From: Pseudomonadota bacterium | GTDB taxonomy: Bacteria; Pseudomonadota; Alphaproteobacteria; Rhodobacterales; Rhodobacteraceae | Direction of reading: 5' to 3' | NCBI GenBank assembly: GCA_039822045.1 | Contig: JBCBMY010000021.1 | Location: 35,298-99,297 of the forward strand | Length of the DNA: 64,000 nt | Shown here: in pieces, positions 1-64,000 of the stretch | Numbering within the stretch: position 1 is the first letter of the stretch | Layout: the number at the start of each line of letters is the position of its first letter | Made by a program: the position numbers and the translations under genes | Notes under the pieces: model-generated | The model's database searches: none | Told to the model about the DNA's origin: nothing | The model's input: only the letters and a program-made list of their open reading frames with translations

Positions 1-978
1 ATCCCCTGCTCCTGATAGAACCGCGCTGCACCCGGGTGCAAAGGCACGGGAAGGCCCGAAATGGCGACCTCGAGCGACATGGCGTTCGTCGCGGGGTGTA
101 TCGCCTGCAGGAAGGGCAGGTTCTCGTAGATCGTCTTAGTGATCTCGTAGACGTGATCATCGGGGATGTCGGCGTGGGTCGCCAGGAAGTTGGGCTGAGC
201 GATGGTTTCGATGTCCGCGTCCTGCCCGGGGTACGTGCCGGACGCGATAACATAGCGGAACCAGAGGCCCCGGTCGCCATCGGCCTGTGCCAGTTCCTCA
301 TCGGTGAAGTTCAAGACAGTCACGTCATCGCCGGCCGCGGCCAGAAGCTGGCTCACGGCACCAACGGGCGGGCCCGCAGGGATCGACACGCCATCGGCCT
401 GCCCGTTCTGGAGCGCTTCGACGGTGGGGCCATAGCCCGCATCCACAAGGTCAAAGTCGTTGTAGGCGTCGAGATCGAAGTTCGCGAGGATCGCGGCGTT
501 CGATCCGATGGTGCCGGAATTGGCGCGGCCGAGGCCCGCCGTCATACCCTTGATCGACAGGAAGTCGGAGAACGTCCCGCCGCTGACATGCTCGTTGTCG
601 AGGATGAAGTGCTCGACGTTCGGCCAGAGGAGCGTCACTGACCGCAGATGCTCCTGCGCGCCGTCGGCCTCGACCGGCCCGGTGCCGGTGGCCGCGAAAT
701 AGCCGAAGAGCCCTTGAAGGATGCCGAACTGCGCCTCGCCTTCGCGCAGAAGGCGCACGTTTTCGCCTGAGCCCGCCGACGAGATCGCGGACATCCCAAT
801 GCCGGTGGAGGGTTCGAGCCGGACCTTCGTGAGCGTCGCGATGGCAACGCCGACTGGATAGTAGGTTCCGCCCGTTGAGGCGGTCGACAGAATGTAGTTG
901 GCGCCATCCTGCGCGGGTGCCGGGGCGGCGAGACTGAGGCTCAGCGCCGCAAGGCCAGCCGTAACGAGGTGCTTCATT
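1..978 (-). CDS. TRAP transporter solute-binding protein, TAXI family (5'-partial; runs off the window start)
   Basis: Not in the ORF track because it is partial. The reverse complement of 900-978 translates to MKHLVTAGLAALSLSLAAPAPAQDGANYILSTASTGGTYYPVGVAIATL..., i.e. a signal peptide followed by the TAXI-family motif TGGTYYPVG. The frame stays open to position 1. Confidence 0.7.
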
Positions 979-1186
979 GGATTGGGCTCCCTGATCGTTC
1001 TTTGTTGTGGGGCGAATTGCGTTGGGCTTGCGGCACGTGGCCGAGCCGCCCGAATCCTCCCCTTGGTCTGCATTGAAGACGCAACACCCCTGCAGGACAA
1101 CAGAATTGTCGCCCCGCCCCCGAGGCAGGCTTGCACCCGGAGCGGCTGGAGCCATAGTCCGTCCATTGGACCATGGAAGGAGCCCG

Positions 1187-1903
1187 ATGCGCATCGCCCT
1201 TCGCCTGTTGGCCTGTCTTGCGGTGCTCGCGGCGCCTGTGCCGGGCATTGCCAGGGAGATCACCGTGTTTGCGGCCGCAAGCTTGCGCGGTGCGCTCGAC
1301 GAGGTGGCGGCCGGCTTTCCTCAGCCGGTCGTGCTTTCCTATGCGGCGTCCTCCGCGTTGGCCCGGCAGATTGCAGCGGGGGCGCCGGCCGACGTGTTCG
1401 TCTCTGCCAACCCGGACTGGATGGACCGGGTTGCCACAAACCTCGTGGCCCGGCAGGACCTTCTGACCAACCGGCTGGTGATCGTCGGCGAGGCGGGAGC
1501 CGATCCGATTGAGGTGACCGACCTCCCCGGCCGGCTGGGCAACGGGCGACTGGCGATGGCGTTGGTCGACGCTGTGCCGGCGGGGATCTATGGTCGGGCG
1601 GCGCTCGCGTCGCTGGGGGTCTGGGACGCGGTTGAGGACCGTGTGGCGCAGGCCGACAATGTGCGGGCGGCGCTGGCACTTGTTGCTCTTGGTGCAACGC
1701 CGTTCGGTGTGGTCTATTCCACCGATGCGGCGGCCGATCTCCGCGTGGCTGTGGTGGCGGAGTTCCCGGCCGGGGCGCATCCCCCGATCAGCTACCCTGC
1801 CGCTGCGCTCACGGACGCGGGTTTGCCGTTCTTTGAACATCTGCAGGACGAGGCGGCGGCCGAGATCTTTGCGCGCCACGGCTTTGGACTGGCGCGCAAC
1901 TGA
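1187..1903 (+). CDS. modA: molybdate ABC transporter substrate-binding protein ModA
   Basis: The signal peptide MRIALRLLACLAVLAAPVPGIA follows the RBS GGAAGGAG. ModA-like motifs are present (FAAASL, VFVSANPDWMD, VYSTDA). The track ORF 1007..1903 was trimmed to the ATG at 1187. Confidence 0.85.
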   Translation: MRIALRLLACLAVLAAPVPGIAREITVFAAASLRGALDEVAAGFPQPVVLSYAASSALARQIAAGAPADVFVSANPDWMDRVATNLVARQDLLTNRLVIVGEAGADPIEVTDLPGRLGNGRLAMALVDAVPAGIYGRAALASLGVWDAVEDRVAQADNVRAALALVALGATPFGVVYSTDAAADLRVAVVAEFPAGAHPPISYPAAALTDAGLPFFEHLQDEAAAEIFARHGFGLARN

Positions 1904-1904
1904 G

Positions 1905-2597
1905 ATGGGGTGGCTCGGGCCCGAAGCATGGACGGCGCTGGCCCTGTCGTTGCGCGTGGCCTTTTGGGCAACTGTGGCCAGCCTCCCCCTCGGGATACTC
2001 GTAGCCCACGCTCTGGCGCGGTGGAGCTTTCCCGGTCGGCAGTTTCTGAACGGTCTGGTGCACCTGCCCCTTGTGCTTCCGCCGGTTGTGACGGGTTACC
2101 TTCTCCTTCTGGCGTTCGGCCCGCAGGCACCGCTTGGGCGCGCGCTGGGCGAGGTCGGCATCGTGTTTGCATTTCGCTGGACGGGCGCGGCCTTGGCGGC
2201 TGCGGTGATGGCGTTTCCGTTGATGGTGCGCGCGATCCGGCTCTCGATTGAGGCCGTCGATCCGGGGCTGGAACAGGCCGCGTCGACCCTCGGGGCGCCG
2301 CCCTGGCGGGTGTTTGCGACGGTGACCCTGCCGCTAGCCGCGCCGGGCATCCTGGCGGGAGCCGTTCTGGCCTTTGCCAAGGCGATGGGCGAGTTTGGCG
2401 CGACGATTACGTTCGTCTCGAACATTCCGGGCCAAACGCAAACGTTGCCCTCGGCAATCTATGCCTTCCTCCAGGTGCCCGGGGCCGAGGCCGACGCGAT
2501 GCGGCTCGTCATCATATCGATCGTGGTCGCAATGGGAGCGCTTTTGGTGTCGGAGGCTCTGTCGCGACGCGTGGCGGCCCGGGTGTCCGGGCGATGA
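1905..2597 (+). CDS. modB: molybdate ABC transporter permease ModB
   Basis: A polytopic permease. The binding-protein-dependent transport signature EAASTLGA..W..F..VTLPLA is present. The gene is directly downstream of modA. Confidence 0.85.
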   Translation: MGWLGPEAWTALALSLRVAFWATVASLPLGILVAHALARWSFPGRQFLNGLVHLPLVLPPVVTGYLLLLAFGPQAPLGRALGEVGIVFAFRWTGAALAAAVMAFPLMVRAIRLSIEAVDPGLEQAASTLGAPPWRVFATVTLPLAAPGILAGAVLAFAKAMGEFGATITFVSNIPGQTQTLPSAIYAFLQVPGAEADAMRLVIISIVVAMGALLVSEALSRRVAARVSGR

Positions 2598-3670
2598 GCC
2601 TCGAGATCCGCTTGGCGCACTCGTTTCCCGGCTTTACCCTGGATGTGTCGTTCGAGGCGCCGGATGGAGTAACGGCGCTATTCGGCCGGTCCGGATCCGG
2701 CAAGACCAGCATCGTGAACGCGGTCGCCGGCCTGTTGCAGCCCGACATGGGACGTGTGGTGGTCGAGGGCGAGGTTCTAACCGACACAGCGGCCGCGGTC
2801 TGGGTGCCGCCGCACCTCCGGCGCGTCGGTTATGTCTTTCAAGAGGCTCGGCTTTTTCCGCATCTGTCGGTCCGGCGAAACTTGCTCTATGGCGCCCGCG
2901 ATGGGAGCTCTTCTGCAGATCAGATCATTGCACTTCTTGGTCTGGAGGCTCTGATGGCGCGCCGTCCGGCGGGCCTGTCGGGCGGAGAAAAACAGAGGGT
3001 GGCGATTGGGCGGGCGCTGCTATCGCGGCCGCGTGTTCTGCTGATGGACGAGCCGCTCGCCTCGCTTGACGCAACGCGAAAAGCCGAAATCTTGCCCTAC
3101 CTCGAGGAGGTGAGCGCGAATGCCGGGGTCCCGATCCTCTACGTCTCGCATGCCGAGGCCGAGGTCGCGCGATTGGCCCGAACGGTTGTTACGCTGGACG
3201 AGGGCCGCGTCGCGGGCGTTGGGCCGACGGCGCAGGTGCTGACCGCGCACGGAGGCGCGGTTGGGTCAAGCGGGCCGTGTGCGCTCCTCGGAGGTCGGGT
3301 CGCAGCCCGCCACGGGGCGGAAATGCTGGAGTTGGCCGTCGGCGGGACCAACCTGATTGTTCCGGGTATGGCGGGCGCGCAGGTCGGGGACGCGCTTAGC
3401 GTCCGGGTCGCGGCGGCGGAGGTCATGATCGCGACGGCGCGCCCGGACGGGCTGTCGGCGGAAAACGTGCTCGCTGTGGAAGTGACAGAGATCACACCGT
3501 CCGGCGGCGAAGAGGTGATCGTGCGGCTCGCCCTGCCCGATCGCACCGCGCATCTGCTTGCGCAGATTTCGCGCCTCTCGGCCAAGGCGCTGGACATCGC
3601 GCCCGGCACACCTGTTTTCGCGGTCATCCGATCGAACGCGGTGTCGCTTGATGCCGCGCCCAAGGGCTGA
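2594..3670 (+). CDS. modC: molybdate ABC transporter ATP-binding protein ModC with C-terminal TOBE/MOP domain
   Basis: Walker A GRSGSGKT, signature LSGGEKQRV and Walker B LLMDEP are present. There is a ~130-aa C-terminal molybdate-binding extension. The start is an ATGA overlap with the modB stop. Confidence 0.85.
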   Translation: MSLEIRLAHSFPGFTLDVSFEAPDGVTALFGRSGSGKTSIVNAVAGLLQPDMGRVVVEGEVLTDTAAAVWVPPHLRRVGYVFQEARLFPHLSVRRNLLYGARDGSSSADQIIALLGLEALMARRPAGLSGGEKQRVAIGRALLSRPRVLLMDEPLASLDATRKAEILPYLEEVSANAGVPILYVSHAEAEVARLARTVVTLDEGRVAGVGPTAQVLTAHGGAVGSSGPCALLGGRVAARHGAEMLELAVGGTNLIVPGMAGAQVGDALSVRVAAAEVMIATARPDGLSAENVLAVEVTEITPSGGEEVIVRLALPDRTAHLLAQISRLSAKALDIAPGTPVFAVIRSNAVSLDAAPKG

Positions 3671-3699
3671 GACCCGGGGGGACGAGATCAAATTGAAAA

Positions 3700-3723
3700 G
3701 GCCGGCGCCCTGAAGCGCCGGCC
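3700..3723. terminator. bidirectional rho-independent terminator between the convergent modC and flagellin genes
   Basis: A perfect 9-bp stem GGCCGGCGC-cctgaa-GCGCCGGCC. On the minus strand it is followed by TTTTCAATTT. Confidence 0.5.
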
Positions 3724-3755
3724 TGAATGGACCCCATGAAGGGGCGGACCATCTC

Positions 3756-5081
3756 TTACCGGAAGAGCGCCAGAATGGTCTGCGGCGCCTGGTTGGCGAT
3801 CGACAGCGCCTGAACACCGAGCTGCTGCTGCACCTGGAGGGCCTGCAGCTTGGCCGAGGCCTCTTCCATGTTGGTGTCGGTCAACGCGCCAATGCCAGAC
3901 TTGAGGCTGTCCATGAGGTTGCCCACGAAATCGTTCTGGATTTCGATCCGGCGCGAGGTCGTCCCGAAGGACGCCGAACCGTTGATACCCTTCTGGATGA
4001 AACCCTCGATCAGATCGAGCGACGCTTCGGCGCCTTCGGTCGTCGAGACGTCGATGGCGTTGAGCGCCTCAAGGCCGCCGCCAATCGTGTTGGTGACCGA
4101 CGTGTCCTGAGAGCTCAGCGAGACAGCGATCGTGTCCGTGCCGTCGGTGACCGTGGAGGTGAAGGTCAACGTGTCGCCAGAGACCGTGACGTTGAAGACG
4201 TCGGAATCGAGCTGGTTGGAGGCCATCCAGCCCTTCGCCGACTCAAACAGGCCCTGCGCGATATCCGTCGCGGTGTCGCCATCGCGCGCCACATACTTCA
4301 CGTCCATGTTCGGCATGTCGGTGTTCGCCGTGGCGGCTGCAACCGCGCCGGAATTGTAGGTCGCTGGGGTGAACGTGCTGCCATCTGCGTCGACGCCGAA
4401 GATGTTGAGGGCATAGCCGTAACCGGCATCCGTTCCGTCTGCCGCGATTTCCGCCCCGATATCGATCGAGACCGACTGCGTGGCATTCAGCGTAACGGCA
4501 GACGCGCCCACATCGGCCGTGAAGCTTGCACCTGCGGTTCCATCGAGGACCGATGCGTCGGTTCCGAGGTCTTGCTTGGCGACATCAATGTTGCCGGCTG
4601 TTACGGATCCATCGGACGCACGGTTCAGCGACGAAAGCACAGATGTATTGCTGCTACCTGCAGTTGCCTCTCGGTTCGAAAGCAGGTTGAGGCCGTTGAA
4701 CTGCGCCGAATTCACGATGCCGGAGATCTGGTCGCGCAGCGACTCTACATCTTCCTGGATCTTGGCACGGTCGACGTTTTCCTCTTGCGACGCGACGATG
4801 AGCTTCTTCATTTCCTCAAGCGTCTCAGTCACCGCTTCCGAGGCGTTGGACGCCACGGCGACGGTGGACTGACCGAGAGAAAGCGAGTCAGAGATCGCCT
4901 CGAAACCGGACACGTCAGCTTCCATGGTCTTGGAGATCGACCAAATCGCCGCGTTGTCAGCGGCAGAACCGATGCGCTTACCGGTCGAGATCATGTTCTG
5001 GGTTTTTGCCAGGTCGTTGTTGATCGACTGGAGCGTCTTCAGCGCCACCATCGCGCTGTTGTTCGTCAGAATAGAAGACAT
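3756..5081 (-). CDS. fliC: flagellin (442 aa), copy 1
   Basis: Begins MSSILTNNSAMVALKTLQ after the RBS AAGGAA. The N- and C-terminal flagellin domains are conserved, ending ...QAPQTILALFR. The track ORF was trimmed from 5129. Confidence 0.9.
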   Translation of the reverse strand: MSSILTNNSAMVALKTLQSINNDLAKTQNMISTGKRIGSAADNAAIWSISKTMEADVSGFEAISDSLSLGQSTVAVASNASEAVTETLEEMKKLIVASQEENVDRAKIQEDVESLRDQISGIVNSAQFNGLNLLSNREATAGSSNTSVLSSLNRASDGSVTAGNIDVAKQDLGTDASVLDGTAGASFTADVGASAVTLNATQSVSIDIGAEIAADGTDAGYGYALNIFGVDADGSTFTPATYNSGAVAAATANTDMPNMDVKYVARDGDTATDIAQGLFESAKGWMASNQLDSDVFNVTVSGDTLTFTSTVTDGTDTIAVSLSSQDTSVTNTIGGGLEALNAIDVSTTEGAEASLDLIEGFIQKGINGSASFGTTSRRIEIQNDFVGNLMDSLKSGIGALTDTNMEEASAKLQALQVQQQLGVQALSIANQAPQTILALFR

Positions 5082-5437
5082 TTGCACATTCCTTGCTGTG
5101 CGACACGCGCTCTGCGCATGCCGTTCCAAGGGCTGAGATACACCCAGCCCGTCAAGGACGTTCTGTGCCGTGCGAATAGCCGGTTAACGCACCGGTCGCG
5201 CCACCCCCCCCGGAGTGCACGAGGACCATGCGCCGCCTGGTACTAACAAAACCTTACCGCAGCGGGGCACCGCGTAGACAATTTGAGAAGGGGTTATCAG
5301 AGGGTTGACCTGAACAACTTTAGCTAATGCGGCGGCTTTCACCGATAGAGGACGGTGCCCTACGCGATTGAACCTATCGAAGAGAGTGTGGGGGTGGGAC
5401 CGGCGCCAGGGGTGTCTAGGGCACCGGCCCTCTGGGA

Positions 5438-5839
5438 TCAGGACCTGCTGGCGAGCAGCCGGTCCTCTCGGGCGATGAGAGCGCGCAGCGCCTTCATCGC
5501 TTTGTAGATCTGCTCCTCAACCACCGCCTGGGTGGCAAGATCCAGATTCTTTCGGCTGTCCAGGTCGGAAAAGACCTGGCTCAACTGCTCGATCCCGCGC
5601 AAAAGCTGAGGCTTTGCCTCGGCCATCTCAGCATCGCCCGACAACACGAGCTGGGCGATGTAGGCGACACGGCGGACAGGAGTTTTCACCTCCTCGGGGT
5701 GCAATGCGTCCTTCATGCGCAGCACCTTCGTGTCCGGAGTCAGAATATGAACGCGGGAGCGGCGATCGCCGTTTTCAACGACGGCGCCGTTGATCAGCAG
5801 TCTTTCGTGGGGCGCAAGCTTGAGGACCAGACCGCTCAT
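5438..5839 (-). CDS. flbT: flagellin translational regulator FlbT (134 aa)
   Basis: MSGLVLKLAPHERLLINGAVVENGDRRSRVHILTPDTKVLRMKDALHPEEV... matches the FlbT family N-terminus (LKL.LKPGE..I.NGAV..NGDRR). The RBS is GGAGGA. The track ORF 5438..6211 has a spurious Arg-rich N-terminal extension. Confidence 0.75.
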   Translation of the reverse strand: MSGLVLKLAPHERLLINGAVVENGDRRSRVHILTPDTKVLRMKDALHPEEVKTPVRRVAYIAQLVLSGDAEMAEAKPQLLRGIEQLSQVFSDLDSRKNLDLATQAVVEEQIYKAMKALRALIAREDRLLASRS

Positions 5840-6083
5840 TCGGCGGTCCTCCAGCCTGCTGGGTGGTGGCTGGCGCTTGCCACGCCTGCCGCATTCAGGA
5901 ACGTACCGCGGTGAGTGCCAACGGGACGCCCTTCTCCGGCAAGCACGGCAGCTACGCCGGCCCGGAAGGCATCGATTATTGTCATTGACTCGTCTCCGGT
6001 AAGGGGTCGTGAAACGCGGTTGAGCGTCAGAGACGTCCGAGCAGCGCCACCCGCGCGCGCCCGGACGCCTCTTCAGGACCGAC

Positions 6084-7409
6084 TTACTGGAAGAGCGACA
6101 GGATCGTCTGCGGCGCCTGGTTGGCGATCGACAGCGCCTGAACGCCAAGCTGCTGTTGAACCTGAAGGGCCTGCAGCTGGGCCGACGCGGCCTCCATGTC
6201 GGTGTCGACAAGGGCGCCGATGCCGGAGTTGAGGCTGTCGATCAGACGGCTGGTGAAGTCCGACTGAATCTCGATCCGCTTCTCGGTCGTACCGAAGGCC
6301 GCAGCACCGTTGATGGCCTTCTGGATGAAGCCCTCAATCAGATCGAGCGACGCTTCGGCGCCTTCAGCCGTCGAGACGTCGACATTGTTCAGGGCCTCAA
6401 GACCGCCCCCAATCGTGTTGGTGACCGACGTGTCCTGAGAGCTCAGCTGTACAGCGATCGTGTCCGTGCCGTCGGTGACCGTGGACGTAAAGGTCAACGT
6501 GTCACCAGTGACCGTGACATTGAAGATGTCGGAATCGAGCTGGTTGGTGGCCATCCAGGCCTTCGTCGATTCAAACAGACCCTGGGCGATGTCCGTCGCA
6601 GTGTCGCCATCGCGCGCCACATACTTGACGTCCATGTTGGGCATGTCGGTGTTCGCCGTGGCGGCTGCAACCGCCCCGGAATTGTAGCTGGCCGGAGCGA
6701 ACGTGCTGCCATCTGCGTCGACGCCGAAGATATTGAGGGCATAGCCGTAGCCGGCATCCGTACCGTCTGCCGCGATTTCCGCCCCGATATCGATCGAGAC
6801 CGATTGCGTGGCATTCAGCGTGACGTTGGACGCGCCCACGTTGGCATTGAAGCTTGCACCTGCGGTACCGTCGAGGGCCGAGGCCGCCGTTCCGAGGTCT
6901 TGCTTGGCGACGTCGATGTTGGCAGCGGACACTGAGCCATCGGACGCGCGGTTCAGCGACGAGAGCACAGACGTGTTCCCACTGCCCGCGGCTGCTTCCC
7001 TGTTCGAGAGCAGGTTGAGGCCGTTGAACTGCGCCGAGTTCACGATGCCGGCGATCTGGTTGCGCAGGGAGTTCACCTCATCCTGCAGCTTGGTCCGGTC
7101 GACGTTTTCTTCTTGAGCCGCAACGATCCGCTCTTTCACTTCGAGCAGCATTTCATTGACGCTCTCCGCTGCGTTCCGGGCAACGGTGACCGTGGACAGG
7201 CCGAGGTTGAGCGAGTCGGCAATGGCTTCGAAGCCCTTGACGTCGGACTCCATGACCTTGGAGATCGACCAGATGGCCGCGTTGTCCTTGGCTGTGGAGA
7301 TCTTCTTGCCGGTCGAGATCATGTCCTGGGTCTTCGCCAGGTCCATAGAGATGCTTTTCAGCGTCTGGAGGGCCACCATCGAGCTGGTGTTCGTCAGGAT
7401 GGACGACAT
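6084..7409 (-). CDS. fliC: flagellin (441 aa), copy 2 (tandem paralog of copy 1)
   Basis: Begins MSSILTNTSSMVALQTLK and ends LSIANQAPQTILSLFQ. It shares long blocks that are identical or near-identical at nucleotide level with 3756..5081, for example 4132-4359 vs 6460-6687. Confidence 0.9.
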   Translation of the reverse strand: MSSILTNTSSMVALQTLKSISMDLAKTQDMISTGKKISTAKDNAAIWSISKVMESDVKGFEAIADSLNLGLSTVTVARNAAESVNEMLLEVKERIVAAQEENVDRTKLQDEVNSLRNQIAGIVNSAQFNGLNLLSNREAAAGSGNTSVLSSLNRASDGSVSAANIDVAKQDLGTAASALDGTAGASFNANVGASNVTLNATQSVSIDIGAEIAADGTDAGYGYALNIFGVDADGSTFAPASYNSGAVAAATANTDMPNMDVKYVARDGDTATDIAQGLFESTKAWMATNQLDSDIFNVTVTGDTLTFTSTVTDGTDTIAVQLSSQDTSVTNTIGGGLEALNNVDVSTAEGAEASLDLIEGFIQKAINGAAAFGTTEKRIEIQSDFTSRLIDSLNSGIGALVDTDMEAASAQLQALQVQQQLGVQALSIANQAPQTILSLFQ

Positions 7410-7684
7410 ATCACTATCCTTTGATTTCGGCGGTTTTTTCGCCAAGCTTCGCAAGGCCGCGGTTCACGGCCGATGGGGGGACGTCATGTCCCTGCAGCAA
7501 GGCTTCAGCTGCGCCATCCGGACAGGATGCGAGGGGCTTATGCCGCCCGGTGCGTTAATGGCTCCCTAATCGGAACACTTTCGCGCTATTCCGCGCCGTG
7601 TCGAAACAGCGTGAATTTTCGAGGCTTTCGATTAGTTTGCCGCGGGCGTGTGGGGGTGTTCCGAGCGCGGCCCGCCGCCCGCGT

Positions 7685-8350
7685 CTAGTGCACAGGTATG
7701 ATCCGCGCAGCGAGCCGCAGGGCGTGCGAGCGGTCCTGCGCCGCAGGGGGCATCACCGGGTCGTAGGCTGCGCGAATGATCGCAGCGATATCGGGACGAA
7801 GAACCGTGTAACCCTCGGGCCCGCGCATCAGGGGAGCCCCCTCCGGCCCGCCGAAGGCCGTGTCGGACCAAAGCAGGATCGACTGAACCGCCTGTGTCAG
7901 CGCGAGTGTTTCTGCCGGGATCGCGGCGAGCGCGTCGTCGATCCGCACGAAGGCAAAGCATGCACGGATCGCGCCCTCCTTGTCGAAGCGGAAGATGCGA
8001 TATTGGTTGGCGTCCGCGTCCGCCAGCCGCTCCAGAAGCCCCGACAGATCCGGGATCAGCTGATCGAGCCCAGGCGTCTCGGCGAGCTCATGCCAGTCGC
8101 GCAGGAAGAAGAACATCAGGTTGGCGCCAAGTTCGGGATCGGTTTCGTTGATGGGCAGGTTTGCGAGCCCGGCCACGGCTTCGAGCGCGCCCTTGATCGT
8201 TTCGAGCGTCTGGTCGGCTACGCCAAACACGACCGGCGCGAGCGGGCGGCCCCAACGGGCACAGAGGAACGAACCGTCGGAGCGGGTGAAGAGGGCCTCG
8301 ACGGCCTCCGGCGAGAGCAGATCGAGCGGGTTGGAGCGATTGGAACTCAT
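7685..8350 (-). CDS. conserved hypothetical protein (221 aa)
   Basis: Amino-acid composition is normal. The antisense ORF 7598..8386 is Arg-rich junk. No family was recognised. Confidence 0.5.
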   Translation of the reverse strand: MSSNRSNPLDLLSPEAVEALFTRSDGSFLCARWGRPLAPVVFGVADQTLETIKGALEAVAGLANLPINETDPELGANLMFFFLRDWHELAETPGLDQLIPDLSGLLERLADADANQYRIFRFDKEGAIRACFAFVRIDDALAAIPAETLALTQAVQSILLWSDTAFGGPEGAPLMRGPEGYTVLRPDIAAIIRAAYDPVMPPAAQDRSHALRLAARIIPVH

Positions 8351-8375
8351 ACAGGCGAGAACAGGCAGGTTTGCA

Positions 8376-8735
8376 TTAAGCGATAGACATGTAGAGCACC
8401 GACATCAGCACCGCGAGGGCCAGGCGCTGGGCGTCTTGCACCATGTCGGAGCCCGTGAGCCGCGACACTTCCAGTTGCAACCCCGTGACCACCGCTCCGG
8501 GCAGCAGAAGCGCAATCGCGATCACGACATACGGAACGCCAAGCATTGCGCCGACCAGCAACGTGGACACCGTGAGCGCGATCCCCGGCACGAAGACCCC
8601 CATCAGGCCGACGAACTGGCCCACGTGATCCCGCCGGTCCAGCGCGCCGACGGCCCGAAACCAGACGACAGTCAGAACGAGGATGTAGAACCACAGAAGC
8701 GTGGCAAGCGTCGAGATGGCGGTGATGAGGCTCAT
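8376..8735 (-). CDS. small hypothetical membrane protein (about 3 TM helices)
   Basis: Hydrophobic helices are present (MSLITAISTLATLLWFYILVLTVVWF...). The start was set to the ATG at 8735. Confidence 0.45.
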   Translation of the reverse strand: MSLITAISTLATLLWFYILVLTVVWFRAVGALDRRDHVGQFVGLMGVFVPGIALTVSTLLVGAMLGVPYVVIAIALLLPGAVVTGLQLEVSRLTGSDMVQDAQRLALAVLMSVLYMSIA

Positions 8736-8903
8736 GGCGACAGACCCGCAGCTATGAGGGTGTCGCAATAGATGGCATCATTCGTCTGCGTATCCAACCG
8801 GCGAACCTCGACGATGTTGCTGGACTGGGGCCCAATCCGGAGAGCCCGCGCCATGTCTTGCCCATGCACGCCTTGGGAGAGTGGCACGAGAAGGTCGGTG
8901 ATC

Positions 8904-9950
8904 TCAGCTTTCAAACAGACCGCGCTGGTCATCTTTGGCAGTCGGTATGTCGGGGGCACGAAGGCCAAGATGCGCCCAGCCCTTTGGTGCGAGCATGCGG
9001 CCGCGCGGTGTGCGCTGGATGAGACCCTGTTGGAGCAGGTAGGGCTCGATCACTTCTTCGAGCGCATCGCGGCTTTCGGCAAGTGCTGCGGCCATGGTTT
9101 CGAGACCGACCGGCCCTCCGGCATAGTTCTCGGCGATCAGCCGCAGATAGCGCTGGTCGGCGCCGTCAAGACCCAATGAATCAACGCCAAGGCGAGTCAA
9201 TGCGCTGTCTGCCAAGGCGCGCGTGATGGTGCCGTCGCCCTCGACCACGGCGAAATCGACGACGCGGCGCAGAAGCCGGCCGGCGATCCGCGGGGTTCCG
9301 CGCGCGCGCGCGGCGATCTCGCGCGTGCCGTCGGGCTCGGCGGGGACGCCGAGCCGCTCGGCGCCCCGCGCTGTGATCCTCTGGAGCTCGTCGATCGTGT
9401 AGAACTGCAGCCGCACGGGGATCCCGAACCGGTCGCGGAGCGGGGTCGTCAGCAAGCCGAGCCGCGTGGTTGCGCCGACCAACGTGAAGGGCTGCAGATC
9501 GATCCGTACGGTCCGTGCGGCGGGACCTTCGCCGATGACGAGATCGAGCGCGAAATCCTCAAGCGCCGGGTAGAGAACTTCCTCAACCACCGGGGACAGG
9601 CGGTGGATCTCATCGATGAACAATACGTCGCGTGGATCGAGATTGGTGAGGATTGCGGCAAGATCGCCTGGGCGGGCGAGCACCGGCCCAGACGTCATTC
9701 GGAAGCCGACACCAAGCTCGCGCGCCATGATCTGCGCCAGCGTGGTCTTTCCGAGGCCCGGGGGCCCGTGGAACAGCGTGTGGTCCATCGCTTCGCCGCG
9801 GCGCCGGGCGCTCTCCAGAAAGATAGAAAGATTGGCGCGCACCTCCTCCTGGCCAACGAAGTCGGACAGCCGCTCGGGGCGCAGGGCGCGGTCGGTGGCC
9901 TCTTCGCCCTCGAGAGCGACGCCGCGCAGGGTGGGGTCGGGTTCGCTCAT
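8904..9950 (-). CDS. ruvB: Holliday junction branch migration helicase RuvB
   Basis: Walker [10 protein letters not shown], the DEIHRL motif and a full-length 348-aa match to RuvB. Confidence 0.95.
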
Positions 9951-9954
9951 CGGC

Positions 9955-10653
9955 CTAGCCCTTTGGTGCGAGGCGCTTCAGCGCGGCTCGGATCAGCGCC
10001 GCGGCGCCCTCGATGCCCTCGCCAGCAGCTTCCGCGACGGCTGATGCGGCTTCCGACTGGCCATAGCCGAGGTTGATCAGGGCCGAGAGGGCGTCGGCCT
10101 GGGCTGCGGCGGGCGCAGGGGCGGACTGCGCGGGCGTGGCGGAAGAGAGCTCCGGCTTCGCCGCGGTGAAGCTGTCCGGGCTGGCCTCGGGAAGATCCCC
10201 CGCCGGTGCGACAGCTGCCGCGGGGCCGGGACCCGCGCCCATAGCCATCACGCCTGCGGCCTTGTCCTTGAGTTCGTTGACAACCCGTTGCGCGAGCTTG
10301 GGCCCGACGCCGGGTGCGGCGCGCACCGCCGCCCAATCGCCCAGCGCGATCGCCCGGCCGACACCCTCAGGGCCCAAGGCGCCCAAGATCGCAAGGCTCG
10401 CCTTGGCGCCGATCCCCTGAACCGATGTGAGAAGGCGATGCCATTCTTTCTCTTGCAGTGTCGTGAAGCCGAAGAGCTGCAACAGGTCTTCCCGCACCAG
10501 CAGATCGGTATAGAGCGCGGCATGCTGCCCCTGCCCTGGCATCGCTGCGCGGGTGCGCTCGGAAACATGGACGAGGTAGCCGACACCGCCGACGTCGAGC
10601 AGAATGTGGTCGGGCCCCAGCCAGTCGATCCGGCCAGCCAAACGCCCGATCAC
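9955..10653 (-). CDS. ruvA: Holliday junction DNA helicase RuvA
   Basis: MIGRLAGRI..., the HhH motifs and the flexible Ala/Pro-rich linker. Directly upstream of ruvB. Confidence 0.9.
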
Positions 10654-11159
10654 CGCGCACCCGCCCGGGCCAGCGCCGCGTCAAGGCGTCCTGCCGATTG
10701 CAAATTGTGGGCATGGCAGACCGCGACGGCCAGCGCATCGGCCGCATCCGGGCCAGCGACCGCGACCCCTGGAAAGTGCAGGCCGATCATGTGGGCGATC
10801 TGGCGTTTGTCGGCATGGCCGACGCCCACCACCGCCTTCTTGACAGCGTTGGGCGCGTACTCTCCCACCTCCAGCCCGGCCTGTGCCGGGGCGAGCAGCG
10901 CTATCCCCCGCGCCTGTCCGAGCTTTAGGGTGCCCGCCGCGTCGCGATTGACGAATGTCTGCTCCACGGCGGCGGCGCTTGGGCTGTGCGCGGCGAGAAC
11001 GGCCGAGAGCTGTGTAAAGAGCGTCAGGAGACGTGTCGGAAGTGGGCCATCGCCGCTTTTGCACTGCCCATTCGCGACATGGCTGAGTCGCGTGCCCGAG
11101 ACCTCGATCACCCCCCAGCCGAGGCTGCGAAGCCCCGGATCGATCCCGATGACGCGCAT
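10650..11159 (-). CDS. ruvC: crossover junction endodeoxyribonuclease RuvC
   Basis: [17 protein letters not shown]... matches the RuvC catalytic N-terminus. The start is the ATG at 11159. The stop overlaps the ruvA start. Confidence 0.9.
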
Positions 11160-11538
11160 GTGAGCGCCCCTCTGCTGCTCGAAAGTCACGATTTTCGTGA
11201 CACTTTGTTTCGACCTAGCACGAAACGCGAACATCGGCCAAGGGCCCAACGCCGTAGCGGCACGATCGGAGAGGTGCGGCGCGGCCCGTTTGCGACATTC
11301 CAAATGCTGGTTGCGCCGCTCCTGCTCTGAAAACGACGCGGAATGCCGTCGCTTTTAGACGTTTGGAATTATTGGTGAAATTTTGACTAACAGCTATGCC
11401 GCCGGTGCATGGGTCGGATGCAAAAATCGCCTATTGCATGGGCAATCGGGCGCCCCTAGGTGGGTCTGGCGAGCAATGCTCGACACCGGAAACATCCACA
11501 CAAATCCCCGATGGGGGACCGACCTACGGAGACGCCAG

Positions 11539-11745
11539 ATGGCCTTTTTCGACACTTCCCGCCCTGCAAATGCCGGCCAGCTGCGCCGTGCTGTCGCCAC
11601 CCTCTTCACCGACTTCGCCGCGTGGCGCGATGCCCGTGCAACGCGCACTGCGCTGAACAAGCTCACCGACCGTGAGCTGAGCGATATCGGTCTCCAGCGC
11701 TCGGACTTCGACGAGATGGCCGACCGCGGCGTGTCGCGCTTCTGA
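11539..11745 (+). CDS. DUF1127 domain small protein (68 aa)
   Basis: The C-terminal motif LNKLTDRELSDIGLQRSDFDEMADRG is typical of DUF1127. The start is the ATG after the RBS GGAGA. The track ORF begins 156 nt earlier. Confidence 0.65.
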   Translation: MAFFDTSRPANAGQLRRAVATLFTDFAAWRDARATRTALNKLTDRELSDIGLQRSDFDEMADRGVSRF

Positions 11746-11786
11746 GACTAGGCAACACGGGCCAGAAGGCCCGGTGAGCCCCGGTT

Positions 11787-11816
11787 TAACGCCCCCGCCG
11801 CAAGGACGGGGGCGTT
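11787..11816. terminator. bidirectional rho-independent terminator
   Basis: AACGCCCCCG-ccgcaagga-CGGGGGCGTT, a perfect 10-bp stem followed by TTCGATTCT. It lies between the convergent DUF1127 gene and the DUF2235 gene. Confidence 0.5.
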
Positions 11817-11850
11817 TCGATTCTAGAGCAGTTGAAGACGGCTGGTCGGG

Positions 11851-13068
11851 CTAGGCCGCGTGTTGGAAGCCGCGGACACCGTCATTTTCCTTGGGCAGGA
11901 TGCGCAGTGTTATGAGCGCGAGCTTGGTCGAGTCGTATCCATGGTTTTCCAGCCACCGCCAGCTCGCCCCCGAGACACGACGGGCATGCCGGTTCATTCC
12001 GTATGAGCCAACTGCTTTGTGGATCTCGTTGGCGAAGCTCGGGCTGATCTCCTCAACGATCTTCTCATGATGGTTGTTGACGAAGAAAGGGTGCTCGAGG
12101 TCGCTGGCTATCGGCAGCTTGTCGATCGCCTTGCTCCGGTTGTCGGTCATGAGGATCTTGTTCGACTGCGTAAGGAGTTGCGTCTGGTGCACCTGCTTTT
12201 TGAGGATCTGGCCGAGCAGGATCTGGGCATATTTCTCGGCAATCTCCGTTTTGCTCATAGTAGAGGTATCGGTGAACCGGCTTCCGTGGCGCATCAGGAA
12301 CTCCTTGGCGATCGAATACCCGATCTGGCCGATTGGCATGTCGTTGTAGCGCGTCGCGTCCTCGTGCTCACCCGGCATTACGTAGACCTCGTAGTCGTCG
12401 CACGTCGTCCCACGCTTTGGCATACTTGACCCGAAATACTTGTCCTTCTGGAACTTGTTGATCATGCGCGTCGCAACGATGCCCCTGAAGTGCTGAACCG
12501 TAGGCGGAAGGGACTTGCGGGTCGTGTGGTAATAGGTGCCGTCGTATTTGATCTTGCTTTTGAAATCGTTCATCTTTCCGAAAAGACCGCCGGCCACAGG
12601 ATCGAACAGGAACATGTTGATCTGGGGCATAAGCAGGGTGGGGTGCTTTTCGCAGTAGCGCGTGATCAGCCAAGCCAGATAGGTGCAGCACACCGCGCCG
12701 CGGCTAAAGCCGCACAGGTTGACGGCTTTTACCGGCTCGGCAGAGTTCATCTGCTCGACCACATAGTCCATGCCCTTCTTGATCCGCGACATGACGCCCC
12801 GACCGTGCCCGGCGCTCGCGTCCTTCTGGAAGTCTGTGGGCACGTCGGGCAGCTCGATCTTGTGGCCGTCCTGCAGCTTGAAGCCTGCGCCCTCCCGCTC
12901 GTAGCGGACAGTCTTGTTTTTGTTGCCACCTACGCCGTTCAGGCCAAAGTGGCGCCCGACGGCCAGCTCATTCAAATGCGGCACGGCATAGATTGCGCCG
13001 TGGCCCTCGCTCAGACTGTTGCCGCTGCCGGCGAAGAAGAGCGTGATGGTGTTTCTCGGATGTGCCAT
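11851..13068 (-). CDS. DUF2235 (Tle1-like) alpha/beta hydrolase, putative phospholipase (405 aa)
   Basis: The nucleotide-free N-terminal block TITLFFAGSGNS (FFDGTGN-like) and the catalytic GxSxG motif CGFSRGA are present. The protein is Lys-rich and the gene is ~50-55% GC against ~65% in flanks. The start is the ATG at 13068 (MAHPRNTI). Confidence 0.7.
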   Translation of the reverse strand: MAHPRNTITLFFAGSGNSLSEGHGAIYAVPHLNELAVGRHFGLNGVGGNKNKTVRYEREGAGFKLQDGHKIELPDVPTDFQKDASAGHGRGVMSRIKKGMDYVVEQMNSAEPVKAVNLCGFSRGAVCCTYLAWLITRYCEKHPTLLMPQINMFLFDPVAGGLFGKMNDFKSKIKYDGTYYHTTRKSLPPTVQHFRGIVATRMINKFQKDKYFGSSMPKRGTTCDDYEVYVMPGEHEDATRYNDMPIGQIGYSIAKEFLMRHGSRFTDTSTMSKTEIAEKYAQILLGQILKKQVHQTQLLTQSNKILMTDNRSKAIDKLPIASDLEHPFFVNNHHEKIVEEISPSFANEIHKAVGSYGMNRHARRVSGASWRWLENHGYDSTKLALITLRILPKENDGVRGFQHAA

Positions 13069-13302
13069 TGTCCATGTCCCTTTTCTGTCACCCTGGCGCG
13101 GCATGCAGCCGGCTCTGTGTTGGCATCGCGCAAGGGGCAGGAACGGTTCAGAAAAAGTGGGGATCTGGATTTGGGGACGCCGCAATGTGGGGGCCGAGCG
13201 CTGGCCGAAGCCGCGAGAGCGTGATTGATCCTATGGCATTCCGCCCTCTGGCCCTGCCTGACCTGGCGCGCTAGCACTGTGCAAAGCACAGCGGAGGCCC
13301 CG

Positions 13303-14673
13303 ATGCTCACCAACGATCAGCTCGCCCAGTGGGACCGCGAGCATTTCTTCCATCCATCGACCCATCTGGCGCAGCACGCCCGCGGCGACACGCCCTCGCG
13401 GATCATCACGTGCGCCGAGGGCGCACACATCGTGGATCGGGATGGCATGCGGTTTCTCGACGCTTTCGCCGGGCTCTACTGCGTCAATATCGGGTACGGG
13501 CGCCAGGAGGTGGCCGACGCCATCGCAGAGCAGGCGCGCGAGTTGGCCTATTACCACGCCTATGTCGGACATGGCACCGAAGTATCGATCAAGCTGGCGC
13601 AGATGGTGATGGAACGCGCGCCGGACCACATGTCGAAGGTCTATTTCGGGCTGGGTGGATCGGACGCGAATGAGACCAACGTCAAGTTTGTCTGGTACTA
13701 CAACAACATCCTCGGCAGGCCGGAAAAGAAGAAGATCATCGCGCGCTGGCGCGGATATCACGGATCGGGGCTGATGTCGGGCTCGCTGACGGGCCTGTCG
13801 ATGTGGCATGCCAAGTTCGACCTGCCGCACGCCGCAGTCCGCCACACGACGGCGCCCTATTTCTATCGGCGGGACGACCTGTCGATGGACGAGGCCGCCT
13901 TTACGGCCCACTGCGCCGCTGAGCTCGAGGCGCTGATCGAGGCCGAAGGGGCCGACACGATCGCCGCCTTCATTGCCGAGCCGATCCTAGGCACCGGGGG
14001 CATCGTTCCTCCGCCAGCAGGCTATTGGGAGGCAATTCAGCCGATCCTGGCCAAGCATGACATCCTGCTCATTGCCGACGAGGTAGTGACGGGCTTCGGC
14101 CGCATGGGCCGGATGTGGGGCTCGGAATATTACGGTCTGACGCCGGACATCATGACGATCGCCAAGGGGCTGACGTCAGCCTATGCGCCCCTTTCGGGGT
14201 CGATCGTTTCGGACAAGGTGTGGCAGGTGCTGGCGCGCGGCACCGATGAAAACGGCCCCTTCGGCCATGGCTGGACCTATTCGGCACATCCGCTCTGCGC
14301 CGCCGCTGGCGTCGCCAATCTTCAACTGCTCGACAGTTTGGGGCTGGTGGCCAATGCCGACGCGGTTGGCCCCTACCTGACCCAGACACTGAAGGAGGCC
14401 GTGGCCGACCATCCCAATGTGGGCGAGGTGAGGGGCGCGGGCATGTTGAGCTCCGTTGAACTGGTGAAGGACCGGGACAGACGCACCTTCTTCGATCCGT
14501 CCGAGAAGATTGGCCCCCGCGTGATCGCGGCCATGCAGTCGAAGGGCGTTGTTGCGCGTGCGATGCCGCAAGGCGACATCCTGGGCTATGCGCCCCCGCT
14601 CTGCCTGACACGTGCCGAGGCCGATACGATCGTGTCGGCGACGAAAGCCGCGATCGAACAGGTGTGCGGCTGA
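13303..14673 (+). CDS. class III (omega) aminotransferase, PLP-dependent
   Basis: [18 protein letters not shown]..., with the PLP-lysine region [13 protein letters not shown], is typical of the aspartate-aminotransferase-fold class III family (beta-alanine/putrescine-pyruvate transaminase-like). The RBS is GCGGAGG. Confidence 0.85.
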
Positions 14674-14684
14674 GGGGCGGCGCG

Positions 14685-15197
14685 ATGCGGTTTGCCTATA
14701 CCCATGCGCCGGGCAAGGGCGAGACGGACGCGCTTTTGGCGGCTCTAGCGGAGCGACTGGCGGACGACGGCCTTCGCCCGCTTGGCGCCGTTCAGACCAA
14801 TACCGACCGGACCGACGGGCGCCCATGCGACATGGATCTCAAGATCCTGCCCGAAGGTCCTGTGATCCGGATCTCGCTTCTTCGGCCTGTGGGCTCGGTC
14901 GGGTGCCGGCTCGACGCCGATCAACTGGAACGCTCAACCGTCTTGGCCGCCGGTGCAATGGAGGCAGGGGGTGACGTGTTCTTGCTCAACAAGTTTGGCG
15001 AACGCGAGGCGAGCGGCGGCGGCTTCCGCGAGGTTCTGGCCGAAGCGGTGGCGCGGGAGATCCCTGTGCTCGTGGGCGTCAATCCCAGCGGGCGCGACGG
15101 GTTCGCTGCGTTTGCCGGCGGTCTGGCCGAAGAGTTGGAGCCTAACCTCGATGCGCTGGCCGCCTGGGTGACTGAGGCACGCGCGGAGGCAAGCTGA
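14685..15197 (+). CDS. DUF2478-like protein (NTPase-like, often mis-annotated as molybdenum-transport ATP-binding)
   Basis: MRFAYTHAPGKGETDALL...VFLLNKFGEREASGGG is recalled as DUF2478. Recognised from memory only. Confidence 0.45.
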   Translation: MRFAYTHAPGKGETDALLAALAERLADDGLRPLGAVQTNTDRTDGRPCDMDLKILPEGPVIRISLLRPVGSVGCRLDADQLERSTVLAAGAMEAGGDVFLLNKFGEREASGGGFREVLAEAVAREIPVLVGVNPSGRDGFAAFAGGLAEELEPNLDALAAWVTEARAEAS

Positions 15198-15339
15198 ACT
15201 TCAGGCCGTCGAAGGGCGTCGTGGTGGAGACCTCAGGTGTTAAGTCGCCGCTCAAGGCAGAGCACAAGCGGGCCATCCATTGGTAAGCAGCGCACTCTCT
15301 CGTGCCGGAGCCGGAGCGGCCGCCACTGGGCGAGACGGA

Positions 15340-16635
15340 TCAGCAGTCGAGGGTCGTGCGCCGCTCCCACTCGGTGAGGTGGCGCATATAGTCGGTCCAT
15401 TCCTCGTGCTTGAACTTGATAAAGGAAGCTGCGGCGTCTGCGCCCATGCCGTTGCAGAGTTCGGTGTCGGCTTCGAGCGCGCGGACCGCGTCGAGCAGGT
15501 TGAGCGGAAGGCGCGCCGCTTCGACCTTGTGGCCCTCGGTGTACATGTCGATATCGAGCCGCTCGCCGGGATCGGTGTTTTTTGCAACGCCATCGAGACC
15601 GGCCGCCAACAGCGCGGCTGGCATGAGATAGGGATTGGCCGCTCCGTCGGGCAAGCGCAGTTCGATCCGCCCGGGCCCCGGCACGCGCACCATGTGGGTG
15701 CGGTTGTTGCCCGCCCAGGTCACCGTATTGGGGGACCATGTCGCCCCGGATGACGTAACAGGCGCGTTGAGCCGCTTGTAGGAGTTCACGGCGGGGTTCA
15801 GGACCGCAGTGAGGCCCTGCGCATGGGCCATCAGGCCGCCGAGGAAGGCGCGCGCGGTATCCGACATGCCGAGCGCATCGTCGCCTTCGAAGAGATTTTC
15901 GCCGGCGCTGTTCCAGAGTGAAACGTGAGCGTGGCAGCCATTCCCCGTCAGTTGCGCAAAGGGCTTGGGCATGAAGGTGGCGCGCAGGCCATGCCGCTCG
16001 GCGACGGAGCGGACCATGAACTTGAAAAACGCGTGCCGGTCTGCGGTGACGAGCGCGTCGGCGAAGTCCCAGTTCATCTCGAACTGCCCGTTCGCATCTT
16101 CATGGTCGTTCTGGTAGGGGCCCCAGCCGAGGTCGAGCATGTGGGTGCAGATCTCGGCGATCACGTCGTAGCGCCGCATCAGCGCATCCTGATCATAGCA
16201 GGGCTTGGACTGGATATCGGACGGGTCCGAGATCGCGTCGCCCTGGGGCGTCACCAGGAAGAACTCGCACTCGACCCCGTGTTTGAGGTGCATATCGGCC
16301 TCGACCGCCTTCGCGACAGCGGCCTTGAGGGCGACGCGTGGGGCGCGCGCGAACGGCACGCCGTTATAGTGGACATCGGCGGCGAGCCAGCCGACCTCGG
16401 GCTTCCAGGGGAGTTGGATCAGGCTGTCGGGGTCTGGAATTGCCAGGATATCGGCATCGGCTGGCGACATGTCCAGCCAGGCCGCAAACCCCGCAAAGCC
16501 CGCGCCGTCGACCGCCATCTCGGCGATGGCAGCGGCCGGCACAAGCTTGGCGCGCTGAACGCCCAACAGGTCGGTGAAGGAGATCAGGAAGAACCGGATC
16601 CCCTTTTCCTGTGCGGCCTTGCTCAAATCAGTCAT
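15340..16635 (-). CDS. gmaS: gamma-glutamylmethylamide synthetase (glutamine synthetase type III family)
   Basis: A glutamine-synthetase catalytic domain (NGCHAHVSLW, SYKRL). It is the last gene of an mgsABC-like cluster. The start is the ATG at 16635 after GAGGGGG. Confidence 0.7.
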   Translation of the reverse strand: MTDLSKAAQEKGIRFFLISFTDLLGVQRAKLVPAAAIAEMAVDGAGFAGFAAWLDMSPADADILAIPDPDSLIQLPWKPEVGWLAADVHYNGVPFARAPRVALKAAVAKAVEADMHLKHGVECEFFLVTPQGDAISDPSDIQSKPCYDQDALMRRYDVIAEICTHMLDLGWGPYQNDHEDANGQFEMNWDFADALVTADRHAFFKFMVRSVAERHGLRATFMPKPFAQLTGNGCHAHVSLWNSAGENLFEGDDALGMSDTARAFLGGLMAHAQGLTAVLNPAVNSYKRLNAPVTSSGATWSPNTVTWAGNNRTHMVRVPGPGRIELRLPDGAANPYLMPAALLAAGLDGVAKNTDPGERLDIDMYTEGHKVEAARLPLNLLDAVRALEADTELCNGMGADAAASFIKFKHEEWTDYMRHLTEWERRTTLDC

Positions 16636-16645
16636 TCTTGCCCCC

Positions 16646-17998
16646 TCAGGTTGACCGGCCCGGAACCCAATCCGTTCCGGCCAATGGTACGCCCGCCATC
16701 GCAGCGCTCTCGACCGTGAGCGCAACCAGATCCTCGGGCTCGAGATTGAGCACGTGGCTCTTGCCGCAGGCGCGGGCGATGGTTTGCACCTCCAGCGTCA
16801 TCACGTTGAGGTAGTTGGCCAATCGCCGCCCGGCCGCGACCGGGTCGAGCCGAGCCGCAAGAGTTGGATCCTGGGTGGTGATCCCCGCCGGATCTTGCCC
16901 CTCGTGCCAGTCGTCGTAGGCGCCGGCCGTCGTGCCAAGGGCCTGGTATTCGACCTCGAGCGCCGGGTCATTGTCGCCCAGCGCCACGAGTGCAGCCGTT
17001 CCGATCGACGTCGCGTCGGCCCCGAGCGCCAGGGCCTTGGCGACATCGGCCCCGCTTCGGATGCCACCGGAGACGATGAGTTGCACGGTGCGGTGCATGT
17101 TCAGATCCTTGAGCGCCTGCACCGCCGGCCGGATCGCGGCAAGGATCGGAATGCCGACATGCTCGATGAAGACATTCTGCGTCGCGGCTGTGCCGCCCTG
17201 CATTCCGTCGAGCACAACGGCATCTGCGCCTGACTTCACCGCAAGCGCCGTGTCGTAGTAGGGCCGTGAGGCGCCGACCTTCACGTAGATGGGCACTTGC
17301 CAGCGCGTGATCTCGCGCAATTCCTGGATCTTGATTTCCAGATCGTCGGGGCCCGTCCAGTCGGGATGCCGGCAGGCCGAGCGCTGGTCGATACCCTCAG
17401 GCAAGGTGCGCATCTCGGCCACGCGTGGCCCGATTTTCTGGCCGAGCAGCATCCCTCCTCCGCCCGGTTTGGCGCCCTGCCCCACGACCACTTCGATGGC
17501 ATCGGCCTTGCGCAGATCGTCGGGGTTCATGCCATAGCGCGAGGGGAGCAGTTGGTAGACCAGCAGTTTGGATTGGCCGCGCTCCTCGGGCGTCATGCCT
17601 CCGTCGCCAGTGGTGGTCGACGTTCCGGCCGCGTTCGCCCCGCGCCCGAGCGCCTCCTTCGCTTGGGCCGAAAGCGACCCGAAGGACATGCCGGCGATCG
17701 TGATTGGCGTACGCAGAACCACGGGCTTCGCCGCGTGTCGCGCGCCGACGACCACCTCGGTGTCACAGCGCTCGCGGTAGCCCTCAAGCGGATAGCGCGA
17801 GATCGAGGCCCCAAGAAACAGGAGATCGTCGAAATGGGGCACGCGGCGTTTGGCGCCGCCGCCGCGAATGTCGTAGATCCCCGTTGCCGCGGCCCGGCGG
17901 ATCTCGGACAGGGTATGGTCGTCGAACGTGGCCGACTTCACGGGCGTCGTGCGCGGGGCGCCGGAGCTGTCGCTGCGCTCGGTTGACTGATCGTTCAT
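16646..17998 (-). CDS. mgsC: N-methylglutamate synthase subunit C (FMN-binding glutamate-synthase domain)
   Basis: The GltS FMN-domain motifs VVGQGAKPGGGG and SGGIRSGADVAKALALGAD are present. The RBS is GGAGAG. Confidence 0.75.
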   Translation of the reverse strand: MNDQSTERSDSSGAPRTTPVKSATFDDHTLSEIRRAAATGIYDIRGGGAKRRVPHFDDLLFLGASISRYPLEGYRERCDTEVVVGARHAAKPVVLRTPITIAGMSFGSLSAQAKEALGRGANAAGTSTTTGDGGMTPEERGQSKLLVYQLLPSRYGMNPDDLRKADAIEVVVGQGAKPGGGGMLLGQKIGPRVAEMRTLPEGIDQRSACRHPDWTGPDDLEIKIQELREITRWQVPIYVKVGASRPYYDTALAVKSGADAVVLDGMQGGTAATQNVFIEHVGIPILAAIRPAVQALKDLNMHRTVQLIVSGGIRSGADVAKALALGADATSIGTAALVALGDNDPALEVEYQALGTTAGAYDDWHEGQDPAGITTQDPTLAARLDPVAAGRRLANYLNVMTLEVQTIARACGKSHVLNLEPEDLVALTVESAAMAGVPLAGTDWVPGRST

Positions 17999-18022
17999 GT
18001 CACTCTCCGGTCGCGCATCGCC

Positions 18023-18724
18023 TCAATAGGCGCCCGCATTGTCGATCTTGAAGTGATAGAGCGCGCGGGCCGATCCGTAGCGGGTGAACTCTTCCGGCGC
18101 GGCCTCCATGCCGGCGCGGGCCAGAATGTCGCGCAGGGTGTCGAGATGTTCCGCACGCATGGGTTTTTCGACGCAATCCGTGCCGAGGCGAGCCACCTTG
18201 CCGCGCACAAATAGGCGGGCCTCGTAGATCGAGTCGCCCAGATCCTCGCCCGCATCGCCCAACACAACGAGGTTGCCGGCCTGGGCCATGAAGGCCGACA
18301 TATGGCCGACATTTCCGCCGACGACGATATCGACGCCCTTCATCGAGATGCCACAGCGCGCGCTCGCGTTGCCTTCGATGACCACAAGGCCGCCGTGGCC
18401 GGTGGCCGCGGCCGATTGGCTTGCATCGCCTGTGACGCGCACGACGCCCGACATGATGTTTTCTGCAAGACCGGTGCCGGCATTGCCGCGAACCGTGACC
18501 TCGGCATGCTGGTTCATCCCCGCGCAATAGTAGCCGACATGGCCCTCGATGCTGACTGAGACCGGCGCGTCGAGGCCGCAGGCCAGCGCGTGCCGTCCGC
18601 CAGGATTGAGCATGGCAAACGCCCCGTCTTGGGCCGTTTGGAGGGCGGTGTTGGCGTCTTTCACCGGCGTGTTCTGCAGATCGAGCACCGTGACGTTTCG
18701 CGCGAGATTCGGGGCGTCGCTCAT
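18023..18724 (-). CDS. mgsB: N-methylglutamate synthase subunit B (GXGXG domain)
   Basis: The repeated GxGxG beta-helix motifs of the glutamate-synthase C-terminal-domain family are present. The start was set to MSDAPNL at 18724. The longer track ORF overlaps mgsA out of frame. Confidence 0.75.
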   Translation of the reverse strand: MSDAPNLARNVTVLDLQNTPVKDANTALQTAQDGAFAMLNPGGRHALACGLDAPVSVSIEGHVGYYCAGMNQHAEVTVRGNAGTGLAENIMSGVVRVTGDASQSAAATGHGGLVVIEGNASARCGISMKGVDIVVGGNVGHMSAFMAQAGNLVVLGDAGEDLGDSIYEARLFVRGKVARLGTDCVEKPMRAEHLDTLRDILARAGMEAAPEEFTRYGSARALYHFKIDNAGAY

Positions 18725-18734
18725 GCCGCGACCT

Positions 18735-19643
18735 TCATGCCGCCACCTGCATACCGTCAGGGCCCCAGGTGTAGATCGTGCTGGGCTCGGGCTCCCAAAT
18801 CCGGGCGCGTTCGACACCCGGCAACTGCGCGATGGCTCGGAATTCACTGGCCATTGCGACCCATTGGTCGGTCTCGGCAAGCACGGCGGGTTTGCAGGCG
18901 ATCGGGTCGCGCAGGACGGCGAACCCGTCGCGGGTGCCGATGGTGAGCGTATAAAAGCCATCGAGCCGCGACAGAGCCGCCTCGAGTGCCTGAGGAAGTG
19001 TATCGCCCTCCCGCATACGCCATGCCAGGAAGGCCGCCGCGACCTCGCTATCGTTCTCGGTTTGAAGGGTCTCGCCGCGTGATTCGAGGACCTCGCGCAG
19101 CAGGTGATGGTTCGAGAGCGAGCCGTTGTGCACCAAGCAGGTGTCGGCGCCGGTGGAGAACGGATGCGACCCGGCAATTGTAACGGCGCTTTCGGTCGCC
19201 ATTCGGGTGTGGGCGAGCCCATGGGTGCCGCTGCGGCCGGCAAGCCCGAAGGTGCGGGCCACCGCCATCGGGTCGCCGATCCCCTTGAACAATTCGATGG
19301 CTTCGCCGGCGGCGAGGACGCTGAGGTCCGGGAAGGCCTCGATCAAATGACGTCGCGCCTCGTGGAGGTCGGCCGCGGTGCGCAAGAGGCCATGATCGGC
19401 GATGCGCTCGATATCGCAGGGCGATCCGGTTGCCTGCGCGAGCGATGCAGCGGCGGCCTCCCAATCGAACCCCTTTGGTGCAAGGCACGACAGAGTAGGG
19501 CGGGCCGGGCCGTCACGGTAGATCGCAAAGCCGGCGCTGTCGGGCCCGCGTTCGCACATCTCGGCAAGCATCGGCAGCATGAGTGACCCAAGGCGCGGGT
19601 AGAGGCCCGGGTCTTTCAGAAACAGACCGACGATCCCGCACAT
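18735..19643 (-). CDS. mgsA: N-methylglutamate synthase subunit A (class II glutamine amidotransferase)
   Basis: Begins MCGIVGLF with an N-terminal nucleophile Cys2, the hallmark of class-II amidotransferases. Confidence 0.75.
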   Translation of the reverse strand: MCGIVGLFLKDPGLYPRLGSLMLPMLAEMCERGPDSAGFAIYRDGPARPTLSCLAPKGFDWEAAAASLAQATGSPCDIERIADHGLLRTAADLHEARRHLIEAFPDLSVLAAGEAIELFKGIGDPMAVARTFGLAGRSGTHGLAHTRMATESAVTIAGSHPFSTGADTCLVHNGSLSNHHLLREVLESRGETLQTENDSEVAAAFLAWRMREGDTLPQALEAALSRLDGFYTLTIGTRDGFAVLRDPIACKPAVLAETDQWVAMASEFRAIAQLPGVERARIWEPEPSTIYTWGPDGMQVAA

Positions 19644-19779
19644 TCGCTTGCCTCCGTCTCTTCAGTTGGCGCTGGAAGCGACGTTGCGACAGACCGCTCG
19701 ACGTGTCAACAGACAGTGAAATTTCTTTCCTGTGGGGAAAATCAACAGGTGCTCGCGCCTGGACATCGGTTTCGAGATT

Positions 19780-20409
19780 TCACTCGGGAGGGGGCGTCAC
19801 GATTATGGACAGGTAGCGCGCGGGCAGTTCCGGCATCGCCTCGGGCCCGTGAGGGGCCAGAGCGTCGAGGAACAGCGCATCGCCGGGCCGCAGATCATAG
19901 CTGGTTTCGGCGTGGCGGTAGGTCACTCGGCCGGCCAGCATATAGATGAACTCGTGCCCCGGATGCTGGAAGCTCGTGTAGGGCTCGGCGTCCGCGTCGA
20001 GCGAAATCAGGTAGGGCTCGATCTGAACGGCGGACCGAAGGGCATGGCCGAGAAGTTCATAGACATGGCCGGCCCGGGTGCCGCGCCGATCGATCCGTAC
20101 ACCCCGTCCTGCCGGCACATGGCTCACATCGCGGCGGACACCGAAATCCTGGAAGAAGATCGAGATCGGGACGTTCAGCGTTTGGGCCAGGGCCTTGAGC
20201 GTGGAGAGCGAGGGCGAGGTTTGGCCGTTCTCGATCTTGCTGACCATCCCGACGGAGAGGTCGGTCGCGCGCGCCAAGTCGGATAGTGTGAAGCCGAGAC
20301 CCTGCCGCAAAGAACGGACCTTCTTGCCGATGGTTGCTTCCAGGCTTTCGGCCTGGGCGTGCGCCCCATCGGACCCGGCTCCAATAGTCGGACCGTCTTG
20401 ATCGGTCAT
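19780..20409 (-). CDS. XRE-family HTH plus cupin-domain transcriptional regulator
   Basis: The HTH is LRQGLGFTLSDLARATDLSVGMVSKIENG. A C-terminal cupin domain is present. It is immediately upstream of mgsA. Confidence 0.8.
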   Translation of the reverse strand: MTDQDGPTIGAGSDGAHAQAESLEATIGKKVRSLRQGLGFTLSDLARATDLSVGMVSKIENGQTSPSLSTLKALAQTLNVPISIFFQDFGVRRDVSHVPAGRGVRIDRRGTRAGHVYELLGHALRSAVQIEPYLISLDADAEPYTSFQHPGHEFIYMLAGRVTYRHAETSYDLRPGDALFLDALAPHGPEAMPELPARYLSIIVTPPPE

Positions 20410-20547
20410 CGCCGCGCCACACCGGACACGCGCGGCAGCCTGCGCTGCAGGCTCCCTTTGGGGTTCAAATTCGGGTTGGGCCGGTCCATCGCATTACTGT
20501 GGCGCTGGGTGGAGCGACAGGCAACCGGATCTCGGCGGCGCTACGGC

Positions 20548-20838
20548 CTATGGCTTTAGTTCAACCTCGACGAAGACAATGTCGGACGGGCCCCGGTTGG
20601 TCACATTGTGCGAGACACCGGCGCCTCGAAAGTACGATTGGCCGGAGGTGAGCGGGGCTTCCGTGACTGCACCGCCGGGGTCGTAGATTGTAAGCGTGCC
20701 GGCGATCACGGGCACGATCACGTAATCATACTCGTGCACATGGTGACCTGTTTCGCTGCCTGGTGGCAGACGCCATTGCGTGACCCGAACGCGATCATTG
20801 TCTTCCTGCAGACTGCTGGTGGCGGGCCCCAGTGTCAT
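20548..20838 (-). CDS. cupin domain protein (96 aa)
   Basis: The cupin motif GHHVHEYDYVIVPV...G is present. The ATG at 20838 overlaps the hyuA stop (ATGA). Confidence 0.6.
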   Translation of the reverse strand: MTLGPATSSLQEDNDRVRVTQWRLPPGSETGHHVHEYDYVIVPVIAGTLTIYDPGGAVTEAPLTSGQSYFRGAGVSHNVTNRGPSDIVFVEVELKP

Positions 20839-22922
20839 GGCGTCTCCCCCTGGGTTGATGTCAGCACATAGACGCCGGTTTCGTGCAACTCCGCCGTCCA
20901 TCCTTCGGTGAGGAGGATCGTCGTCGTTTCTTCCTCTATGACAGCGGGAGCGGTAACCCGGTCTCCGGCGCCGAGACGGTTGCCATCGTAGACCGTTGCC
21001 TGCGTCGGAGACCCGTCGGCCGAAAGAACGATGTTTCGGCGTTCCTTGACGGCTGCCTCAACGCCGTCTGAAGCCGGCAAGCTGATTTGCGCGGGCTTCT
21101 CGATCCGGCCATAGATCGCGCTTTCGACGTTCACAACCTCGACGGCGTTGTGCGGCTCCGCATAGGTGTAGAGCTCCTCATGGCGGGTGTGGAAGGCATT
21201 GCGGATTTCGCCGAGATTGGCCTCGTCGATCTCCATGTCGCCGATATCCACCGTGCATTCGTGGACCTGGCCGACATAGCGCATGTCGAGCGCGCGTTTG
21301 ATATCGATCCGGTCGCGCGAGAAGCCGTCCTCCGCAAGGTCCGAGATGCCGCGCTGCTCGATGTCGCCGAAGGTCCGCGCGAGAGCAGTGGCCGTTTCGG
21401 CACCTTCGAGGCGCGCCGGAAAGGGAGCCATGTAGTTGTACTTCACATCCGATATGATTTGACCGTACGCGCAAAGCCCAGAGGCCAGTTTTGGGATCAG
21501 GATCGTTTCGATCCCCATATCGCGCGCCAGCGCCGTGATATGCGCGCCGGTGGCCCCGCCGGCGCCGACGAGCACGAAGTCGCGAGGATCGTCGCCGCGC
21601 TCGACCGACACGCGGCGGATGCCGTTGACCATGTTGGCGTTGACGATGGTGTACATCCCAAATGCGGCCTGCTCGACGCTGAGGCCCAGCGGATCGGCGA
21701 CGTGGGTCTGGATTGCGCTGCGCGCTTTTTCCACATCGAGCGGCAGGCGGCCCCCGATCAAACCGCCGGGATTGAGGTAGCCCAGCACCAGGTTGGCGTC
21801 CGACACTGTCGGGCGCGCGCCGCCTTGCCCATAGCAGGCCGGGCCCGGATCGGCCCCCGCGCTTTCCGGGCCCATCTGCAAAAGGCCCATCTCGTCGATC
21901 CGGCCGATCGAGCCGCCGCCGGCGCCTAGTGTCTCCACCTGGATCATCGGCACGCCGAGGCGGTATCGTAGGAAGTCGATATTCTTGGCGATGTTGCTGA
22001 CGCCGTTCTTGGTGAGCGTGATGTCGAACGACGTACCGCCCATGTCGACCGTGATGATGTTGGTCTTCCCAAATGGCCCGGCGACGTGCAGGCCGGCCTG
22101 CGGCGCCGAGGCCGGGCCGGAATTGATAGCGTAGACCGAACGGTCCGACAGCACGTCGCCGACGGCCAGCCCGCCGTTCGACTGGAAGAACCGGACGGCG
22201 CTGCGCGCGCCGAGCTCCCGGAAGTACCCGTCGACCGCATCGACATAGGTGCGCAGGACGGGGCCGAGATAGGCGTTCACCACCGCGGTCGACGTGCGGG
22301 TGTACTCACGCACCTGGGGGTAGAGTTCCGATCCTAGGGTCAGGAGTGCATCGGGCATCATCTCGGCCACGATCTTTCCCGCACGCCGCTCATGATCGGG
22401 GTTGAGGACCGACCATACAAACGAGACGGCCACCGATTGCACGCCCTCCTCTAGGAACAGCTCGCAGGCGGCGCGCACGTCATCCTCGCTCATCGGCGTA
22501 CGGACGGCGCCGGTGGAGATCACACGCTCGCGGACGCCCCGGCGCAGATAGCGGTCGACCAGCATGGTGGCGGGCGGATAGTCGGCATCATAGCGATAGC
22601 CGTCTTCCTTGTGGCCCAGGCGAATTTCGAGGCTGTCTTCGTGACCCGCGGTGCAGATAAGGCCCGTCGGCGCGCCCTTGTGCTGGATCAGCGCGTTCAA
22701 AGCGACCGTCGTGCCGTTGATGCAGAGATCGGCGTTGGAGACCAGATCCTCCGGGCTCACGCCGGTTGCCTCGGCCATCTGGGCTAGCCCGTTCCGGATC
22801 GCCTGCGTCGGGTCTTCCGGCGTGGACAGTGCCTTGAAGAGAGACACGGGGCCGTTGTCTTCGGCCAGTACGAAATCGGTGAAAGTGCCGCCGGCATCGA
22901 TGCCGAGCCTGTACTTTGCCAT
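20835..22922 (-). CDS. hyuA: hydantoinase/oxoprolinase A family (HyuA; N-methylhydantoinase A / acetone carboxylase beta-like)
   Basis: MAKYRLGIDAGGTFTDFV is the Hydant_A N-terminus. It is followed by the hydantoinase-A core, 695 aa in total. Confidence 0.85.
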   Translation of the reverse strand: MAKYRLGIDAGGTFTDFVLAEDNGPVSLFKALSTPEDPTQAIRNGLAQMAEATGVSPEDLVSNADLCINGTTVALNALIQHKGAPTGLICTAGHEDSLEIRLGHKEDGYRYDADYPPATMLVDRYLRRGVRERVISTGAVRTPMSEDDVRAACELFLEEGVQSVAVSFVWSVLNPDHERRAGKIVAEMMPDALLTLGSELYPQVREYTRTSTAVVNAYLGPVLRTYVDAVDGYFRELGARSAVRFFQSNGGLAVGDVLSDRSVYAINSGPASAPQAGLHVAGPFGKTNIITVDMGGTSFDITLTKNGVSNIAKNIDFLRYRLGVPMIQVETLGAGGGSIGRIDEMGLLQMGPESAGADPGPACYGQGGARPTVSDANLVLGYLNPGGLIGGRLPLDVEKARSAIQTHVADPLGLSVEQAAFGMYTIVNANMVNGIRRVSVERGDDPRDFVLVGAGGATGAHITALARDMGIETILIPKLASGLCAYGQIISDVKYNYMAPFPARLEGAETATALARTFGDIEQRGISDLAEDGFSRDRIDIKRALDMRYVGQVHECTVDIGDMEIDEANLGEIRNAFHTRHEELYTYAEPHNAVEVVNVESAIYGRIEKPAQISLPASDGVEAAVKERRNIVLSADGSPTQATVYDGNRLGAGDRVTAPAVIEEETTTILLTEGWTAELHETGVYVLTSTQGETP

Positions 22923-22938
22923 CGTGGATCCCTCGCCT

Positions 22939-24699
22939 TCAGGCCGCGCCGGCGCGCTGGCGTGCGGCAGCCGTTGCAGCCTCGTCGACCGCGAGTGTAT
23001 CGGGATCACCGATCACGACGCCGTAGTCGGACTTCGCTCCAGCAATCGATACCAACCCGTTGCGGACATCCGAAACGACCTTGTCGATGTCGCGCTCGAA
23101 GGGATCGCCGAAGCCCCCGCCGCCCGGGTTCATGTTGGCGGCACGGTCGCCGGGCCGGATCGTCTCGATCACGTTCTGCTTGATCGTCTGGGTCTCGCCG
23201 CTGCGGGTGATCTCGAGGCGACCGACTTTCGGTTCGACCAGCGTGGACTCGGCCCCCCGGGCCCCTTTGGCCGGAATGCGGCGACCCTCGCCGAAGGTGA
23301 TGAACGTCATGTCGCTGTCGAGCGGCTCGACCTCCCAGCAAGTGCCGGAGCCACCGCGGAACTTACCGGCCCCCCCGGAATCGGTCATCAGAGAATAGCG
23401 GTGAATGATGATCGGGTAGGAATGCTCCAGAAGTTCGATATCGCCCGAGGTCAGCGCGCCGAAACAGCATTCCGGGCCGACCGCATGCCACCCGTCCTGG
23501 CTGTGGGTCGCGCCGGCACCTGAGATGATGGAGGCGAGAACCATCGTTACGTATTCCTCGTCGTGCCGATTGTCCCAACCGGCGATGTTGCAGCCGTTGG
23601 CGTGCCCCCAACTGGCCGACACGCGGTCCGGCGCCGCTTTCTCGAAGGCGAGGCGCACGGCGTCGGTCAGCGTCTCCATCGGCGTTGTCGTGCAATTGGC
23701 ATGCGGCGCGGGCGGCTTGGCGTTACAGAGCGTGCCCTTGGGCCCCATATCGACGGTCACACAGCGATAGAGCCCCTCATTGTAGGGGGGCGGAAGCTGC
23801 GCAAACATCATCAGCCCAAGATACACGCCCGAATAGCTGTTCCCCTCATAGGAATTGATGAAGTACGGGATCTGCGGCGGGCTATCTATGGCGATGTGGC
23901 AGGTGTCATCCTTGATGTCGACGGTGGCGGTGATCTCGAAGTCGCCGAACCCGTGCCCGGCATCTTCGAGCACGGCGAGGCCGCTATAGGTGCCGTTGGG
24001 CACGTCGCGGATCAGCGAGCGCATATGCTTGTCGGCCATGTCCATCAGCACATCGATGCACGCCTTGACCTCGTCCACGCCGTATTTGTCGAGCAGCGCG
24101 ATGAGGTTGCGGGCGCCGACCTGACAGGCGCCGATCAGCGCATTGAAATCGCCTTCCTGATCGCGGCGCGCGCGCATGTTGGTCAGCAGCATGTTGAGGA
24201 TATCGTTGCGGGGCTTGCCTTCGTCCCAGATCTTGATCGGCGGGATGCGCAGCCCTTCGGCATAGATCTCCTTGGCATCGGGATTATAGCCGGCCGGGAC
24301 CGGGCCTCCGATATCGGTCAGGTGCCCCTTGCAGACGGTCCAGAAGACCAGCTCCCCTTCGTAGAACACCGGCCAGTACATGCAGGTGTCGATAACGTGG
24401 CTGCCGGCATAGTCGGGGTCGTTGTGCAGGATCAGGTCGCCCTCGCGCACGTCGCCCTCGAAGTAGGTCCAGACCGCCTTCATCGCCGGGATCAGGCTGC
24501 CGAGATGGATCGGGATATCTTGCCCCTGCAGGATCATCTCGGGCGTCGCGTTGAAGAGCGCGGTCGAATAGTCGTGCGCGAGGTTGAACACGCTCGATCG
24601 TGCCGTCTTCTCCAGGGACACGGTCATCTCGCGTTGGGTGGTTTCGAGGACGCCGCGCACGACGCTCAAAGTGATCGGGTCCACGTCCTTCAATGTCAT
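22939..24699 (-). CDS. hyuB: hydantoinase B/oxoprolinase family (HyuB)
   Basis: MTLKDVDPITLSVVRGVLE... is a Hydantoinase_B N-terminus. 586 aa, located upstream of hyuA. Confidence 0.85.
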   Translation of the reverse strand: MTLKDVDPITLSVVRGVLETTQREMTVSLEKTARSSVFNLAHDYSTALFNATPEMILQGQDIPIHLGSLIPAMKAVWTYFEGDVREGDLILHNDPDYAGSHVIDTCMYWPVFYEGELVFWTVCKGHLTDIGGPVPAGYNPDAKEIYAEGLRIPPIKIWDEGKPRNDILNMLLTNMRARRDQEGDFNALIGACQVGARNLIALLDKYGVDEVKACIDVLMDMADKHMRSLIRDVPNGTYSGLAVLEDAGHGFGDFEITATVDIKDDTCHIAIDSPPQIPYFINSYEGNSYSGVYLGLMMFAQLPPPYNEGLYRCVTVDMGPKGTLCNAKPPAPHANCTTTPMETLTDAVRLAFEKAAPDRVSASWGHANGCNIAGWDNRHDEEYVTMVLASIISGAGATHSQDGWHAVGPECCFGALTSGDIELLEHSYPIIIHRYSLMTDSGGAGKFRGGSGTCWEVEPLDSDMTFITFGEGRRIPAKGARGAESTLVEPKVGRLEITRSGETQTIKQNVIETIRPGDRAANMNPGGGGFGDPFERDIDKVVSDVRNGLVSIAGAKSDYGVVIGDPDTLAVDEAATAAARQRAGAA

Positions 24700-24799
24700 C
24701 TGAGCTGATCCCCCCGGGCTCGCAATATGTCGAATCGGTTCACCATAGACCGGCGTCCTGCCCATACGTCAGGGAAAGTTTGTAATGGCCGGCGGGGCG

Positions 24800-25723
24800 T
24801 CAGGCCGGGCGGGACAGGGCAACGGAACTCTGAGGGGCGCCAAAAAGGCTGCGGAAATAGTAGCGGAACGCGTTCATGACGGGGGAGAACTCGTTGTTGC
24901 GGCACCAGACAAGCCCGACCTCCATCGCCGGAATTGGCTCGCGGAGGTCGGCCACTTCGATGCGGCGCCCTTCTAGCGACCAGGGCCGATAGACCATGTC
25001 GGACAGGATCGAGACGCCCTGACCATTTGCAACGATGCTGCGCACGGCTTCGATCGACGAGGTGCGCAGCAACACGTTGGGCTGGAGCGACGTGGGCGCC
25101 CAATACCGCATCGCCGTGTGGGCTGCTTCGTCGACGGTGAGCATGACATACGGTTCGCGCGCGACATCGGCGAGGCCGAGCGTTTCGCGCTCCAGAAGCG
25201 GGTGGCGCGAGGGGAGCCACAGCCGGCGGGGGGAGCTGAGCAGCGTCTCCTTCGCGATGGCATGGTTCGATATGTTGGATGTCAGCGCGACACCGATATC
25301 GATCTGCCCGTCGAGCAGGGCGTCCTCCAGGGCTTGCCGGGTCATCTCCCGGACGCGCAGCGTGACCTCGGGCATCACTCGGCTCAGCCGGTCGAGATGT
25401 ACCGGAAGAAAGTAGCCGATGACGGTGTACGAGGCCGCGAGCCGCAACTCTCCGGTCAAGGCGACGGTATCGGCGGCCTGGAGGGACTCTTCGACCTTTG
25501 CCACGATCTCGTAGCCCGACGCGAGAAAGCGCCGCCCTGCCTCGGTGAGCGCCATGCCGTGCGACGAGCGGGTGAAGAGCTGAGTCCCAAGTGTTGCCTC
25601 CAGCTCGCGGATCGCGGCCGTGACGGCGGATTGGGACACCGACAGTTCAATCGCCGCGCGGCTGACTTGGCCGAGCTCTGCGGTGGCAATGAAGTATCTC
25701 AGGTGTCTGAGATTGTAGGACAT
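24800..25723 (-). CDS. LysR-family transcriptional regulator
   Basis: [24 protein letters not shown] is a LysR HTH, followed by a substrate-binding domain. It is divergent from the LamB/YcsF operon across a 125-bp intergenic region. Confidence 0.85.
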
Positions 25724-25848
25724 GTGCGGACCTTCGCGGCAGGCAGCGGCTCCTATCAGTTTTTCAGATATCTCAGCCGCAGAAAAAAGAACTTCTGCTG
25801 AGTGCGAATTCGCCGCACCCTTTGCCAGCACAACGGGGTGGACATGCT

Positions 25849-26628
25849 ATGTACCGGTCGACGGTGGATCTCAACTGCGACATGGGCGAAGGCTTTGGCC
25901 ATTGGGCGTATGGTGATGCCCCCGACAGTGCCCTGATGCCCCTGATCAGCTCGGCCAACGTCGCGACGGGATACCATGCCGGCGACCCTAACCAGATGGA
26001 CGCCGTCGCCCAAATGGCCGCAGAGCACGGCGTCGGCCTTGGGGCGCATCCGGGATACCATGACCTGCAGGGGTTTGGTCGACGTACGATTGCCGCCAAG
26101 CCGGAAGAGCTGGTGAACGATATCCTTTACCAGACGGGGGCGCTGCGTGAGTTCGGGCGGCGCCACGGCGTGGCGCTGCAACATGTGAAACCGCATGGCG
26201 CGCTCTACATGACGGCTGCGAAGGATCCGGAGTTGTCCCGCCAGCTGATCGAGGCGCTCCACAAAACCGGCCCCGACTTGTTCATTTTCTGCATGTCGAT
26301 TTCCGAGACGTACCGGATCGCCAAAGAGTCCGGTCAGCCGACGGTGCGAGAATTCTATGCCGACCGCGATTACGACGCGTCTGGCTCCATTGTCTTTGCC
26401 CGAAAGATGCGCCCGCTCGAGCCGCAGGAGGTGGCAGAGAAGTGCGTGCGGGCGTGCCAGGAGGGCATGGTGCGCACCGTCGACGGCGAGGACATCAAGA
26501 TCCCGTTCGAGTCGATCTGCTTTCACTCGGACACGCCCGGCGCGCTTCAGATCGGCACTGCAATCCGTGAGGCGCTGCTGGCCAGTGGCGTCACCATCGC
26601 ACCGCCAAGCCACGGCGGCCCAACCTGA
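25849..26628 (+). CDS. pxpA: LamB/YcsF family protein (5-oxoprolinase subunit A-like, PxpA)
   Basis: [17 protein letters not shown]..., with N.DMGE being the family signature. The ATG at 25849 was chosen over the TTG start given in the track. Confidence 0.85.
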
Positions 26629-26713
26629 CGCGGCGCGCAGTCCGGCGCCTCGACCGCCACGCAACGCCCGGTGCCTCCGCGCAGGCCCAAATGCACAATG
26701 AAGGAATGCAGCT

Positions 26714-26950
26714 TTGGCAAAACAAATACAGTCTCCACTTCCGGGCACCTTCTATCGCAAGCCGGCCCCGGACCAACCGCCCTTTGTTGAGGATGGCGCG
26801 AGCGTGGCGGTCGGCGACGCGATTGGCCTCGTGGAAGTGATGAAGACCTTCCACGAGGTGAAGGCCGAGGTCGCGGGCGAAAATGTGCGCTTCAAGGTGG
26901 CCAACGAAGAGCCGGTGATGGCGGGCGCCGTGCTGGCCGAACTCGACTGA
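26714..26950 (+). CDS. biotin/lipoyl-attachment (BCCP-like) small protein, 78 aa
   Basis: A TTG start is preceded by the RBS AAGGAA. The biotinyl-domain core is GLVEVMKTFHEV, with Lys in an EVMK context. It has the hammerhead layout of AccB C-terminal domains. Confidence 0.65.
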   Translation: MAKQIQSPLPGTFYRKPAPDQPPFVEDGASVAVGDAIGLVEVMKTFHEVKAEVAGENVRFKVANEEPVMAGAVLAELD

Positions 26951-26953
26951 CCG

Positions 26954-28318
26954 ATGTCTCCCTCCGGCAAGACCCTTTTCATCGCCAATCGCGGCGAGAT
27001 CGCCGTTCGGATCAACCGGGCGGCGCGCGACCTGGGGATGCGGGTGGTGCAGGCGCATTCCGACGCCGACACGGACATGCTGGCGGTGCGGTTGGCCGAC
27101 GAGGCGGTGAATGTCGGGCCCCCAGCCGCCACCAAGTCCTACCTCGATATCGAGCGGGTGGTCGAGGCGGCGCGTGTGTCGGGGGCCGACGCCGTTCACC
27201 CGGGATATGGATTTTTGGCCGAGAATGCTGGCTTTGCCGAGGCGGTCGAGGCGGCTGGGATGATCTTTGTCGGGCCGCAAGCGGCCACCATTGCGCGCAT
27301 GGGCGACAAGGTGGCGGCGCGAGACGCGGCAATCGCGGCGGGCGTGCCCATTGCGCCGGGCAGCGATGGCGCCCTGGACGGGCTCGACGAAGCCCGGGCC
27401 GTTGCCGCGCGCATTGGGTATCCGGTGATGATCAAGGCGGCCGCGGGCGGCGGCGGGCGGGGCATCCGGGTGGCCGAGACCGATGACGATATGGCCCGTC
27501 TGATCCCGCAGGCTCAGACCGAGGCCGCCGCGGCCTTTGGTGATGGCAGCCTCTATCTGGAACGGATGGTCACCAACGCGCGCCATGTTGAGGTTCAGAT
27601 TCTCGGCGACGGCACCCGCGCCATCCACCTTTTCGAACGCGAGTGCTCGCTGCAGCGGCGCCGCCAGAAAGTCTGGGAGGAGGCCCCGGCGGCCTGCCTG
27701 AGCGACGCAGCACGCGCCCACGTCTGCGCGGCCTCGGTGCGCCTGGCGGAGGCGGTTGGCTATCGCGGCGCAGGGACGCTGGAGTTTCTCTACGAGCCCG
27801 CGCGCGACGCCTTCTACTTCATGGAGATGAACACACGCATTCAGGTGGAGCACCCGGTGACCGAGATGATCACCGGAATCGACCTGATGCACGAGATGAT
27901 CCACGTGGCATTCGGGGCGCCCCTGCGCCTGACCCAAGACGACATTGCCATGTCGGGTCATGCGATCGAGGTGCGCGTGAATGCCGAAGACCCGTCCAAT
28001 GGGTTCATGCCGTTTCCGGGCGTGGTCGGCGCGATGCACGTGCCGTCGGGCATCCGCTTTGATACGATGCTCTACGAGGGCTATGCGATCCCGCCCTTCT
28101 ACGACTCTCTTCTGGGGAAGCTGATCGTTCACGGCACCGACCGCTCGGACGCGCTGGCGCGTCTTGGAACCGCTCTGTCCGAGATCCGCCTTGAGGGGCT
28201 GAAGACAACTCTGCCGCTCTTTCGGGTGCTGTCGGAGGAAGCGGCCGTTCGCGACGACGCGCTGAGCACGGCCTTTCTGGAGCGCTGGCTTGAAACCAAC
28301 ACCATCCCGCCCGGCTGA
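26954..28318 (+). CDS. accC: biotin carboxylase (AccC-like ATP-grasp)
   Basis: The pattern IANRGEIAVRI..., the ATP-grasp and biotin-carboxylase C-terminal domains, and the EMNTRIQVEHPVTE motif are present. Confidence 0.9.
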   Translation: MSPSGKTLFIANRGEIAVRINRAARDLGMRVVQAHSDADTDMLAVRLADEAVNVGPPAATKSYLDIERVVEAARVSGADAVHPGYGFLAENAGFAEAVEAAGMIFVGPQAATIARMGDKVAARDAAIAAGVPIAPGSDGALDGLDEARAVAARIGYPVMIKAAAGGGGRGIRVAETDDDMARLIPQAQTEAAAAFGDGSLYLERMVTNARHVEVQILGDGTRAIHLFERECSLQRRRQKVWEEAPAACLSDAARAHVCAASVRLAEAVGYRGAGTLEFLYEPARDAFYFMEMNTRIQVEHPVTEMITGIDLMHEMIHVAFGAPLRLTQDDIAMSGHAIEVRVNAEDPSNGFMPFPGVVGAMHVPSGIRFDTMLYEGYAIPPFYDSLLGKLIVHGTDRSDALARLGTALSEIRLEGLKTTLPLFRVLSEEAAVRDDALSTAFLERWLETNTIPPG

Positions 28319-28363
28319 TCGCGGCAGGAGAAGGCCGCGGGCGCGGCAAGGAGGCGAGACACG

Positions 28364-29239
28364 ATGAAGACCAGGTACTCATTCGGGGGCGACGAACATA
28401 TCTTCGTCGAGGTCGACGAGGAAATGTCGCTCGACGCGTTCTTCAAGAGCCTGTCGATGACCAACGCTGTCCGCGATAGCCAGATCAAGGGCGTGACCGA
28501 GATCTGCCCGGCAAACGCCTCGTTCCAGATCAAGTTCGACCCCGATCAGATCAGCCCGGACGACATGCTGGCCGAGCTGAAAAAGCTCGAAGGCGCTGCG
28601 GAATCGGCCGAAAAGCGCATTCCGTCCCGGATCATTGAGATCCCGGTCTATTACAACGACCCGTGGACACATGAGACGCTGATGCGCTTCCGCGAACGGC
28701 ACCAGGATCCGTCGGGCACCGACCTGGAATATGCCGCCCGGATCAATGGCTTCGACACGGCCGAGGCCTTCATCACCGCGCACCATTCGAACCCGTGGTT
28801 CGTTTCGATGGTCGGCTTCGTCTCGGGCCTTCCGTTCCTCTATCAATTGGTGGATCGCCCGCGTCAGCTTGAGGTGCCGAAGTACCTGCGCCCGCGCACG
28901 GACACGCCGAAGCTGACCGTGGGCTATGGCGGCTGTTTCTCGTGCATCTACTCAGTCCGCGGCGCGGGCGGCTATCAGATGTTCGGGATCACGCCGATGC
29001 CGATCTACGACCCCGAGCAGAAGGTGAGCTATCTCACCGACTTCATGGTGCTTTTCAATCCAGGCGACATCGTGAAGTGGGCGCCGATTGACCGCGAGGA
29101 GCATGATGCGATCGCGGCCTCGGTCGAGGCCGGCACCTACAGGCCCAAGATCGTCGATGTCGAGTTCGATCTCGATGCGTGGAACGCCGATATCGACGGC
29201 ACGAACGCCAAGCTGATGGAGGCTCTCAATGGGCGTTAA
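28364..29239 (+). CDS. pxpB: KipI / allophanate hydrolase subunit 1 / 5-oxoprolinase subunit B family
   Basis: A cyclophilin-like AHS1 domain with conserved spacing. It overlaps pxpC by 11 nt. Confidence 0.75.
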   Translation: MKTRYSFGGDEHIFVEVDEEMSLDAFFKSLSMTNAVRDSQIKGVTEICPANASFQIKFDPDQISPDDMLAELKKLEGAAESAEKRIPSRIIEIPVYYNDPWTHETLMRFRERHQDPSGTDLEYAARINGFDTAEAFITAHHSNPWFVSMVGFVSGLPFLYQLVDRPRQLEVPKYLRPRTDTPKLTVGYGGCFSCIYSVRGAGGYQMFGITPMPIYDPEQKVSYLTDFMVLFNPGDIVKWAPIDREEHDAIAASVEAGTYRPKIVDVEFDLDAWNADIDGTNAKLMEALNGR

Positions 29240-30200
29240 GGTCATCAAGCCCGGTCTGCTGACGACCATTCAGGACCTGGGCCGCCCGGGATATTTCCAC
29301 CTTGGCATCCCGATCGGCGGGGCGATGGACCGGCTTGCCCTGCGCGCGGCCAACCTTCTGGTGGGCAATGACGAGGGCGCGGCAGGTCTTGAAGCCGTGT
29401 TCATGGGGCCGGAGCTGGACTTCACCCAGGATGCCGTGATCGCCGTAACCGGGGCCGATATGCCCATCCTGATCGACGGGGATGAGCAGCCGGGATGGAC
29501 CGCGCTCCAGATCAAGGCCGGCCAGACTCTGTCATTTGGGTATCTCAAGACCGGCGCGCGCGCCTACATCGCGATTTCGGGCGGCATCGATACGCCATTG
29601 GCGCTTGGGTCGCGTTCGACCTATGCGATCGGCGCGCTCGGCGGTGTCGGGGGCCGGGCCATCGCTGCGGACGACACGCTTCCCGTCGGCGACGCCGGCG
29701 CGGCCAAGATCGGCGCGAGCGTACCAGAGGCGCTGCGGGGCGGGCCGGGTAGCCCGGCGGAGCTGCGGGTCCTTCCCGGTCTCTATTGGCACCGCATCAC
29801 CGAGACGGCTCAGAAGAACTTCTTCGATGACGAGTGGGCGGTTGCGCCTGAGGCGGATCGCATGGGCTATCGCTTTCGCAACGGACGGCCGCTGGAGTTC
29901 GTGGAGCGAGAGCAGCCGTTCGGTGCGGGTTCGGACCCGTCGAACATCGTCGACGGATGCTATCCCTATGGCTCGATCCAAGTGCCCGGCGGCACCGAGC
30001 CGATCGTTCTGCACCGCGATGCGGTGTCGGGTGGCGGCTACTTCATGATCGGCACGGTCATCTCGGCCGATATGGACCTGATCGGGCAATTGCAGCCGCA
30101 CATGCCGGTGAAGTTCATTGAGGTCGATATGGACACCGCCTTGACGGCCCGCGCCGACCGGACAGCGGGGCTGCAGAGCATCCGAGCGTCTCTCGAATGA
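29229..30200 (+). CDS. pxpC: KipA / allophanate hydrolase subunit 2 / 5-oxoprolinase subunit C family
   Basis: An AHS2 domain (GPGSPAELRVLPG, MGYRF..G). Its stop overlaps the next start (ATGA). Confidence 0.75.
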   Translation: MGVKVIKPGLLTTIQDLGRPGYFHLGIPIGGAMDRLALRAANLLVGNDEGAAGLEAVFMGPELDFTQDAVIAVTGADMPILIDGDEQPGWTALQIKAGQTLSFGYLKTGARAYIAISGGIDTPLALGSRSTYAIGALGGVGGRAIAADDTLPVGDAGAAKIGASVPEALRGGPGSPAELRVLPGLYWHRITETAQKNFFDDEWAVAPEADRMGYRFRNGRPLEFVEREQPFGAGSDPSNIVDGCYPYGSIQVPGGTEPIVLHRDAVSGGGYFMIGTVISADMDLIGQLQPHMPVKFIEVDMDTALTARADRTAGLQSIRASLE

Positions 30201-31495
30201 CCGTGGGCGCGGGCGACGCAGGTCGGAAACGGGCGGCGGGCCCGGCCGCTCCTGGCGTGCGTCGCCCGCGCCAGCCCCTCCGAGTGCTCGGCACATCGGT
30301 CACGCAGACGCCTGCAATGAAGCGGGCTGCCGAGGAAGACCTTGGCATGGCGCTTGACTTCATCACGCTCGATGGGACCGAGGCGCAACGCCAGGGCGCC
30401 CTGCAACCCGCGAGCTTTGACGTCTATGACCAGTGGTTTCACGATATCGACCTGATCTGGCCGACGGGCTCGATCCGCCCCATCGATGTCTGCCGGATTG
30501 CCCGCTGGGACGAGATCAACGACCTGCCCAAAACCGGCCGGCTGCGCCCTGACCTGCCCAAGGCGCAGGGCGGCGATCCGTCAAAGCGCCTCTTCGTGCA
30601 GCTTGACGGGACGCTGGGCGACACCCCGTCGGCCCGGGTCAGCATGGTGCCGACGGTACATAATGCCGACAGTTTCGTGGTGACGGGCGAGGAACCGGAG
30701 AGCATTGCCAGCTGGGCGGCGCTCCTCGAGCCGAAACGTGCCGGGCAGGTTGTGCTTCAAGCCGACGCCGCGATCGGCGCGCTTGACATGCTGCTGGCGC
30801 TGCAGGCGCGGGGCGAGATGCAGGCGCTCGACATCGGGGACCTGACGCTAGAGCAGATCGATGCGCTGACCGAGCGGCTCGCCGACTATGTCCGCACGGG
30901 CCACTTTTGCGCCGTGTGGTCCGACGAGGCCGAGGCCGTTGCCGCCATGCTTGGGGGACACCCCCGGATTGGCTCGATGTGGTGGTCGGGCGTCACCAAG
31001 CTGCGCGCGGCTGGGATCAAGGCCAATATGGTGACGCCGCGCGAGGGCTATCGTGGATGGTTCGGGGGGCTGGCCCTGTCGGCCGCCCTGCAGGATTGGG
31101 CCCGTGACGCGGCCTACGACTATATCAACTGGTGGCTCGACGGCCGCCCCGGCGCGATGATGGCGCGTTCCGGAGCATACATGGCCAACTCCGGCACGGT
31201 TCGCGCCTCGTTGCCGGAGGCGGAGTGGGACTTCTGGTACGGTGGACAGCCGGCCCGGGTGCCGATCCGCGACTGCGATGGCGTTACCTTGTTCGACGTT
31301 GGCGAGCGACGAGAGGGCGGGGAGTATCATCGCCGCATGTCCCGCGTGCGCGTCTGGGATACGGTGATGAACGAACATAACTATCTTGTCCGACGCTGGC
31401 AGGGCGCCTTGGCGGGCACGCTCGCACGGCTTGGCGTCATTGCTTCTGAAGATAGCCGGGCAGGTCTGGTTCCGGAAAGACCGAGAGCGCTATGA
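30197..31495 (+). CDS. PotD/PotF-like solute-binding-fold protein lacking a signal peptide (probably cytoplasmic)
   Basis: It shares blocks with the bona fide SBP at 37137 (FDVYDQW vs YDVWE, REGYRGW vs KEGYRAW, DYINWWLDG vs DYWLSG). The first 40 residues are Arg/Ala/Pro-rich with no hydrophobic h-region, and an alternative ATG at 30317 also lacks a signal peptide. It is translationally coupled to pxpC. The 3' end overlaps the convergent GntR gene by 59 nt. Confidence 0.6.
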   Translation: MTVGAGDAGRKRAAGPAAPGVRRPRQPLRVLGTSVTQTPAMKRAAEEDLGMALDFITLDGTEAQRQGALQPASFDVYDQWFHDIDLIWPTGSIRPIDVCRIARWDEINDLPKTGRLRPDLPKAQGGDPSKRLFVQLDGTLGDTPSARVSMVPTVHNADSFVVTGEEPESIASWAALLEPKRAGQVVLQADAAIGALDMLLALQARGEMQALDIGDLTLEQIDALTERLADYVRTGHFCAVWSDEAEAVAAMLGGHPRIGSMWWSGVTKLRAAGIKANMVTPREGYRGWFGGLALSAALQDWARDAAYDYINWWLDGRPGAMMARSGAYMANSGTVRASLPEAEWDFWYGGQPARVPIRDCDGVTLFDVGERREGGEYHRRMSRVRVWDTVMNEHNYLVRRWQGALAGTLARLGVIASEDSRAGLVPERPRAL

Positions 31496-32447
31496 GCCGT
31501 TGCCGCGTTCGTTCAGCTGAGAGGCGGATATGTTCCTCAAGGCACTGAGCCGCGGCCTCGACCGACCCGCGCATCACGAAATCGAGAACAATCGCGTGTT
31601 CACGCAGGGCAATCTCGAACGGATGGGTCCCGACCTGGCGGGCGAAGGCGTCGTTGACCACGAAGGCCAGCTGCGTCTGCCGCACCATGCGCAGCAAGTG
31701 CGGGTTCGTCGACCGCGACAGCAGGCGCACATGGATGTCGATCTCGAGCTCGTCGAACCCTGCGGCATCGAGGGGTTTGTCGCCGGTCATTGCGGCATCG
31801 AGCTCTTGCCGCATGCGCATGATCTCATCGAGCGGCACATGGGGAACACTGTCGAGCAGGGCCAGCGGCTCGAGCTTGCTGCGCACGACGAAGAAGTGCG
31901 CCACATCGCGCGCCGTCAGTGGGCCCACCACCCAGTGCGATCGGCGATCCTTACGTACGACGCCGCGATCCTGAAACCGCGCGAGCAGGTCGCGGACAAT
32001 GTTGCGGCTGACGCCGAAATGGTCGGCCGCGAGCTGTTCGTTGATCCGGAACAGCCCAAAAGGCAATGCGTCGGTGAGGCTCTGCTCGAAGGCCCGCTCG
32101 ATCAGCTCCGCCGATCCGGGCCGGGGCTCGGCGGCCTGGGCGGGGTCGAGACCCAGCATGGCGCGCGTGAGCCTCACCCGCGTTGGCTCCACGCCGGTTG
32201 GACCGCTGACGACAAAGCCGCGCCCGTCGAACCGCGCAACAAGACCGCCTTGAAGGAGTTGTGCAAACGCGGTGCGGACCGGGGTGCGGCTTGTCCCAAA
32301 GAGGGCCGCGACCTTGCCTTCGGTCAGGACCGTTCCCTCGCCCAACGCCCCCCCCTCGATCGCAGCCGCAAGGATGCGCTCGATTTCCACGTAGTGGGGT
32401 GCTGGCCGCAGGCGCGGATCCTCAAATTGGGACAGCTTGTCGTGCAT
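31437..32447 (-). CDS. GntR-family regulator with two tandem N-terminal winged-helix domains plus an FCD-like C-terminal domain (336 aa)
   Basis: The first HTH is LTEGKVAALFGTSRTPVRTAFAQLLQGGLV. The second is INEQLAADHFGVSRNIVRDLLARFQDRGVV. It is divergent from the ABC operon starting at 32687. Confidence 0.8.
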   Translation of the reverse strand: MHDKLSQFEDPRLRPAPHYVEIERILAAAIEGGALGEGTVLTEGKVAALFGTSRTPVRTAFAQLLQGGLVARFDGRGFVVSGPTGVEPTRVRLTRAMLGLDPAQAAEPRPGSAELIERAFEQSLTDALPFGLFRINEQLAADHFGVSRNIVRDLLARFQDRGVVRKDRRSHWVVGPLTARDVAHFFVVRSKLEPLALLDSVPHVPLDEIMRMRQELDAAMTGDKPLDAAGFDELEIDIHVRLLSRSTNPHLLRMVRQTQLAFVVNDAFARQVGTHPFEIALREHAIVLDFVMRGSVEAAAQCLEEHIRLSAERTRQRLIALSVFPEPDLPGYLQKQ

Positions 32448-32686
32448 AGGATGGTCCTGCCTGTGGCGCCTTTCTTCCGAGCCCTGAACTCGATTATACG
32501 GCACTTCGTCGACGAAAGACATTTTTTTGGCGATGACTTCCCGGGCAGAGCCCTAGTTTACGGCGCCGACTTCCGCAGCAATCCGTGCTTCTCGGAGAAA
32601 ATTTTTGACTTTTGTATGCGGTGCGCACACCCTTGGGCCCATACCGGGGGTCTGCGAAGATACAGCAGCGGGGGTGGCGCCGCGTC

Positions 32687-33790
32687 ATGATGGAGTTGGT
32701 CGGTCTCTCGAAGGCCTTCGAGGGCAAACCCGCGGTCGTGGGGCTGTCGCTCAGGGTGGAGGATGACGAGTACCTCACACTGCTCGGACCATCAGGATCG
32801 GGAAAGACGACACTTCTGCGCCTCGTGGCTGGTCTGGACCGCCCGGATTCGGGGCGGATCGTTCTGAATGGCGAGGACATCACTGCGCGCCCGACCCACT
32901 TGCGCGGCCTTGGGTTCGTTCAGCAGAACTACGCGCTCTTTCCGCACTTTTCCGTCGAAGAGAACATAGCCTTCGGGCTACAGAACCGGGTTGTCGACCG
33001 CATCGAGGATGGCGCAGAGCTTCGCCGGCGGGTCGGAGACATGCTTGAGCTGGTGGGACTGGAGGGCCTTGGCGGCCGTACGGTTGGCCAGATCTCGGGC
33101 GGACAGAAGCAGCGCGTCTCGCTGGCGCGGACGCTTATCACTGAGCCCAAAGTCTGCCTGCTGGACGAACCGCTGGGCGCGCTCGACGCCAATCTGCGAG
33201 AGCGGATGACGGTGGAGTTGCGCACGATCCGGCGCCAGCTGGGGGTGACCTTTTTCCACGTGACGGGAAACGAGCACGAGGCGATCGCGATGGGCGACCG
33301 GATGATCGTGCTCGATGCAGGCCGCGCGATCCAGGTCGACGCACCCGACACGGTGTTTGACCGGCCCCGCACGGTGCGTGTGGCGAAGTTCGTCAACAGC
33401 TACAACGTGCTGGAAGGCGGCGTGACCGACGGGCTGTTCCGGCATGGCGATGTGCGGGTACCCGTTCCACCCGGTGCCTTGTCAGCCCGCTACATCGCCG
33501 TGCGCTACGACCTGCCGAGGATCGAGGCCGAAGATGCCACGGTGGGAGAAGGACGCGTGGGCACGCGCGCGACCTTCATGACAAGCGAGTTCATGGGCAG
33601 CAAGGTGGTGTACTTCTTCCGGGCCCCGGACGGCGCCATGCTCGAGGTCGAGCGCCATCTGAGCCAGTCCGATCCCGAGACGATCCCCGAGGGTGAGACT
33701 CGCTTCCTGAGCTGGCGGGTGCCTGAGACGCTGTTCTTCGACGATGCCGGCGACCGTCTCGAGCCGACCGGCCTGCAAGGTGCGGCCTGA
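32687..33790 (+). CDS. ABC transporter ATP-binding protein (PotA-like), copy 1
   Basis: Walker A GPSGSGKTT, signature ISGGQKQRVSLAR and Walker B LLDEP are present. A C-terminal TOBE-like domain is present. The start is MMELVGLS at 32687. Confidence 0.85.
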   Translation: MMELVGLSKAFEGKPAVVGLSLRVEDDEYLTLLGPSGSGKTTLLRLVAGLDRPDSGRIVLNGEDITARPTHLRGLGFVQQNYALFPHFSVEENIAFGLQNRVVDRIEDGAELRRRVGDMLELVGLEGLGGRTVGQISGGQKQRVSLARTLITEPKVCLLDEPLGALDANLRERMTVELRTIRRQLGVTFFHVTGNEHEAIAMGDRMIVLDAGRAIQVDAPDTVFDRPRTVRVAKFVNSYNVLEGGVTDGLFRHGDVRVPVPPGALSARYIAVRYDLPRIEAEDATVGEGRVGTRATFMTSEFMGSKVVYFFRAPDGAMLEVERHLSQSDPETIPEGETRFLSWRVPETLFFDDAGDRLEPTGLQGAA

Positions 33791-34701
33791 TGGTTGCGGC
33801 AAGCCCGGATCACACGGTGGCCACGACGTCGCTCGAGACACCCCGCGAGTCTTTCTGGGCACGCAACCGCCATCTGCTGCTCCTTGCGCCGGGTGTGCTT
33901 TGGATGCTGCTGTTCCTTGTCGTGCCGCTGCTGATGATGGTCTATGTCAGCTTTTGGACGCAGACGACATTTGCCATCAGCCCCGACCTGACGACGCAGA
34001 GCTGGCAAAACTTCTTCGCGTCGGAGACCTATTTCGGCGCGCTTCTGCGAACGTTGCGCATCTGGCTCATCGTTCTGGCGCTGACCTTCATCGTCGGCTA
34101 TCCGACCGCACTCTTCATCGGGCAGTTCGTGCGCAACAAGACGTTGCAGACGGTTCTGCTGGTGGCTTGCGTCATCCCGTTCTGGACGTCGTTTCTGATC
34201 CGCGTGCTCGCTTGGCGCCCGATGCTCGGGAGGGAGGGCGCGATCAACATCGTTCTGCAGCAGTTTGGGTTGATCTCGGAGCCGATCGAAGTCCTGCTTT
34301 TCACCGAGCTCTCGGTGATCATTGGCATGGTCCAGATCTACGTGGTGTTCATGGTGGGCCCGATCGCCTTCATGCTCGCCCGGATCGATGAGAGCCTGAT
34401 CGAGGCGGGTCGGGACCTTGGCGCCTCCGCCTGGACGATCTTCCGCAAGATCATCTTTCCGCTCAGCCTGCCCGGCGTCGTCGTCGGCGCGATTTTCGTC
34501 TCGGTTATGGTGTTGGGCGAGTTTGCAACCGCCTCGGCCCTGTCGGGGCGCAAGGTCAACCTATTGGGGAACATCATCGTCACGCAGGTTGGCTCGCTCA
34601 AATGGGCGTTTGCGGCCGTCGTGGGTGTGATCCTGACAATCGTGATGGGCATCGTGATCACTGGGCTTCTGCGGGTCGTGAACCTGCGGCGCGAGTTGTA
34701 G
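33790..34701 (+). CDS. ABC transporter permease (PotB-like)
   Basis: Six TM helices and the EAA-like loop IEAGRDLGASAWTIFRKIIFPL. The start overlaps the stop of the upstream gene. Confidence 0.85.
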   Translation: MVAASPDHTVATTSLETPRESFWARNRHLLLLAPGVLWMLLFLVVPLLMMVYVSFWTQTTFAISPDLTTQSWQNFFASETYFGALLRTLRIWLIVLALTFIVGYPTALFIGQFVRNKTLQTVLLVACVIPFWTSFLIRVLAWRPMLGREGAINIVLQQFGLISEPIEVLLFTELSVIIGMVQIYVVFMVGPIAFMLARIDESLIEAGRDLGASAWTIFRKIIFPLSLPGVVVGAIFVSVMVLGEFATASALSGRKVNLLGNIIVTQVGSLKWAFAAVVGVILTIVMGIVITGLLRVVNLRREL

Positions 34702-34714
34702 GAGGGCGCGGGCG

Positions 34715-35572
34715 ATGCATCGGCTTTTCGGGCTTCGTGTCGGGCTGGCAATCTACACCGCACTCTTCATAACGTTTCTTTATGGGCCTTTCGTGGTCAT
34801 GGCGATCCTGAGCTTCCAGAAGGGGCCCGATGGCGGACCGCAGTTTCCGATCATCGAATGGTCGACGTTCTGGTACCAGCATGTTCTGGGTTTCGCCCCA
34901 CCCTCCCGCGTGGCACCGCTGCCATTCGGGGAGGCGTTGACACGGTCGCTGACGCTGGCCTTCGCCACGATGGTGGTCTCGACAGTGCTTGGCACACTCA
35001 CCGCGCAAGCTTTCCGCACGCGGTTCCGCGGCTCGGGTTTCGTGTTCTACCTCGTCGTCCTGGGTATGATGGTGCCGGGCGTCCTTCTGGGCCTCGGCAT
35101 GGCGCTGGTTGCCGACCAGATGGGCATTCAACGGTCGTGGTGGGGCACGGCGTTTGTCCTACACGTGGTCTACACCTATCCGTTCGCCTTCCTTGTGATG
35201 CTGGCGATCTTCAACCGGTTCGACAAATCGGTGGAGGAGGCCGCGTGGGCGCTTGGGGTTCCCCCGTCCCGCACCTTCCGCAAGATTACCTTTCCGATGA
35301 TTTTCCCGGGCGTTTTGTCGGCCATGCTTTTCGCGCTGACGCTGAGCTATGACGAGTTCCCGCGCACACTCTTCACCGCGGGATCTGACGTCACAATGCC
35401 AATCGCGATCTACGGCACGTTCGCGGTGGAGATTCATCCCAACCTCTTTGCCTTTGGTGTGTTGACGACGCTGTTCTCATTCTCGCTGCTCGCGATCTAC
35501 GGGATCCTCATGAACCTGTCGGTGCGGCGCGCGCGGGCGCGGACCTCGGGCATCCAGGAGGAGATCGGATGA
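34715..35572 (+). CDS. ABC transporter permease (PotC-like)
   Basis: The EAA loop is EEAAWALGVPPSRTFRKITFPM. The RBS is GGAGGG. Confidence 0.85.
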   Translation: MHRLFGLRVGLAIYTALFITFLYGPFVVMAILSFQKGPDGGPQFPIIEWSTFWYQHVLGFAPPSRVAPLPFGEALTRSLTLAFATMVVSTVLGTLTAQAFRTRFRGSGFVFYLVVLGMMVPGVLLGLGMALVADQMGIQRSWWGTAFVLHVVYTYPFAFLVMLAIFNRFDKSVEEAAWALGVPPSRTFRKITFPMIFPGVLSAMLFALTLSYDEFPRTLFTAGSDVTMPIAIYGTFAVEIHPNLFAFGVLTTLFSFSLLAIYGILMNLSVRRARARTSGIQEEIG

Positions 35573-36318
35573 CACTCCGTCTGGCGCACCATGCCGCGAT
35601 CGTTACCGGGGCCGGGTCGGGCATCGGCAAGGCGATTGCCGTGAGGCTGGCGTCGGAGGGCGCACGCGTCACGGTCAACGATCTCGACGGCGAAAAGGCC
35701 GAGGCCACCGTGACGGAAATCACGGATGCGGGTGGCACGGCAACGGTTGCTCCGGGGGACGTGAGTAGTGAGGCCGATGTCGAGAGCTTCTTTGACGTCT
35801 GCGAGACGAAGTGGGGCCGCTGCACCCTGGCGGTGAACAATGCCGGGATCGTTCAGCAGGTTCGTCTGGCAGACATGTCGCCCGACGACTGGGACAGAAT
35901 GGTGTCCATTCACCTTCGGGGCACGTTTTTGGTGTGCCGTCGCGCGATCAACCCGATGCTCGCGATCGGCGAGGGCGTGATCGTCAACATCGCCTCGCAG
36001 CTTGGCCAGATCGGCGGGATCGAGTTGACCCACTACAGCGCAGCCAAAGCAGGGATCATCGGGCTGACCAAGGCGCTGGCGCGAGAGGTCAGTGCGGCAG
36101 GCGTGCGGGTCAACGCCGTGGCGCCGGGGCCGATCAACACCGAACTGGTCATGGCGCTGTCGGATGAATGGCGCGCGGCCAAAGCAGCGGAACTGCCACT
36201 GGGGCGCTTCGGGGAGCCTGTCGATGTGGCCGCCACGGTGGCGTTTCTCGCGTCGGAGGAGGCGCGAAACTACGTCGGCCAGACGCTGGGCCCGAACTCT
36301 GGCGACGTGATGCTCTGA
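35569..36318 (+). CDS. SDR-family oxidoreductase (FabG-like), copy 1
   Basis: TGAGSGIGKA is a Rossmann motif and NNAG and Y..AK are the catalytic motifs. The start overlaps the permease stop. Confidence 0.85.
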   Translation: MTLRLAHHAAIVTGAGSGIGKAIAVRLASEGARVTVNDLDGEKAEATVTEITDAGGTATVAPGDVSSEADVESFFDVCETKWGRCTLAVNNAGIVQQVRLADMSPDDWDRMVSIHLRGTFLVCRRAINPMLAIGEGVIVNIASQLGQIGGIELTHYSAAKAGIIGLTKALAREVSAAGVRVNAVAPGPINTELVMALSDEWRAAKAAELPLGRFGEPVDVAATVAFLASEEARNYVGQTLGPNSGDVML

Positions 36319-36341
36319 GCGCGATTGAGGGGGATGATCGC

Positions 36342-37094
36342 ATGAAGACGGTTTTGATAACGGGCGCCGGGATCGGCATTGGCCGCTCTACGGCGCATGC
36401 CTTTGCCTCGGCCGGGCACCATGTGATCGTCACCGACATCCTTGAATCCGAGGGCGCTGAGGTGGCCGATGCCATCGCCTCTGCCGGCGGCTCGGCGGAG
36501 TTCCACGCCCTGGACGTGACTTCCACCGGTCGCGCCAACGACGTGGTCGCGCTGGTCGAGGACACGCATGGAGCCCTCGATACGATCGTCTGCAACGCCG
36601 GGATCGCGCACAAGGTTCCGCTCGATCAACTGACCGACGAGAAGTGGGATTTCACCTTCGATGTCGACCTGAAGGGCATGCTCCGAGTGGTGCGCGCGGC
36701 TGCTCCGAAAATGCGCGAGGCCAAAGCTGGGTCGATCGTCTGCCTGAGCTCGATCATGGGCATCGCCTATGGCTGGGACGAGCACGCGCACTATTCGGCG
36801 GCCAAGTCGGGGGTGATTGGCCTTGTCCGTGGGCTGGCCGTCGAGCTCGCGGCCTCGGGCATTCGGGTGAATGGCGTTGCGCCGGGATACATCCGCACCG
36901 CCCAAGCGCTGTCGGAGGAGCACTCGCTTGGCCCGGCGGGTCTTGAGAAGGCAGCCGACTTTATTCCCATGGGGCGGGTCGGCGAACCCGAAGACATCGC
37001 CGACGTCATCGTTTTCCTCGCATCCAACGCGGCCCGGTATCTGACCGGCCAGGTCGTCACCGTGGATGGAGGGTTGCTTGTCGGCCGCTATTAG
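36342..37094 (+). CDS. SDR-family oxidoreductase, copy 2
   Basis: TGAGIGIGRS, NAG and YSAAK are present. The RBS is GAGGGGGATG. The track ORF was trimmed from 36168. Confidence 0.85.
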   Translation: MKTVLITGAGIGIGRSTAHAFASAGHHVIVTDILESEGAEVADAIASAGGSAEFHALDVTSTGRANDVVALVEDTHGALDTIVCNAGIAHKVPLDQLTDEKWDFTFDVDLKGMLRVVRAAAPKMREAKAGSIVCLSSIMGIAYGWDEHAHYSAAKSGVIGLVRGLAVELAASGIRVNGVAPGYIRTAQALSEEHSLGPAGLEKAADFIPMGRVGEPEDIADVIVFLASNAARYLTGQVVTVDGGLLVGRY

Positions 37095-37136
37095 GCCGGC
37101 AGATCTGCGGTCCAACTTCTTACAGGGAGTAGAAAG

Positions 37137-38348
37137 ATGAGGAACTATCATCCGACGCGCAGAGGCGTCATGGCAGGGGCCGGCGCCCTTGCGGCGTCTA
37201 CTGCGCTGATCCGCCCCGATATGCTCTGGGCACAGAGCCTTGGCGACCAAGAGCTTCGCACGGTGGGTTTGTCGGTCACCGTGCAGGAGCGCATCCTGAA
37301 CGACTTCAAGGAGCAGTCGGGCGTGGGCTCGGTGTCAGGCAAAGCCGACATCTTCCCCAACACCCAGACCGAGCTTCTGTCGGGCTCGACCGCCTACGAC
37401 GTGTGGGAGACGATTGGCGAGCGCCTGCCGGCCATGACGATCACCAACACGATCCAGCCGATCCCAACGAGCGCGCTGTCGAACTGGGCCAATATTCGCC
37501 CGACCTTCACCGACACCGACGCACGGATGGAGGCCCGCGCACAGATATCCGGCCAGATCTGGGCAGATGACGGCAAGACCGAGCTTTGGATGGTGCCGAC
37601 CGTCTATAACTTCGACTCTATCGGCTATCGCCCCGACCTTGTGTCGGCCGAGGAGGCCAATACCTGGACGGCGATCTTCGACGAGAAGTTTAAGGGCAAG
37701 ACCGGTCTCAATGTCGACCCGCTGATCGCCTTCGGGCAGGCCGTGCTCGCGATGACGTCGCTCGGTATGCTGGAGAACGAAAACCCCGGCAACCCGACCG
37801 TCGAAGAAATCGACGAAGCCGCAAAGTTCCTCGTCGCCAAGAAGAAAGACGGCCAGTTCCGGGCGCTGTGGGGCGATTTCGGCGAACTCGTCAACCTGCT
37901 CGCCTCTGGCGAAATGATCCTCGCCGACGCGTGGCAGCCGGCTGTGATGGCGGTGAAGGCCCAGGGCATCCAGTGCTCATATGCCATTCCTAAAGAAGGC
38001 TATCGGGCCTGGTCGATCGGCAACTCGCTGATCGCCAACTCGCCCAACCCTGAAGCTGTGATCGCATACTGCGATTACTGGCTGTCCGGCCCACCTGCGA
38101 TCACCGTGTCGGAACAGGGTTATTATTCGCCCACGACCAACATCAAAGACGTGATGGACGCCGACAAGTACGGCTTCTGGTACGAGGGCAAGCCCTGGGT
38201 CGGCGCGCCCGACCGCGGCATCGTCGAGGGCGACCTGCGCGACGGTGGATCGCTCGAGACCCGGGCGGCGGCCATCAAATACTGGCACCAGTGGCCCGAC
38301 GAGTACGACCACCTCATCATGAAATGGGATGAGTTCCTGAGCGCCTAA
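37137..38348 (+). CDS. ABC transporter periplasmic substrate-binding protein (PotD/PotF family) with Tat-type signal
   Basis: MRNYHPTRRGVMAGAGALAASTAL is a twin-arginine signal. A family-1 SBP fold follows. Confidence 0.85.
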   Translation: MRNYHPTRRGVMAGAGALAASTALIRPDMLWAQSLGDQELRTVGLSVTVQERILNDFKEQSGVGSVSGKADIFPNTQTELLSGSTAYDVWETIGERLPAMTITNTIQPIPTSALSNWANIRPTFTDTDARMEARAQISGQIWADDGKTELWMVPTVYNFDSIGYRPDLVSAEEANTWTAIFDEKFKGKTGLNVDPLIAFGQAVLAMTSLGMLENENPGNPTVEEIDEAAKFLVAKKKDGQFRALWGDFGELVNLLASGEMILADAWQPAVMAVKAQGIQCSYAIPKEGYRAWSIGNSLIANSPNPEAVIAYCDYWLSGPPAITVSEQGYYSPTTNIKDVMDADKYGFWYEGKPWVGAPDRGIVEGDLRDGGSLETRAAAIKYWHQWPDEYDHLIMKWDEFLSA

Positions 38349-38433
38349 CGGCCCTTGTTCAGGCCGGAGGGGGCCCCGCGCGGGCCCTTTCCGCGGCTGC
38401 GGCCCTGCCCTTCACCCCTGAGGTACCAAAGGA

Positions 38434-39546
38434 ATGGCGGACTACGACCTCGAACTCGTTTCGCTTCGCAAGGTCTATCCCGGCGGCACGGTCGCTGTGG
38501 AGGACTTCGATCTTCAGGTATCGAAGGGCGAGTTCATCTCGTTCGTCGGCCCCTCCGGATGCGGGAAAACGACGACGCTTCGGATGATCGCGGGGCTTGA
38601 GTCGATCACGGGCGGGCAGCTTTTGATCCGTGGCACGGACTATACGATGACGCCCGCCGAGCAGCGGCCGACAGCGACAATCTTTCAGAACTACGCGATC
38701 TTTCCGCATATGACGGTGCGCCAGAACATCGAGTTCGGGCTGCAGGTTCGCAATCTTGGCGCCAGCGAGATCGCACGACGGGTCGACGCGATCCTCGACA
38801 AGCTTGAGCTGAGCGATGTGGCGGGCGAGAAAGAAGGCGCCCTGTCTGGCGGACAAAAGCAGCGCTTGGCCTTGGGGCGCGGACTGGTGACCGAGCCGGA
38901 CATCCTGCTTCTCGACGAGCCACTGGGCGCCCTTGATGCGAACCTGCGCAAGTCGATCCAGGAGGAGTTGAAGATCCTCCAGCGCGATCTGGGTATCACG
39001 TTTGTCTTTGTCACCCATGCACAGTCAGAAGCGCTCAGCATGGGCGACCGGGTTGTGGTGATGAATGCCGGCCGGGTCGAGCAGATCTCGAACCCGTTCG
39101 AGCTTTACACGCGGCCCCAATCGCCCTTCGTGGCGCGCTTCATCGGGCGCAACAAGATCATTCCCGGCACGCTTGCGCCTGGGCAAGAAAGCGGCCTTAA
39201 CGCGGTGGAGACCCGGTTCGGCACGCTCCGCGGCATTCCGAGCTTTGAGGCAAACCAAGCCGCCACGGGCGCACATGCGATGGCCGTGGTCCCATCAGAA
39301 TATGTCGACATCTCGCCGGTTGGCGACGGTGCGGCCGATGCTGCGCGCGACACGGTGCGCGGCCGGGTCACATCGCTCGATATCGTCGGCCGGGTCGTCT
39401 ATGTCGCCGTGCGCCTTGACGCCGAGATGGAAGTCCGGCTGGAGGCCTATCGCGACAAGATTACCGCCCGCGGCCTGTCCACTGGGGACGACGTCGAACT
39501 GTCGTGGCGGCCGGATCGGACGACCATCGTGCTCGACGCGGCATGA
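38434..39546 (+). CDS. ABC transporter ATP-binding protein (PotA-like), copy 2
   Basis: Walker A GPSGCGKTT, signature LSGGQKQRLALGR, Walker B LLLDEP and a C-terminal TOBE-like domain are present. Confidence 0.85.
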   Translation: MADYDLELVSLRKVYPGGTVAVEDFDLQVSKGEFISFVGPSGCGKTTTLRMIAGLESITGGQLLIRGTDYTMTPAEQRPTATIFQNYAIFPHMTVRQNIEFGLQVRNLGASEIARRVDAILDKLELSDVAGEKEGALSGGQKQRLALGRGLVTEPDILLLDEPLGALDANLRKSIQEELKILQRDLGITFVFVTHAQSEALSMGDRVVVMNAGRVEQISNPFELYTRPQSPFVARFIGRNKIIPGTLAPGQESGLNAVETRFGTLRGIPSFEANQAATGAHAMAVVPSEYVDISPVGDGAADAARDTVRGRVTSLDIVGRVVYVAVRLDAEMEVRLEAYRDKITARGLSTGDDVELSWRPDRTTIVLDAA

Positions 39547-39673
39547 GGATGAACGCGCGGTCTGCATATCCGCCGCTGCGATCTGGCGTCGGTAGAGATG
39601 GTACCGGACACGTTGGTGCGCCCAGTTACACGTGCGGCGTTGGGGCCAACTCTTGACCTGCGGCTCGCGGCAC

Positions 39674-41050
39674 GTGGGGCGGCGCGCGACGGGCGCGGAG
39701 GCCTTTGTCGGGCAGACCGCCGCGGATCTCGGGCGCGCGATGGCGCGGGGGGCGCTCGACCCGGTGGCGTTTGCCGAGATCCTGCTGGACAGGATCGATG
39801 AGCAGCCTTCGCCGGTCTTTCTGGCAACGACCCGTGGGCGAGCGCTTAACGAAGCGAGGGCATCGACCCAGCGGCTGGCAGCGGGCCGACCCCTCTCGGC
39901 GCTCGACGGCGTTCCGATCGCCTGGAAAGACCTGTTCGACCTCAGGAGCGAAGTAACGACGGCGGCCTCCGAGATTCGGCAAACGGCACCGCCGGCCGCG
40001 GCCGATGCGCCAGTCGTGGGGCGTGCATCGGCCGCCGGCCTTGTGAGCCTCGGCAAGCTTAACCTGACCGAGTTCGCCTATTCGGGCCTCGGCCTTAACC
40101 CGCATTTCGGCACGCCGATCAACCCGCATGACCCTGAGGTGCCCCGGTCGCCTGGCGGCTCGTCGTCGGGCTGTGGTGTGGCGGTGGCCAGCGCGCTCGT
40201 TCCTATCGCTATCGGGTCGGACACCGGTGGCTCTGTGCGGATCCCGGCGGCATTTAACGGCGTGGTCGGCTACAAGTGTTCGGAAGGCCGGATTGACCGC
40301 ACGGGCGTCTTCGCCTTGTCCCAGACGCTCGACACGATCGGACCTTTGGCGCGAAGCGTCGAGGATTGCGTGCTTGTGGACGCCATACTTCGGGGCGTCG
40401 TCAATCCTGAGGCACGCCCGATCACGCTGCAACATATACGTCTCTTCGTGCCCGAAACGGTCGTCTTGGACGATCTCGACGCTGATGTGAGCAAGAACTT
40501 CGAGGCAGCGCTTGACCGGCTGGAAGCCGAGGGCGCCGTGGTCGCGCGCGGCCCGCTGCCCGAGTTCGCCGAGATGGCCCGGCTCTCCGCCGAAATCGGG
40601 ACGATCACTGCAGCCGAGGCCTATGCCGAGCACCGGGACCTTGTCGACGGTGCCGCTCGATCCCGCATCGACCGCAGAGTCGTGTCTCGGATTGACGCTG
40701 GCAAGAGACTGTCGGCGGCCGATCTGACCGCTCTCCTCCGGGCACGGGAAGCCGCCATGGCGTCGTTGCGCGACAGGCTGGGCGGCGCGCTTTTGGCCAT
40801 GCCGACAACCCCGCTGACGGCCCCCGAAATCGCGCCGCTCGAGGCCGACGACGATCTGTTTCACCGCACCAACCTGAAGGCCCTGCGCAACACGTCGCTC
40901 GGCAACATCCTGAACCTGCCGGGCGTTGCGATCCCCAACGGAACCGATGCCAAAGGCCTGCCGACCAGCTTCCTGCTGTCGGCCTGCGGCGGCGAGGACG
41001 CAAGGCTTCTGGGAGCGGCCCTGAGCACAGAAACAACGATCCGCGGATAA
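39674..41050 (+). CDS. amidase-signature family amidase
   Basis: The GGSSSG and Ser-cisSer-Lys triad context (GSDTGGSVRIPAAFNG) are present. The start is uncertain between GTG 39632, GTG 39674 and ATG 39740. The family N-terminus argues for a start before TAADLG. Confidence 0.8.
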   Translation: MGRRATGAEAFVGQTAADLGRAMARGALDPVAFAEILLDRIDEQPSPVFLATTRGRALNEARASTQRLAAGRPLSALDGVPIAWKDLFDLRSEVTTAASEIRQTAPPAAADAPVVGRASAAGLVSLGKLNLTEFAYSGLGLNPHFGTPINPHDPEVPRSPGGSSSGCGVAVASALVPIAIGSDTGGSVRIPAAFNGVVGYKCSEGRIDRTGVFALSQTLDTIGPLARSVEDCVLVDAILRGVVNPEARPITLQHIRLFVPETVVLDDLDADVSKNFEAALDRLEAEGAVVARGPLPEFAEMARLSAEIGTITAAEAYAEHRDLVDGAARSRIDRRVVSRIDAGKRLSAADLTALLRAREAAMASLRDRLGGALLAMPTTPLTAPEIAPLEADDDLFHRTNLKALRNTSLGNILNLPGVAIPNGTDAKGLPTSFLLSACGGEDARLLGAALSTETTIRG

Positions 41051-41086
41051 GGCGGGCCAAGAGAGTTCAACGAGAGGAAGAAGACC

Positions 41087-43180
41087 ATGATACGTGTCGG
41101 AGTTGATGTTGGGGGGACGTTCACGGACATCGTCCTCGAACGCACGCGGCAGGACGGTGAGGGCGATCAGAAGATCGTCGTTACCAAGGTGCCCTCGACA
41201 CCGCACGATCAGTCCGAAGGGGTGGTGACAGGGGTCCTGCAGGTGTGCTCGCAAGCCGGCGTGTCGCCCGACGAGATCGACGTGCTGTTCCACGGGACGA
41301 CTGTTGCCACGAATATGGTGATTGAGCGCAAGGGCGCCGAGGTGGGCATGCTCACCACGAAGGGCTTTCGCGACATCCTGCACATGGCGCGCCACAAGCG
41401 GCCTCACAATTTCTCGCTGCAATTCGACGTGCCATGGCAGTCGAAGCCGCTTGTCAAACGGCGCAATCGCATCCCCGTGACCGAGCGGCTGATGCCGCCC
41501 ACAGGCGAGATCGAGGTGCCGCTCGACGAAGCGGAGGTGCGGGCAGCGGCAGAGCTGTTCCGGAAGCGTGGGCTCGACGCCGTGATCGTGGGCTTTCTGT
41601 TTTCGTTCCTCAACGATGCCCACGAAAGGCGGGCCGTCGAGATTATCAAAGGGGTGATGCCGGACGCGTTCGTTTGCGCCTCCTCTGAGGTCGTCAACGT
41701 GATCCGGGAATATGAGCGGTTCAGCTCGACCGCGATGAACGCCTATATCGGCCCCAAAACTGCGCTCTATCTGAACAGCCTTGAGGCCCGGCTGCGCAAG
41801 AACGGCATCGCAGCGCCCGTTCGGATCATGCAATCGAACGGCGGGATTTCGACTGTCGAGCAATCGGCCACACGGCCGATCGGCCTTTTGCTGTCGGGCC
41901 CCGCCGGTGGGGTTATCGGCGGCCGATGGACGGGCGATCATTGCGACACGCAGGACGTGATCACCATCGATATCGGCGGCACCTCGGCCGATATCTCGGT
42001 GATCCAGGATGGCGCGTTGCGGGTGAAGAACCCGCGCGACACCGAGGTGGCCGGGCTGCCGGTTCTTGCGCCGATGATCGACATCGACGCAATCGGCGCG
42101 GGCGGGGGCTCGATTGCCTATATCGATGCCGGCGGTGCGTTTCGCGTGGGGCCTCGTTCGGCCGGGGCCGTGCCGGGCCCGGCGTGCTATGGGCGGGGCG
42201 GAACCGAGCCCACTGTCACCGATGCACAGGTGGTCCTCGGCCGGCTCGACCCCGAGCGGTTTCTGGGGGGCGATCTGTCGATCGACAGGGCGCTGGCCGA
42301 GAAAGCCATCAAGGAGCACATCGCCGATCCGCTTGGCATGAGCGTGACCGACGCGGCGCTCGGCATCCTGAAGATCATCAACAACAACATGGCGCTGGCG
42401 ATCAACGCGAACTCGGTTGCCAAGGGCATCGACCCGCGTGGGTTTACGCTCATGGGCTTTGGTGGTGCCGGCCCGCTTCACGCGGTTGCGCTGTCGGAGA
42501 TGATCCAGGCAAAGGCCGTGATCTCGCCCCTCCAGCCCGGCATCACCGCCGCGATGGGCCTGCTCGTGACCGATCTGAAGTACGAGTGTACCCGCTCGGT
42601 GCTGCAGACGCTCAATGACGCCGACGACGACGCGCTGGCCCAGATCAACGCGATTGCCGACGAGCTGACGGCGGAGGCAACCGCACAACTCGAGGCGGAC
42701 GGGATTCCCGAGAGTGCGCGCCACTTCACCAAGGTCATGGAGTGCCGGTATCTTGGCCAGGGCTTTGAGTTGCGCGCCGAGATGCCCGACGGGCCGCTGA
42801 CGCCCGAGAACAAGCAAGCCGTCATCGACAGCTTCTTCGACGTCCACAAGGAAACCTATGGGCATGCGTTCCGCGATCAGATCACGGAAGGCGTCACCTT
42901 GCGGGTCGTGGCCTCGGCAGCGGTCGACACACTGCGGCTGCCCGATCTTGCCACGGGCGGGCGGGCCAACCCGTCCGGCGCACTGCTCTATGAGCGTGAG
43001 ACGGTGTTCGACGATGGCGCGCCCGTGTCCACGCCGCGCTATGACAGGATGCAACTGATCGCCGACGACACCGTGAGCGGGCCGGCCATCATCACACAGC
43101 ACAATTCCACGACCATCGTCCCGCCGGGCTATGCGGCCACGGTTCTGGGGCATGGCGACATGCGGATCGCACGCGCGTGA
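41087..43180 (+). CDS. hyuA: hydantoinase/oxoprolinase A family (HyuA), copy 2
   Basis: MIRVGVDVGGTFTDIV, 697 aa. The RBS is GAGAGGAAG. Confidence 0.85.
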   Translation: MIRVGVDVGGTFTDIVLERTRQDGEGDQKIVVTKVPSTPHDQSEGVVTGVLQVCSQAGVSPDEIDVLFHGTTVATNMVIERKGAEVGMLTTKGFRDILHMARHKRPHNFSLQFDVPWQSKPLVKRRNRIPVTERLMPPTGEIEVPLDEAEVRAAAELFRKRGLDAVIVGFLFSFLNDAHERRAVEIIKGVMPDAFVCASSEVVNVIREYERFSSTAMNAYIGPKTALYLNSLEARLRKNGIAAPVRIMQSNGGISTVEQSATRPIGLLLSGPAGGVIGGRWTGDHCDTQDVITIDIGGTSADISVIQDGALRVKNPRDTEVAGLPVLAPMIDIDAIGAGGGSIAYIDAGGAFRVGPRSAGAVPGPACYGRGGTEPTVTDAQVVLGRLDPERFLGGDLSIDRALAEKAIKEHIADPLGMSVTDAALGILKIINNNMALAINANSVAKGIDPRGFTLMGFGGAGPLHAVALSEMIQAKAVISPLQPGITAAMGLLVTDLKYECTRSVLQTLNDADDDALAQINAIADELTAEATAQLEADGIPESARHFTKVMECRYLGQGFELRAEMPDGPLTPENKQAVIDSFFDVHKETYGHAFRDQITEGVTLRVVASAAVDTLRLPDLATGGRANPSGALLYERETVFDDGAPVSTPRYDRMQLIADDTVSGPAIITQHNSTTIVPPGYAATVLGHGDMRIARA

Positions 43181-43194
43181 AGGAGGACATCACA

Positions 43195-44964
43195 ATGACA
43201 AAGGACCTCGATCCAATTACTCTTCAGGTTGTTGGCGGCGCGCTGCATTCGATCGCCGAGCAGATGGGCAACGTCCTCTACCGGATGAGTTATTCCTCGA
43301 TCATCCGCGAAAGTCAGGACCTTGGCGCCGGGCTTTTTGACACCGAGTACAACACGCTCTGCGAGTCGGACTCGACGCCGATGCATATCGGGTCCCTGCC
43401 CGGCTATTTGCGCGGCATCGAACAGGCCGTGCCACTTGGCGATTGGAAACCCGGCGACTGCGTGATCCACAACCATCCTTACAAGGGCGCCTCGCACTCG
43501 CCCGACATCGCCATCGTGATGCCGGTGTTCCATAAGGGTGAGCTTGTCGGATTTTCGGCCAACACGGCGCACCATGTGGATATCGGGGCGGCCACGCCTG
43601 GGCTGATCATCGACGTTCCCGATGTCTGGGCCGAGGGTATGCTGCTCGACGGGGTGAAGCTCTACAACGAGGGCGTGCGCAACGAAGACCTGTGGAAATA
43701 CATTCGCGACAACACGCGGGTGCCCGGCCTCGTGATGGGTGATCTCGAGGCCCAGGTCGCGTCTGCCGAGTTGGGTGTGCGCCGCTTCGAAGACCTGATC
43801 CAGAAGTACGGCCAGGAGACGGTGATCCAAGCGACAAAGCAGCTGATGGACTACACCGAACGGCGGATGCGGGCCGAGATCGCCAAGATCCCGGACGGCG
43901 AGTATTTCGCCGAGGGCTTTCTCGACGATGATGGCCGCAACCGGGGCAAGACGCTGCCGATCAAAGTGTGCGTCAGGATCAAGGGCGACAGCGCCGAGAT
44001 CGACCTGACAGGGTCGTCGCCGCAGGTGCCCACCGCCTTCAACGTGCCCTTTGACGGCTCCACCAAGGTGGCGGCGTTCTTTGTCTTCCGCGCGATGCTG
44101 CTCGATACCTATACGTCGACCGACGACATTCCGGCCAACGAAGGCTCGTTCCGTCCGATCAGCGTGATCGCGCCGGAAGGATGCATCTTCAATCCGATCG
44201 CACCCGCCGCGGCCGAGGCGCGGTTTTGCCAGATCCAGAGAATGTCGGATCTGGTAATCAAGGCGCTTGCGCCGGTTATTCCCGACAAGGTGACCGCGGG
44301 CAACGCAGCGACCCTGTCCTTTGCCGCCTATTCCGGAGTGCGCCCCAACGGAGACTACTGGGTGTTTCTCGAGGTGAACGAGGCTGCGATGGGCGGTCGC
44401 CCTGCCTCGGACGGGCCGGACACGGTGGAAGAACTGATGCGGAATACCCGCAACAACCCGCTTGAAGACCTCGGCATGCACTTGCCCCTGATCTGCGACC
44501 GCTACGAGGTGCGCGACGATGTTCCGCCGGGCGCGGGCAAGTTCCGCGGCGGGTCCGGCGTGGTGAAGTCACAGCGCTATCTGACGCCCGGTTTCATGAC
44601 CCACGAAAGCGATCGGCACGAAGATGCACCCTGGGGCGTGTTCGGCGGGGGCGAAGGCGCCGTTGGAAAGCTTGAGATCCATAATGTCCACAACGGAGAG
44701 ACCCGGCTGGAATACTCCAAGTTCTCGGGCCTACGGACCGAAATCGGCGATGTCGTGAGCTACTTCTCGCCTTCGGGCGGCGGCTATGGCGACCCGCTCG
44801 ATCGTCCGCCTGAGAAAGTGCTCGACGACGTGCTCGATGGCTTCTTCGGCACCGAGCATGCGCGCGAGGCCTATGGCGTGGTCCTGGCCGAAGTGGACGA
44901 TGGTTATGGCTGGGCGCTCGACAAAGCCGCAACCGAGACGCTGCGACACCAGATGCGCGCCTGA
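43195..44964 (+). CDS. hyuB: hydantoinase B family (HyuB), copy 2
   Basis: MTKDLDPITLQVVGGAL. The ATG at 43195 was chosen because it follows GAAGGAGGA, rather than the GTG at 43177. Confidence 0.85.
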   Translation: MTKDLDPITLQVVGGALHSIAEQMGNVLYRMSYSSIIRESQDLGAGLFDTEYNTLCESDSTPMHIGSLPGYLRGIEQAVPLGDWKPGDCVIHNHPYKGASHSPDIAIVMPVFHKGELVGFSANTAHHVDIGAATPGLIIDVPDVWAEGMLLDGVKLYNEGVRNEDLWKYIRDNTRVPGLVMGDLEAQVASAELGVRRFEDLIQKYGQETVIQATKQLMDYTERRMRAEIAKIPDGEYFAEGFLDDDGRNRGKTLPIKVCVRIKGDSAEIDLTGSSPQVPTAFNVPFDGSTKVAAFFVFRAMLLDTYTSTDDIPANEGSFRPISVIAPEGCIFNPIAPAAAEARFCQIQRMSDLVIKALAPVIPDKVTAGNAATLSFAAYSGVRPNGDYWVFLEVNEAAMGGRPASDGPDTVEELMRNTRNNPLEDLGMHLPLICDRYEVRDDVPPGAGKFRGGSGVVKSQRYLTPGFMTHESDRHEDAPWGVFGGGEGAVGKLEIHNVHNGETRLEYSKFSGLRTEIGDVVSYFSPSGGGYGDPLDRPPEKVLDDVLDGFFGTEHAREAYGVVLAEVDDGYGWALDKAATETLRHQMRA

Positions 44965-45002
44965 CGCCCGTTGGCGCGGCGTCTTAATCAGGGAGCATGA
45001 GG

Positions 45003-45704
45003 ATGGACACACGCGATCTCGACGCAGTTCTGCAGGAGGCCTTCGACGAGAGTACCCGGATCTACAAGGAGCGCGGGTTTCAACGGCGCATCGGATTTGG
45101 CCGCAAGCCTGCGCTCATCTCGGTGGACCTGGCAAACGCCTGGACACGTCCCGGCAATCCGTTCACCTGCGACGGCATCGACGACCGGATCATCCCTGCC
45201 ATGCAGGCCCTCCTTGAGGCCTGTCGTACGCATGGTCACCCGGTGGTGCATATCACGACGGCCTACCAGATTACCGATCGCGCGAACCCCAACTCCGACA
45301 TGGGGCTGTGGCACCACAAGATCCCCGTAGAAGCGGTCGATCTGAAAGACACCGAGCTCTGGGCCATCGACAGCCGCATCGCCCCGGTCGAAGGGGAATG
45401 GGTGATGATGAAAAAGCGCGCCTCGGGCTTCTCAGGCACGCCACTGGCGGGGTATCTTCGGGGGCTCGGGGTCGACACCATCCTGGTTACCGGCGTCACC
45501 GCAACCGCTTGTGTGCGCACGACGATCTGCGACGGGCTGGCCGAGGGCTTTCGCACCATCGCAGTGCGCGAAGCCATTGGCGACCGCGTTCCCGGCGCCG
45601 TGGCGTGGAACCTCTACGACATCGACGCCAAGTTCGCCGATGTCGAGTCGACCGCCGATTGCGTCGCCTACCTTGAAACGGTGAACCGGCGGAACGAGGA
45701 ATGA
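45003..45704 (+). CDS. isochorismatase-family cysteine hydrolase (N-carbamoylsarcosine amidase-like)
   Basis: ALISVDLANAW...ILVTGVTATACVRTT contains the Asp/Lys/Cys catalytic context of isochorismatase-like hydrolases. The ATG at 45003 has better RBS spacing than the one at 44997. Confidence 0.8.
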   Translation: MDTRDLDAVLQEAFDESTRIYKERGFQRRIGFGRKPALISVDLANAWTRPGNPFTCDGIDDRIIPAMQALLEACRTHGHPVVHITTAYQITDRANPNSDMGLWHHKIPVEAVDLKDTELWAIDSRIAPVEGEWVMMKKRASGFSGTPLAGYLRGLGVDTILVTGVTATACVRTTICDGLAEGFRTIAVREAIGDRVPGAVAWNLYDIDAKFADVESTADCVAYLETVNRRNEE

Positions 45705-45747
45705 CCCGGCTCCGATACCGCACGGCGAGTCGACCGGGGCGCAGATC

Positions 45748-46194
45748 GTGGTGACCCCTGTCTGGGCCATGGTGCTGAGCGCTGCCATCGGATTGGCATT
45801 GTCGATGCAACCGGCTGTCAACAGCGCCACGGCATCGGTCCTGACGTCTGCCCCGGCGGCGGCGACCCTATCGCTGACACTTTCGGCGCTGCTGGTTCTG
45901 GCCCTGTTCTTTGCAACGGGTGCCCCCTCAACGGTATCGCAATTGACCAATCTGCCGTGGTGGTCGGTGTTGGGAGGTATCATTGGGGCGATCTTTGTGG
46001 CCGGCAGCACGTTCCTCATCCCGATCAACGGAGCCGCAGTCTTTTTCGTCTGCCTGATTGCCGGCCAACTGGCTGGGGCGGTGCTGATCGATGCGGCCGG
46101 CGCCTTTGGCCTCATGCAGCAAACCATCTCCTTGAAGAAGGTGGCCGGCCTCGCCTTGGCCTTTGCCGGCGTCATGCTCGTTCGGTGGGGCTGA
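45748..46194 (+). CDS. DMT-superfamily small transporter (DUF606/YdcZ-like)
   Basis: Four to five TM helices in about 145 aa. The start is either GTG 45748 or ATG 45769. Confidence 0.6.
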   Translation: MVTPVWAMVLSAAIGLALSMQPAVNSATASVLTSAPAAATLSLTLSALLVLALFFATGAPSTVSQLTNLPWWSVLGGIIGAIFVAGSTFLIPINGAAVFFVCLIAGQLAGAVLIDAAGAFGLMQQTISLKKVAGLALAFAGVMLVRWG

Positions 46195-46225
46195 CACCGC
46201 CCCTGCCCATCCGCCAACCGGAGAA

Positions 46226-47428
46226 ATGGTCATGTTCGAAACAACGTTCTCGCCCCTGTCCCTGGGACCGCTCAATCTCAAGAACCGCCTGATCATGGCG
46301 CCCTTGACTCGTCAGGTTGCGGATGCCGATGGCACACCCACGGCCGAAATGGCGGCCTACTATGCGCGGCGTGCACGGGGCGGGGTCGGGATGATCATCT
46401 CGGAGGGCACGTATGAGATCGATGAGCTTGGCTGCAAAGCCTATCTTTCGCAGCCGGGTATCGCGAACGAGAAGCATGTCGCGGGGTGGAAGTTGACCAC
46501 CGATGCGGTGCATGCCCTCGGGGTCCCGATTATCTGCCAGCTGATGCATGGCGGGCGGGTCACCGACCCGCGGTGCCTCTTCGAAGGCGAAAGCCCGGTC
46601 TCGGCGTCCGACACGCGGTCGGACGGGTGGGTGCTCTATACCGACAGCGACGCGGAGTTTCATGACCGCGGAATAGCTGGCGATTGGCCCAAGGTGACAT
46701 TTCCTCCGGCGCGGGCGCTCTCCGAGGACGAGTTGCACCGGGTGGCAGATGGCTTTGCCGAGGGCGCTGCACGTGCGGTCCAGGCCGGGTTCGACGGGGT
46801 CGAGATTCACGGCGCCAACGGCTATCTCATCTATCAGTTCGTCCACCCGAAGACGAACCTGCGGACCGATGCCTATGGCGGCTCGGCCGAGAACAATGTG
46901 CGCTTCGCCAAACTGGTTTGCCAGAAGGTGCGCGATGCGATCGGCCCGGGGAAGCTCATAACTCTGCGGCTCAGTCAGGACGGGGTCGACGACTTCCTGG
47001 GGGCATGGCAGGGCGGTGTCGCCTATGCGCGGGAGGTTGGCACGGCGCTGGCCGACAGCGCCGCCGATGCGCTGCATTGGTCGAGCTTCAACTGGCAGGA
47101 CAACCGCGACCCCACCTCGGATGTGCCGATGCCCAAGGCGATTGGCGAAGCGAGCGGAAAGCCAATGCTTGTGAATGGCGGGATCATGGATGGCGTAACG
47201 AGCGAAGCGGTGTTCGAGGCCGGCGCGGGAGACGCGGCGGTGGTGGGGCGCCCCCTCTTCGCGCATCCGGACTGGCCCCACATCATCCGCTCAGGCATGC
47301 CCTACGACTGGGCCGAGTTCGACCGCAAGTACGTGATCCACGCGCCGGTCGACCTGGCCGTCGCCTACCCGGCCGACCGCCGGGTGCCCAACTGGGACCC
47401 CGACACAGAGAAGCGTCGCGCCGTCTAA
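46226..47428 (+). CDS. Old Yellow Enzyme family NADH:flavin oxidoreductase (ene-reductase)
   Basis: OYE motifs MAPLTR..A, HGANGYLI.QF and AYGGS are present. The RBS is GGAGAA. Confidence 0.85.
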   Translation: MVMFETTFSPLSLGPLNLKNRLIMAPLTRQVADADGTPTAEMAAYYARRARGGVGMIISEGTYEIDELGCKAYLSQPGIANEKHVAGWKLTTDAVHALGVPIICQLMHGGRVTDPRCLFEGESPVSASDTRSDGWVLYTDSDAEFHDRGIAGDWPKVTFPPARALSEDELHRVADGFAEGAARAVQAGFDGVEIHGANGYLIYQFVHPKTNLRTDAYGGSAENNVRFAKLVCQKVRDAIGPGKLITLRLSQDGVDDFLGAWQGGVAYAREVGTALADSAADALHWSSFNWQDNRDPTSDVPMPKAIGEASGKPMLVNGGIMDGVTSEAVFEAGAGDAAVVGRPLFAHPDWPHIIRSGMPYDWAEFDRKYVIHAPVDLAVAYPADRRVPNWDPDTEKRRAV

Positions 47429-47738
47429 ACCGGCTCGCGCCCTTTGGGGCGTGTCCCGAGCTAATCTCACGAAGGCTCGGTTTCGGGGCCCCGATGTCAG
47501 TCTGCCGCGGTCGCGGCCCCGGGGGTGACTCTATGGATCGACGGTTGCGATACCTGACATGACCTCGTGGTCGCTCTCGGCCTGTTGCAGGCAAGATGCG
47601 GGATGAGGCAGCAATCGGCCATCGTCGGACGCGCGCAGCAACAAAATCGATCCGCCTGCCCTTGCGCAAGAAGCAACTCGTCGAACGCTGCTGGGTAGAG
47701 CGGGCGGGCTGTAGCCGGCTTGCGGCACCATACAGCGG

Positions 47739-48398
47739 TTACTCTTCGGCGTCTGGAAGGGTTTTCACGACGGAGTCGAAGCCCTGGGCCATGTGATCGT
47801 CAATGTGGCCGAGCATGCGGTCGAGGTCTGCACCCTGTGCCAGGCTCCAGTACTCGGTCGTCATCGCACCGAAGACGCCATGCGCGCCGTGGAGGTTGTG
47901 GTGCAGCGACATGTAGATCCGGACGAGCGAGGAGAGCCGCGCCCAGTGACGCTGCAGAAGGCCATGCCCTGACGTATCGTAGACCCAGCTATGAAACGCG
48001 ATTTCGCGCTCAATAGCGCGCGCCTGATCTCCGATCTTGCGCGTGGCCATAAGCTGGTCGTAGCGCCCGTCGAGATCGGCGAAAGCTGCGGCATCGCGCA
48101 GAGGCCAAGTGAGTGTGAACGCGAACTTCTCGAGTGCGCTGCGCATCGAGTAGAGCTCTTTCAGATCCGTTCTGGATACCGGGCGGACGCGGAGACCCTT
48201 GTAGGGTTGGCTGACGAGGATGCCCTGGTCGACTAGTTCCCTTAGGGCTTCGCGCAGCGGCGCGCGGCTGACCTGAAGCTGCTCCGCCAAAGACGGCTCG
48301 GTGAGTTTTGCACCCGGCGCGACCCTGCCCGACAAGACCATATCGAGGATCCGCTGGTGGACCTGGGCGCGCAACGTTCGGTCTTCGACGGGGTGCAA
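47739..48398 (-). CDS. GntR-family (FadR/FCD) transcriptional regulator
   Basis: TLRAQVHQRILDMVLSGRVAPGAKLTEPSLAEQLQVSRAPLREAL is a GntR HTH. A TTG at 48398 is the proposed start because the family N-terminus requires residues upstream of the ATG at 48341. Confidence 0.65.
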   Translation of the reverse strand: MHPVEDRTLRAQVHQRILDMVLSGRVAPGAKLTEPSLAEQLQVSRAPLREALRELVDQGILVSQPYKGLRVRPVSRTDLKELYSMRSALEKFAFTLTWPLRDAAAFADLDGRYDQLMATRKIGDQARAIEREIAFHSWVYDTSGHGLLQRHWARLSSLVRIYMSLHHNLHGAHGVFGAMTTEYWSLAQGADLDRMLGHIDDHMAQGFDSVVKTLPDAEE

Positions 48399-48415
48399 CC
48401 TGGCAACGGGCTGGG

Positions 48416-49339
48416 TCAAGGCCGGCTTGCCTCGATGAGCGACGTATAGAGACTGCGAATCCGGTGAAAGACCGGGCCCGCGACCCCCCCGCCTATGGTC
48501 CGGCCATCGATATCGAAGACGGGGGTTTGGGCGCCGAACGTTCCGGTCAGGAAGGCTTCGTCGGCTCCGTACGCGTCGACCAACGAGAAGTTCCGCTCGA
48601 ACACGGGAATGCCGTCGGCCCGGCAGACATCGATAACTTTCTGCCGCGTGATCCCATTCATGCAGTAATCGCCCGTCGACGTCCAAACCTCTCCCGTGCG
48701 GACGATGAAGAAGTTGCAGGCGTTTGTGGTGTTCACGAAGCCGAACGGATCGAGCATCAGCGCCTCGTCTGCCCCTGCCTGCACGGCGTGGTTCAGGGCG
48801 ATGATGCAGTTGAGCTTGGAATGGGAGTTGAGTTTGGCGTCCTGCGTGAGGGGCAGGCCGCGATGATGCGGTACGGTGCCCAAGCGGATGCCACGGGTCA
48901 GCACACTCTCGTCGGGCTTCGAATGCTCGGCGATGATAACGATGGTTGGACCGTAGATGCTGAGATGCGGGTGCTGGAACGGCTTTTTCTTGCGTCCGCG
49001 CGTCACCATCAGGCGGATATGGGCGTCGCTGACCATCCCGTTTGCCTCGAGCGTGGCGTGGATAGCGCGGGTGAGCTCTTCGCGCGACTGGCCGATGTCG
49101 AGCCCGATATAAAGCGCAGCCTCGTAAAGCCGGTCGAGATGATCGGCGAGAAATGGGATATGGCCGTCGTAGAGGCGCAAGCCCTCCCACACGCCGTCGC
49201 CCAGCATGAAGCCGGAATCGTAGACCGACACCTTAGCCTCGTCGCGGTGAACGAGATCGCCGTCGACATGGATCAGGATGTCGTCGTTGCGGTCGTCGGC
49301 AGCGGCGTCGTGGGTCGAGACGTGGGTGTCAGGGGCCAT
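48416..49339 (-). CDS. class IV aminotransferase (branched-chain / D-amino-acid aminotransferase family)
   Basis: Fold-type IV motifs GDGVWEGLR, E.TRAI. and NFFIV are present. 307 aa. Confidence 0.8.
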   Translation of the reverse strand: MAPDTHVSTHDAAADDRNDDILIHVDGDLVHRDEAKVSVYDSGFMLGDGVWEGLRLYDGHIPFLADHLDRLYEAALYIGLDIGQSREELTRAIHATLEANGMVSDAHIRLMVTRGRKKKPFQHPHLSIYGPTIVIIAEHSKPDESVLTRGIRLGTVPHHRGLPLTQDAKLNSHSKLNCIIALNHAVQAGADEALMLDPFGFVNTTNACNFFIVRTGEVWTSTGDYCMNGITRQKVIDVCRADGIPVFERNFSLVDAYGADEAFLTGTFGAQTPVFDIDGRTIGGGVAGPVFHRIRSLYTSLIEASRP

Positions 49340-49394
49340 GCGTGAGGTCCAGATTGGGCAGCGGCCGCTCGGTGCGGCCGCTGGCAGTGAATAG

Positions 49395-50237
49395 TCAGTC
49401 GGCAAAGAGTAGCTCGCGCTGGATGACTGGCGACGCCTTCGGATCGAGGCCAAACTCTGCGAGGAACTCCTCGTACCACAGCTGGGTGCGCCCCGTTTCG
49501 TAGTAATAGAAGATGGTGTGATCGACCCAGTCGCGGAAGGTCTTGTCGTCCTCGCGGCGTACGGCGATGGACGAGGGCGACGAGAAGGCTGGCGTTGGGA
49601 TCACGAGTTGCCCGCGACCGAGCTTCTGGCGGGCGGCCAGAAGGGGCGGATGGAAGAGGGACACCGCATCCACGCGGCCGGACTGGAAGGCCGCGATGGT
49701 GGCGCCGTTGTCCGGGAACCGCTGGATGTCGGCATTCGGAATGGTGCGCGTAAGGAATGCGTCCATCGAGGTTGCCTGAGGCACGCCGATCGTCACGTCG
49801 GGACTGTTCAGCGCCTCCCAGGTTGAGGCATCCACCCCATCATTGGCCAAAACGGCAAGTGAGATGTAGAGGAGCGGCTGCTTTGGATAGTCGACCACCA
49901 TGGCGCGCTTGGGCGTGGCGTCGAGGAACATCATATCGATCTTGTCGGCCTGGAGCGCTGCGATGGCCGTGGCCCAGGTGACTTCCACCATCTCGAGCTC
50001 AACTTCGAGTTCTTCAGCCATTGCCTTGCCGATGGACACAATGAGCCCGCTTTCCCATTCGCCTGAGGCGGGGTTCTTGGAGTACCACGGCGGGGCCTGG
50101 GTGACGCCCATTCGAAGTGTGCCGGTCTCCTGGATCTTCTCCCACGTGGATTGCGCGTGGGCGGCGGCAAGGCTGAGCGCGAACGCCGCGATGACGGCCA
50201 TCAGGCCCAGTGCCGTCTGTCTCGTCCATCCGATCAT
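49395..50237 (-). CDS. polar amino-acid ABC transporter substrate-binding protein (family 3)
   Basis: The signal peptide is MIGWTRQTALGLMAVIAAFALSLAAAHA. An SBP_bac_3 fold follows. The RBS is AAAGGACGG. Confidence 0.8.
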   Translation of the reverse strand: MIGWTRQTALGLMAVIAAFALSLAAAHAQSTWEKIQETGTLRMGVTQAPPWYSKNPASGEWESGLIVSIGKAMAEELEVELEMVEVTWATAIAALQADKIDMMFLDATPKRAMVVDYPKQPLLYISLAVLANDGVDASTWEALNSPDVTIGVPQATSMDAFLTRTIPNADIQRFPDNGATIAAFQSGRVDAVSLFHPPLLAARQKLGRGQLVIPTPAFSSPSSIAVRREDDKTFRDWVDHTIFYYYETGRTQLWYEEFLAEFGLDPKASPVIQRELLFAD

Positions 50238-50274
50238 GTTTCCGTCCTTTCCCTGTCTGTAGAGGTGCCGCCTT

Positions 50275-51048
50275 TCAATCGGGCAGCTTGAAGAGCGAAT
50301 GCCCGTCGAGGAATTCGCGCATCCGGTCGGTCTGTGGCGCCTTGAGAACGCTCTGTGGTTCGCCCTGCTCAAGAATTGCGCCCTGGTTCAGGAACAGAAC
50401 GCGGTTGGCGACGTGGTAGGCAAAGCCAAGCTCGTGGGTCACGCAGAGCATGGTCATACCCTCTTCGGCGAGCTGTCGCATTGTCTTGAGGACTTCGCCG
50501 ACAAGCTCGGGGTCGAGCGCTGATGTGACCTCGTCGAAGAGCATCACTTCGGGATCCATCGCCAGCGCGCGGGCAATTGCGACCCGCTGCTTCTGGCCGC
50601 CGGAGAGGCGCGCAGGATATTCCTCGGCCTTCTCAGCCAGACCCACGCGCTGCAACTGCGCCATCGCCTTGTCGCGGGCCTCGGCCTTGTCGCGTTTTAG
50701 CACGATCAGCTGCCCCTCCATCACGTTGTCGAGAACCGTCATGTGGGGGAAAAGATTGAAATGCTGGAACACCATGCCGATGCGCGCACGCAGGGCGCAG
50801 AGTTCGGCCTCGCGATAGCGCATCGTGCCATTGCGCTCGGTGCCGATCAGATCGCCCTTGAGATAGATCCTGCCATCGCTGGGTGTCTCCATGAAGTTGA
50901 CGCAGCGCAGCATGGTCGACTTGCCCGATCCGCTGGAGCCGAGGATCACCACCGCCTCGCCTTGTTCTACGCTCAGGTCGATGCCCTTGAGCACTTCGAG
51001 GGTGCCGAAGCTCTTGTGGAGGTTCTCGATACGAACGATTTCAGGCAT
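50275..51048 (-). CDS. polar amino-acid ABC transporter ATP-binding protein
   Basis: GSSGSGKST, LSGGQKQRVAIARA and MLFDEVTSALDPE are present. 257 aa. Confidence 0.9.
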   Translation of the reverse strand: MPEIVRIENLHKSFGTLEVLKGIDLSVEQGEAVVILGSSGSGKSTMLRCVNFMETPSDGRIYLKGDLIGTERNGTMRYREAELCALRARIGMVFQHFNLFPHMTVLDNVMEGQLIVLKRDKAEARDKAMAQLQRVGLAEKAEEYPARLSGGQKQRVAIARALAMDPEVMLFDEVTSALDPELVGEVLKTMRQLAEEGMTMLCVTHELGFAYHVANRVLFLNQGAILEQGEPQSVLKAPQTDRMREFLDGHSLFKLPD

Positions 51049-51713
51049 CAGTCGGCCTTTCTGAGCATGCGTTCGAGCACGTATGTGCCCTGCACGACCG
51101 GATAGAGTACGACAAAGAAGATGAGCGCGACGGCGGTGTAGCTCTCGATCGGATTGAAATTCAGATCGGCGATCAGCTTGGCCTGATTGAGCGTCTCGAC
51201 ATAGCCGACGACGGACGCGAGCGTCGACATCTTGAACACCTCGATGCCCCGGTTGGTGAGCGCGGGCAGGACACGTTTGACGGCGACGGGCAGGATGATC
51301 CGTCGCAGCGTTTGGGCGTAGGTCATCCCGATGGCCTTGCCGGCCTCCCATTGTCCGCGGTCGATCGACTGGATGCCCGCGCGGTAAATCTCGGCCGAAA
51401 ACGCCATCGTGTTCAAAGAGATGCCAAGGACAGCCGCAAGGAACGGATCGGTCTCGATCCCGGTCAGGATCGGGAACGCGTAGAAGAACCAGATGATCTG
51501 TACGAGGACAGGCGTGTTCCTGAAGACCTCGACGAAGGCGCGCGCCGGCCAGCTGATCCACGGAGACCGGGCGTAGCGCGCGATACCGACGATCAGCCCG
51601 CCTCCAAGGCCCAGCGCCACGGTGATGAGAAAGATCCAGACCGTGCCCTTGAGGCCCACCCAAAGGACCGGCCACGCGGCGATAATTGTGCCGAAGTCCC
51701 ACGTATGCCCCAT
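51048..51713 (-). CDS. polar amino-acid ABC transporter permease
   Basis: A His/Glu/Gln/Arg/opine-family permease. The EAA loop is EAGKAIGMTYAQTLRRIILP. Confidence 0.85.
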   Translation of the reverse strand: MGHTWDFGTIIAAWPVLWVGLKGTVWIFLITVALGLGGGLIVGIARYARSPWISWPARAFVEVFRNTPVLVQIIWFFYAFPILTGIETDPFLAAVLGISLNTMAFSAEIYRAGIQSIDRGQWEAGKAIGMTYAQTLRRIILPVAVKRVLPALTNRGIEVFKMSTLASVVGYVETLNQAKLIADLNFNPIESYTAVALIFFVVLYPVVQGTYVLERMLRKAD

Positions 51714-52387
51714 CAGCGCACCGTCCCCTCACCAGTGCGTGCCAGACGGTGCTCGACCCAGATGGACAGCTGGCTGAAAAAGAAGATCAGCACAAAGTAG
51801 ATCAGCGCGACGATGGTGTAGACCTCGAGCGGGCGAAATGTCTTTTGCGCCAGCTCGTTGGCCTGGAACATCAGGTCGGTATAGGCCACCGTCGACACAA
51901 GCGTCGTTGTCTTCAGAAGCTCAATCGAGCGCTCCATGAAGGCGGGGATCATGCGCTTCACGGCCTGGGGAAGGATGATGCGCTGAAGGGACTGGCTATA
52001 GCTCATGCCCATGGCCTTGGCGCCTTCCCACTGGCCCTTGTCGATCGATTGGATGCCACTGCGAAAGATCTCGGCAAAGAATGCCGAGGACTGGATCGAA
52101 AATGTGACGACCGCGGCGATGAGCGGGGTCATCCGCACGTCGACCAGGATCGGTAGCGCAAAGAAGAACCAGAAAAGCTGAACCAATGGCGGCGTGGTGC
52201 GGAAGAACTCAACAACAAAGCCGGCGACACCCGAAAGGGGGCGAAACGTCGAAAGCCGCGAGAGCGCAAGTACAAGGCCGAGGGGCACGCCAAACAGCAA
52301 GGCGAGGCCGGTCACCTTCAGCGTGTTCAGAAGCCCCAACAGCAGCAGGTCGAGATCATTCAGAACCGCAAGGAAATTCCATTCCAT
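51713..52387 (-). CDS. polar amino-acid ABC transporter permease
   Basis: The EAA loop is EGAKAMGMSYSQSLQRIILP. The ATG at 52387 was preferred to the TTG at 52396. Confidence 0.85.
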   Translation of the reverse strand: MEWNFLAVLNDLDLLLLGLLNTLKVTGLALLFGVPLGLVLALSRLSTFRPLSGVAGFVVEFFRTTPPLVQLFWFFFALPILVDVRMTPLIAAVVTFSIQSSAFFAEIFRSGIQSIDKGQWEGAKAMGMSYSQSLQRIILPQAVKRMIPAFMERSIELLKTTTLVSTVAYTDLMFQANELAQKTFRPLEVYTIVALIYFVLIFFFSQLSIWVEHRLARTGEGTVR

Positions 52388-52465
52388 GGCGCGCAACCCG
52401 TCTTGGCTTGTCAGAGCCTAGGTTCCAGATAGTATGATTGTCGACAATTTTTTCGAGGTGCGTGC

Positions 52466-53977
52466 ATGACCCGGCCTAACATCCTGTTTCTCCAGGTCGA
52501 TCAGCTCGCCGCTTCCTATTTGAGATGCTACGGCGACGCGGTGTGCCATGCACCGAACCTCGAGCGACTCGCAGAGCGCGGCACGGTGTTTGACACCGCC
52601 TATTGCAACTTTCCGCTTTGCGCCCCCTCGCGCGCCTCAATGGCGACGGGCCGGCTGTGTTCCGAGGTTGGAGCCTATGACAATGCAGCTGAACTGCCGG
52701 CATCGATCCCGACATATGCGGATTATCTACGCGCGGCGGGGTATCAGACAGCGCTGTCGGGCAAGATGCACTTCATCGGGCCGGACCAGTATCACGGCTT
52801 TGAGAAAAGGCTGACGCCGGATCTCTACCCGGCCGATTTCTCGTGGGTGCCGAATTGGGGCGACGAGGGCGCGCGAGACACCAATGATCCGCGTTCGGTG
52901 ACCGTGGCCGGCATATGTGAACGATCAGTGCAGATCGACTTCGACGAGCTGGTGACATACCGAGCCATTCAGCATCTCTACGACATCGCCCGCGCAACCG
53001 ATGATCGTCCGTTCTTTCTGCAGGTGTCCTATACACATCCGCATGAGCCCTACCTGTGTCGCAAGGAGTATTGGGAACTCTACGATGAGGCCGACATTCC
53101 CATGCCGACCGTGCCGCCCCTGCCCGAGGCGGAGCATGACGCGCACTCGGTGCGACTTCTCCGCGATTTCGGGATGCTGGATGTCAGATTTTCCGATGAC
53201 GACGTACGGCGCGCGCGGCACGCCTATTATGGATCGATCAGCTACCTCGATGCGATGATCGGCCGTGTGGTCGAGACGCTGGAGGCAATCGGCAAGGCGC
53301 AGGACACCGTTGTCGTCTTCACCTCAGACCACGGCGAAATGCTCGGAGAGCGCGGCATGTGGTTCAAGAAGCACTTCTTCGAGCCGTCGTTACGTGTGCC
53401 GTTGATCATTTCCGGAGGACCGTTTGGCTCCGGTCGGGTCGACACGCCTGCTTCGCTTGTCGATCTCCTGCCCACGTTCATGGGCCTTGCCGAGGGTGCG
53501 GGGTGGACGAGCCCGGTGGAACGCCTCGACGGGGTCGATCTGTCGACGATGCTCGAAGACGGCAATCCGGATCGCCCGATCTACGCCGAGTACCTTGCCG
53601 AGGCGACGACGGCGCCGATCTTCATGGTGCGGCAGGGTCGCTTCAAGCTGGTCCACTCGTCGGCCGATCCGCCGCTGCTGTTCGACGTTGCCGCCGATCC
53701 TCAGGAGCGGCGCAACCTCGCCGGTGATCCCGAATACGAAGCGGTGCTCGCTCGCCTGTCCGCGCTCATTCTGCAACGCTGGGACAGCGAGCGACTTTCG
53801 GAGGAGATCCGGGTCAGCCAACGCCGCCGTCGTTTGGTGCTGAAGGCCGCCAAGCAGGGCGTGCGCCCACGCTGGAACCACGGGGAAGAGCCGGGCTCCG
53901 ACGTCCTCTGGTATCGGGGCGAAACCAGCTACAACGATTGGGCCTTCCGCTACTTGCCGATTGCCGAAGTCGACTAA
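52466..53977 (+). CDS. betC: choline-sulfatase (type I sulfatase)
   Basis: MTRPNILFLQVDQL and the sulfatase signature CAPSRASM (Cys that becomes formylglycine) are present. 503 aa with no signal peptide, typical of BetC. Confidence 0.8.
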   Translation: MTRPNILFLQVDQLAASYLRCYGDAVCHAPNLERLAERGTVFDTAYCNFPLCAPSRASMATGRLCSEVGAYDNAAELPASIPTYADYLRAAGYQTALSGKMHFIGPDQYHGFEKRLTPDLYPADFSWVPNWGDEGARDTNDPRSVTVAGICERSVQIDFDELVTYRAIQHLYDIARATDDRPFFLQVSYTHPHEPYLCRKEYWELYDEADIPMPTVPPLPEAEHDAHSVRLLRDFGMLDVRFSDDDVRRARHAYYGSISYLDAMIGRVVETLEAIGKAQDTVVVFTSDHGEMLGERGMWFKKHFFEPSLRVPLIISGGPFGSGRVDTPASLVDLLPTFMGLAEGAGWTSPVERLDGVDLSTMLEDGNPDRPIYAEYLAEATTAPIFMVRQGRFKLVHSSADPPLLFDVAADPQERRNLAGDPEYEAVLARLSALILQRWDSERLSEEIRVSQRRRRLVLKAAKQGVRPRWNHGEEPGSDVLWYRGETSYNDWAFRYLPIAEVD

Positions 53978-54141
53978 GGGGTTGGGACGCGCCGCGGACG
54001 CCTACTCGATGCTCACGCGCAAGCAGAGCATGAGGGACACTGGAACACCCGCCCTCATCGGCGGTGACCACTCCCTCGACATGGGCCCGGTCGTGGCAGC
54101 GGATTGGCGGCCAAGCGCGTGCACCCGCGTGCGGGAGCGGT

Positions 54142-54263
54142 CGGCCCGGATTGCCCCGGACCCGCCCATCTCACTCCCGTAGCTTCATGAGATCGGTCAT
54201 CAGCCCCTCGGTCCTGTTATGGACCTTGAGCCGTTCGACCTTCCCCGCAATGGCCTCCAGAGC
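54142..54263. repeat. direct repeat copy A (~120 bp), a duplicate of the 3' end of the SPFH gene
   Basis: About 94% identical to 56138..56259. It includes a degenerate copy of the last 28 codons (...EAIAGKVERLKVHNRTEGLMTDLMKLRE). Confidence 0.75.
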
Positions 54264-54353
54264 GACAGCGGCACCAAAACCAAATCGATGGGACGGTACC
54301 ACCGGTCGGACGAGACACCACTGGACATCAATCAAAGCAAAGCGCGATAACAC
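54171..54353 (-). pseudogene. 3'-terminal remnant of an SPFH/band-7 gene (partial duplicate)
   Basis: The C-terminal 28 aa match the C-terminus of 56177..57316. Upstream sequence is unrelated. Confidence 0.5.
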
Positions 54354-54496
54354 GGCTCCTTCTCGGAGTCAGAACAACGCCAAGCCTACTGCGTTTGAGG
54401 TCCGCTCCCAAGAATCTCGGCCTTGCCGTTGACAGGCCTTTCGTCGCACGAGAACTCAAACTGATTCATGCTGCACGTTGTCTGTATGACTATAGC

Positions 54497-55132
54497 TCAT
54501 TGAACATCGGTAAGGCCAAAGCCGATGTAGCCAACGGCCGCAAGGGCGGACAATGCCGAAAATACCACTAAGCTGACGGCGGCGAGCCGTAGAAACGGGT
54601 TGTGAAATCTCCTGAGGTGTTTTGAGAGCGAATTCCCGCAAAGTGCGGCGCCGGCCATCGCAAGACCTGTCGCTCCCAAAACGACCGAGCCAAGAGCCAG
54701 AGCCGCATGATACATTGGGTTCTCACCGGTAATGAATTGGGGAACGATTGCGAGAAGAAAAACAAGGCTCAAGGGTTGACTCAGCGACAACGCCACCCCA
54801 GTCCAGAAAAAACCGGAGTAGATCTTTTGAACCTCTACTGTCGACTCCTCCGAGCGTGGCCATAGGATCCATGCCAGATATGCCAAGACAAATACCCCGG
54901 CCCATTGCAATATGCCAAAGGTTTGGTCGGACACAGATACTGCGCCGACGGTGATCGCAAAGGAGACCGAGAACAACAGAGCTGTCCCTAAGACTATCCC
55001 CAAGACAAAGCGTGTTGCGTTCAAGCCTCCAAATCTCGCTGCGACACCGGCCACGTAGATGATGCCCGGCCCGGGTACAGCTGCATTCAAAAATGTTACG
55101 ACGAAAAGCGACAGGAGGATACCGATTTCCAT
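54497..55132 (-). CDS. LysE/RhtB-family amino-acid exporter
   Basis: MEIGILLSLFVVTFLNAAVPGPG is a LysE-family N-terminus. Six TM helices. GC is lower, about 48%. Confidence 0.8.
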   Translation of the reverse strand: MEIGILLSLFVVTFLNAAVPGPGIIYVAGVAARFGGLNATRFVLGIVLGTALLFSVSFAITVGAVSVSDQTFGILQWAGVFVLAYLAWILWPRSEESTVEVQKIYSGFFWTGVALSLSQPLSLVFLLAIVPQFITGENPMYHAALALGSVVLGATGLAMAGAALCGNSLSKHLRRFHNPFLRLAAVSLVVFSALSALAAVGYIGFGLTDVQ

Positions 55133-55303
55133 AGTGTGTCCTAGCACTACCAGCTTTCACGACAACAATTGAGGAAGACGCGATAAGGTTGCAACTGCAG
55201 GCCCTAGGGAAAACCCTGGGTTGACTAGCGACCCCGAAACTGGACTACTCGAGACAGGATCTTTTGAGTCGGACGGTTGATCCTTTCGGAGAATTTGAAT
55301 TCG

Positions 55304-56044
55304 ATGACCTCCGTTTTCGACTTCTACGACAAAATTAACTCATGCGCGTCCGCCGATGAGGTCGACGCGGCCTGGCAAGACTGGTGCACGAAACTTGGTT
55401 TCCCCCGAACGGGCACCCAAACTACTCGTCTTCGCAACTACCAAATGAAAATGGCGCGGATTCGCACAAACTACCCCGATGCTGAAGTTGACCACTACCT
55501 TAAGAACCACTTTTTCCAATTTTCAAACAGCCTTAACCCGCTGCAAAAGCCAGCCCGCCTTGATGGTTTGCATTTGGATACGTTCTCCAAATACACGTCA
55601 GGGAAGCCTGACCGATACCACGATTTCTTGGATTTTGTACGAGAAATCAAAATACCAGCCGAAATGTGGGTTCGATTTCCCATATCTGAAGCACAGAGCA
55701 TCTCATTTTGCATATGGTCAGATGAAGAGGATCAGAGACTCTTTGAGTTGCGAACGCGGGAGTTACGACAGCTCGTAGTGCCTGCCGCGAGCGTTGCCTT
55801 AGAACGCATGAAGTCGGTTGGCGTTGAGTCTAGACCTAATGAAACGCCTTGTTTGACCAATCGGGAGAGTGATTGCATGTTGTTGCTCGCATCCGGTCTT
55901 CGTCAGCGAGAAATTGCGGACCGGGTGTCAATTGACATTAAGACGGTCGAAATGCACTTGCGGAATGCGCGCATCAAACTGAATGCCCGAACGACCCATC
56001 AGGCCATTGCTCAGGCCATTTTGAAAGGGCACATTGATCCGTGA
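55304..56044 (+). CDS. LuxR-family transcriptional regulator (C-terminal GerE HTH, with an N-terminal ligand-binding-like domain; possible LuxR solo)
   Basis: LTNRESDCMLLLASGLRQREIADRVSIDIKTVEMHLRNARIKL is a LuxR/GerE HTH. About 170 aa of N-terminal domain precede it. Low GC. No luxI is in the window. Confidence 0.7.
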   Translation: MTSVFDFYDKINSCASADEVDAAWQDWCTKLGFPRTGTQTTRLRNYQMKMARIRTNYPDAEVDHYLKNHFFQFSNSLNPLQKPARLDGLHLDTFSKYTSGKPDRYHDFLDFVREIKIPAEMWVRFPISEAQSISFCIWSDEEDQRLFELRTRELRQLVVPAASVALERMKSVGVESRPNETPCLTNRESDCMLLLASGLRQREIADRVSIDIKTVEMHLRNARIKLNARTTHQAIAQAILKGHIDP

Positions 56045-56137
56045 CGGCCAACGCGTGATTGCGCCGCGTCCGGTCACCGACACGGTACGGAGAGCACCGC
56101 ACACATGGACAAGGCCAAACGCGGGCGCCGTCTGAGA

Positions 56138-56259
56138 AAAGAAAAGACCGGCCCGAGTTCCCCGGGCCGGCCCATCTCACTCCCGTAGCTTCACGAGATC
56201 GGTCATCAGCCCCTCGGTCCCGTTATGGACCGTGAGCCGCTCGACCTTCCCCGCGATGG
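56138..56259. repeat. direct repeat copy B, the authentic 3' end of the SPFH gene plus 39 bp downstream
   Basis: Pairs with 54142..54263. Confidence 0.75.
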
Positions 56260-57316
56260 CCTCCAGAGCCTCAAGCTCCTTCAGCCGCAGCATCACGGGG
56301 TTCTCCGCCATCACCTTGGCGGTGTTCAGAAGCGACCGCGTTGCGTTCGTTTCCTCCCGCCGCCGGATGACGTTCGCCTCGGCCTCCTTCTCGGCCGTGA
56401 CGACCCGGTTCAGGATCTCCCGCATCTCCCCCGGAAGGATCACGTCCTTCAGGGCGATCGCCCGGACCTCAAGCCCGATCCGGGCCATCGCGGTCCGGAC
56501 CTCGGAGGCCGCCCCATCAGAGACCGCCACCTTGTCCGCCAGAAGCGCATCGAGCGTCAGCGCCCCAAGCGTCTTCCGGAAGGCCAGTTGCAGGGCCAGG
56601 TGCAGCGCTTCGGTGAAATCCTTCACCGCCCGCACTGCCTCCAGCGGGTCGACCACCCGGTACTCGGCCGTCAGGTTCACCCGCAGCGTCACCCGGTCGG
56701 CGGTCAGGAGCTCTTGCCCCGCCACCTCATGGGTTTGCCAGCGCGTGTCCACCAGCTTCACCAGGTGCTTCCGCCCCAGGTTCCAGAACCAATAGGTCCC
56801 AGCCTCCAGAACCCGATCGACCACCCCGTCGACCATCAGGATCCCGACCTTCCCTTCGGAGACCTCCGCCGAGGTCAGCGCCCCGGTCAGCTTCGCGCGC
56901 ATGAGCCGCTTCGCGAGCCATGCCTCGACCTGATGAGTCTCGGCGAGAGACACGGTGTCGACCGTCCACGCCCCGGCCTCGGTCCAGTAGACCGACCGGT
57001 GATCGGGCGTGACCACCTCATAGGCCCGCCCGTTGCGGTTGACGATCTTGACCTCGTCCGCCCCGGTCTCAACGACCGTCAGATGGGCCTCGACAAGGTC
57101 AGGCCGCGTCCGCAGGAGCGCCTCCTTGTAGGGCGACTGAAACTGCGACGTGCCGAGATTGTGGATCTGCCAGGTCACCTGGTCGCGCGGCAGCACATGC
57201 TCCCCGGCGCTCAGGATGGCGTGAAAGACCCCCTTGCGCAGCACAAGCGCCCGCTGGGTCTCTGTCAGGGTCAGCCGTTGCCGCCCCAGGATCCAATCTG
57301 TCAGTGTGTTTATCAT
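56177..57316 (-). CDS. SPFH/band-7 (stomatin/prohibitin-like) domain protein
   Basis: An SPFH core with a C-terminal coiled coil EKEAEANVIRRREETNATRSLLNTAKV. The start is MINTLTD at 57316 after GGAGAG. Confidence 0.8.
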   Translation of the reverse strand: MINTLTDWILGRQRLTLTETQRALVLRKGVFHAILSAGEHVLPRDQVTWQIHNLGTSQFQSPYKEALLRTRPDLVEAHLTVVETGADEVKIVNRNGRAYEVVTPDHRSVYWTEAGAWTVDTVSLAETHQVEAWLAKRLMRAKLTGALTSAEVSEGKVGILMVDGVVDRVLEAGTYWFWNLGRKHLVKLVDTRWQTHEVAGQELLTADRVTLRVNLTAEYRVVDPLEAVRAVKDFTEALHLALQLAFRKTLGALTLDALLADKVAVSDGAASEVRTAMARIGLEVRAIALKDVILPGEMREILNRVVTAEKEAEANVIRRREETNATRSLLNTAKVMAENPVMLRLKELEALEAIAGKVERLTVHNGTEGLMTDLVKLRE

Positions 57317-57810
57317 CTCGGCTCTCCATCTCGCTCTCGTCGTCTCGCTACACGCGATCCTCCTTTGGGGTTGGTGGGTTGCGGCCAGCATGGCCGACAG
57401 GTGTGACGCGCCAGGGCGGCGCAGGGTGTCCCGCGCCGAGGCGCGGAAACGGGGAAGCACGCCGGGACGGCGGGCATATCAGGGCGCCCCACAGATCGGG
57501 TGGCGCACGAAAGGGGCGGAGCCCGGAACCGCACCGCGCCATGCCCGGGGCGGAAGGCGGGGGAGCGGACAGGGGCGCCGCGCGGCGGGGCATGGGAGCG
57601 GTCGAAACCCCTCCGGCCCGGCCGCACGCGGCCCTGTCATCCTCCCAGCCTCCGGCCAGCGGCCAGAGCGGCAACGGCCGGCCGCCTTGAGCCCCGAAGA
57701 GCCAAAGCGTTGAACCGCCCCCGCAGGCGCGATCCCGGACCCGTAGATGTTCACACGCGTCGCAGGCGTGGTGGGGAGTCGAACCCCGGGGTTTCAAGCC
57801 CATCCCTAGG

Positions 57811-57884
57811 TTGCGTCGACGGGAGTCGAACCCGTGACAATTGGATTAAATGTCCAATGCTCTACCAAACTGAGCTACGTCGCA
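57811..57884 (-). tRNA. tRNA, Lys(UUU)-like, with atypical anticodon loop CAUUUAA (A at position 33) and one acceptor-stem mismatch
   Basis: The reverse complement folds as a canonical cloverleaf: D arm TAGCTCAGTTTGGTAGAGC, anticodon stem TTGGA/TCCAA, T arm ACGGGTTCGACTCCCGT. No CCA is encoded. Confidence 0.55.
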
Positions 57885-57886
57885 GT

Positions 57887-57961
57887 TGGAGGACGGAGAG
57901 GGGGTCGAACCCTCGGCCCGCGGGTTAAGAGCCCGCTGCTCTACCACTGAGCTACCCGTCC
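57887..57961 (-). tRNA. tRNA-Lys (anticodon CUU)
   Basis: GGACGGGTAGCTCAGTGGTAGAGCAGCGGGCTCTTAACCCGCGGGCCGAGGGTTCGACCCCCTCTCCGTCCTCCA. All four stems pair, U33 is present, the anticodon is CTT and CCA is encoded. Confidence 0.85.
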
Positions 57962-58320
57962 ACACCGTCCGATCCGTCCCGGCCCTGGCATACGGCAACG
58001 GCAGCGCCGCCCGCACCGGACGAGGTGCGACCTCGTTCCGCTAGGGTCCGTTCCGTCCTGAACGGGAGTTGCTGGATAGGCGCACCCGCCGAGTCGCGCT
58101 ACGTCGCAAGTTCCCCAGCGGAATGCCCGTGGCGGATGCGCAACATTGTTGCGCTAACGAGAAACTTTATTGCTCGCTCACCTAGGCCGAACCTGCTTGA
58201 GCATCAGGACAGGGCCGCGCAACTTGTGATTGGTTGCTCTCGGACAGTTGCGTTTGGGCGAAGGCTCGCTTCGCCGAGAGACTGGATTTGAATCGGCGCG
58301 TGCCAGTTGAGCGGGTTACC

Positions 58321-59244
58321 TCAGCCCTTCCGTGCGCCGTCCTCTTCGTCCGGCACGGTACGAACGGTCTCGAATGCGCGCCGTGCAAGATCACCGAAGA
58401 GCTTGGTCTTCTGACCCGCGCGCGCCTCGGGCGAGAAAACGAACCAGATCGGGGCGGACGGTTCCCACAAGATGCCAGCGGACACCTCCACCAGTCGCCC
58501 CTCTTCCAGTTCGGACATGACGGCCAGTCGCGACTTGATTGCGAGCCCCAGACCCTGAACCGCGCCCTCCGTCAGCATATCCGAACTCGAGACCAGAATG
58601 GTGCTGCGCGGCGTCACGTCCCGACGGCGCCCTTTGGCGTCCCGGACAGCCAAGCGCCGCTGCCAGGGAAGGCTGACCCAGGGCGCATGGATCAGATCGT
58701 CTGTCTGCGTAAATGGACCGTGAGTGTCCAGAAACGCCGGCGCACAGCACACGATTCGCTCGTTTTCGCTGAGCTTGCGGGCCACCAGAGCACTGTCCTC
58801 CAATTGCCCGACCCGGATGGCGCAATCCTGCCCCTCGGCCACGAGAGGCACATAGCGATCCACAGCGAGAAACTCGAATGTCAGTCGCGGATGCGCGCGA
58901 CGCAATTCAGGCAGGGCCGGCAAAATGAAGCGTGAGAGAATCCAGGGCGACATCGTGATACGCAGGTTTCCCGAAAGCTCGGCCGTCCCACTGCCGGCGT
59001 CACGCTCCGCCTGTGACAGGTCGGCCAGAATGGTCTGCACGCGCTCGAAATAGATCTGACCCTCCGGCGTGAGCTGAAGCGCCCGACTGTTGCGATGAAA
59101 GAGGGTCAGCTGCAACGCCGCTTCCAGCTTGGACAGCCGGTGGCTGGCGGTTGCCGGCGAGATCCCGATGCGTCGGGCACCTGCCGTCACGCCGCCCGTC
59201 TCGGCGATCACCACGAAGGTTCTCAGATCGTCGACGCCGTACAT
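58321..59244 (-). CDS. LysR-family transcriptional regulator
   Basis: DLRTFVVIAETGGVTAGARRIGISPATASHRLSKLE is a LysR HTH. It is divergent (91 bp) from the yellow-family gene. Confidence 0.85.
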   Translation of the reverse strand: MYGVDDLRTFVVIAETGGVTAGARRIGISPATASHRLSKLEAALQLTLFHRNSRALQLTPEGQIYFERVQTILADLSQAERDAGSGTAELSGNLRITMSPWILSRFILPALPELRRAHPRLTFEFLAVDRYVPLVAEGQDCAIRVGQLEDSALVARKLSENERIVCCAPAFLDTHGPFTQTDDLIHAPWVSLPWQRRLAVRDAKGRRRDVTPRSTILVSSSDMLTEGAVQGLGLAIKSRLAVMSELEEGRLVEVSAGILWEPSAPIWFVFSPEARAGQKTKLFGDLARRAFETVRTVPDEEDGARKG

Positions 59245-59335
59245 TCGATTTCTTCAAACGCTGGTTTCGAATTTCACCCTCTATTCCGGAGTAATTCATC
59301 CCTCTAGCAAGCCGTCAACGCGAGAGGAGGACGAA

Positions 59336-60415
59336 ATGAAGCGACATCTGGCTATCTTCACGGCTGCGCTGACCCTGGCGTGCGGCGCGAACGCCGAAGG
59401 CCTAGAGACTTACTTGGAGTTCCCCAAGGACACGCCGCCTGGGAACCTCGCCATCGCTCCAGATGGCCGCATGTTCATGTCGGTGCACGAGTTCTATGGG
59501 CCGGAACTGCGCGTCGTCGAAGTGATGCCCGATGGCAGCACACGCCCTTATCCGACCGAGGCGTGGGCCCGCAGCCCCTCGGAAGATGGCGATGGGTTGA
59601 ACGGCGTCCTCGGCCTCCGCGCTGACCGAGAGGGCATTTTGTGGATGCTCGACGGTCAAGGAGAAAACCAGACGGGCCGTGTGGTTGGGTGGAACACCCG
59701 AACCGAGGAGCTTCACGCGATCTACTATATTGGCGCCCCGGTCGCGCGTCCGTTCTCGTTCCTCAATGATCTGGCGGTCGATCGGGAGCACGGGGCAATC
59801 TACATCTCCGACACCGCGAACCACGTGGACTCTGCGATCATCGTGATCGACCTTGAGACCGGGCGCGCACGTCGCGTCCTCGAAGGCAGCCAATTCACCG
59901 CAGCCGAAGACACGCCGATGGTAATCGATGGGCGCGAGATCCTATTGGGCGGCAATCCCGCGAAAATCGGGATCAACCCGATCACGGTCGATCCGACCAA
60001 CACGTGGGTTTACTTCGCGCCGATGACGGGCAGTGCCATGTACCGGGTGCGCACGACGGACCTGCTGGATGAGAGCCTCGACAACAGCGCGCTGGAAGCG
60101 CGGGTCGAACGCTACGGTGACAAGCCGATCTCCGACGGCTCAACGGTGGACGCGGCAGGAAACGTTTATATCACCGCCATGACCGACAACGCCATCGGCG
60201 TGACCAGGCCCGACGGGACCTACGAGGTTCTGTTCCAGTCCGGCGACGACTTGCCGTGGCCCGACGGTTTCTCCATAGGCGTTGACGGCTATGTCTATGC
60301 CACAATCAACGAGCTGCATCGGTCGCCTGTGCTGAACGGGGGCGAAGACGCGTCACTCGGGACCTATCGGATCGTTCGTTTTCCGGCGTTTGGACCCGCG
60401 ATTTCCGGACGATAG
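59336..60415 (+). CDS. secreted major royal jelly/yellow-family (six-bladed beta-propeller) protein
   Basis: The signal peptide is MKRHLAIFTAALTLACGANA. MRJP/yellow-like blocks are present (GILWMLD, YISD, VDAAGNVY). The RBS is GAGAGGAGGA. Confidence 0.65.
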   Translation: MKRHLAIFTAALTLACGANAEGLETYLEFPKDTPPGNLAIAPDGRMFMSVHEFYGPELRVVEVMPDGSTRPYPTEAWARSPSEDGDGLNGVLGLRADREGILWMLDGQGENQTGRVVGWNTRTEELHAIYYIGAPVARPFSFLNDLAVDREHGAIYISDTANHVDSAIIVIDLETGRARRVLEGSQFTAAEDTPMVIDGREILLGGNPAKIGINPITVDPTNTWVYFAPMTGSAMYRVRTTDLLDESLDNSALEARVERYGDKPISDGSTVDAAGNVYITAMTDNAIGVTRPDGTYEVLFQSGDDLPWPDGFSIGVDGYVYATINELHRSPVLNGGEDASLGTYRIVRFPAFGPAISGR

Positions 60416-60507
60416 GTCAATGCCCTTGGATCGGGCCGATTCCGAGCGCGCCGGCCCGTTCGCACGATACCGACCAAGACAGACCCAAAGCCACCAAAGG
60501 ACATCAG

Positions 60508-61044
60508 ATGCTACTGCCCCGCCAGAAGACACCCGATCTCACGCTACCCACGCTCGACCATGGCGAATTCGACCTGTCCGCCGAGACGTCTGAGCGCGGC
60601 ACGGTGTTGTGCTTCTACCGGGGGCTGCATTGCCCGATCTGCGCGAGCTACCTCACGGAGTTCCAGAAGCGCGTCGCTGATTTCGCCGACCGCGGCGTCG
60701 GGACGATCGCGATCAGTTCCGACGGCGAAGGCCGGGCCCGCGACATGGCCAAGAAGATAGGCGCCGACACCTTGCGCTTTGCTTACGACCTGCCGCTGTC
60801 GATCGCGCGGGAATGGGGCCTCTACATCTCCACCTCGCGCGGCAAGACGTCTATCGGGATCGAGGAACCAGCGCTGTTTTCCGAGCCCGGCCTGTTCATG
60901 GTGACGCCGGAACAGAGCCTTTACTATGGCTCGGTCCAGACAATGCCATTCGTGCGCCCCCACTTCTCGGAACTCGTGGGCGCACTCGATTTCGCCATCG
61001 AAAAGAACTATCCCGCCCGCGGCGAATACACCGGGCCCGTTTAG
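60508..61044 (+). CDS. AhpC/TSA (redoxin) family protein
   Basis: The motif VLCFYRGLHCPICASYL is a thioredoxin-fold peroxiredoxin-like Cys motif. Confidence 0.7.
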   Translation: MLLPRQKTPDLTLPTLDHGEFDLSAETSERGTVLCFYRGLHCPICASYLTEFQKRVADFADRGVGTIAISSDGEGRARDMAKKIGADTLRFAYDLPLSIAREWGLYISTSRGKTSIGIEEPALFSEPGLFMVTPEQSLYYGSVQTMPFVRPHFSELVGALDFAIEKNYPARGEYTGPV

Positions 61045-61644
61045 AACAGCTTGCCAAGAGCGACCGTGACTTCTGCCTTCGCGATCCTCTGCGGCGCACG
61101 GCCCTGGGGCAGAGCCGCCGGTAGGGCGTTCCAGCTCCCCGCTGCGATGCCGGGGCTGGGCACGAGGGTGGAAGGCCCTCGCTGATCCGGAGTGATCTGC
61201 ATCCCTAGCCCGTTGACCTTTCTTCGGCGGGGAGCCTTTGGCCGCATTATGTCACTCGCTTTGTGGAAGACAAACTGAGAACAGCAGGGTGATGTGTTCT
61301 CGAGACGCGTGAACCGGCGCTTTGGACCGGCCCGATGCTCCGGGCGGAGGGGTCACACGTTCAGCATTTCGACGCCAAGGACAGCCCAGCGATCTCATTC
61401 GATCAGGTAGTCGGTCGATGAGGTCACTTTGGTGGAACCGATCGATGGATGTCGGCGGATGCTACAACGGCACACCGTCGTCAACCGACCAGGTAGGCAA
61501 ACGAACCCAAACGCGACCGGCCTTGCGCAATTGGTGCACGTGAAGTGTTGAAGGTTTGCATCGTGGGGAGAGCGATGTGCAAAACTCCTAGCTTGTGAGG
61601 CGCGTGTCTTCCATGGTGCGATGAGGCAGCAATAGGGTTCGACC

Positions 61645-62196
61645 ATGGCATTGACCAATTCCTCTAGGGGCTACGGCACTCCGACCAAGATTTTCCATTG
61701 GCTCATCGTGCTCCTATTCGCTTTGCAATATGTCGGTGGAAATATAATGACCAGCATCGACTTCAATTCAAGCTATGCGGGCATAAGCACGAACACCTAC
61801 TTCAACTGGCATAAATCTCTGGGGCTTGTAGCGCTCATTGTGGCGGTCCTCCGGCTCATAAACCGGCAATTAGGTGAATTGCCGCCCTGGGCATCAACGC
61901 TGTCAACCGGCGAGCGGAATTTTGTCCACCGGGTTGAGCAGGTCTTCTATTTGGCAATGTTCATAATGCCGATAACCGGCTGGCTCTATGTGATGTGGGG
62001 GAATTACGGAGTGAACCTGTTTGGCGTATGGGAAATGCCACGCCCGCTGCCACGAGACAACACGCTTCGCGATGTGGCGAAATGGGCCCATATTGCCGCC
62101 GGCTGGGTATTGCTGGCCGCCATTGTGGGGCACGTTAGCCTGGTCCTGTGGCATCAACTGATAAAAAAGGATCGATTACTAAAGCGCATGATGTGA
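61645..62196 (+). CDS. cytochrome b561 family protein
   Basis: FHWLIVLLF...H is the first His-ligand helix. Four TM helices. Lower GC, about 48%. Confidence 0.75.
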   Translation: MALTNSSRGYGTPTKIFHWLIVLLFALQYVGGNIMTSIDFNSSYAGISTNTYFNWHKSLGLVALIVAVLRLINRQLGELPPWASTLSTGERNFVHRVEQVFYLAMFIMPITGWLYVMWGNYGVNLFGVWEMPRPLPRDNTLRDVAKWAHIAAGWVLLAAIVGHVSLVLWHQLIKKDRLLKRMM

Positions 62197-62953
62197 GACG
62201 CATAGGCGCCCGTGTCGGCAACGCAAAAGGACCTCAATGCAATAGCGAAGTTCGAACGCGACGAACGGCCGGTCGAAGTCCCAAGAGCACTTCGTTGACG
62301 ATCTGCTTCCGTCGCACTGAAACCTGCTTCATCTGCCAGGCGCCGCTGGAATTCTCCGAAGCGGGCTTCCAGGCCGGGGGGCTTGGATCAAGCAACTTAA
62401 ATGTTTCGGCTGTCGCAAGAGTTGGCAGCATGCTGCCACCAGACATGAATCGACGGCGGGAGTTGGAGTAAGGGAACAACCGTCGGAGGGAGGTCGTGGC
62501 TGGCCTGTCCTGGGGCCCGAGGTGCAGCAGGACGTGCTGAAGGGGATCCTTTAGCTTGCCGGGCCCGTACGGCTCACTTGGGTTCGTGCAAATTCGCTCG
62601 GCCTCGCGTTGGTGTGCTCCTCTTTCGGTTGGTACTTAGTGTGTGGGATCAGAACGCGCGGTCTCCAAGTGTGGCCATCTGAGTAGCGGGTTCCCGTCTC
62701 ACCTGCCCTGTTTGGCGGCCAGGATTGGCCAACACCCTTCCTTACGAAGTCACGTCAGATGCCCCACAGATGCAGACGCCGGGCATCCTAAGGGTTCGGC
62801 AGAGCCCAACTTTTGTCCCTTGTATCTCTCGAAAACCAAGTGGCAACATATCGATCAGGAGCGCATGAGGGCTTTGTGGCGCAGGGACGCGGCGCATTGG
62901 CTGCGGCTTTTGGATGGGGGGCACGGGCAATCTCTGATCGCAATTTCGAGCAC

Positions 62954-63391
62954 ATGACGAAGGCTGAGGTTATCGCCGCGCAGCGGGCTTGGGCTAGGTT
63001 TGTCACCGAGCAAGATGTCGAAGGTCTCTTGGAGCTTTACGATTTTGGAACGCCGGACGAACCCCTCCTCTTCAAACCGACCTTGGCCGATGTGATCCGG
63101 CTCGATATGGCCGGTACGCGATCGTACTTCGTTGGAGGCGATCCGAACTATCCCAACGACCACGGCTTCCTCAATCGAGGATGGACGCGTGTGGAGTTTC
63201 AAAGTGCTGTAGGACCGATCCTAAAGGCGGGGGGTCTCGGCTATAAGGATATGGGTCACTACACTTTCATCGATAAAGAGGGCAACGCGACTCGAGCGGA
63301 CTATACCTTTGCCTATCACAAGATTGGTGGGCGGGTTCTGATCTCGCTGCACCACTCTTCCCTGACATGGCTGCCCCCTGTCGGGGCCTGA
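62954..63391 (+). CDS. hypothetical protein, possibly NTF2-like fold
   Basis: Normal composition. The start is the ATG at 62954, and the upstream part of the track ORF is Ala/Gly-rich. The family assignment is a weak guess. Confidence 0.3.
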   Translation: MTKAEVIAAQRAWARFVTEQDVEGLLELYDFGTPDEPLLFKPTLADVIRLDMAGTRSYFVGGDPNYPNDHGFLNRGWTRVEFQSAVGPILKAGGLGYKDMGHYTFIDKEGNATRADYTFAYHKIGGRVLISLHHSSLTWLPPVGA

Positions 63392-63854
63392 ACCACCCTT
63401 AGAACTGGCGCACGGGAAAGGGCAGTCCACGCGGAGTGGGGTCTGCTGATTTCGGAGAGACGTTGGCGGGTCACGTCCCGGCCTCTGGCAGAGGAAGAGC
63501 CCTCACCCCCGCCAAATCGTTGAGATCGTAGTCTCACAAGAAGCATACCCCGTTCCGAGCGATCCGATGGCCGGCAGGGACAGTCAATCTGGGCATAGAG
63601 GCGTGCGACGTGACCCGAAGGCGGATCTGTGCCGCGTTTGACGGGGTGCCATCTGATTGAGTTGGACCCACAAGGGGGCTCGTCGCGTCAGACGCAATGT
63701 GTCCACCGACGACCAACTCCGCTGCCGTAGCGCCCTGCGCGGCAACCCCGGAACGTACCGTGAGCCTGGGCGGAGCGACTTCACGTCCCATCGAGTGGTC
63801 AGAGCATAGGGGACGTGAGACCGGTCGCCCGGCTTTTGGCATGGGGCGCGCTGT

Positions 63855-64000
63855 TCAATTGTTGGGCAAGCATGCGGTGCATGTGCAGTGTTGGGCTTCT
63901 TGCACTTCCGCGATGGTCGTTGTGGCGAGGCGATCAATGAGGCTTTGTTCGATGCTTTCGATCACGCTTGAGACGCGCAGGTGCAGAGCGTGTTCGACCG
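63855..64000 (-). CDS. 3' end of a gene that starts beyond the window (hypothetical)
   Basis: The minus frame is open from 64000 to a TGA at 63855 and reads ...VEHALHLRVSSVIESIEQSLIDRLATTTIAEVQEAQHCTCTACLPNN. Confidence 0.2.
   Translation of the reverse strand, partial: VEHALHLRVSSVIESIEQSLIDRLATTTIAEVQEAQHCTCTACLPNN

Follow-up and report, generated by a model that had tools for sequence, protein, structure and literature searches.

Fungal LamA is a urea-carboxylase-like protein in its architecture. The genes lamA and lamB function in lactam catabolism and are co-regulated with the GABA genes gatA and gabA (PMC8016842). In P. putida the PxpABC paralog PP_2920-2 is a butyrolactam hydrolase (bioRxiv 10.1101/2021.12.09.472016), and caprolactamase was found to require bicarbonate and a carboxy-lactim route was proposed for it (PMC8453981). 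It was also demonstrated that MSMEG_0435, a PxpC-type protein, binds the biotin of a BCCP domain (PMC13012033).

A gene block that can be compared with these systems lies within the 64,000-nt stretch of DNA analysed here, referred to as the window, which originates from a marine alphaproteobacterium. Domains were assigned with Pfam and NCBIfam models and NCBIfam matches were judged against the model cut-offs. The block, on the plus strand, begins with a PxpA/LamB-YcsF hydrolase subunit (25849..26628; PF03746, E 1.5e-87; subfamily model NF003814 passed, 293 vs 226) and continues with a stand-alone biotin carboxyl carrier of 78 aa with biotinyl-lysine K44 (26714..26950; Biotin_lipoyl; NF005457 passed, 119.8 vs 87) and a full-length biotin carboxylase (BC) of the ATP-grasp type (26954..28318; NF009471 passed, 712 vs 686). 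These are followed by the two carboxyltransferase genes, encoding a PxpB/KipI-like protein of 291 aa with subdomains C-D (28364..29239; PF02682, CT_C_D, the old AHS1/KipI family) and a PxpC/KipA-like protein with subdomains A-B (29229..30200; PF02626, CT_A_B, AHS2/KipA; TIGR00724 passed, 257 vs 230). The sixth gene (30197..31495, plus strand), with a weak SBP_bac_8 match, encodes SBPc, a cytoplasmic PotD-fold protein which is a signal-less paralog of a transporter solute-binding protein (SBP). There is an 11-nt overlap between pxpB and pxpC, and the stop codon of pxpC shares the sequence ATGA with the start of SBPc. The TTG start of the 78-aa carrier is real: it is preceded by a GAAGGA ribosome-binding site, the nearby ATG is out of frame, homologs align with the N-terminus read from TTG and the biotinylation motif V-M-K44 does not vary among them. 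The six genes, their overlaps, the TTG-started carrier and a divergent LysR gene had all been described in the earlier note, and each was confirmed by the Pfam and NCBIfam searches and by inspection of junctions and starts.

The LysR-family regulator (24800..25726, minus strand, true start 25726; Pfam HTH_1 and LysR_substrate) is retained next to pxpA in relatives. The intergenic region carries a dyad, GCAGAA-N8-TTCTGC (25779..25798), which occurs once in the window and whose k-mers are common to 7-13 of 18 orthologous intergenic regions; it constitutes a candidate LysR box. In the same orientation as LysR, and 35 nt downstream of it, lies the gene for a caprolactamase beta equivalog, CapB (22939..24765, minus strand; NF050157 passed, 1115 bits vs 1000), followed by that of the alpha equivalog CapA, of the hydantoinase A family (20835..23009, minus strand; NF050156 passed, 1203 bits vs 1000; Pfam Hydantoinase_A). 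Further genes for hydrolases and a reductase are located on the plus strand beyond SBPc, namely an amidase-signature enzyme (39632..41050; PRK06102 equivalog, NF004766 passed, 580 vs 559), a second hydantoinase A/B pair (41087-43180 and 43177-44964), an isochorismatase-family hydrolase (44997-45704) with a small ORF next to it and an OYE flavin reductase (46163-47428), the last three assigned with both Pfam and NCBIfam. Hyu-type pairs were found in 16 of 30 carboxylase-positive loci. The amidase gene lies within about 1 kb of SBPc in many lineages, adjoining it or with one small gene between.

The block of divergent LysR and pxpA-BCCP-BC-pxpB-pxpC is present on many plasmids, of Rhizobium, Roseateles, Acidiphilium and Aestuarium, and in one haloarchaeon, Haladaptatus, and dedicated NCBI models already exist for it, the PGAP name of the PxpC-like protein being 'biotin-dependent carboxyltransferase family protein'. 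Contrary to what the earlier note had supposed, the gene composition is thus not unusual. PxpA occurs in all 26 loci carrying BC and PxpB, and the five enzyme genes co-occur obligately from Alphaproteobacteria to haloarchaea. The six-gene order including SBPc recurs in at least 24 species genomes; the possibility that this exact arrangement is common and already characterised was therefore borne out for its recurrence and not for its characterisation, as our literature search found no biochemical characterisation of the five-gene type and no known substrate for the six-gene order.

Scores and structural relatives of the subunits provide some insight into the enzyme type. BC matches P. aeruginosa AccC (2c00) with 496 bits and its catalytic motifs align and are intact. 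The PxpB-like subunit scores 121 bits to the urea carboxylase model TIGR02712 against 71 to the PxpB model TIGR00370, which it failed (cut-off 145.55), and it carries a urea-carboxylase-type C-terminal extension. Among solved chains it is closest to that of K. lactis urea carboxylase (3va7); the alignment covers residues 2-273, nearly the full length, and extends past the region matched by YbgJ. The PxpC-like subunit, in contrast, lies slightly nearer to E. coli YbgK (167 bits) than to urea carboxylase (139-140 bits), and it failed the PxpC equivalog NF045499 (210 vs 500). An ordinary 5-oxoprolinase (PxpABC) with acetyl-CoA carboxylase genes beside it by chance, as PGAP-style names such as '5-oxoprolinase subunit PxpA' and 'acetyl-CoA carboxylase' would imply, is accordingly highly improbable: both Pxp carboxyltransferase subunits fall below their equivalog cut-offs, the stand-alone carrier is under the cut-off of the AccB model TIGR00531 (69.3 vs 115.2), accA/accD are absent and the five genes are inherited together over the phylogenetic range given above. 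The proposal of the earlier note, that one biotin-dependent enzyme acts on a cyclic amide, remains the most economical reading, given the invariable presence of PxpA alongside BC and PxpB.

Genes 25849-30200 are best read, by analogy, as the bacterial equivalent of fungal LamA and LamB, split into separate subunits, and the operon probably opens lactam rings with ATP. Biotin on the 78-aa protein would be carboxylated by BC, which would consume ATP and bicarbonate. The PxpB/PxpC-like carboxyltransferase would then move the carboxyl group onto the lactam, at the N or O of its amide, in the way that urea carboxylase carboxylates urea. PxpA would hydrolyse the activated N-carboxy-lactam and the carbamate formed would then lose CO2, yielding the net reaction lactam + ATP + H2O -> omega-amino acid + ADP + Pi; this carboxylation-then-hydrolysis route is drawn by analogy only. 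The gene surroundings include lactamase and omega-amino-acid genes. In Aestuarium, the operon is followed by genes for a TorT-type ABC transporter and an XRE regulator and then, at a distance of about 4.5 kb, by a GABA transaminase gene and gabD. This GABA-gene context was seen in the one relative only, and the window itself has no more than a class-III aminotransferase, 11 kb away. A BioY biotin transporter gene is found within the operon at two loci (L012 and L013).

Alternatively, the five genes could constitute a split carboxylase of urea, guanidine or a small amide, whose stable N-carboxylated product would pass to the amidase-signature enzyme for hydrolysis, as in a urea amidolyase, with PxpA in a side role. 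The good scores of the carboxyltransferase subunits to urea carboxylase are consistent with this, R. leguminosarum homologs were earlier guessed to be urea carboxylase, and some SBPc loci contain DUF1989 'urea-carboxylase-associated' genes. Moreover, an ortholog of the amidase is commoner in carboxylase-positive loci (18/30) than in carboxylase-negative ones (9/50). However, the amidase was rejected as an allophanate hydrolase by both models (188 vs 487 and 168 vs 511) and, with 472 aa, it is shorter than either (563-600 positions). PxpA is invariable, whereas genuine uca loci are not known to carry it; a search for a guanidine or ykkC riboswitch found none, and the gene surroundings favour lactamases and omega-amino-acid genes over urea. 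We consider the urea or guanidine carboxylase unlikely and retain the lactam-opening enzyme.

SBPc carries no signal peptide and none is hidden upstream, where an in-frame stop lies 26 codons before the start with only a polar stretch between, in agreement with the earlier note. A leader, of median length 22 aa, precedes the first strand (114/120 homologs), and in none of these homologs does it contain an RR motif together with a hydrophobic core, such that the protein is cytoplasmic family-wide. The claimed paralogy to the exported SBP at 37137 was also upheld: the two proteins align over their full length (393 aa, 25% identity, E 2e-34), from just past the TRRGVM signal of the exported one. 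The AlphaFold model has a PotD fold, as 'PotD-like' had implied.

The steadiest neighbour of SBPc is a GntR regulator, not pxpC: GntR adjoins SBPc in 39 of 43 close relatives, and pxpC lies directly upstream in 21/37 close and 3/23 distant relatives. In the window, the GntR/FCD gene (31437..32522, minus strand; Pfam GntR, HTH_Crp_2 and FCD), which encodes a second winged-helix region, is convergent with SBPc, which it overlaps by 59 nt, and divergent from an ABC transporter operon. A 386-aa plus-strand ORF at 31530-32690 was rejected as a gene, being a shadow of the GntR/FCD gene. The transporter operon (32687..39546, plus strand; Pfam and NCBIfam) encodes an ATPase, two permeases, two SDR oxidoreductases (35569-36318 and about 36340-37094), the exported SBP with its RR signal (37137-38348) and a second ATPase (38434-39546); synteny of this operon with SBPc and GntR was found in 49 of 80 loci. 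Upstream lies an AT-rich box, TTTGACTTTTG (32604..32614, plus strand), a candidate GntR operator half-site which is unique in the window and shared by 19-24 of 37 orthologous intergenic regions. In loci L012 and L017 the box forms a dyad, TGACTTT-N8-AAAGTCA, and in L002 an imperfect one with one right-arm mismatch.

A natural GntR-SBPc fusion, P0125, of 753 aa, occurs on 5 contigs from several samples, its N-terminal half being 38% identical to the window GntR (E 1e-57) and the other 41% to SBPc (E 5e-90), and a second, independent GntR-FCD-SBP fusion is P0238. From the natural fusion we infer that SBPc is most likely the ligand-sensing partner of GntR, a pairing that may be likened to AmiC-AmiR and to NasS-NasT, for which there is published precedent (PMC3795266). 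Against this role, fusions are rare (two among the best-scoring 150 family representatives listed), transcription of SBPc in the window goes with the operon on the LysR side, the region upstream of pxpA yielded no GntR-type box and, since GntR/FCD regulators possess a ligand domain of their own, an extra sensor is not obviously needed.

The earlier note had proposed SBPc as a cytoplasmic ligand-binding or substrate-delivery component of the biotin complex. Its cytoplasmic, signal-less nature stands, but its dedication to the carboxylase, coupled to pxpC for stoichiometric assembly, is very unlikely. The ATGA junction, the 24 genomes with pxpC immediately upstream and the constant placement of SBPc at the 3' end of a hydrolase module would all suit such a subunit; however, 50 of 80 SBPc loci, including those of Pantoea and Leisingera, have no carboxylase nearby, and in L012 and L017 pxpC is separated from SBPc by an inserted amidase or BioY gene. 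The carboxylase operon also occurs without adjacent SBPc in Rhizobium and Roseateles (SBPc 10 kb off, or none seen in a 9-kb flank) and in Aestuarium and Haladaptatus (none in flanks of 9-12 kb). In other lineages SBPc comes after a CobW-type GTPase or a polysaccharide deacetylase (PDA). In Rhizobium, Pantoea and Leisingera it is the GTPase that precedes SBPc, in operons that also encode a PDA; in two of these operons the transporter is of the MFS or NCS1 type and an ABC system is lacking. These genera, together with Burkholderia and Lichenihabitans, share the order PDA-hyp110-CobW-SBPc, with a 4-nt CobW/SBPc overlap only in Rhizobium; the PDA-hyp110-CobW module is absent from the window, and its place there is taken by the PxpA-carboxylase module. 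The PDA and LamB_YcsF hydrolase folds are related, and this replacement raises the possibility, which we judge unlikely, that SBPc is an enzyme or metal-handling accessory on a binding-protein fold, acting in ring opening with the CE4-type deacetylase, CobW and the 110-aa protein or, here, with PxpA. The family's many invariant His, Asp, Glu, Tyr and Trp residues at 65% mean identity, and the iron-binding proteins FbpA and FutA among the fold matches, are compatible with it, but fusion to a transcription factor argues for sensing, signature motifs in common with the transporter SBP suggest an organic ligand, and the methods used mapped no catalytic or metal site.

Overall, the observation in the earlier note was confirmed and its interpretation supported in part, the exceptions being gene composition and the SBPc role. 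The joint reading, a five-subunit biotin-dependent, ATP-driven lactam-opening enzyme with SBPc as ligand sensor of the GntR module, has in our estimation slightly less than an even chance of being correct. SBPc would be a cytoplasmic duplicate of the transporter SBP and part of a GntR-controlled uptake and catabolism module, rather than an enzyme subunit, and most likely its ligand inside the cell would be the transported compound, or one closely derived from it, whose binding it would signal to GntR/FCD. The divergent LysR would probably control the operon together with the adjacent caprolactamase genes, and our best guess for the natural substrate is a small lactam or related N-heterocycle, which the two SDRs would make from an imported amine or amino alcohol.

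The gene content of the region was determined from an ORF listing combined with Pfam and NCBIfam scans. On the forward strand, PxpA of the LamB/YcsF family (25849-26628), a 78-aa biotinyl carrier protein (BCCP; 26714-26950), a full-length biotin carboxylase (BC; 26954-28318), a PxpB-like CT_C_D protein of the former AHS1/KipI family (28364-29239) and a PxpC-like CT_A_B protein of the former AHS2/KipA family (29229-30200) are encoded consecutively, and they are followed by the gene for a 432-aa protein with a weak SBP_bac_8 match, here denoted SBPc (30197-31495). The intergenic gaps from pxpA to pxpB are, in order, 85, 3 and 45 nt, pxpB and pxpC overlap by 11 nt, and the pxpC stop overlaps the SBPc start in an ATGA. 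The cluster is bordered on the reverse strand by a LysR gene (24800-25726), whose start at 25726 is backed by homology, and by a GntR/FCD regulator gene (31437-32522) whose 3' end overlaps the SBPc gene by 59 nt. Apart from the GntR gene, these genes and junctions agree with those described in an earlier note, of which the observation is confirmed and the interpretation, a single biotin-dependent complex with SBPc as a cytoplasmic ligand-binding or substrate-delivery component, is only partly supported. The TTG start that had been proposed for the carrier is genuine: the neighbouring ATG is out of frame and GAAGGA lies 5' of the TTG. The N-terminus of the carrier and its invariant V-M-K44 also align with homologs from Rhizobium, Roseateles, Aestuarium and a haloarchaeon. 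Two long ORFs were rejected as genes, one of 386 aa at 31530-32690 (+), antisense to the GntR gene, and one of 1175 aa at 39626-43153 (-), antisense to real genes; neither has a Pfam match, and such shadow ORFs are typical of high GC and mislead gene picking by longest ORF.

All the Pfam domains of the BC, CT (A-B and C-D) and BCCP modules were found, with an invariant biotinyl-lysine motif and intact BC motifs. PxpA matches PF03746 (E 1.5e-87) and passes the subfamily cut-off of NF003814 (293 vs 226), and BC passes a dedicated NCBIfam equivalog (NF009471, 712 vs 686) and retains the glycine loop, K238, E276, E288-N290-R292 and R338 when aligned with P. aeruginosa AccC. PxpB falls below the TIGR00370 equivalog (71.4 bits vs a cut-off of 145.55) and scores higher as urea carboxylase (121 bits) than with the PxpB model; its 291 residues align with the urea carboxylase of K. 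lactis at 2-273, whereas E. coli YbgJ spans only 117-241. PxpC falls below the NF045499 equivalog (210 bits vs 500), passes only the broader domain model TIGR00724 (257 vs 230) and is intermediate between YbgK (167 bits) and urea carboxylase (139-140 bits). On these scores the CT subunits are not bona fide PxpB and PxpC. Nor is the whole-protein model TIGR02712 passed, the split-gene scores being 511.5, 229.3, 121.4 and 19.1 for a cut-off of 1303.85 bits. A urea amidolyase system was rejected because the amidase of the locus (39632-41050, +) is below both allophanate hydrolase cut-offs (188 vs 487 for NF006043 and 168 vs 511 for TIGR02713); it passes NF004766, the PRK06102 model (580 vs 559).

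The composition of the block is, contrary to the earlier note, not unusual, since it occurs on many plasmids and in a haloarchaeon. A tblastn search with PxpB against 72,556 plasmids yielded relatives of 60-80% identity in 67 plasmid records, from Rhizobium, Acidiphilium, Roseateles and Aestuarium, together with a haloarchaeal copy of 52% identity. In every context inspected, BC, the small BCCP and PxpA cluster with PxpB, the BC and BCCP genes being interleaved on the bacterial plasmids and flanking in the haloarchaeon, and, among the 80 best of 202 genome loci, PxpA was present in all 26 that carry both BC and PxpB. A biotin-independent, three-subunit composition does not apply to the enzyme, because the genes for BCCP and BC are inserted after pxpA and before pxpB and coinherited with both. 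NCBI models specific to the small BCCP (NF005457) and to BC (NF009471) already exist, and PGAP labels the PxpC-like protein as a 'biotin-dependent carboxyltransferase family protein'. The five-gene enzyme is widespread and annotation pipelines already call it 'biotin-dependent', and no biochemical characterisation of it was found in the literature searched. Look-alike genes of R. leguminosarum, encoding AHS1/2 subunits and a biotin carboxylase, showed a fitness effect in nodules and were guessed to encode a urea carboxylase.

Several independent observations point to an enzyme that opens, at the expense of ATP, a lactam or a related cyclic amide. PxpABC enzymes are lactamases, the E. coli type being a 5-oxoprolinase and the P. 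putida paralog PP_2920-2 a butyrolactam hydrolase, as established by RB-TnSeq, deletion and complementation (bioRxiv 10.1101/2021.12.09.472016). The CapA and CapB genes beside the operon pass the caprolactamase equivalogs (1203 and 1115 vs 1000), and of 30 carboxylase-positive loci 16 hold a Hyu-type pair. Further downstream the window encodes a second hydantoinase pair along with an OYE reductase and an amidohydrolase of the isochorismatase type. On the Aestuarium plasmid, genes for GABA transaminase and gabD (succinate-semialdehyde dehydrogenase) lie about 4.5 kb 3' of the five genes, with a TorT-type ABC transporter and an XRE regulator standing between them. A class-III aminotransferase is encoded near the Haladaptatus copy and, in the window, at 13225-14673; none is adjacent to the window operon. 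Moreover, the PxpC-type protein MSMEG_0435 positions the biotin of a BCCP domain suitably for carboxyl transfer (PMC13012033), and in two metagenome-assembled genomes a gene for the biotin transporter BioY lies inside the carboxylase operon, between the amidase and SBPc (loci L012, 9096-9683, and L013, 1743-2330), a placement that fits a real need for biotin. We infer a mechanism of carboxylation followed by hydrolysis, in which BC would carboxylate biotinyl-BCCP, the CT pair would move the carboxyl group onto the lactam, PxpA would hydrolyse the activated ring and the resulting carbamate would decarboxylate.

Comparison with known enzymes places the five-gene system between established groups. 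It shares with PxpABC (YbgJKL of E. coli, the B. subtilis enzyme and PP_2920-2) a PxpA/LamB-YcsF hydrolase and PxpB- and PxpC-family proteins, and the known enzymes catalyse ATP-dependent lactam ring opening and are often encoded beside a dedicated regulator; however, the window operon carries the inserted BC and 78-aa BCCP, its PxpB and PxpC lie below the equivalog cut-offs and its PxpB bears a urea-carboxylase-like C-terminal extension. With urea carboxylase and urea amidolyase (K. lactis structures 3va7 and 5i8i) and guanidine carboxylase it shares the BC, CT A-B/C-D and BCCP modules and, as the expected chemistry, N-carboxylation of an amide as activation for hydrolysis, but the window modules reside on four polypeptides, PxpA is always present and an allophanate hydrolase is lacking. 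In A. nidulans, LamA is a urea-carboxylase-like BC-CT-BCCP protein, and LamB, which functions with it in the use of 2-pyrrolidinone, is a PxpA homolog. To our knowledge the fungal lam system has been defined genetically, without reconstitution. The fungal lamA and lamB genes serve lactam catabolism and are coregulated with GABA genes (PMC8016842), which may echo the GABA transaminase and gabD genes of Aestuarium, although the fungal system consists of one fused polypeptide plus LamB and has no attached GntR/SBPc module. LamA is not mentioned in a paper on the evolution of fungal urea amidolyase. The CapAB/OplBA and hydantoinase-oxoprolinase A/B enzymes, equivalogs of which are encoded beside the window operon, are likewise ATP-dependent lactam hydrolases, and caprolactamase requires bicarbonate and has been proposed to proceed via a carboxy-lactim intermediate (PMC8453981); these enzymes, however, belong to an unrelated protein family and do not use biotin. 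The five-gene enzyme would act as a hybrid of PxpABC and urea carboxylase, passing the membership tests of neither, and its composition would correspond, in split form, to that of LamA/LamB.

The absence of a signal peptide from SBPc withstood closer inspection. An in-frame stop lies 26 codons 5' of its ATG and the intervening stretch is polar; this and a leader test on homologs argue against a hidden upstream signal of the Sec, Tat or lipoprotein type. Since longest-ORF starts proved wrong and the first strand is itself hydrophobic, only the region preceding the conserved first strand RVLGTSVT, carried by 114 of 120 database homologs, was examined. In these 114 leaders the median length is 22 aa and the maximum 10-residue hydropathy 1.64, and an RR motif together with a hydrophobic core is seen in none of them. 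The leader of the exported paralog (37137-38348) is 40 aa long and includes TRRGVM and a hydrophobic stretch, and the alignment of that paralog with SBPc (25% identity over 393 residues, E 2e-34) begins directly past its signal. The paralogy noted earlier is thus upheld together with the missing signal, and SBPc is, on the evidence of these leaders, cytoplasmic across the family. An AlphaFold model (pLDDT 80.6), for which the best Foldseek match is 1pot (E 7e-16, TM 0.80 on target), shows a type II binding-protein fold, and identity to PotD/PotF is 12-19%. Within the family the mean column identity is 65%; some 100 positions do not vary at all, and Trp, His or Asp occupies many of these.

Relatives of SBPc were sought in one genome per species, yielding 202 loci of which the best 80 were analysed, and neighbours were defined by tblastn with all window proteins and by unbiased clustering of called genes. 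Relatives of at least 57% identity were taken as close; in them, the gene immediately upstream of SBPc is pxpC in 21 of 37 loci and the convergent gene downstream of it is GntR in 39 of 43, whereas pxpC precedes SBPc in just 3 of 23 relatives that are more distant. These counts speak against SBPc being a dedicated component of the carboxylase. Over the best 80 of the 202 loci, GntR is present in 63 and the ABC transporter with two SDRs and the exported SBP in 49, and a polysaccharide-deacetylase-family protein occurs in 38, a 110-aa protein without a known domain in 18 and a CobW/COG0523 GTPase in 14; an amidase-signature enzyme is also among the recurrent neighbours.

Annotated plasmids show these arrangements directly. 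On an R. leguminosarum plasmid a LysR gene, the block pxpA-BCCP-BC-pxpB-pxpC and a GntR gene are followed by ATPase-permease-permease-SDR-SDR-SBP-ATPase-deacetylase-hyp-GTPase-SBPc-amidase-cyclase, with a 4-nt overlap of the SBPc and GTPase genes. In Pantoea GntR adjoins deacetylase-MFS-SDR-SDR-hyp-GTPase-SBPc and in Leisingera NCS1-amidase-deacetylase-hyp-GTPase-SBPc, and neither operon contains ABC permease genes. Because these two operons lack an ABC importer, SBPc is not a transport component. Its partner in translational coupling varies by lineage: in the window, where a search for the deacetylase, 110-aa protein, CobW GTPase and cyclase of other loci gave no homolog, the PxpA-carboxylase module fills the slot directly 5' of SBPc that these genes occupy elsewhere. 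A CE4 deacetylase, the 110-aa protein, the GTPase and SBPc form a recurrent core (14679-20556 in the R. leguminosarum locus L087, 3752-10158 in locus L088 and 3790-10137 in locus L089), and this core is often joined by an amidase and a cyclase-family protein. The deacetylase has no specific NCBIfam name, scoring 83 vs 424 with the PuuE model, and there is likewise none for SBPc, the 110-aa protein or the cyclase.

A profile search for the SBPc family through 1.84 billion cluster representatives yielded two long proteins besides many paralogs with a signal and about eight clusters without one. The first of the long proteins, the 753-aa metagenomic P0125, joins a GntR-FCD regulator to an SBPc domain in a single chain: its N-terminal half matches the window GntR (38% identity over 318 residues, E 1e-57) and its C-terminal half SBPc (41% over 404 residues, E 5e-90). 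Five contigs from several samples and sources encode the same protein, which rules out an artefact of assembly, and its gene is surrounded by hydantoinase A/B, deacetylase and SDR genes. The other, P0238 (605 aa), also metagenomic, is a second and independent GntR-FCD fusion with a PotD-like domain. These natural fusions, with which 10001-12262 of locus L085 is listed, involve the regulator type of the window GntR, which is itself long (361 aa), with a second winged-helix-like region ahead of the FCD domain.

Synteny and natural fusion, which provide the best evidence on its function, suggest that SBPc is most likely an intracellular ligand-binding module acting with the GntR regulator. Against a role in sensing for GntR, FCD regulators already have a ligand domain of their own, the fusions are rare (two among the 150 best-scoring family representatives listed) and, in the window, SBPc is transcribed with the operon on the LysR side. 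Moreover, SBPc often directly follows the CobW GTPase, with overlapping genes in Rhizobium, so that it might instead take part in metal handling or in the hydrolase step.

Such a partnership has precedents. In the AmiC-AmiR system of the P. aeruginosa amidase operon a signal-less binding-protein homolog governs its partner regulator, and the fold of AmiC and NasS is unlike the PotD/PotF type of SBPc. NasS similarly controls its partner regulator NasT (PMC3795266). SBPc resembles AmiC and NasS as a signal-less homolog within a catabolic or assimilatory operon and in being encoded with a partner regulator, theirs binding a small molecule of the pathway and controlling that regulator; it differs in that the proposed partner is a GntR/FCD DNA-binding protein, whereas theirs is an ANTAR antiterminator, and in that its link rests on synteny and natural fusion. 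The R. leguminosarum locus contains, adjoining the island (L087, 23718-30609), an AmiC/AmiR-like set of binding-domain proteins, an ANTAR response regulator, a urea-type ABC transporter and an amidohydrolase, a textbook-style case of the sensor logic proposed for SBPc. With PotD and PotF, in which the first strand carries an aromatic and acidic motif, SBPc shares its fold and the weak SBP_bac_8 match, but it lacks a signal peptide or lipobox, carries RVLGTSVT in the first strand and is also found in loci without an ABC permease. The SBPc family is a previously unnoted group of cytoplasmic binding proteins linked to GntR regulators.

The carboxylase operon is one module of a mosaic catabolic island, in which a transporter and two SDRs are combined with amidases and at least one ring-opening system. 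The deacetylase occurs in 6 of 30 carboxylase-positive vs 32 of 50 carboxylase-negative loci and the amidase ortholog in 18 of 30 vs 9 of 50, counts that, given incomplete flanks, indicate a trend only. The deacetylase and carboxylase modules tend to replace each other across loci, and the amidase ortholog tends to go with the carboxylase; in Rhizobium all the modules are present. In a plausible, putative pathway an amine or amino alcohol would be imported and oxidised by the SDRs to a lactam or cyclic amide, the ring would be opened and the product deamidated. Genes for DUF1989 ('urea-carboxylase-associated') and for an NCS1 permease of the allantoin/cytosine type accompany SBPc in Marinobacter and Leisingera (loci L056, 11175-13174, and L089, 14131-14832), a hint that the ring processed by some forms of the pathway may resemble a ureide or guanidine.

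Elsewhere in the window, the arrangement at 41087-47428 (+), with the second hydantoinase A/B pair followed by the isochorismatase-family hydrolase and the OYE flavin reductase, recalls by analogy N-methylhydantoinase with N-carbamoylsarcosine amidase. At 13225-19643 the gene for the class-III (omega) aminotransferase is accompanied by glutamine-synthetase-like, glutamate-synthase-domain, GXGXG and GATase genes, a set that looks like an N-methylglutamate or gamma-glutamylamide pathway; a methylamine-releasing substrate, considered on the basis of the genes at 15340-19643, was set aside since these genes are not syntenic with the SBPc locus in relatives. The window also contains two tandem flagellin genes (3756-7454, -), two adjacent tRNA genes (57811-57961, -) and a patch of lower GC at 54001-56000 (0.54 vs about 0.64) that may mark an insertion.

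Two candidate operator sites, each conserved and present as a single copy in the window, lie in front of different operons. The dyad GCAGAA-N8-TTCTGC occupies 25779-25798 between LysR and pxpA, and the box TTTGACTTTTG is located at 32604-32614 upstream of the ABC operon (32687-39546, +). The latter extends to a dyad, TGACTTT-N8-AAAGTCA, in loci L012 and L017, is imperfect in L002 and is degenerate as a full dyad in the window, where this GntR-type box occurs only at the ABC operon and not upstream of pxpA or SBPc. These motifs suggest separate LysR and GntR regulons. The capA and capB genes (20835-24765, -) are co-directional with LysR and begin only 35 nt downstream of it, so that LysR, capB and capA may be cotranscribed, in the direction opposite to the pxpA operon. 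An Rfam scan of the whole window detected two tRNAs only and no riboswitch, for guanidine or otherwise, and within 24700-32800 no predicted sigma-70 promoter or terminator exceeded the shuffled background.

Taken jointly, it is a tentative and rather doubtful proposition that the five-gene enzyme is a biotin-dependent lactamase, representing a new reaction class, and that SBPc belongs to a new family of PotD-fold co-sensors docked on or fused to GntR/FCD regulators. Transient N- or O-carboxylation would then serve solely to activate an inert lactam for hydrolysis by LamB/PxpA. The gamma-, delta- and epsilon-lactams are chemically very stable, and the known lactam-opening enzymes spend ATP via phosphorylation-type chemistry. 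If true, a biotin route would carry the logic of urea amidolyase, carboxylation and then hydrolysis, over to lactams, would account for a gene set that is common in soil, plant-associated and marine bacteria and could offer possible biocatalysts and biosensors for nylon-type monomers; the enzyme is a 'known unknown' for which there is now a sharply testable hypothesis. SBPc, for its part, cautions against blanket annotation as 'extracellular solute-binding protein', and its family would illustrate how, by duplication of a transporter's binding protein and loss of the signal peptide, a regulator may gain the ligand specificity of that transporter.

What the first reader, a model, noticed from the sequence alone, without database searches (positions are those of the whole stretch)
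54142..56259. Low-GC LysE plus LuxR insert flanked by ~110-bp direct repeats derived from the SPFH gene 3' end
Segments 54142-54263 and 56138-56259 are about 94% identical. Copy B is the true 3' end of the SPFH/band-7 gene. Copy A is a truncated duplicate that still encodes ...EAIAGKVERLKVHNRTEGLMTDLMKLRE. The ~1.9 kb between them is about 48% GC against about 65% in the flanks. It carries only a LysE-family exporter and a LuxR-type regulator with no cognate luxI. This is the expected footprint of a Campbell-type single-crossover integration of a circular element carrying about 110 bp of homology, or of a partially duplicated target. There is no integrase gene, so the element is either decayed or was mobilised in trans. 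The tRNA genes lie about 1.5 kb away.
Basis: seen in the sequence. Interest (0 to 1): 0.65.

Follow-up and report, generated by a model that had tools for sequence, protein, structure and literature searches.

The report
Foreign two-gene insert with duplicated gene end
A marine Roseobacter-type bacterium picked up a small foreign exporter-plus-regulator gene pair next to its slipin gene, and a leftover second copy of that gene's tail marks the recombination; this is an ordinary, old scar of gene transfer, not an active mobile element.

Summary
Window 54142-54263 and 56149-56269 are 91.8% identical direct repeats. Each repeat holds the last 31 codons, the stop and the terminator hairpin of the slipin (SPFH) gene. 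Between them lie a LysE-family exporter and a divergently transcribed LuxR-family regulator. Their GC is 50-54% against 62-67% in the flanks.

No integrase, transposase or LuxI turned up in any ORF scanned in the 64 kb. The only close relative in public data (L084, about 97% identical) has the same insert, so it predates that split. No empty site exists in public data.

In L084 the pseudo-copy is longer: 145 coding nt, stop and an intact hairpin. It differs from the functional copy at 7 sites. All 7 are third codon positions and all carry the outgroup state. The two copies therefore come from two different functional alleles, not from an in-place duplication.

The window's pseudo-copy has since lost 74 nt. 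It also gained three amino-acid changes and a degraded hairpin. The regulator is frameshifted in the sister lineage.

Best reading: homology-guided capture of foreign DNA (Campbell-type or homology-facilitated illegitimate recombination), followed by decay. A remnant of an e14/icd-type integrase island is the main rival. Interest is low to moderate.

The parts
52466..53977 (+). Choline sulfatase gene (betC), the left flank. It converges on the insert and is shared with the sister genome L084.
   Evidence: Pfam Sulfatase. NCBIfam TIGR03417 choline-sulfatase, 612 bits against a cut-off of 433.
54142..54265 (-). Copy A, a pseudo 3' end of the slipin gene. It holds 31 codons, the stop codon (54171-54173) and a degraded terminator hairpin (54142-54170), with no T-run. 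A spurious 60-aa ORF (54171-54353) is called over it.
   Evidence: Repeat detection and alignments. Three amino-acid changes (T>K, G>R, V>M) fall at residues invariant in 10 orthologues. The hairpin is weakened: -24 kcal/mol and z -1.0, against -32.5 and z -5.8 for copy B.
54263..54264 (.). Deletion scar. Relative to sister genome L084, 74 nt are missing here: 52 nt more of the slipin 3' end plus 22 nt of spacer.
   Evidence: blastn breakpoints between L084 and the window. Alignment.
54266..54496 (-). Spacer downstream of LysE (GC 54%), with a weak terminator-like hairpin at 54286-54304.
   Evidence: No similarity to any fetched locus.
54497..55132 (-). LysE/RhtB-superfamily exporter of 211 aa, with an ATG start and an AGGA ribosome-binding site.
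   Evidence: Pfam PF01810, E 1.6e-11. Only sub-threshold NCBIfam hits to RhtB, LeuE and related models. Near-orphan: the next relative is 67% identical, then 34% or less. GC3 is 0.59. There are 7 differences in 636 nt to L084, 5 of them synonymous.
55133..55303 (.). Divergent intergenic (promoter) region between LysE and the LuxR-family gene.
   Evidence: Read directly from the sequence. No sigma-70 consensus match and no lux-box-like palindrome.
55304..56044 (+). LuxR-family regulator of 246 aa. It has a GerE helix-turn-helix domain at the C terminus and a divergent autoinducer-binding-type N-terminal domain.
   Evidence: Pfam GerE. A 246-aa gene is called in the Logan and NCBI records. A family profile matches RhlR, LasR and TraR over their full length, E 1e-33 to 1e-36. 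14 of 20 family members hit PF03472. The W57 and D70 equivalents are E and S. GC3 is 0.56. The gene is frameshifted in L083 and L084.
56045..56134 (.). GC-rich spacer (64%) between the LuxR stop codon and the slipin terminator. Its origin, host or donor, is unresolved.
   Evidence: No similarity to the regions downstream of slipin in orthologues.
56135..56173 (-). Intrinsic terminator of the slipin gene: a 13-bp GC-rich hairpin (56145-56173) followed by a T-run (56135-56144).
   Evidence: Terminator scan. Fold of -32.5 kcal/mol, z -5.75. The hairpin is conserved in orthologues.
56149..56269 (-). Copy B, the repeated part of the functional slipin gene: its last 31 codons, stop codon and hairpin.
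   Evidence: It keeps all residues conserved in orthologues. It is identical in the window and L084 over the last 153 nt.
56177..57316 (-). Slipin / SPFH (band-7) gene of 379 aa.
   Evidence: Pfam PF01145. Orthologues at 58-84% aa identity across Rhodobacterales and Mesorhizobium. The 98% identical homologue P0015 is called at 379 aa.
57809..57961 (-). Two tandem tRNA-Lys genes (anticodons TTT and CTT) upstream of slipin. Together with slipin they are the only part of the neighbourhood that is syntenic with other genera.
   Evidence: ARAGORN. Rfam. Synteny analysis.

Best explanation
This is a fossil scar of a homology-guided acquisition of foreign DNA. It is not an autonomous mobile element.

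Proposed mechanism (inferred): a piece of DNA of about 2 kb or more entered an ancestor of this Paracoccaceae lineage. It carried a low-GC LysE-exporter / LuxR-regulator module joined to a slipin 3' end plus terminator hairpin from a different, moderately diverged allele. It recombined with the resident slipin gene through that homology. Two routes fit:
- a single crossover with a circularised fragment (Campbell type);
- one homologous end plus one illegitimate end (homology-facilitated illegitimate recombination, HFIR).

Either route leaves an intact slipin gene, the cassette, and a redundant second 3' end of at least 175 bp.

Shown:
- the repeat and the foreign composition of the insert;
- the absence of recombinase genes;
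- the different allelic origin of the two copies;
- presence of the insert in two populations about 3% apart;
- ongoing decay: a 74-nt deletion, three non-synonymous G/C>A changes and hairpin loss in the window's copy A, and a frameshifted regulator in the sister lineage.

Inferred:
- the recombination route;
- which copy is the resident one;
- a short B-to-A gene-conversion tract in the window's copy A;
- the function of the module, namely a ligand-responsive LuxR-type regulator controlling the divergent small-molecule exporter.
For: - Repeat: 122 nt at 91.8%. It covers the last 31 codons, the stop and the terminator hairpin.
- Foreign composition: GC 0.50-0.54 and GC3 0.56-0.59, against 0.62-0.67 and 0.75-0.86 in neighbouring genes. 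The 55-56 kb bin is the lowest of the whole window.
- Near-orphan genes: in 5.8 billion proteins, LuxR and LysE have only themselves, the sister-lineage copy, and one pair at 64-67% identity. That pair has the same divergent arrangement.
- No recombinase: none of about 55 scanned window ORFs gave an integrase, transposase or phage hit. The insert has no terminal inverted repeats.
- None of 80 orthologous slipin loci has a duplicated 3' end, so this is not a recurrent attachment site.
- Sister genome L084 has the same insert with a 175-nt copy A. All 7 coding differences to copy B are at third codon positions (6 synonymous, 1 E/D). P is about 5e-4 if substitutions were random.
- All 7 copy-A states equal the outgroup majority. 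All divergence therefore lies on the selected copy and none on the 'pseudogene'. This contradicts in-place duplication followed by neutral decay.
- Decay is ongoing.
- Published analogues of displaced 3' ends after homology-anchored insertion: PMC5361080 and PMC3240628.
Against: - No empty site and no donor locus was found. The insertion is therefore inferred from composition, from absence in relatives at 84% or lower identity, and from the repeat alone.
- Relatives lacking the insert also lack betC downstream. The region downstream of slipin is a general synteny break.
- An integrase-mediated event followed by loss of the integrase would give the same end state.
- RecA-type crossovers within about 150-175 bp are inefficient, although the original homology may have been longer.
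- The direction (which copy is resident) could not be resolved.
- The mosaic pattern of the window's copy A needs an extra event (gene conversion). In a metagenome assembly it could also partly reflect strain mixing.
Confidence: 0.55

Rival explanations
1. Remnant of a site-specific integrative element of the e14/icd type, or a decayed island / cis-mobilizable element. In this reading, an element with an integrase inserted into the 3' end of slipin and brought a replacement 3' end. The displaced host 3' end stayed at the far end. Later deletions removed the integrase and most cargo, leaving LysE and LuxR.
For: - The anatomy matches e14 in the E. coli icd gene. There, a 163-bp pseudo-3' end forms a duplicated region, the functional gene end is supplied by the element, and there is a conservative Asp/Glu change (PMC6379469).
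- Here the duplicate is 175 nt, its differences are synonymous, and there is an E/D change at the last residue.
- Deletions are demonstrably occurring at the inner edge of copy A.
Against: - No integrase, excisionase or any phage or conjugation gene, nor a recognisable fragment, in the insert or in the 64 kb.
- No similarity of the insert to phages or plasmids.
- None of 80 orthologous slipin loci shows a duplicated 3' end or an island at this position.
- The element would have had to shrink to 1.9 kb while keeping two intact genes.
Confidence: 0.25
2. Purely internal rearrangement. In this reading, a slipin 3' fragment was duplicated in place (replication slippage or template switching at the terminator hairpin), or a second slipin paralogue was deleted down to a stump. 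The cassette arrived independently. The synonymous differences arose because the functional gene was later replaced by allelic recombination.
For: - The outer edge of copy A coincides exactly with the 3' base of the hairpin. Palindromes are known hotspots for template switching (my own knowledge).
- Copy A is being eroded from its inner side, so it may once have been much longer.
Against: - It needs at least three independent events at one spot.
- Copy A in L084 shows zero private changes while copy B shows seven. This requires an additional allelic replacement of the functional gene.
- The foreign cassette lying exactly between the two copies would be a coincidence.
Confidence: 0.12
3. Assembly artefact. 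In this reading, the low-GC cassette belongs to another organism and was joined into this contig through the repeated ~120-nt sequence.
For: The source is a metagenome-assembled genome. Contigs of the sister population break at the repeat edge: L083 ends at window position 56270.
Against: - Three assemblies from two samples give the same joins.
- Between the two populations the cassette differs by 1.1-2.9%, in step with the flanks at 2.6-3.4%. It has therefore co-evolved with this genome.
- Both junctions lie in unique sequence outside the repeat.
Confidence: 0.03

Closest known systems
e14 prophage integrated in the E. coli icd gene (pseudo-icd' 3' duplicate)
   Same: - Both have a direct duplication of the last ~160-175 nt of a protein-coding gene flanking inserted DNA.
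- The functional gene stays intact.
- The copies differ mainly by silent changes plus a conservative Asp/Glu change (PMC6379469).
   Different: - e14 is a ~15-kb prophage with its own integrase and can excise.
- Here the insert is 1.9 kb with no recombinase and no phage genes.
- The duplicate extends through the terminator hairpin.
- No other genome shows this site in use.
Homology-facilitated illegitimate recombination (HFIR) and displaced 'orphan' 3' ends in T6SS effector and Rhs loci
   Same: - Foreign DNA is anchored by homology to a conserved upstream gene and joined illegitimately at the other end.
- The old 3' end is shifted downstream as a remnant (PMC5361080; PMC3240628).
- No recombinase is needed.
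   Different: - In those loci the displaced piece is a variable toxin tail with its immunity gene, and the process is recurrent.
- Here a housekeeping-type slipin tail is duplicated once.
- The junction microhomology cannot be read, because the donor is unknown and the window's junction has been deleted.
Campbell-type single-crossover integration of a circular DNA (as with suicide plasmids), followed by stabilising deletion
   Same: - Direct repeats equal to the homology segment bracket the inserted DNA.
- The repeats derive from two alleles.
- One repeat has been shortened by deletion, which would lower the rate of loss by recombination between the repeats.
   Different: - No replicon or circular form is known.
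- The surviving homology is short.
- A natural occurrence of this kind has to be inferred.
CIME (cis-mobilizable elements: att-flanked remnants of integrative elements lacking an integrase)
   Same: Small cargo bounded by direct repeats derived from the target gene's 3' end, with no integrase.
   Different: - No cognate integrative element or integrase is known for this site.
- The repeats are diverged and eroding.
- The insert is fixed in both sampled populations.
LuxR 'solo' regulators with altered ligand pockets, paired with LysE/RhtB exporters (LysG-LysE-like regulator-exporter pairs)
   Same: - The regulator has a full-length quorum-sensing LuxR architecture.
- No LuxI is present in the window.
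- It is transcribed divergently from a LysE-family exporter, and the pairing is conserved in the only distant relative.
   Different: - Two of the conserved acyl-homoserine-lactone contact residues are replaced: the LasR W60 / TraR W57 equivalent is E, and the D73 / D70 equivalent is S.
- Pfam Autoind_bind is not detected in this protein itself.
- The classical LysE regulator LysG is LysR-type, not LuxR-type (my own knowledge).

Membership tests
Integrase-mediated genomic island / prophage (e14-icd type) | A tyrosine or serine recombinase gene inside the element, usually next to one att site | tested here: not met
   Pfam scans of the insert genes and about 55 ORFs of the 64-kb window gave no integrase, recombinase or excisionase hit.
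Integrase-mediated genomic island / prophage (e14-icd type) | Direct repeats (attL/attR) made of the 3' end of the target gene, with the target gene kept intact | tested here: met
   The slipin ORF is intact, and its C terminus matches orthologues.
Integrase-mediated genomic island / prophage (e14-icd type) | The same site is used recurrently, or an empty attB exists in related genomes | tested here: not met
   None of 80 orthologous loci has a duplicated 3' end. No slipin-betC empty site was found in GTDB genomes, the 5.8-billion-protein collection or JGI metagenomes.
Integrase-mediated genomic island / prophage (e14-icd type) | Excision to a circular form | not testable with these tools
   This needs reads or PCR across a repeat-repeat junction.
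Homology-dependent capture (Campbell single crossover / HFIR) | The repeats are a stretch of the resident gene, and the two copies stem from different alleles (donor and recipient) | tested here: met
   In L084, 7 of 7 differences are at third codon positions, and all copy-A states equal the outgroup state.
Homology-dependent capture (Campbell single crossover / HFIR) | The inserted DNA is unrelated to the recipient and carries no recombination machinery of its own | tested here: met
   Composition. Near-orphan genes. No recombinase.
Homology-dependent capture (Campbell single crossover / HFIR) | An illegitimate junction with microhomology (HFIR), or a circle-closure junction (Campbell) | tested here: inconclusive
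   The inner junction is seen only in L084 (...GGATCTCTT|CGCCAAGGTG...). It is deleted in the window, and the donor sequence is unknown.
Transposon / insertion sequence | A transposase, terminal inverted repeats and a short (2-15 bp) target-site duplication | tested here: not met
   No transposase. No terminal inverted repeats. The duplication is at least 122-175 bp.
Quorum-sensing LuxR family (the regulator at 55304-56044) | C-terminal GerE/LuxR helix-turn-helix domain | tested here: met
   PF00196, E 6e-12, residues 184-236.
Quorum-sensing LuxR family (the regulator at 55304-56044) | N-terminal autoinducer-binding domain | tested here: inconclusive
   PF03472 is not detected in the protein itself. 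However, 14 of 20 full-length homologues have it, and the family profile aligns end to end with RhlR, LasR, TraR, QscR and CviR.
Quorum-sensing LuxR family (the regulator at 55304-56044) | Conserved acyl-homoserine-lactone contact residues (TraR W57, Y61, D70 = LasR W60, Y64, D73) | tested here: not met
   The alignment gives E at the W position, Y retained, and S at the D position. The residue roles come from my own knowledge of the family.
Quorum-sensing LuxR family (the regulator at 55304-56044) | A cognate LuxI-type synthase nearby | tested here: not met
   No Autoind_synth hit in any scanned ORF of the window. The rest of the genome was not seen.
LysE/RhtB exporter superfamily (54497-55132) | Match to the LysE-type translocator model over the whole ~200-aa protein | tested here: met
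   PF01810 at 44.5 bits against a cut-off of 25.6, residues 22-198. No NCBIfam equivalog reached its cut-off, so the substrate is unknown.

The most novel reading that the evidence does not exclude
The LysE-LuxR pair could be a minimal, integrase-less integrative cassette (CIME-like). In this reading it targets the slipin 3' end or terminator hairpin and is moved in trans by a recombinase, or delivered by a gene-transfer agent, encoded elsewhere in Roseobacter genomes. It would be a new kind of tiny mobile 'sense-and-export' module. The evidence does not exclude this. Against it: the site is used in only one lineage, the repeats are eroding, and the regulator is already broken in the sister population.
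Probability: 0.06. Interest if true: 0.6.

Novelty: new member of a known kind. Interest (0 to 1): 0.3.

Why it matters
This is a clean natural example of how a foreign gene cassette can be fixed next to a core gene without any dedicated recombinase. Both the incoming and the resident alleles of the anchoring gene are still readable, and two sister populations show successive stages of decay: shortening of the repeat, a conversion-like mosaic, and loss of the regulator. That makes it useful as an illustration of homology-anchored gene gain in marine Rhodobacterales, and for annotation, since the 60-aa ORF over copy A is a pseudogene fragment. It does not reveal a new mechanism or a new type of element. 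The cargo is a very rare LuxR-solo / LysE-exporter pair with an altered ligand pocket. It is a modest lead for work on non-acyl-homoserine-lactone signalling or export.

Tried and rejected
- **Empty site.** I searched one genome per species (GTDB) with the slipin protein. I searched the 5.8-billion-protein collection and looked up contigs for the closest slipins. I scanned JGI metagenomes with an exact copy-A-type hairpin pattern, which gave 0 hits, and with betC. No empty site and no donor locus turned up. Relatives at 84% or lower identity share only tRNA-Lys plus slipin.
- **Recurrent att site.** I compared each of the 80 slipin tails with its own locus. Only terminator self-complementarity and chance matches appeared.
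- **Which copy is resident.** I looked at the density of lineage-specific changes along the gene, at rate calibration of the 3' end, and at T-runs after the hairpin in orthologues. None was decisive. I dropped the argument 'copy A lacks a T-run, so its flank is not native' once several orthologues proved to have weak T-runs too.
- **Extension of the repeat beyond the hairpin.** A GGCCAA.CGCG motif about 19 nt further on is probably chance and is weaker in L084.
- **Origin of the cassette.** No phage match and only 30% or lower identity LuxR relatives on plasmids. DNA of the single distant relative (ERR4592245) could not be fetched.
- **Spacers.** Comparison with all fetched loci gave nothing.
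- **Regulatory sites.** No lux-box-like palindrome or sigma-70 promoter in the divergent intergenic region.
- **cDNA idea.** I considered a reverse-transcribed mRNA 3' end as the source of copy A, because its edge sits at the hairpin base. I rejected it because copy A is a different allele from the resident gene.
Full report
**Observation.**
- The window holds a genuine direct repeat. The repeat finder reports 54146-54263 and 56152-56269 at 92%. blastn extends this to 54142-54263 against 56149-56269, 122 columns with 9 mismatches and one 1-nt gap, 91.8%.
Read literally, the two intervals are only 25% identical.
- A match of this quality has a chance expectation of about 1e-39 in 64 kb. The only other long repeat in the window is a pair of flagellin genes.
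- Copy B is the end of a 379-aa slipin/SPFH gene on the minus strand (56177-57316; Pfam Band_7).
- The repeat spans that gene's last 31 codons, the stop codon and the 13-bp GC-rich terminator hairpin. It does not include the T-run that follows.

**What lies between the repeats.**
- Reading in the sense of slipin, the order is: terminator; a 100-nt GC-rich spacer; a LuxR-family gene on the opposite strand (55304-56044, 246 aa); a 171-nt divergent intergenic region; a LysE-family exporter (55132-54497, 211 aa); a 231-nt spacer; copy A. After 165 nt comes the convergent choline sulfatase gene betC.
- The insert has 52% GC (LuxR 50%, LysE 54%) and GC3 of 0.56-0.59. Neighbouring genes have 62-67% GC and GC3 of 0.75-0.86. 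The 55-56 kb bin is the lowest of the whole window.
- Pfam scans of the insert genes and about 55 further ORFs of the window found no integrase, transposase, phage gene or LuxI-type synthase.
- The insert has no terminal inverted repeats.
- Two tRNA-Lys genes lie upstream of slipin at 57809-57961.

**Is the structure real?**
- A Logan assembly of run SRR22824292 gives a 4,959-nt contig that is 100% identical to window 52105-57063. It spans both repeats.
- Two assemblies of a related population carry the same joins at about 97% identity. These are L083 (run SRR22824295) and L084 (NCBI GCA_038520855.1, contig JBCBKW010000024.1).
- Between the two populations LysE differs at 7 of 636 nt and the LuxR region at 30 of 1045. 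This compares with 30 of 1140 in slipin and 52 of 1512 in betC.
- The cassette has therefore diverged together with its flanks, which argues strongly against a chimeric assembly.

**Comparison with other genomes.**
- The slipin protein finds orthologues in 80 species-level genomes. The closest are at 82-84% aa identity: Paracoccaceae MAGs, plus further ENA and NCBI contigs.
- In all of them only the block tRNA-Lys plus slipin is syntenic with the window. The DNA downstream of slipin is different everywhere. Neither betC nor the cassette is present.
- None of the 80 loci contains a second copy of its own slipin 3' end.
- betC relatives in JGI metagenomes (76% or lower, one fragment at 80%) have other neighbours downstream.
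- An exact search for the copy-A-type stop-plus-hairpin found nothing.
- No empty site and no donor locus is available.

**The decisive new evidence comes from L084.**
- Its copy A is longer. L084 has 74 extra nucleotides exactly between window positions 54263 and 54264. Of these, 52 continue the homology to slipin.
- Copy A in L084 thus comprises 145 coding nucleotides, the stop and a perfectly paired hairpin (-32.8 kcal/mol). The window has suffered a deletion, so the inner edge of the window's copy A is a deletion scar and not the original junction.
- In L084, copy A differs from copy B at seven coding sites. All seven are third codon positions: six synonymous, plus a Glu/Asp difference at the last residue. 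The probability under random placement is about (1/3)^7 = 5e-4.
- At all seven sites copy A carries the state found in the outgroups. L002, L009, L012 and L085 are identical to it at all seven. Every change since the common ancestor of the two copies therefore lies on the copy that is under selection, and none on the supposedly neutral fragment.
- That is the opposite of what an in-place duplication followed by decay predicts. The two copies were shaped as parts of two different functional slipin alleles. One of them must have arrived with incoming DNA, or else the functional gene was later replaced.

**Decay since then.**
- The window's copy A has three amino-acid changes (T>K, G>R, V>M) at positions invariant in ten orthologues. 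All are G/C>A changes. It also has a silent C>T change.
- Three substitutions in its hairpin reduce it to a marginal structure (-24.1 kcal/mol, z -1.0).
- At five of the sites that separate the alleles in L084 (-58 to -4), the window's copy A carries the copy-B state. At -64 and in the hairpin loop it keeps the copy-A state. This is the pattern of a short gene-conversion tract from B to A. That reading is an inference, and strain mixing in a metagenome assembly cannot be excluded.
- In the sister population the LuxR gene has a 1-nt deletion (at window 55633) that truncates it after residue 110. LysE remains intact and well conserved.

**Mechanism.**
- The best-supported account is homology-guided capture of foreign DNA. 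A fragment carrying the low-GC module joined to a slipin 3' segment and hairpin recombined with the resident slipin gene.
- One route is a single crossover after circularisation (Campbell). This duplicates the homology on both sides of the cargo.
- The other route is one homologous end plus one illegitimate end (HFIR). This shifts the resident 3' end downstream. Such displaced 3' ends are described for T6SS effector and Rhs loci (PMC5361080; PMC3240628).
- Later deletion shortened the redundant copy. By inference, this also stabilises the insertion against loss by recombination between the repeats.
- Delivery by transformation or a gene-transfer agent is plausible for Rhodobacterales but was not tested (my own knowledge).
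- I could not determine which copy is the resident one. The density of lineage-specific changes is similar in copy B and the rest of the gene. After correcting for the slower 3' end, both copies fall within the expected range. T-runs after the hairpin are weak in several orthologues too, so the missing T-run after copy A is not informative.

**Rivals.**
- *Integrase island remnant.* An integrase-mediated island that later lost its integrase gives the same end state, and it has a close textbook parallel. Prophage e14 in E. coli icd leaves a 163-bp pseudo-3' end, supplies the functional gene end and causes an Asp/Glu replacement (PMC6379469). Against it: there is no trace of recombinase or phage genes, no relatives among phages or plasmids, and no second use of this site in 80 genomes.
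- *Purely internal rearrangement.* This needs several coincident events plus an allelic replacement.
- *Assembly artefact.* This is very unlikely, for the reasons given above.

**The cargo.**
- LuxR and LysE are near-orphans. Among 5.8 billion clustered proteins the regulator has only itself, the sister copy, one 64% relative and a weak hit. The exporter has a 67% relative on that same contig and nothing above 34%.
- In that distant contig (ERR4592245) the two genes are again adjacent and divergent, followed by a second GerE-type gene. The pair therefore behaves as a functional module.
- An exhaustive HMMER search finds about 245-aa homologues at 25-50% identity. Of 20 aligned members, 14 carry the Pfam autoinducer-binding domain. 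The family profile aligns over its full length with RhlR, LasR, TraR, QscR and CviR, with E values from 1e-32 to 1e-36.
- The window protein itself does not reach the Pfam threshold for that domain. It has Glu and Ser at the positions of LasR W60 and D73, and Tyr64 is kept. By inference it senses something other than a canonical acyl-homoserine lactone and controls the divergent exporter.
- The exporter matches no NCBIfam equivalog, so its substrate is unknown.

**Verdict.** It is an old, decaying recombination scar around a rare two-gene cargo. It belongs to a known kind of event, with no sign of current mobility. Interest is low to moderate.

**Noticed in passing.**
- The very GC-rich stretch between tRNA-Lys and slipin contains a ~230-nt element (window about 57748-57505, minus strand). 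It is conserved at full length, at the same position, in 40 of 80 Rhodobacterales loci.
- It has a consensus structure of 40 pairs. 93.8% of cells are paired, against 45-55% when partners are slid. There are 155 double-sided changes against 29-35, and 0 of 500 shuffles reach the observed values.
- No Rfam family matches it.
- It looks like an unannotated structured RNA and may deserve its own follow-up.

Noticed in passing
window 57505-57748 (minus strand), between tRNA-Lys(TTT) and the slipin start: A conserved, very GC-rich ~230-nt element with strong covariation support for a three-way structure (a 15-bp closing helix plus two arms). It is found at full length, at the same position, in 40 of 80 Rhodobacterales loci (Ruegeria, Roseovarius, Tateyamaria, Litoreibacter, Shimia and others). 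No Rfam 15 family matches it. It is a candidate unannotated small RNA, either co-transcribed with tRNA-Lys or acting as a leader of the slipin gene.
   Followed up: partly
window 57330-57500 (minus strand): Between the structured element and the slipin start codon, the related loci share two further small hairpins. One resembles a terminator (GCGCC...GGCGC). This hints at attenuation-type control of slipin.
   Followed up: no
window 3756-5129 and 6084-7454 (minus strand): Two tandem flagellin genes, 82.8% identical over 1341 nt. Besides the finding, this is the only other long repeat in the window.
   Followed up: no
window 61000-63500: A second patch of lower GC (0.51-0.58) containing a cytochrome b561 gene (61645-62196) and several ORFs with no Pfam match. 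It may be another acquired segment.
   Followed up: no
L083 and L084 (sister population), corresponding to window 55633: A 1-nt deletion in a T-run frameshifts the LuxR-family gene after residue 110 in the sister population. LysE stays intact and is more conserved than the flanks (1.1% against 2.6-3.4%).
   Followed up: yes
window 54171-54353 (minus strand): Public gene calls (the Logan record) annotate a 60-aa protein here. It is the pseudo 3' end of slipin read through into spacer DNA, not a gene.
   Followed up: yes
loci L001-L085 compared with window 46000-64000: Across genera, only the block tRNA-Lys + RNA element + slipin is syntenic. DNA on both sides differs in every genome examined, so this block sits in a region of high gene turnover.
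   Followed up: partly
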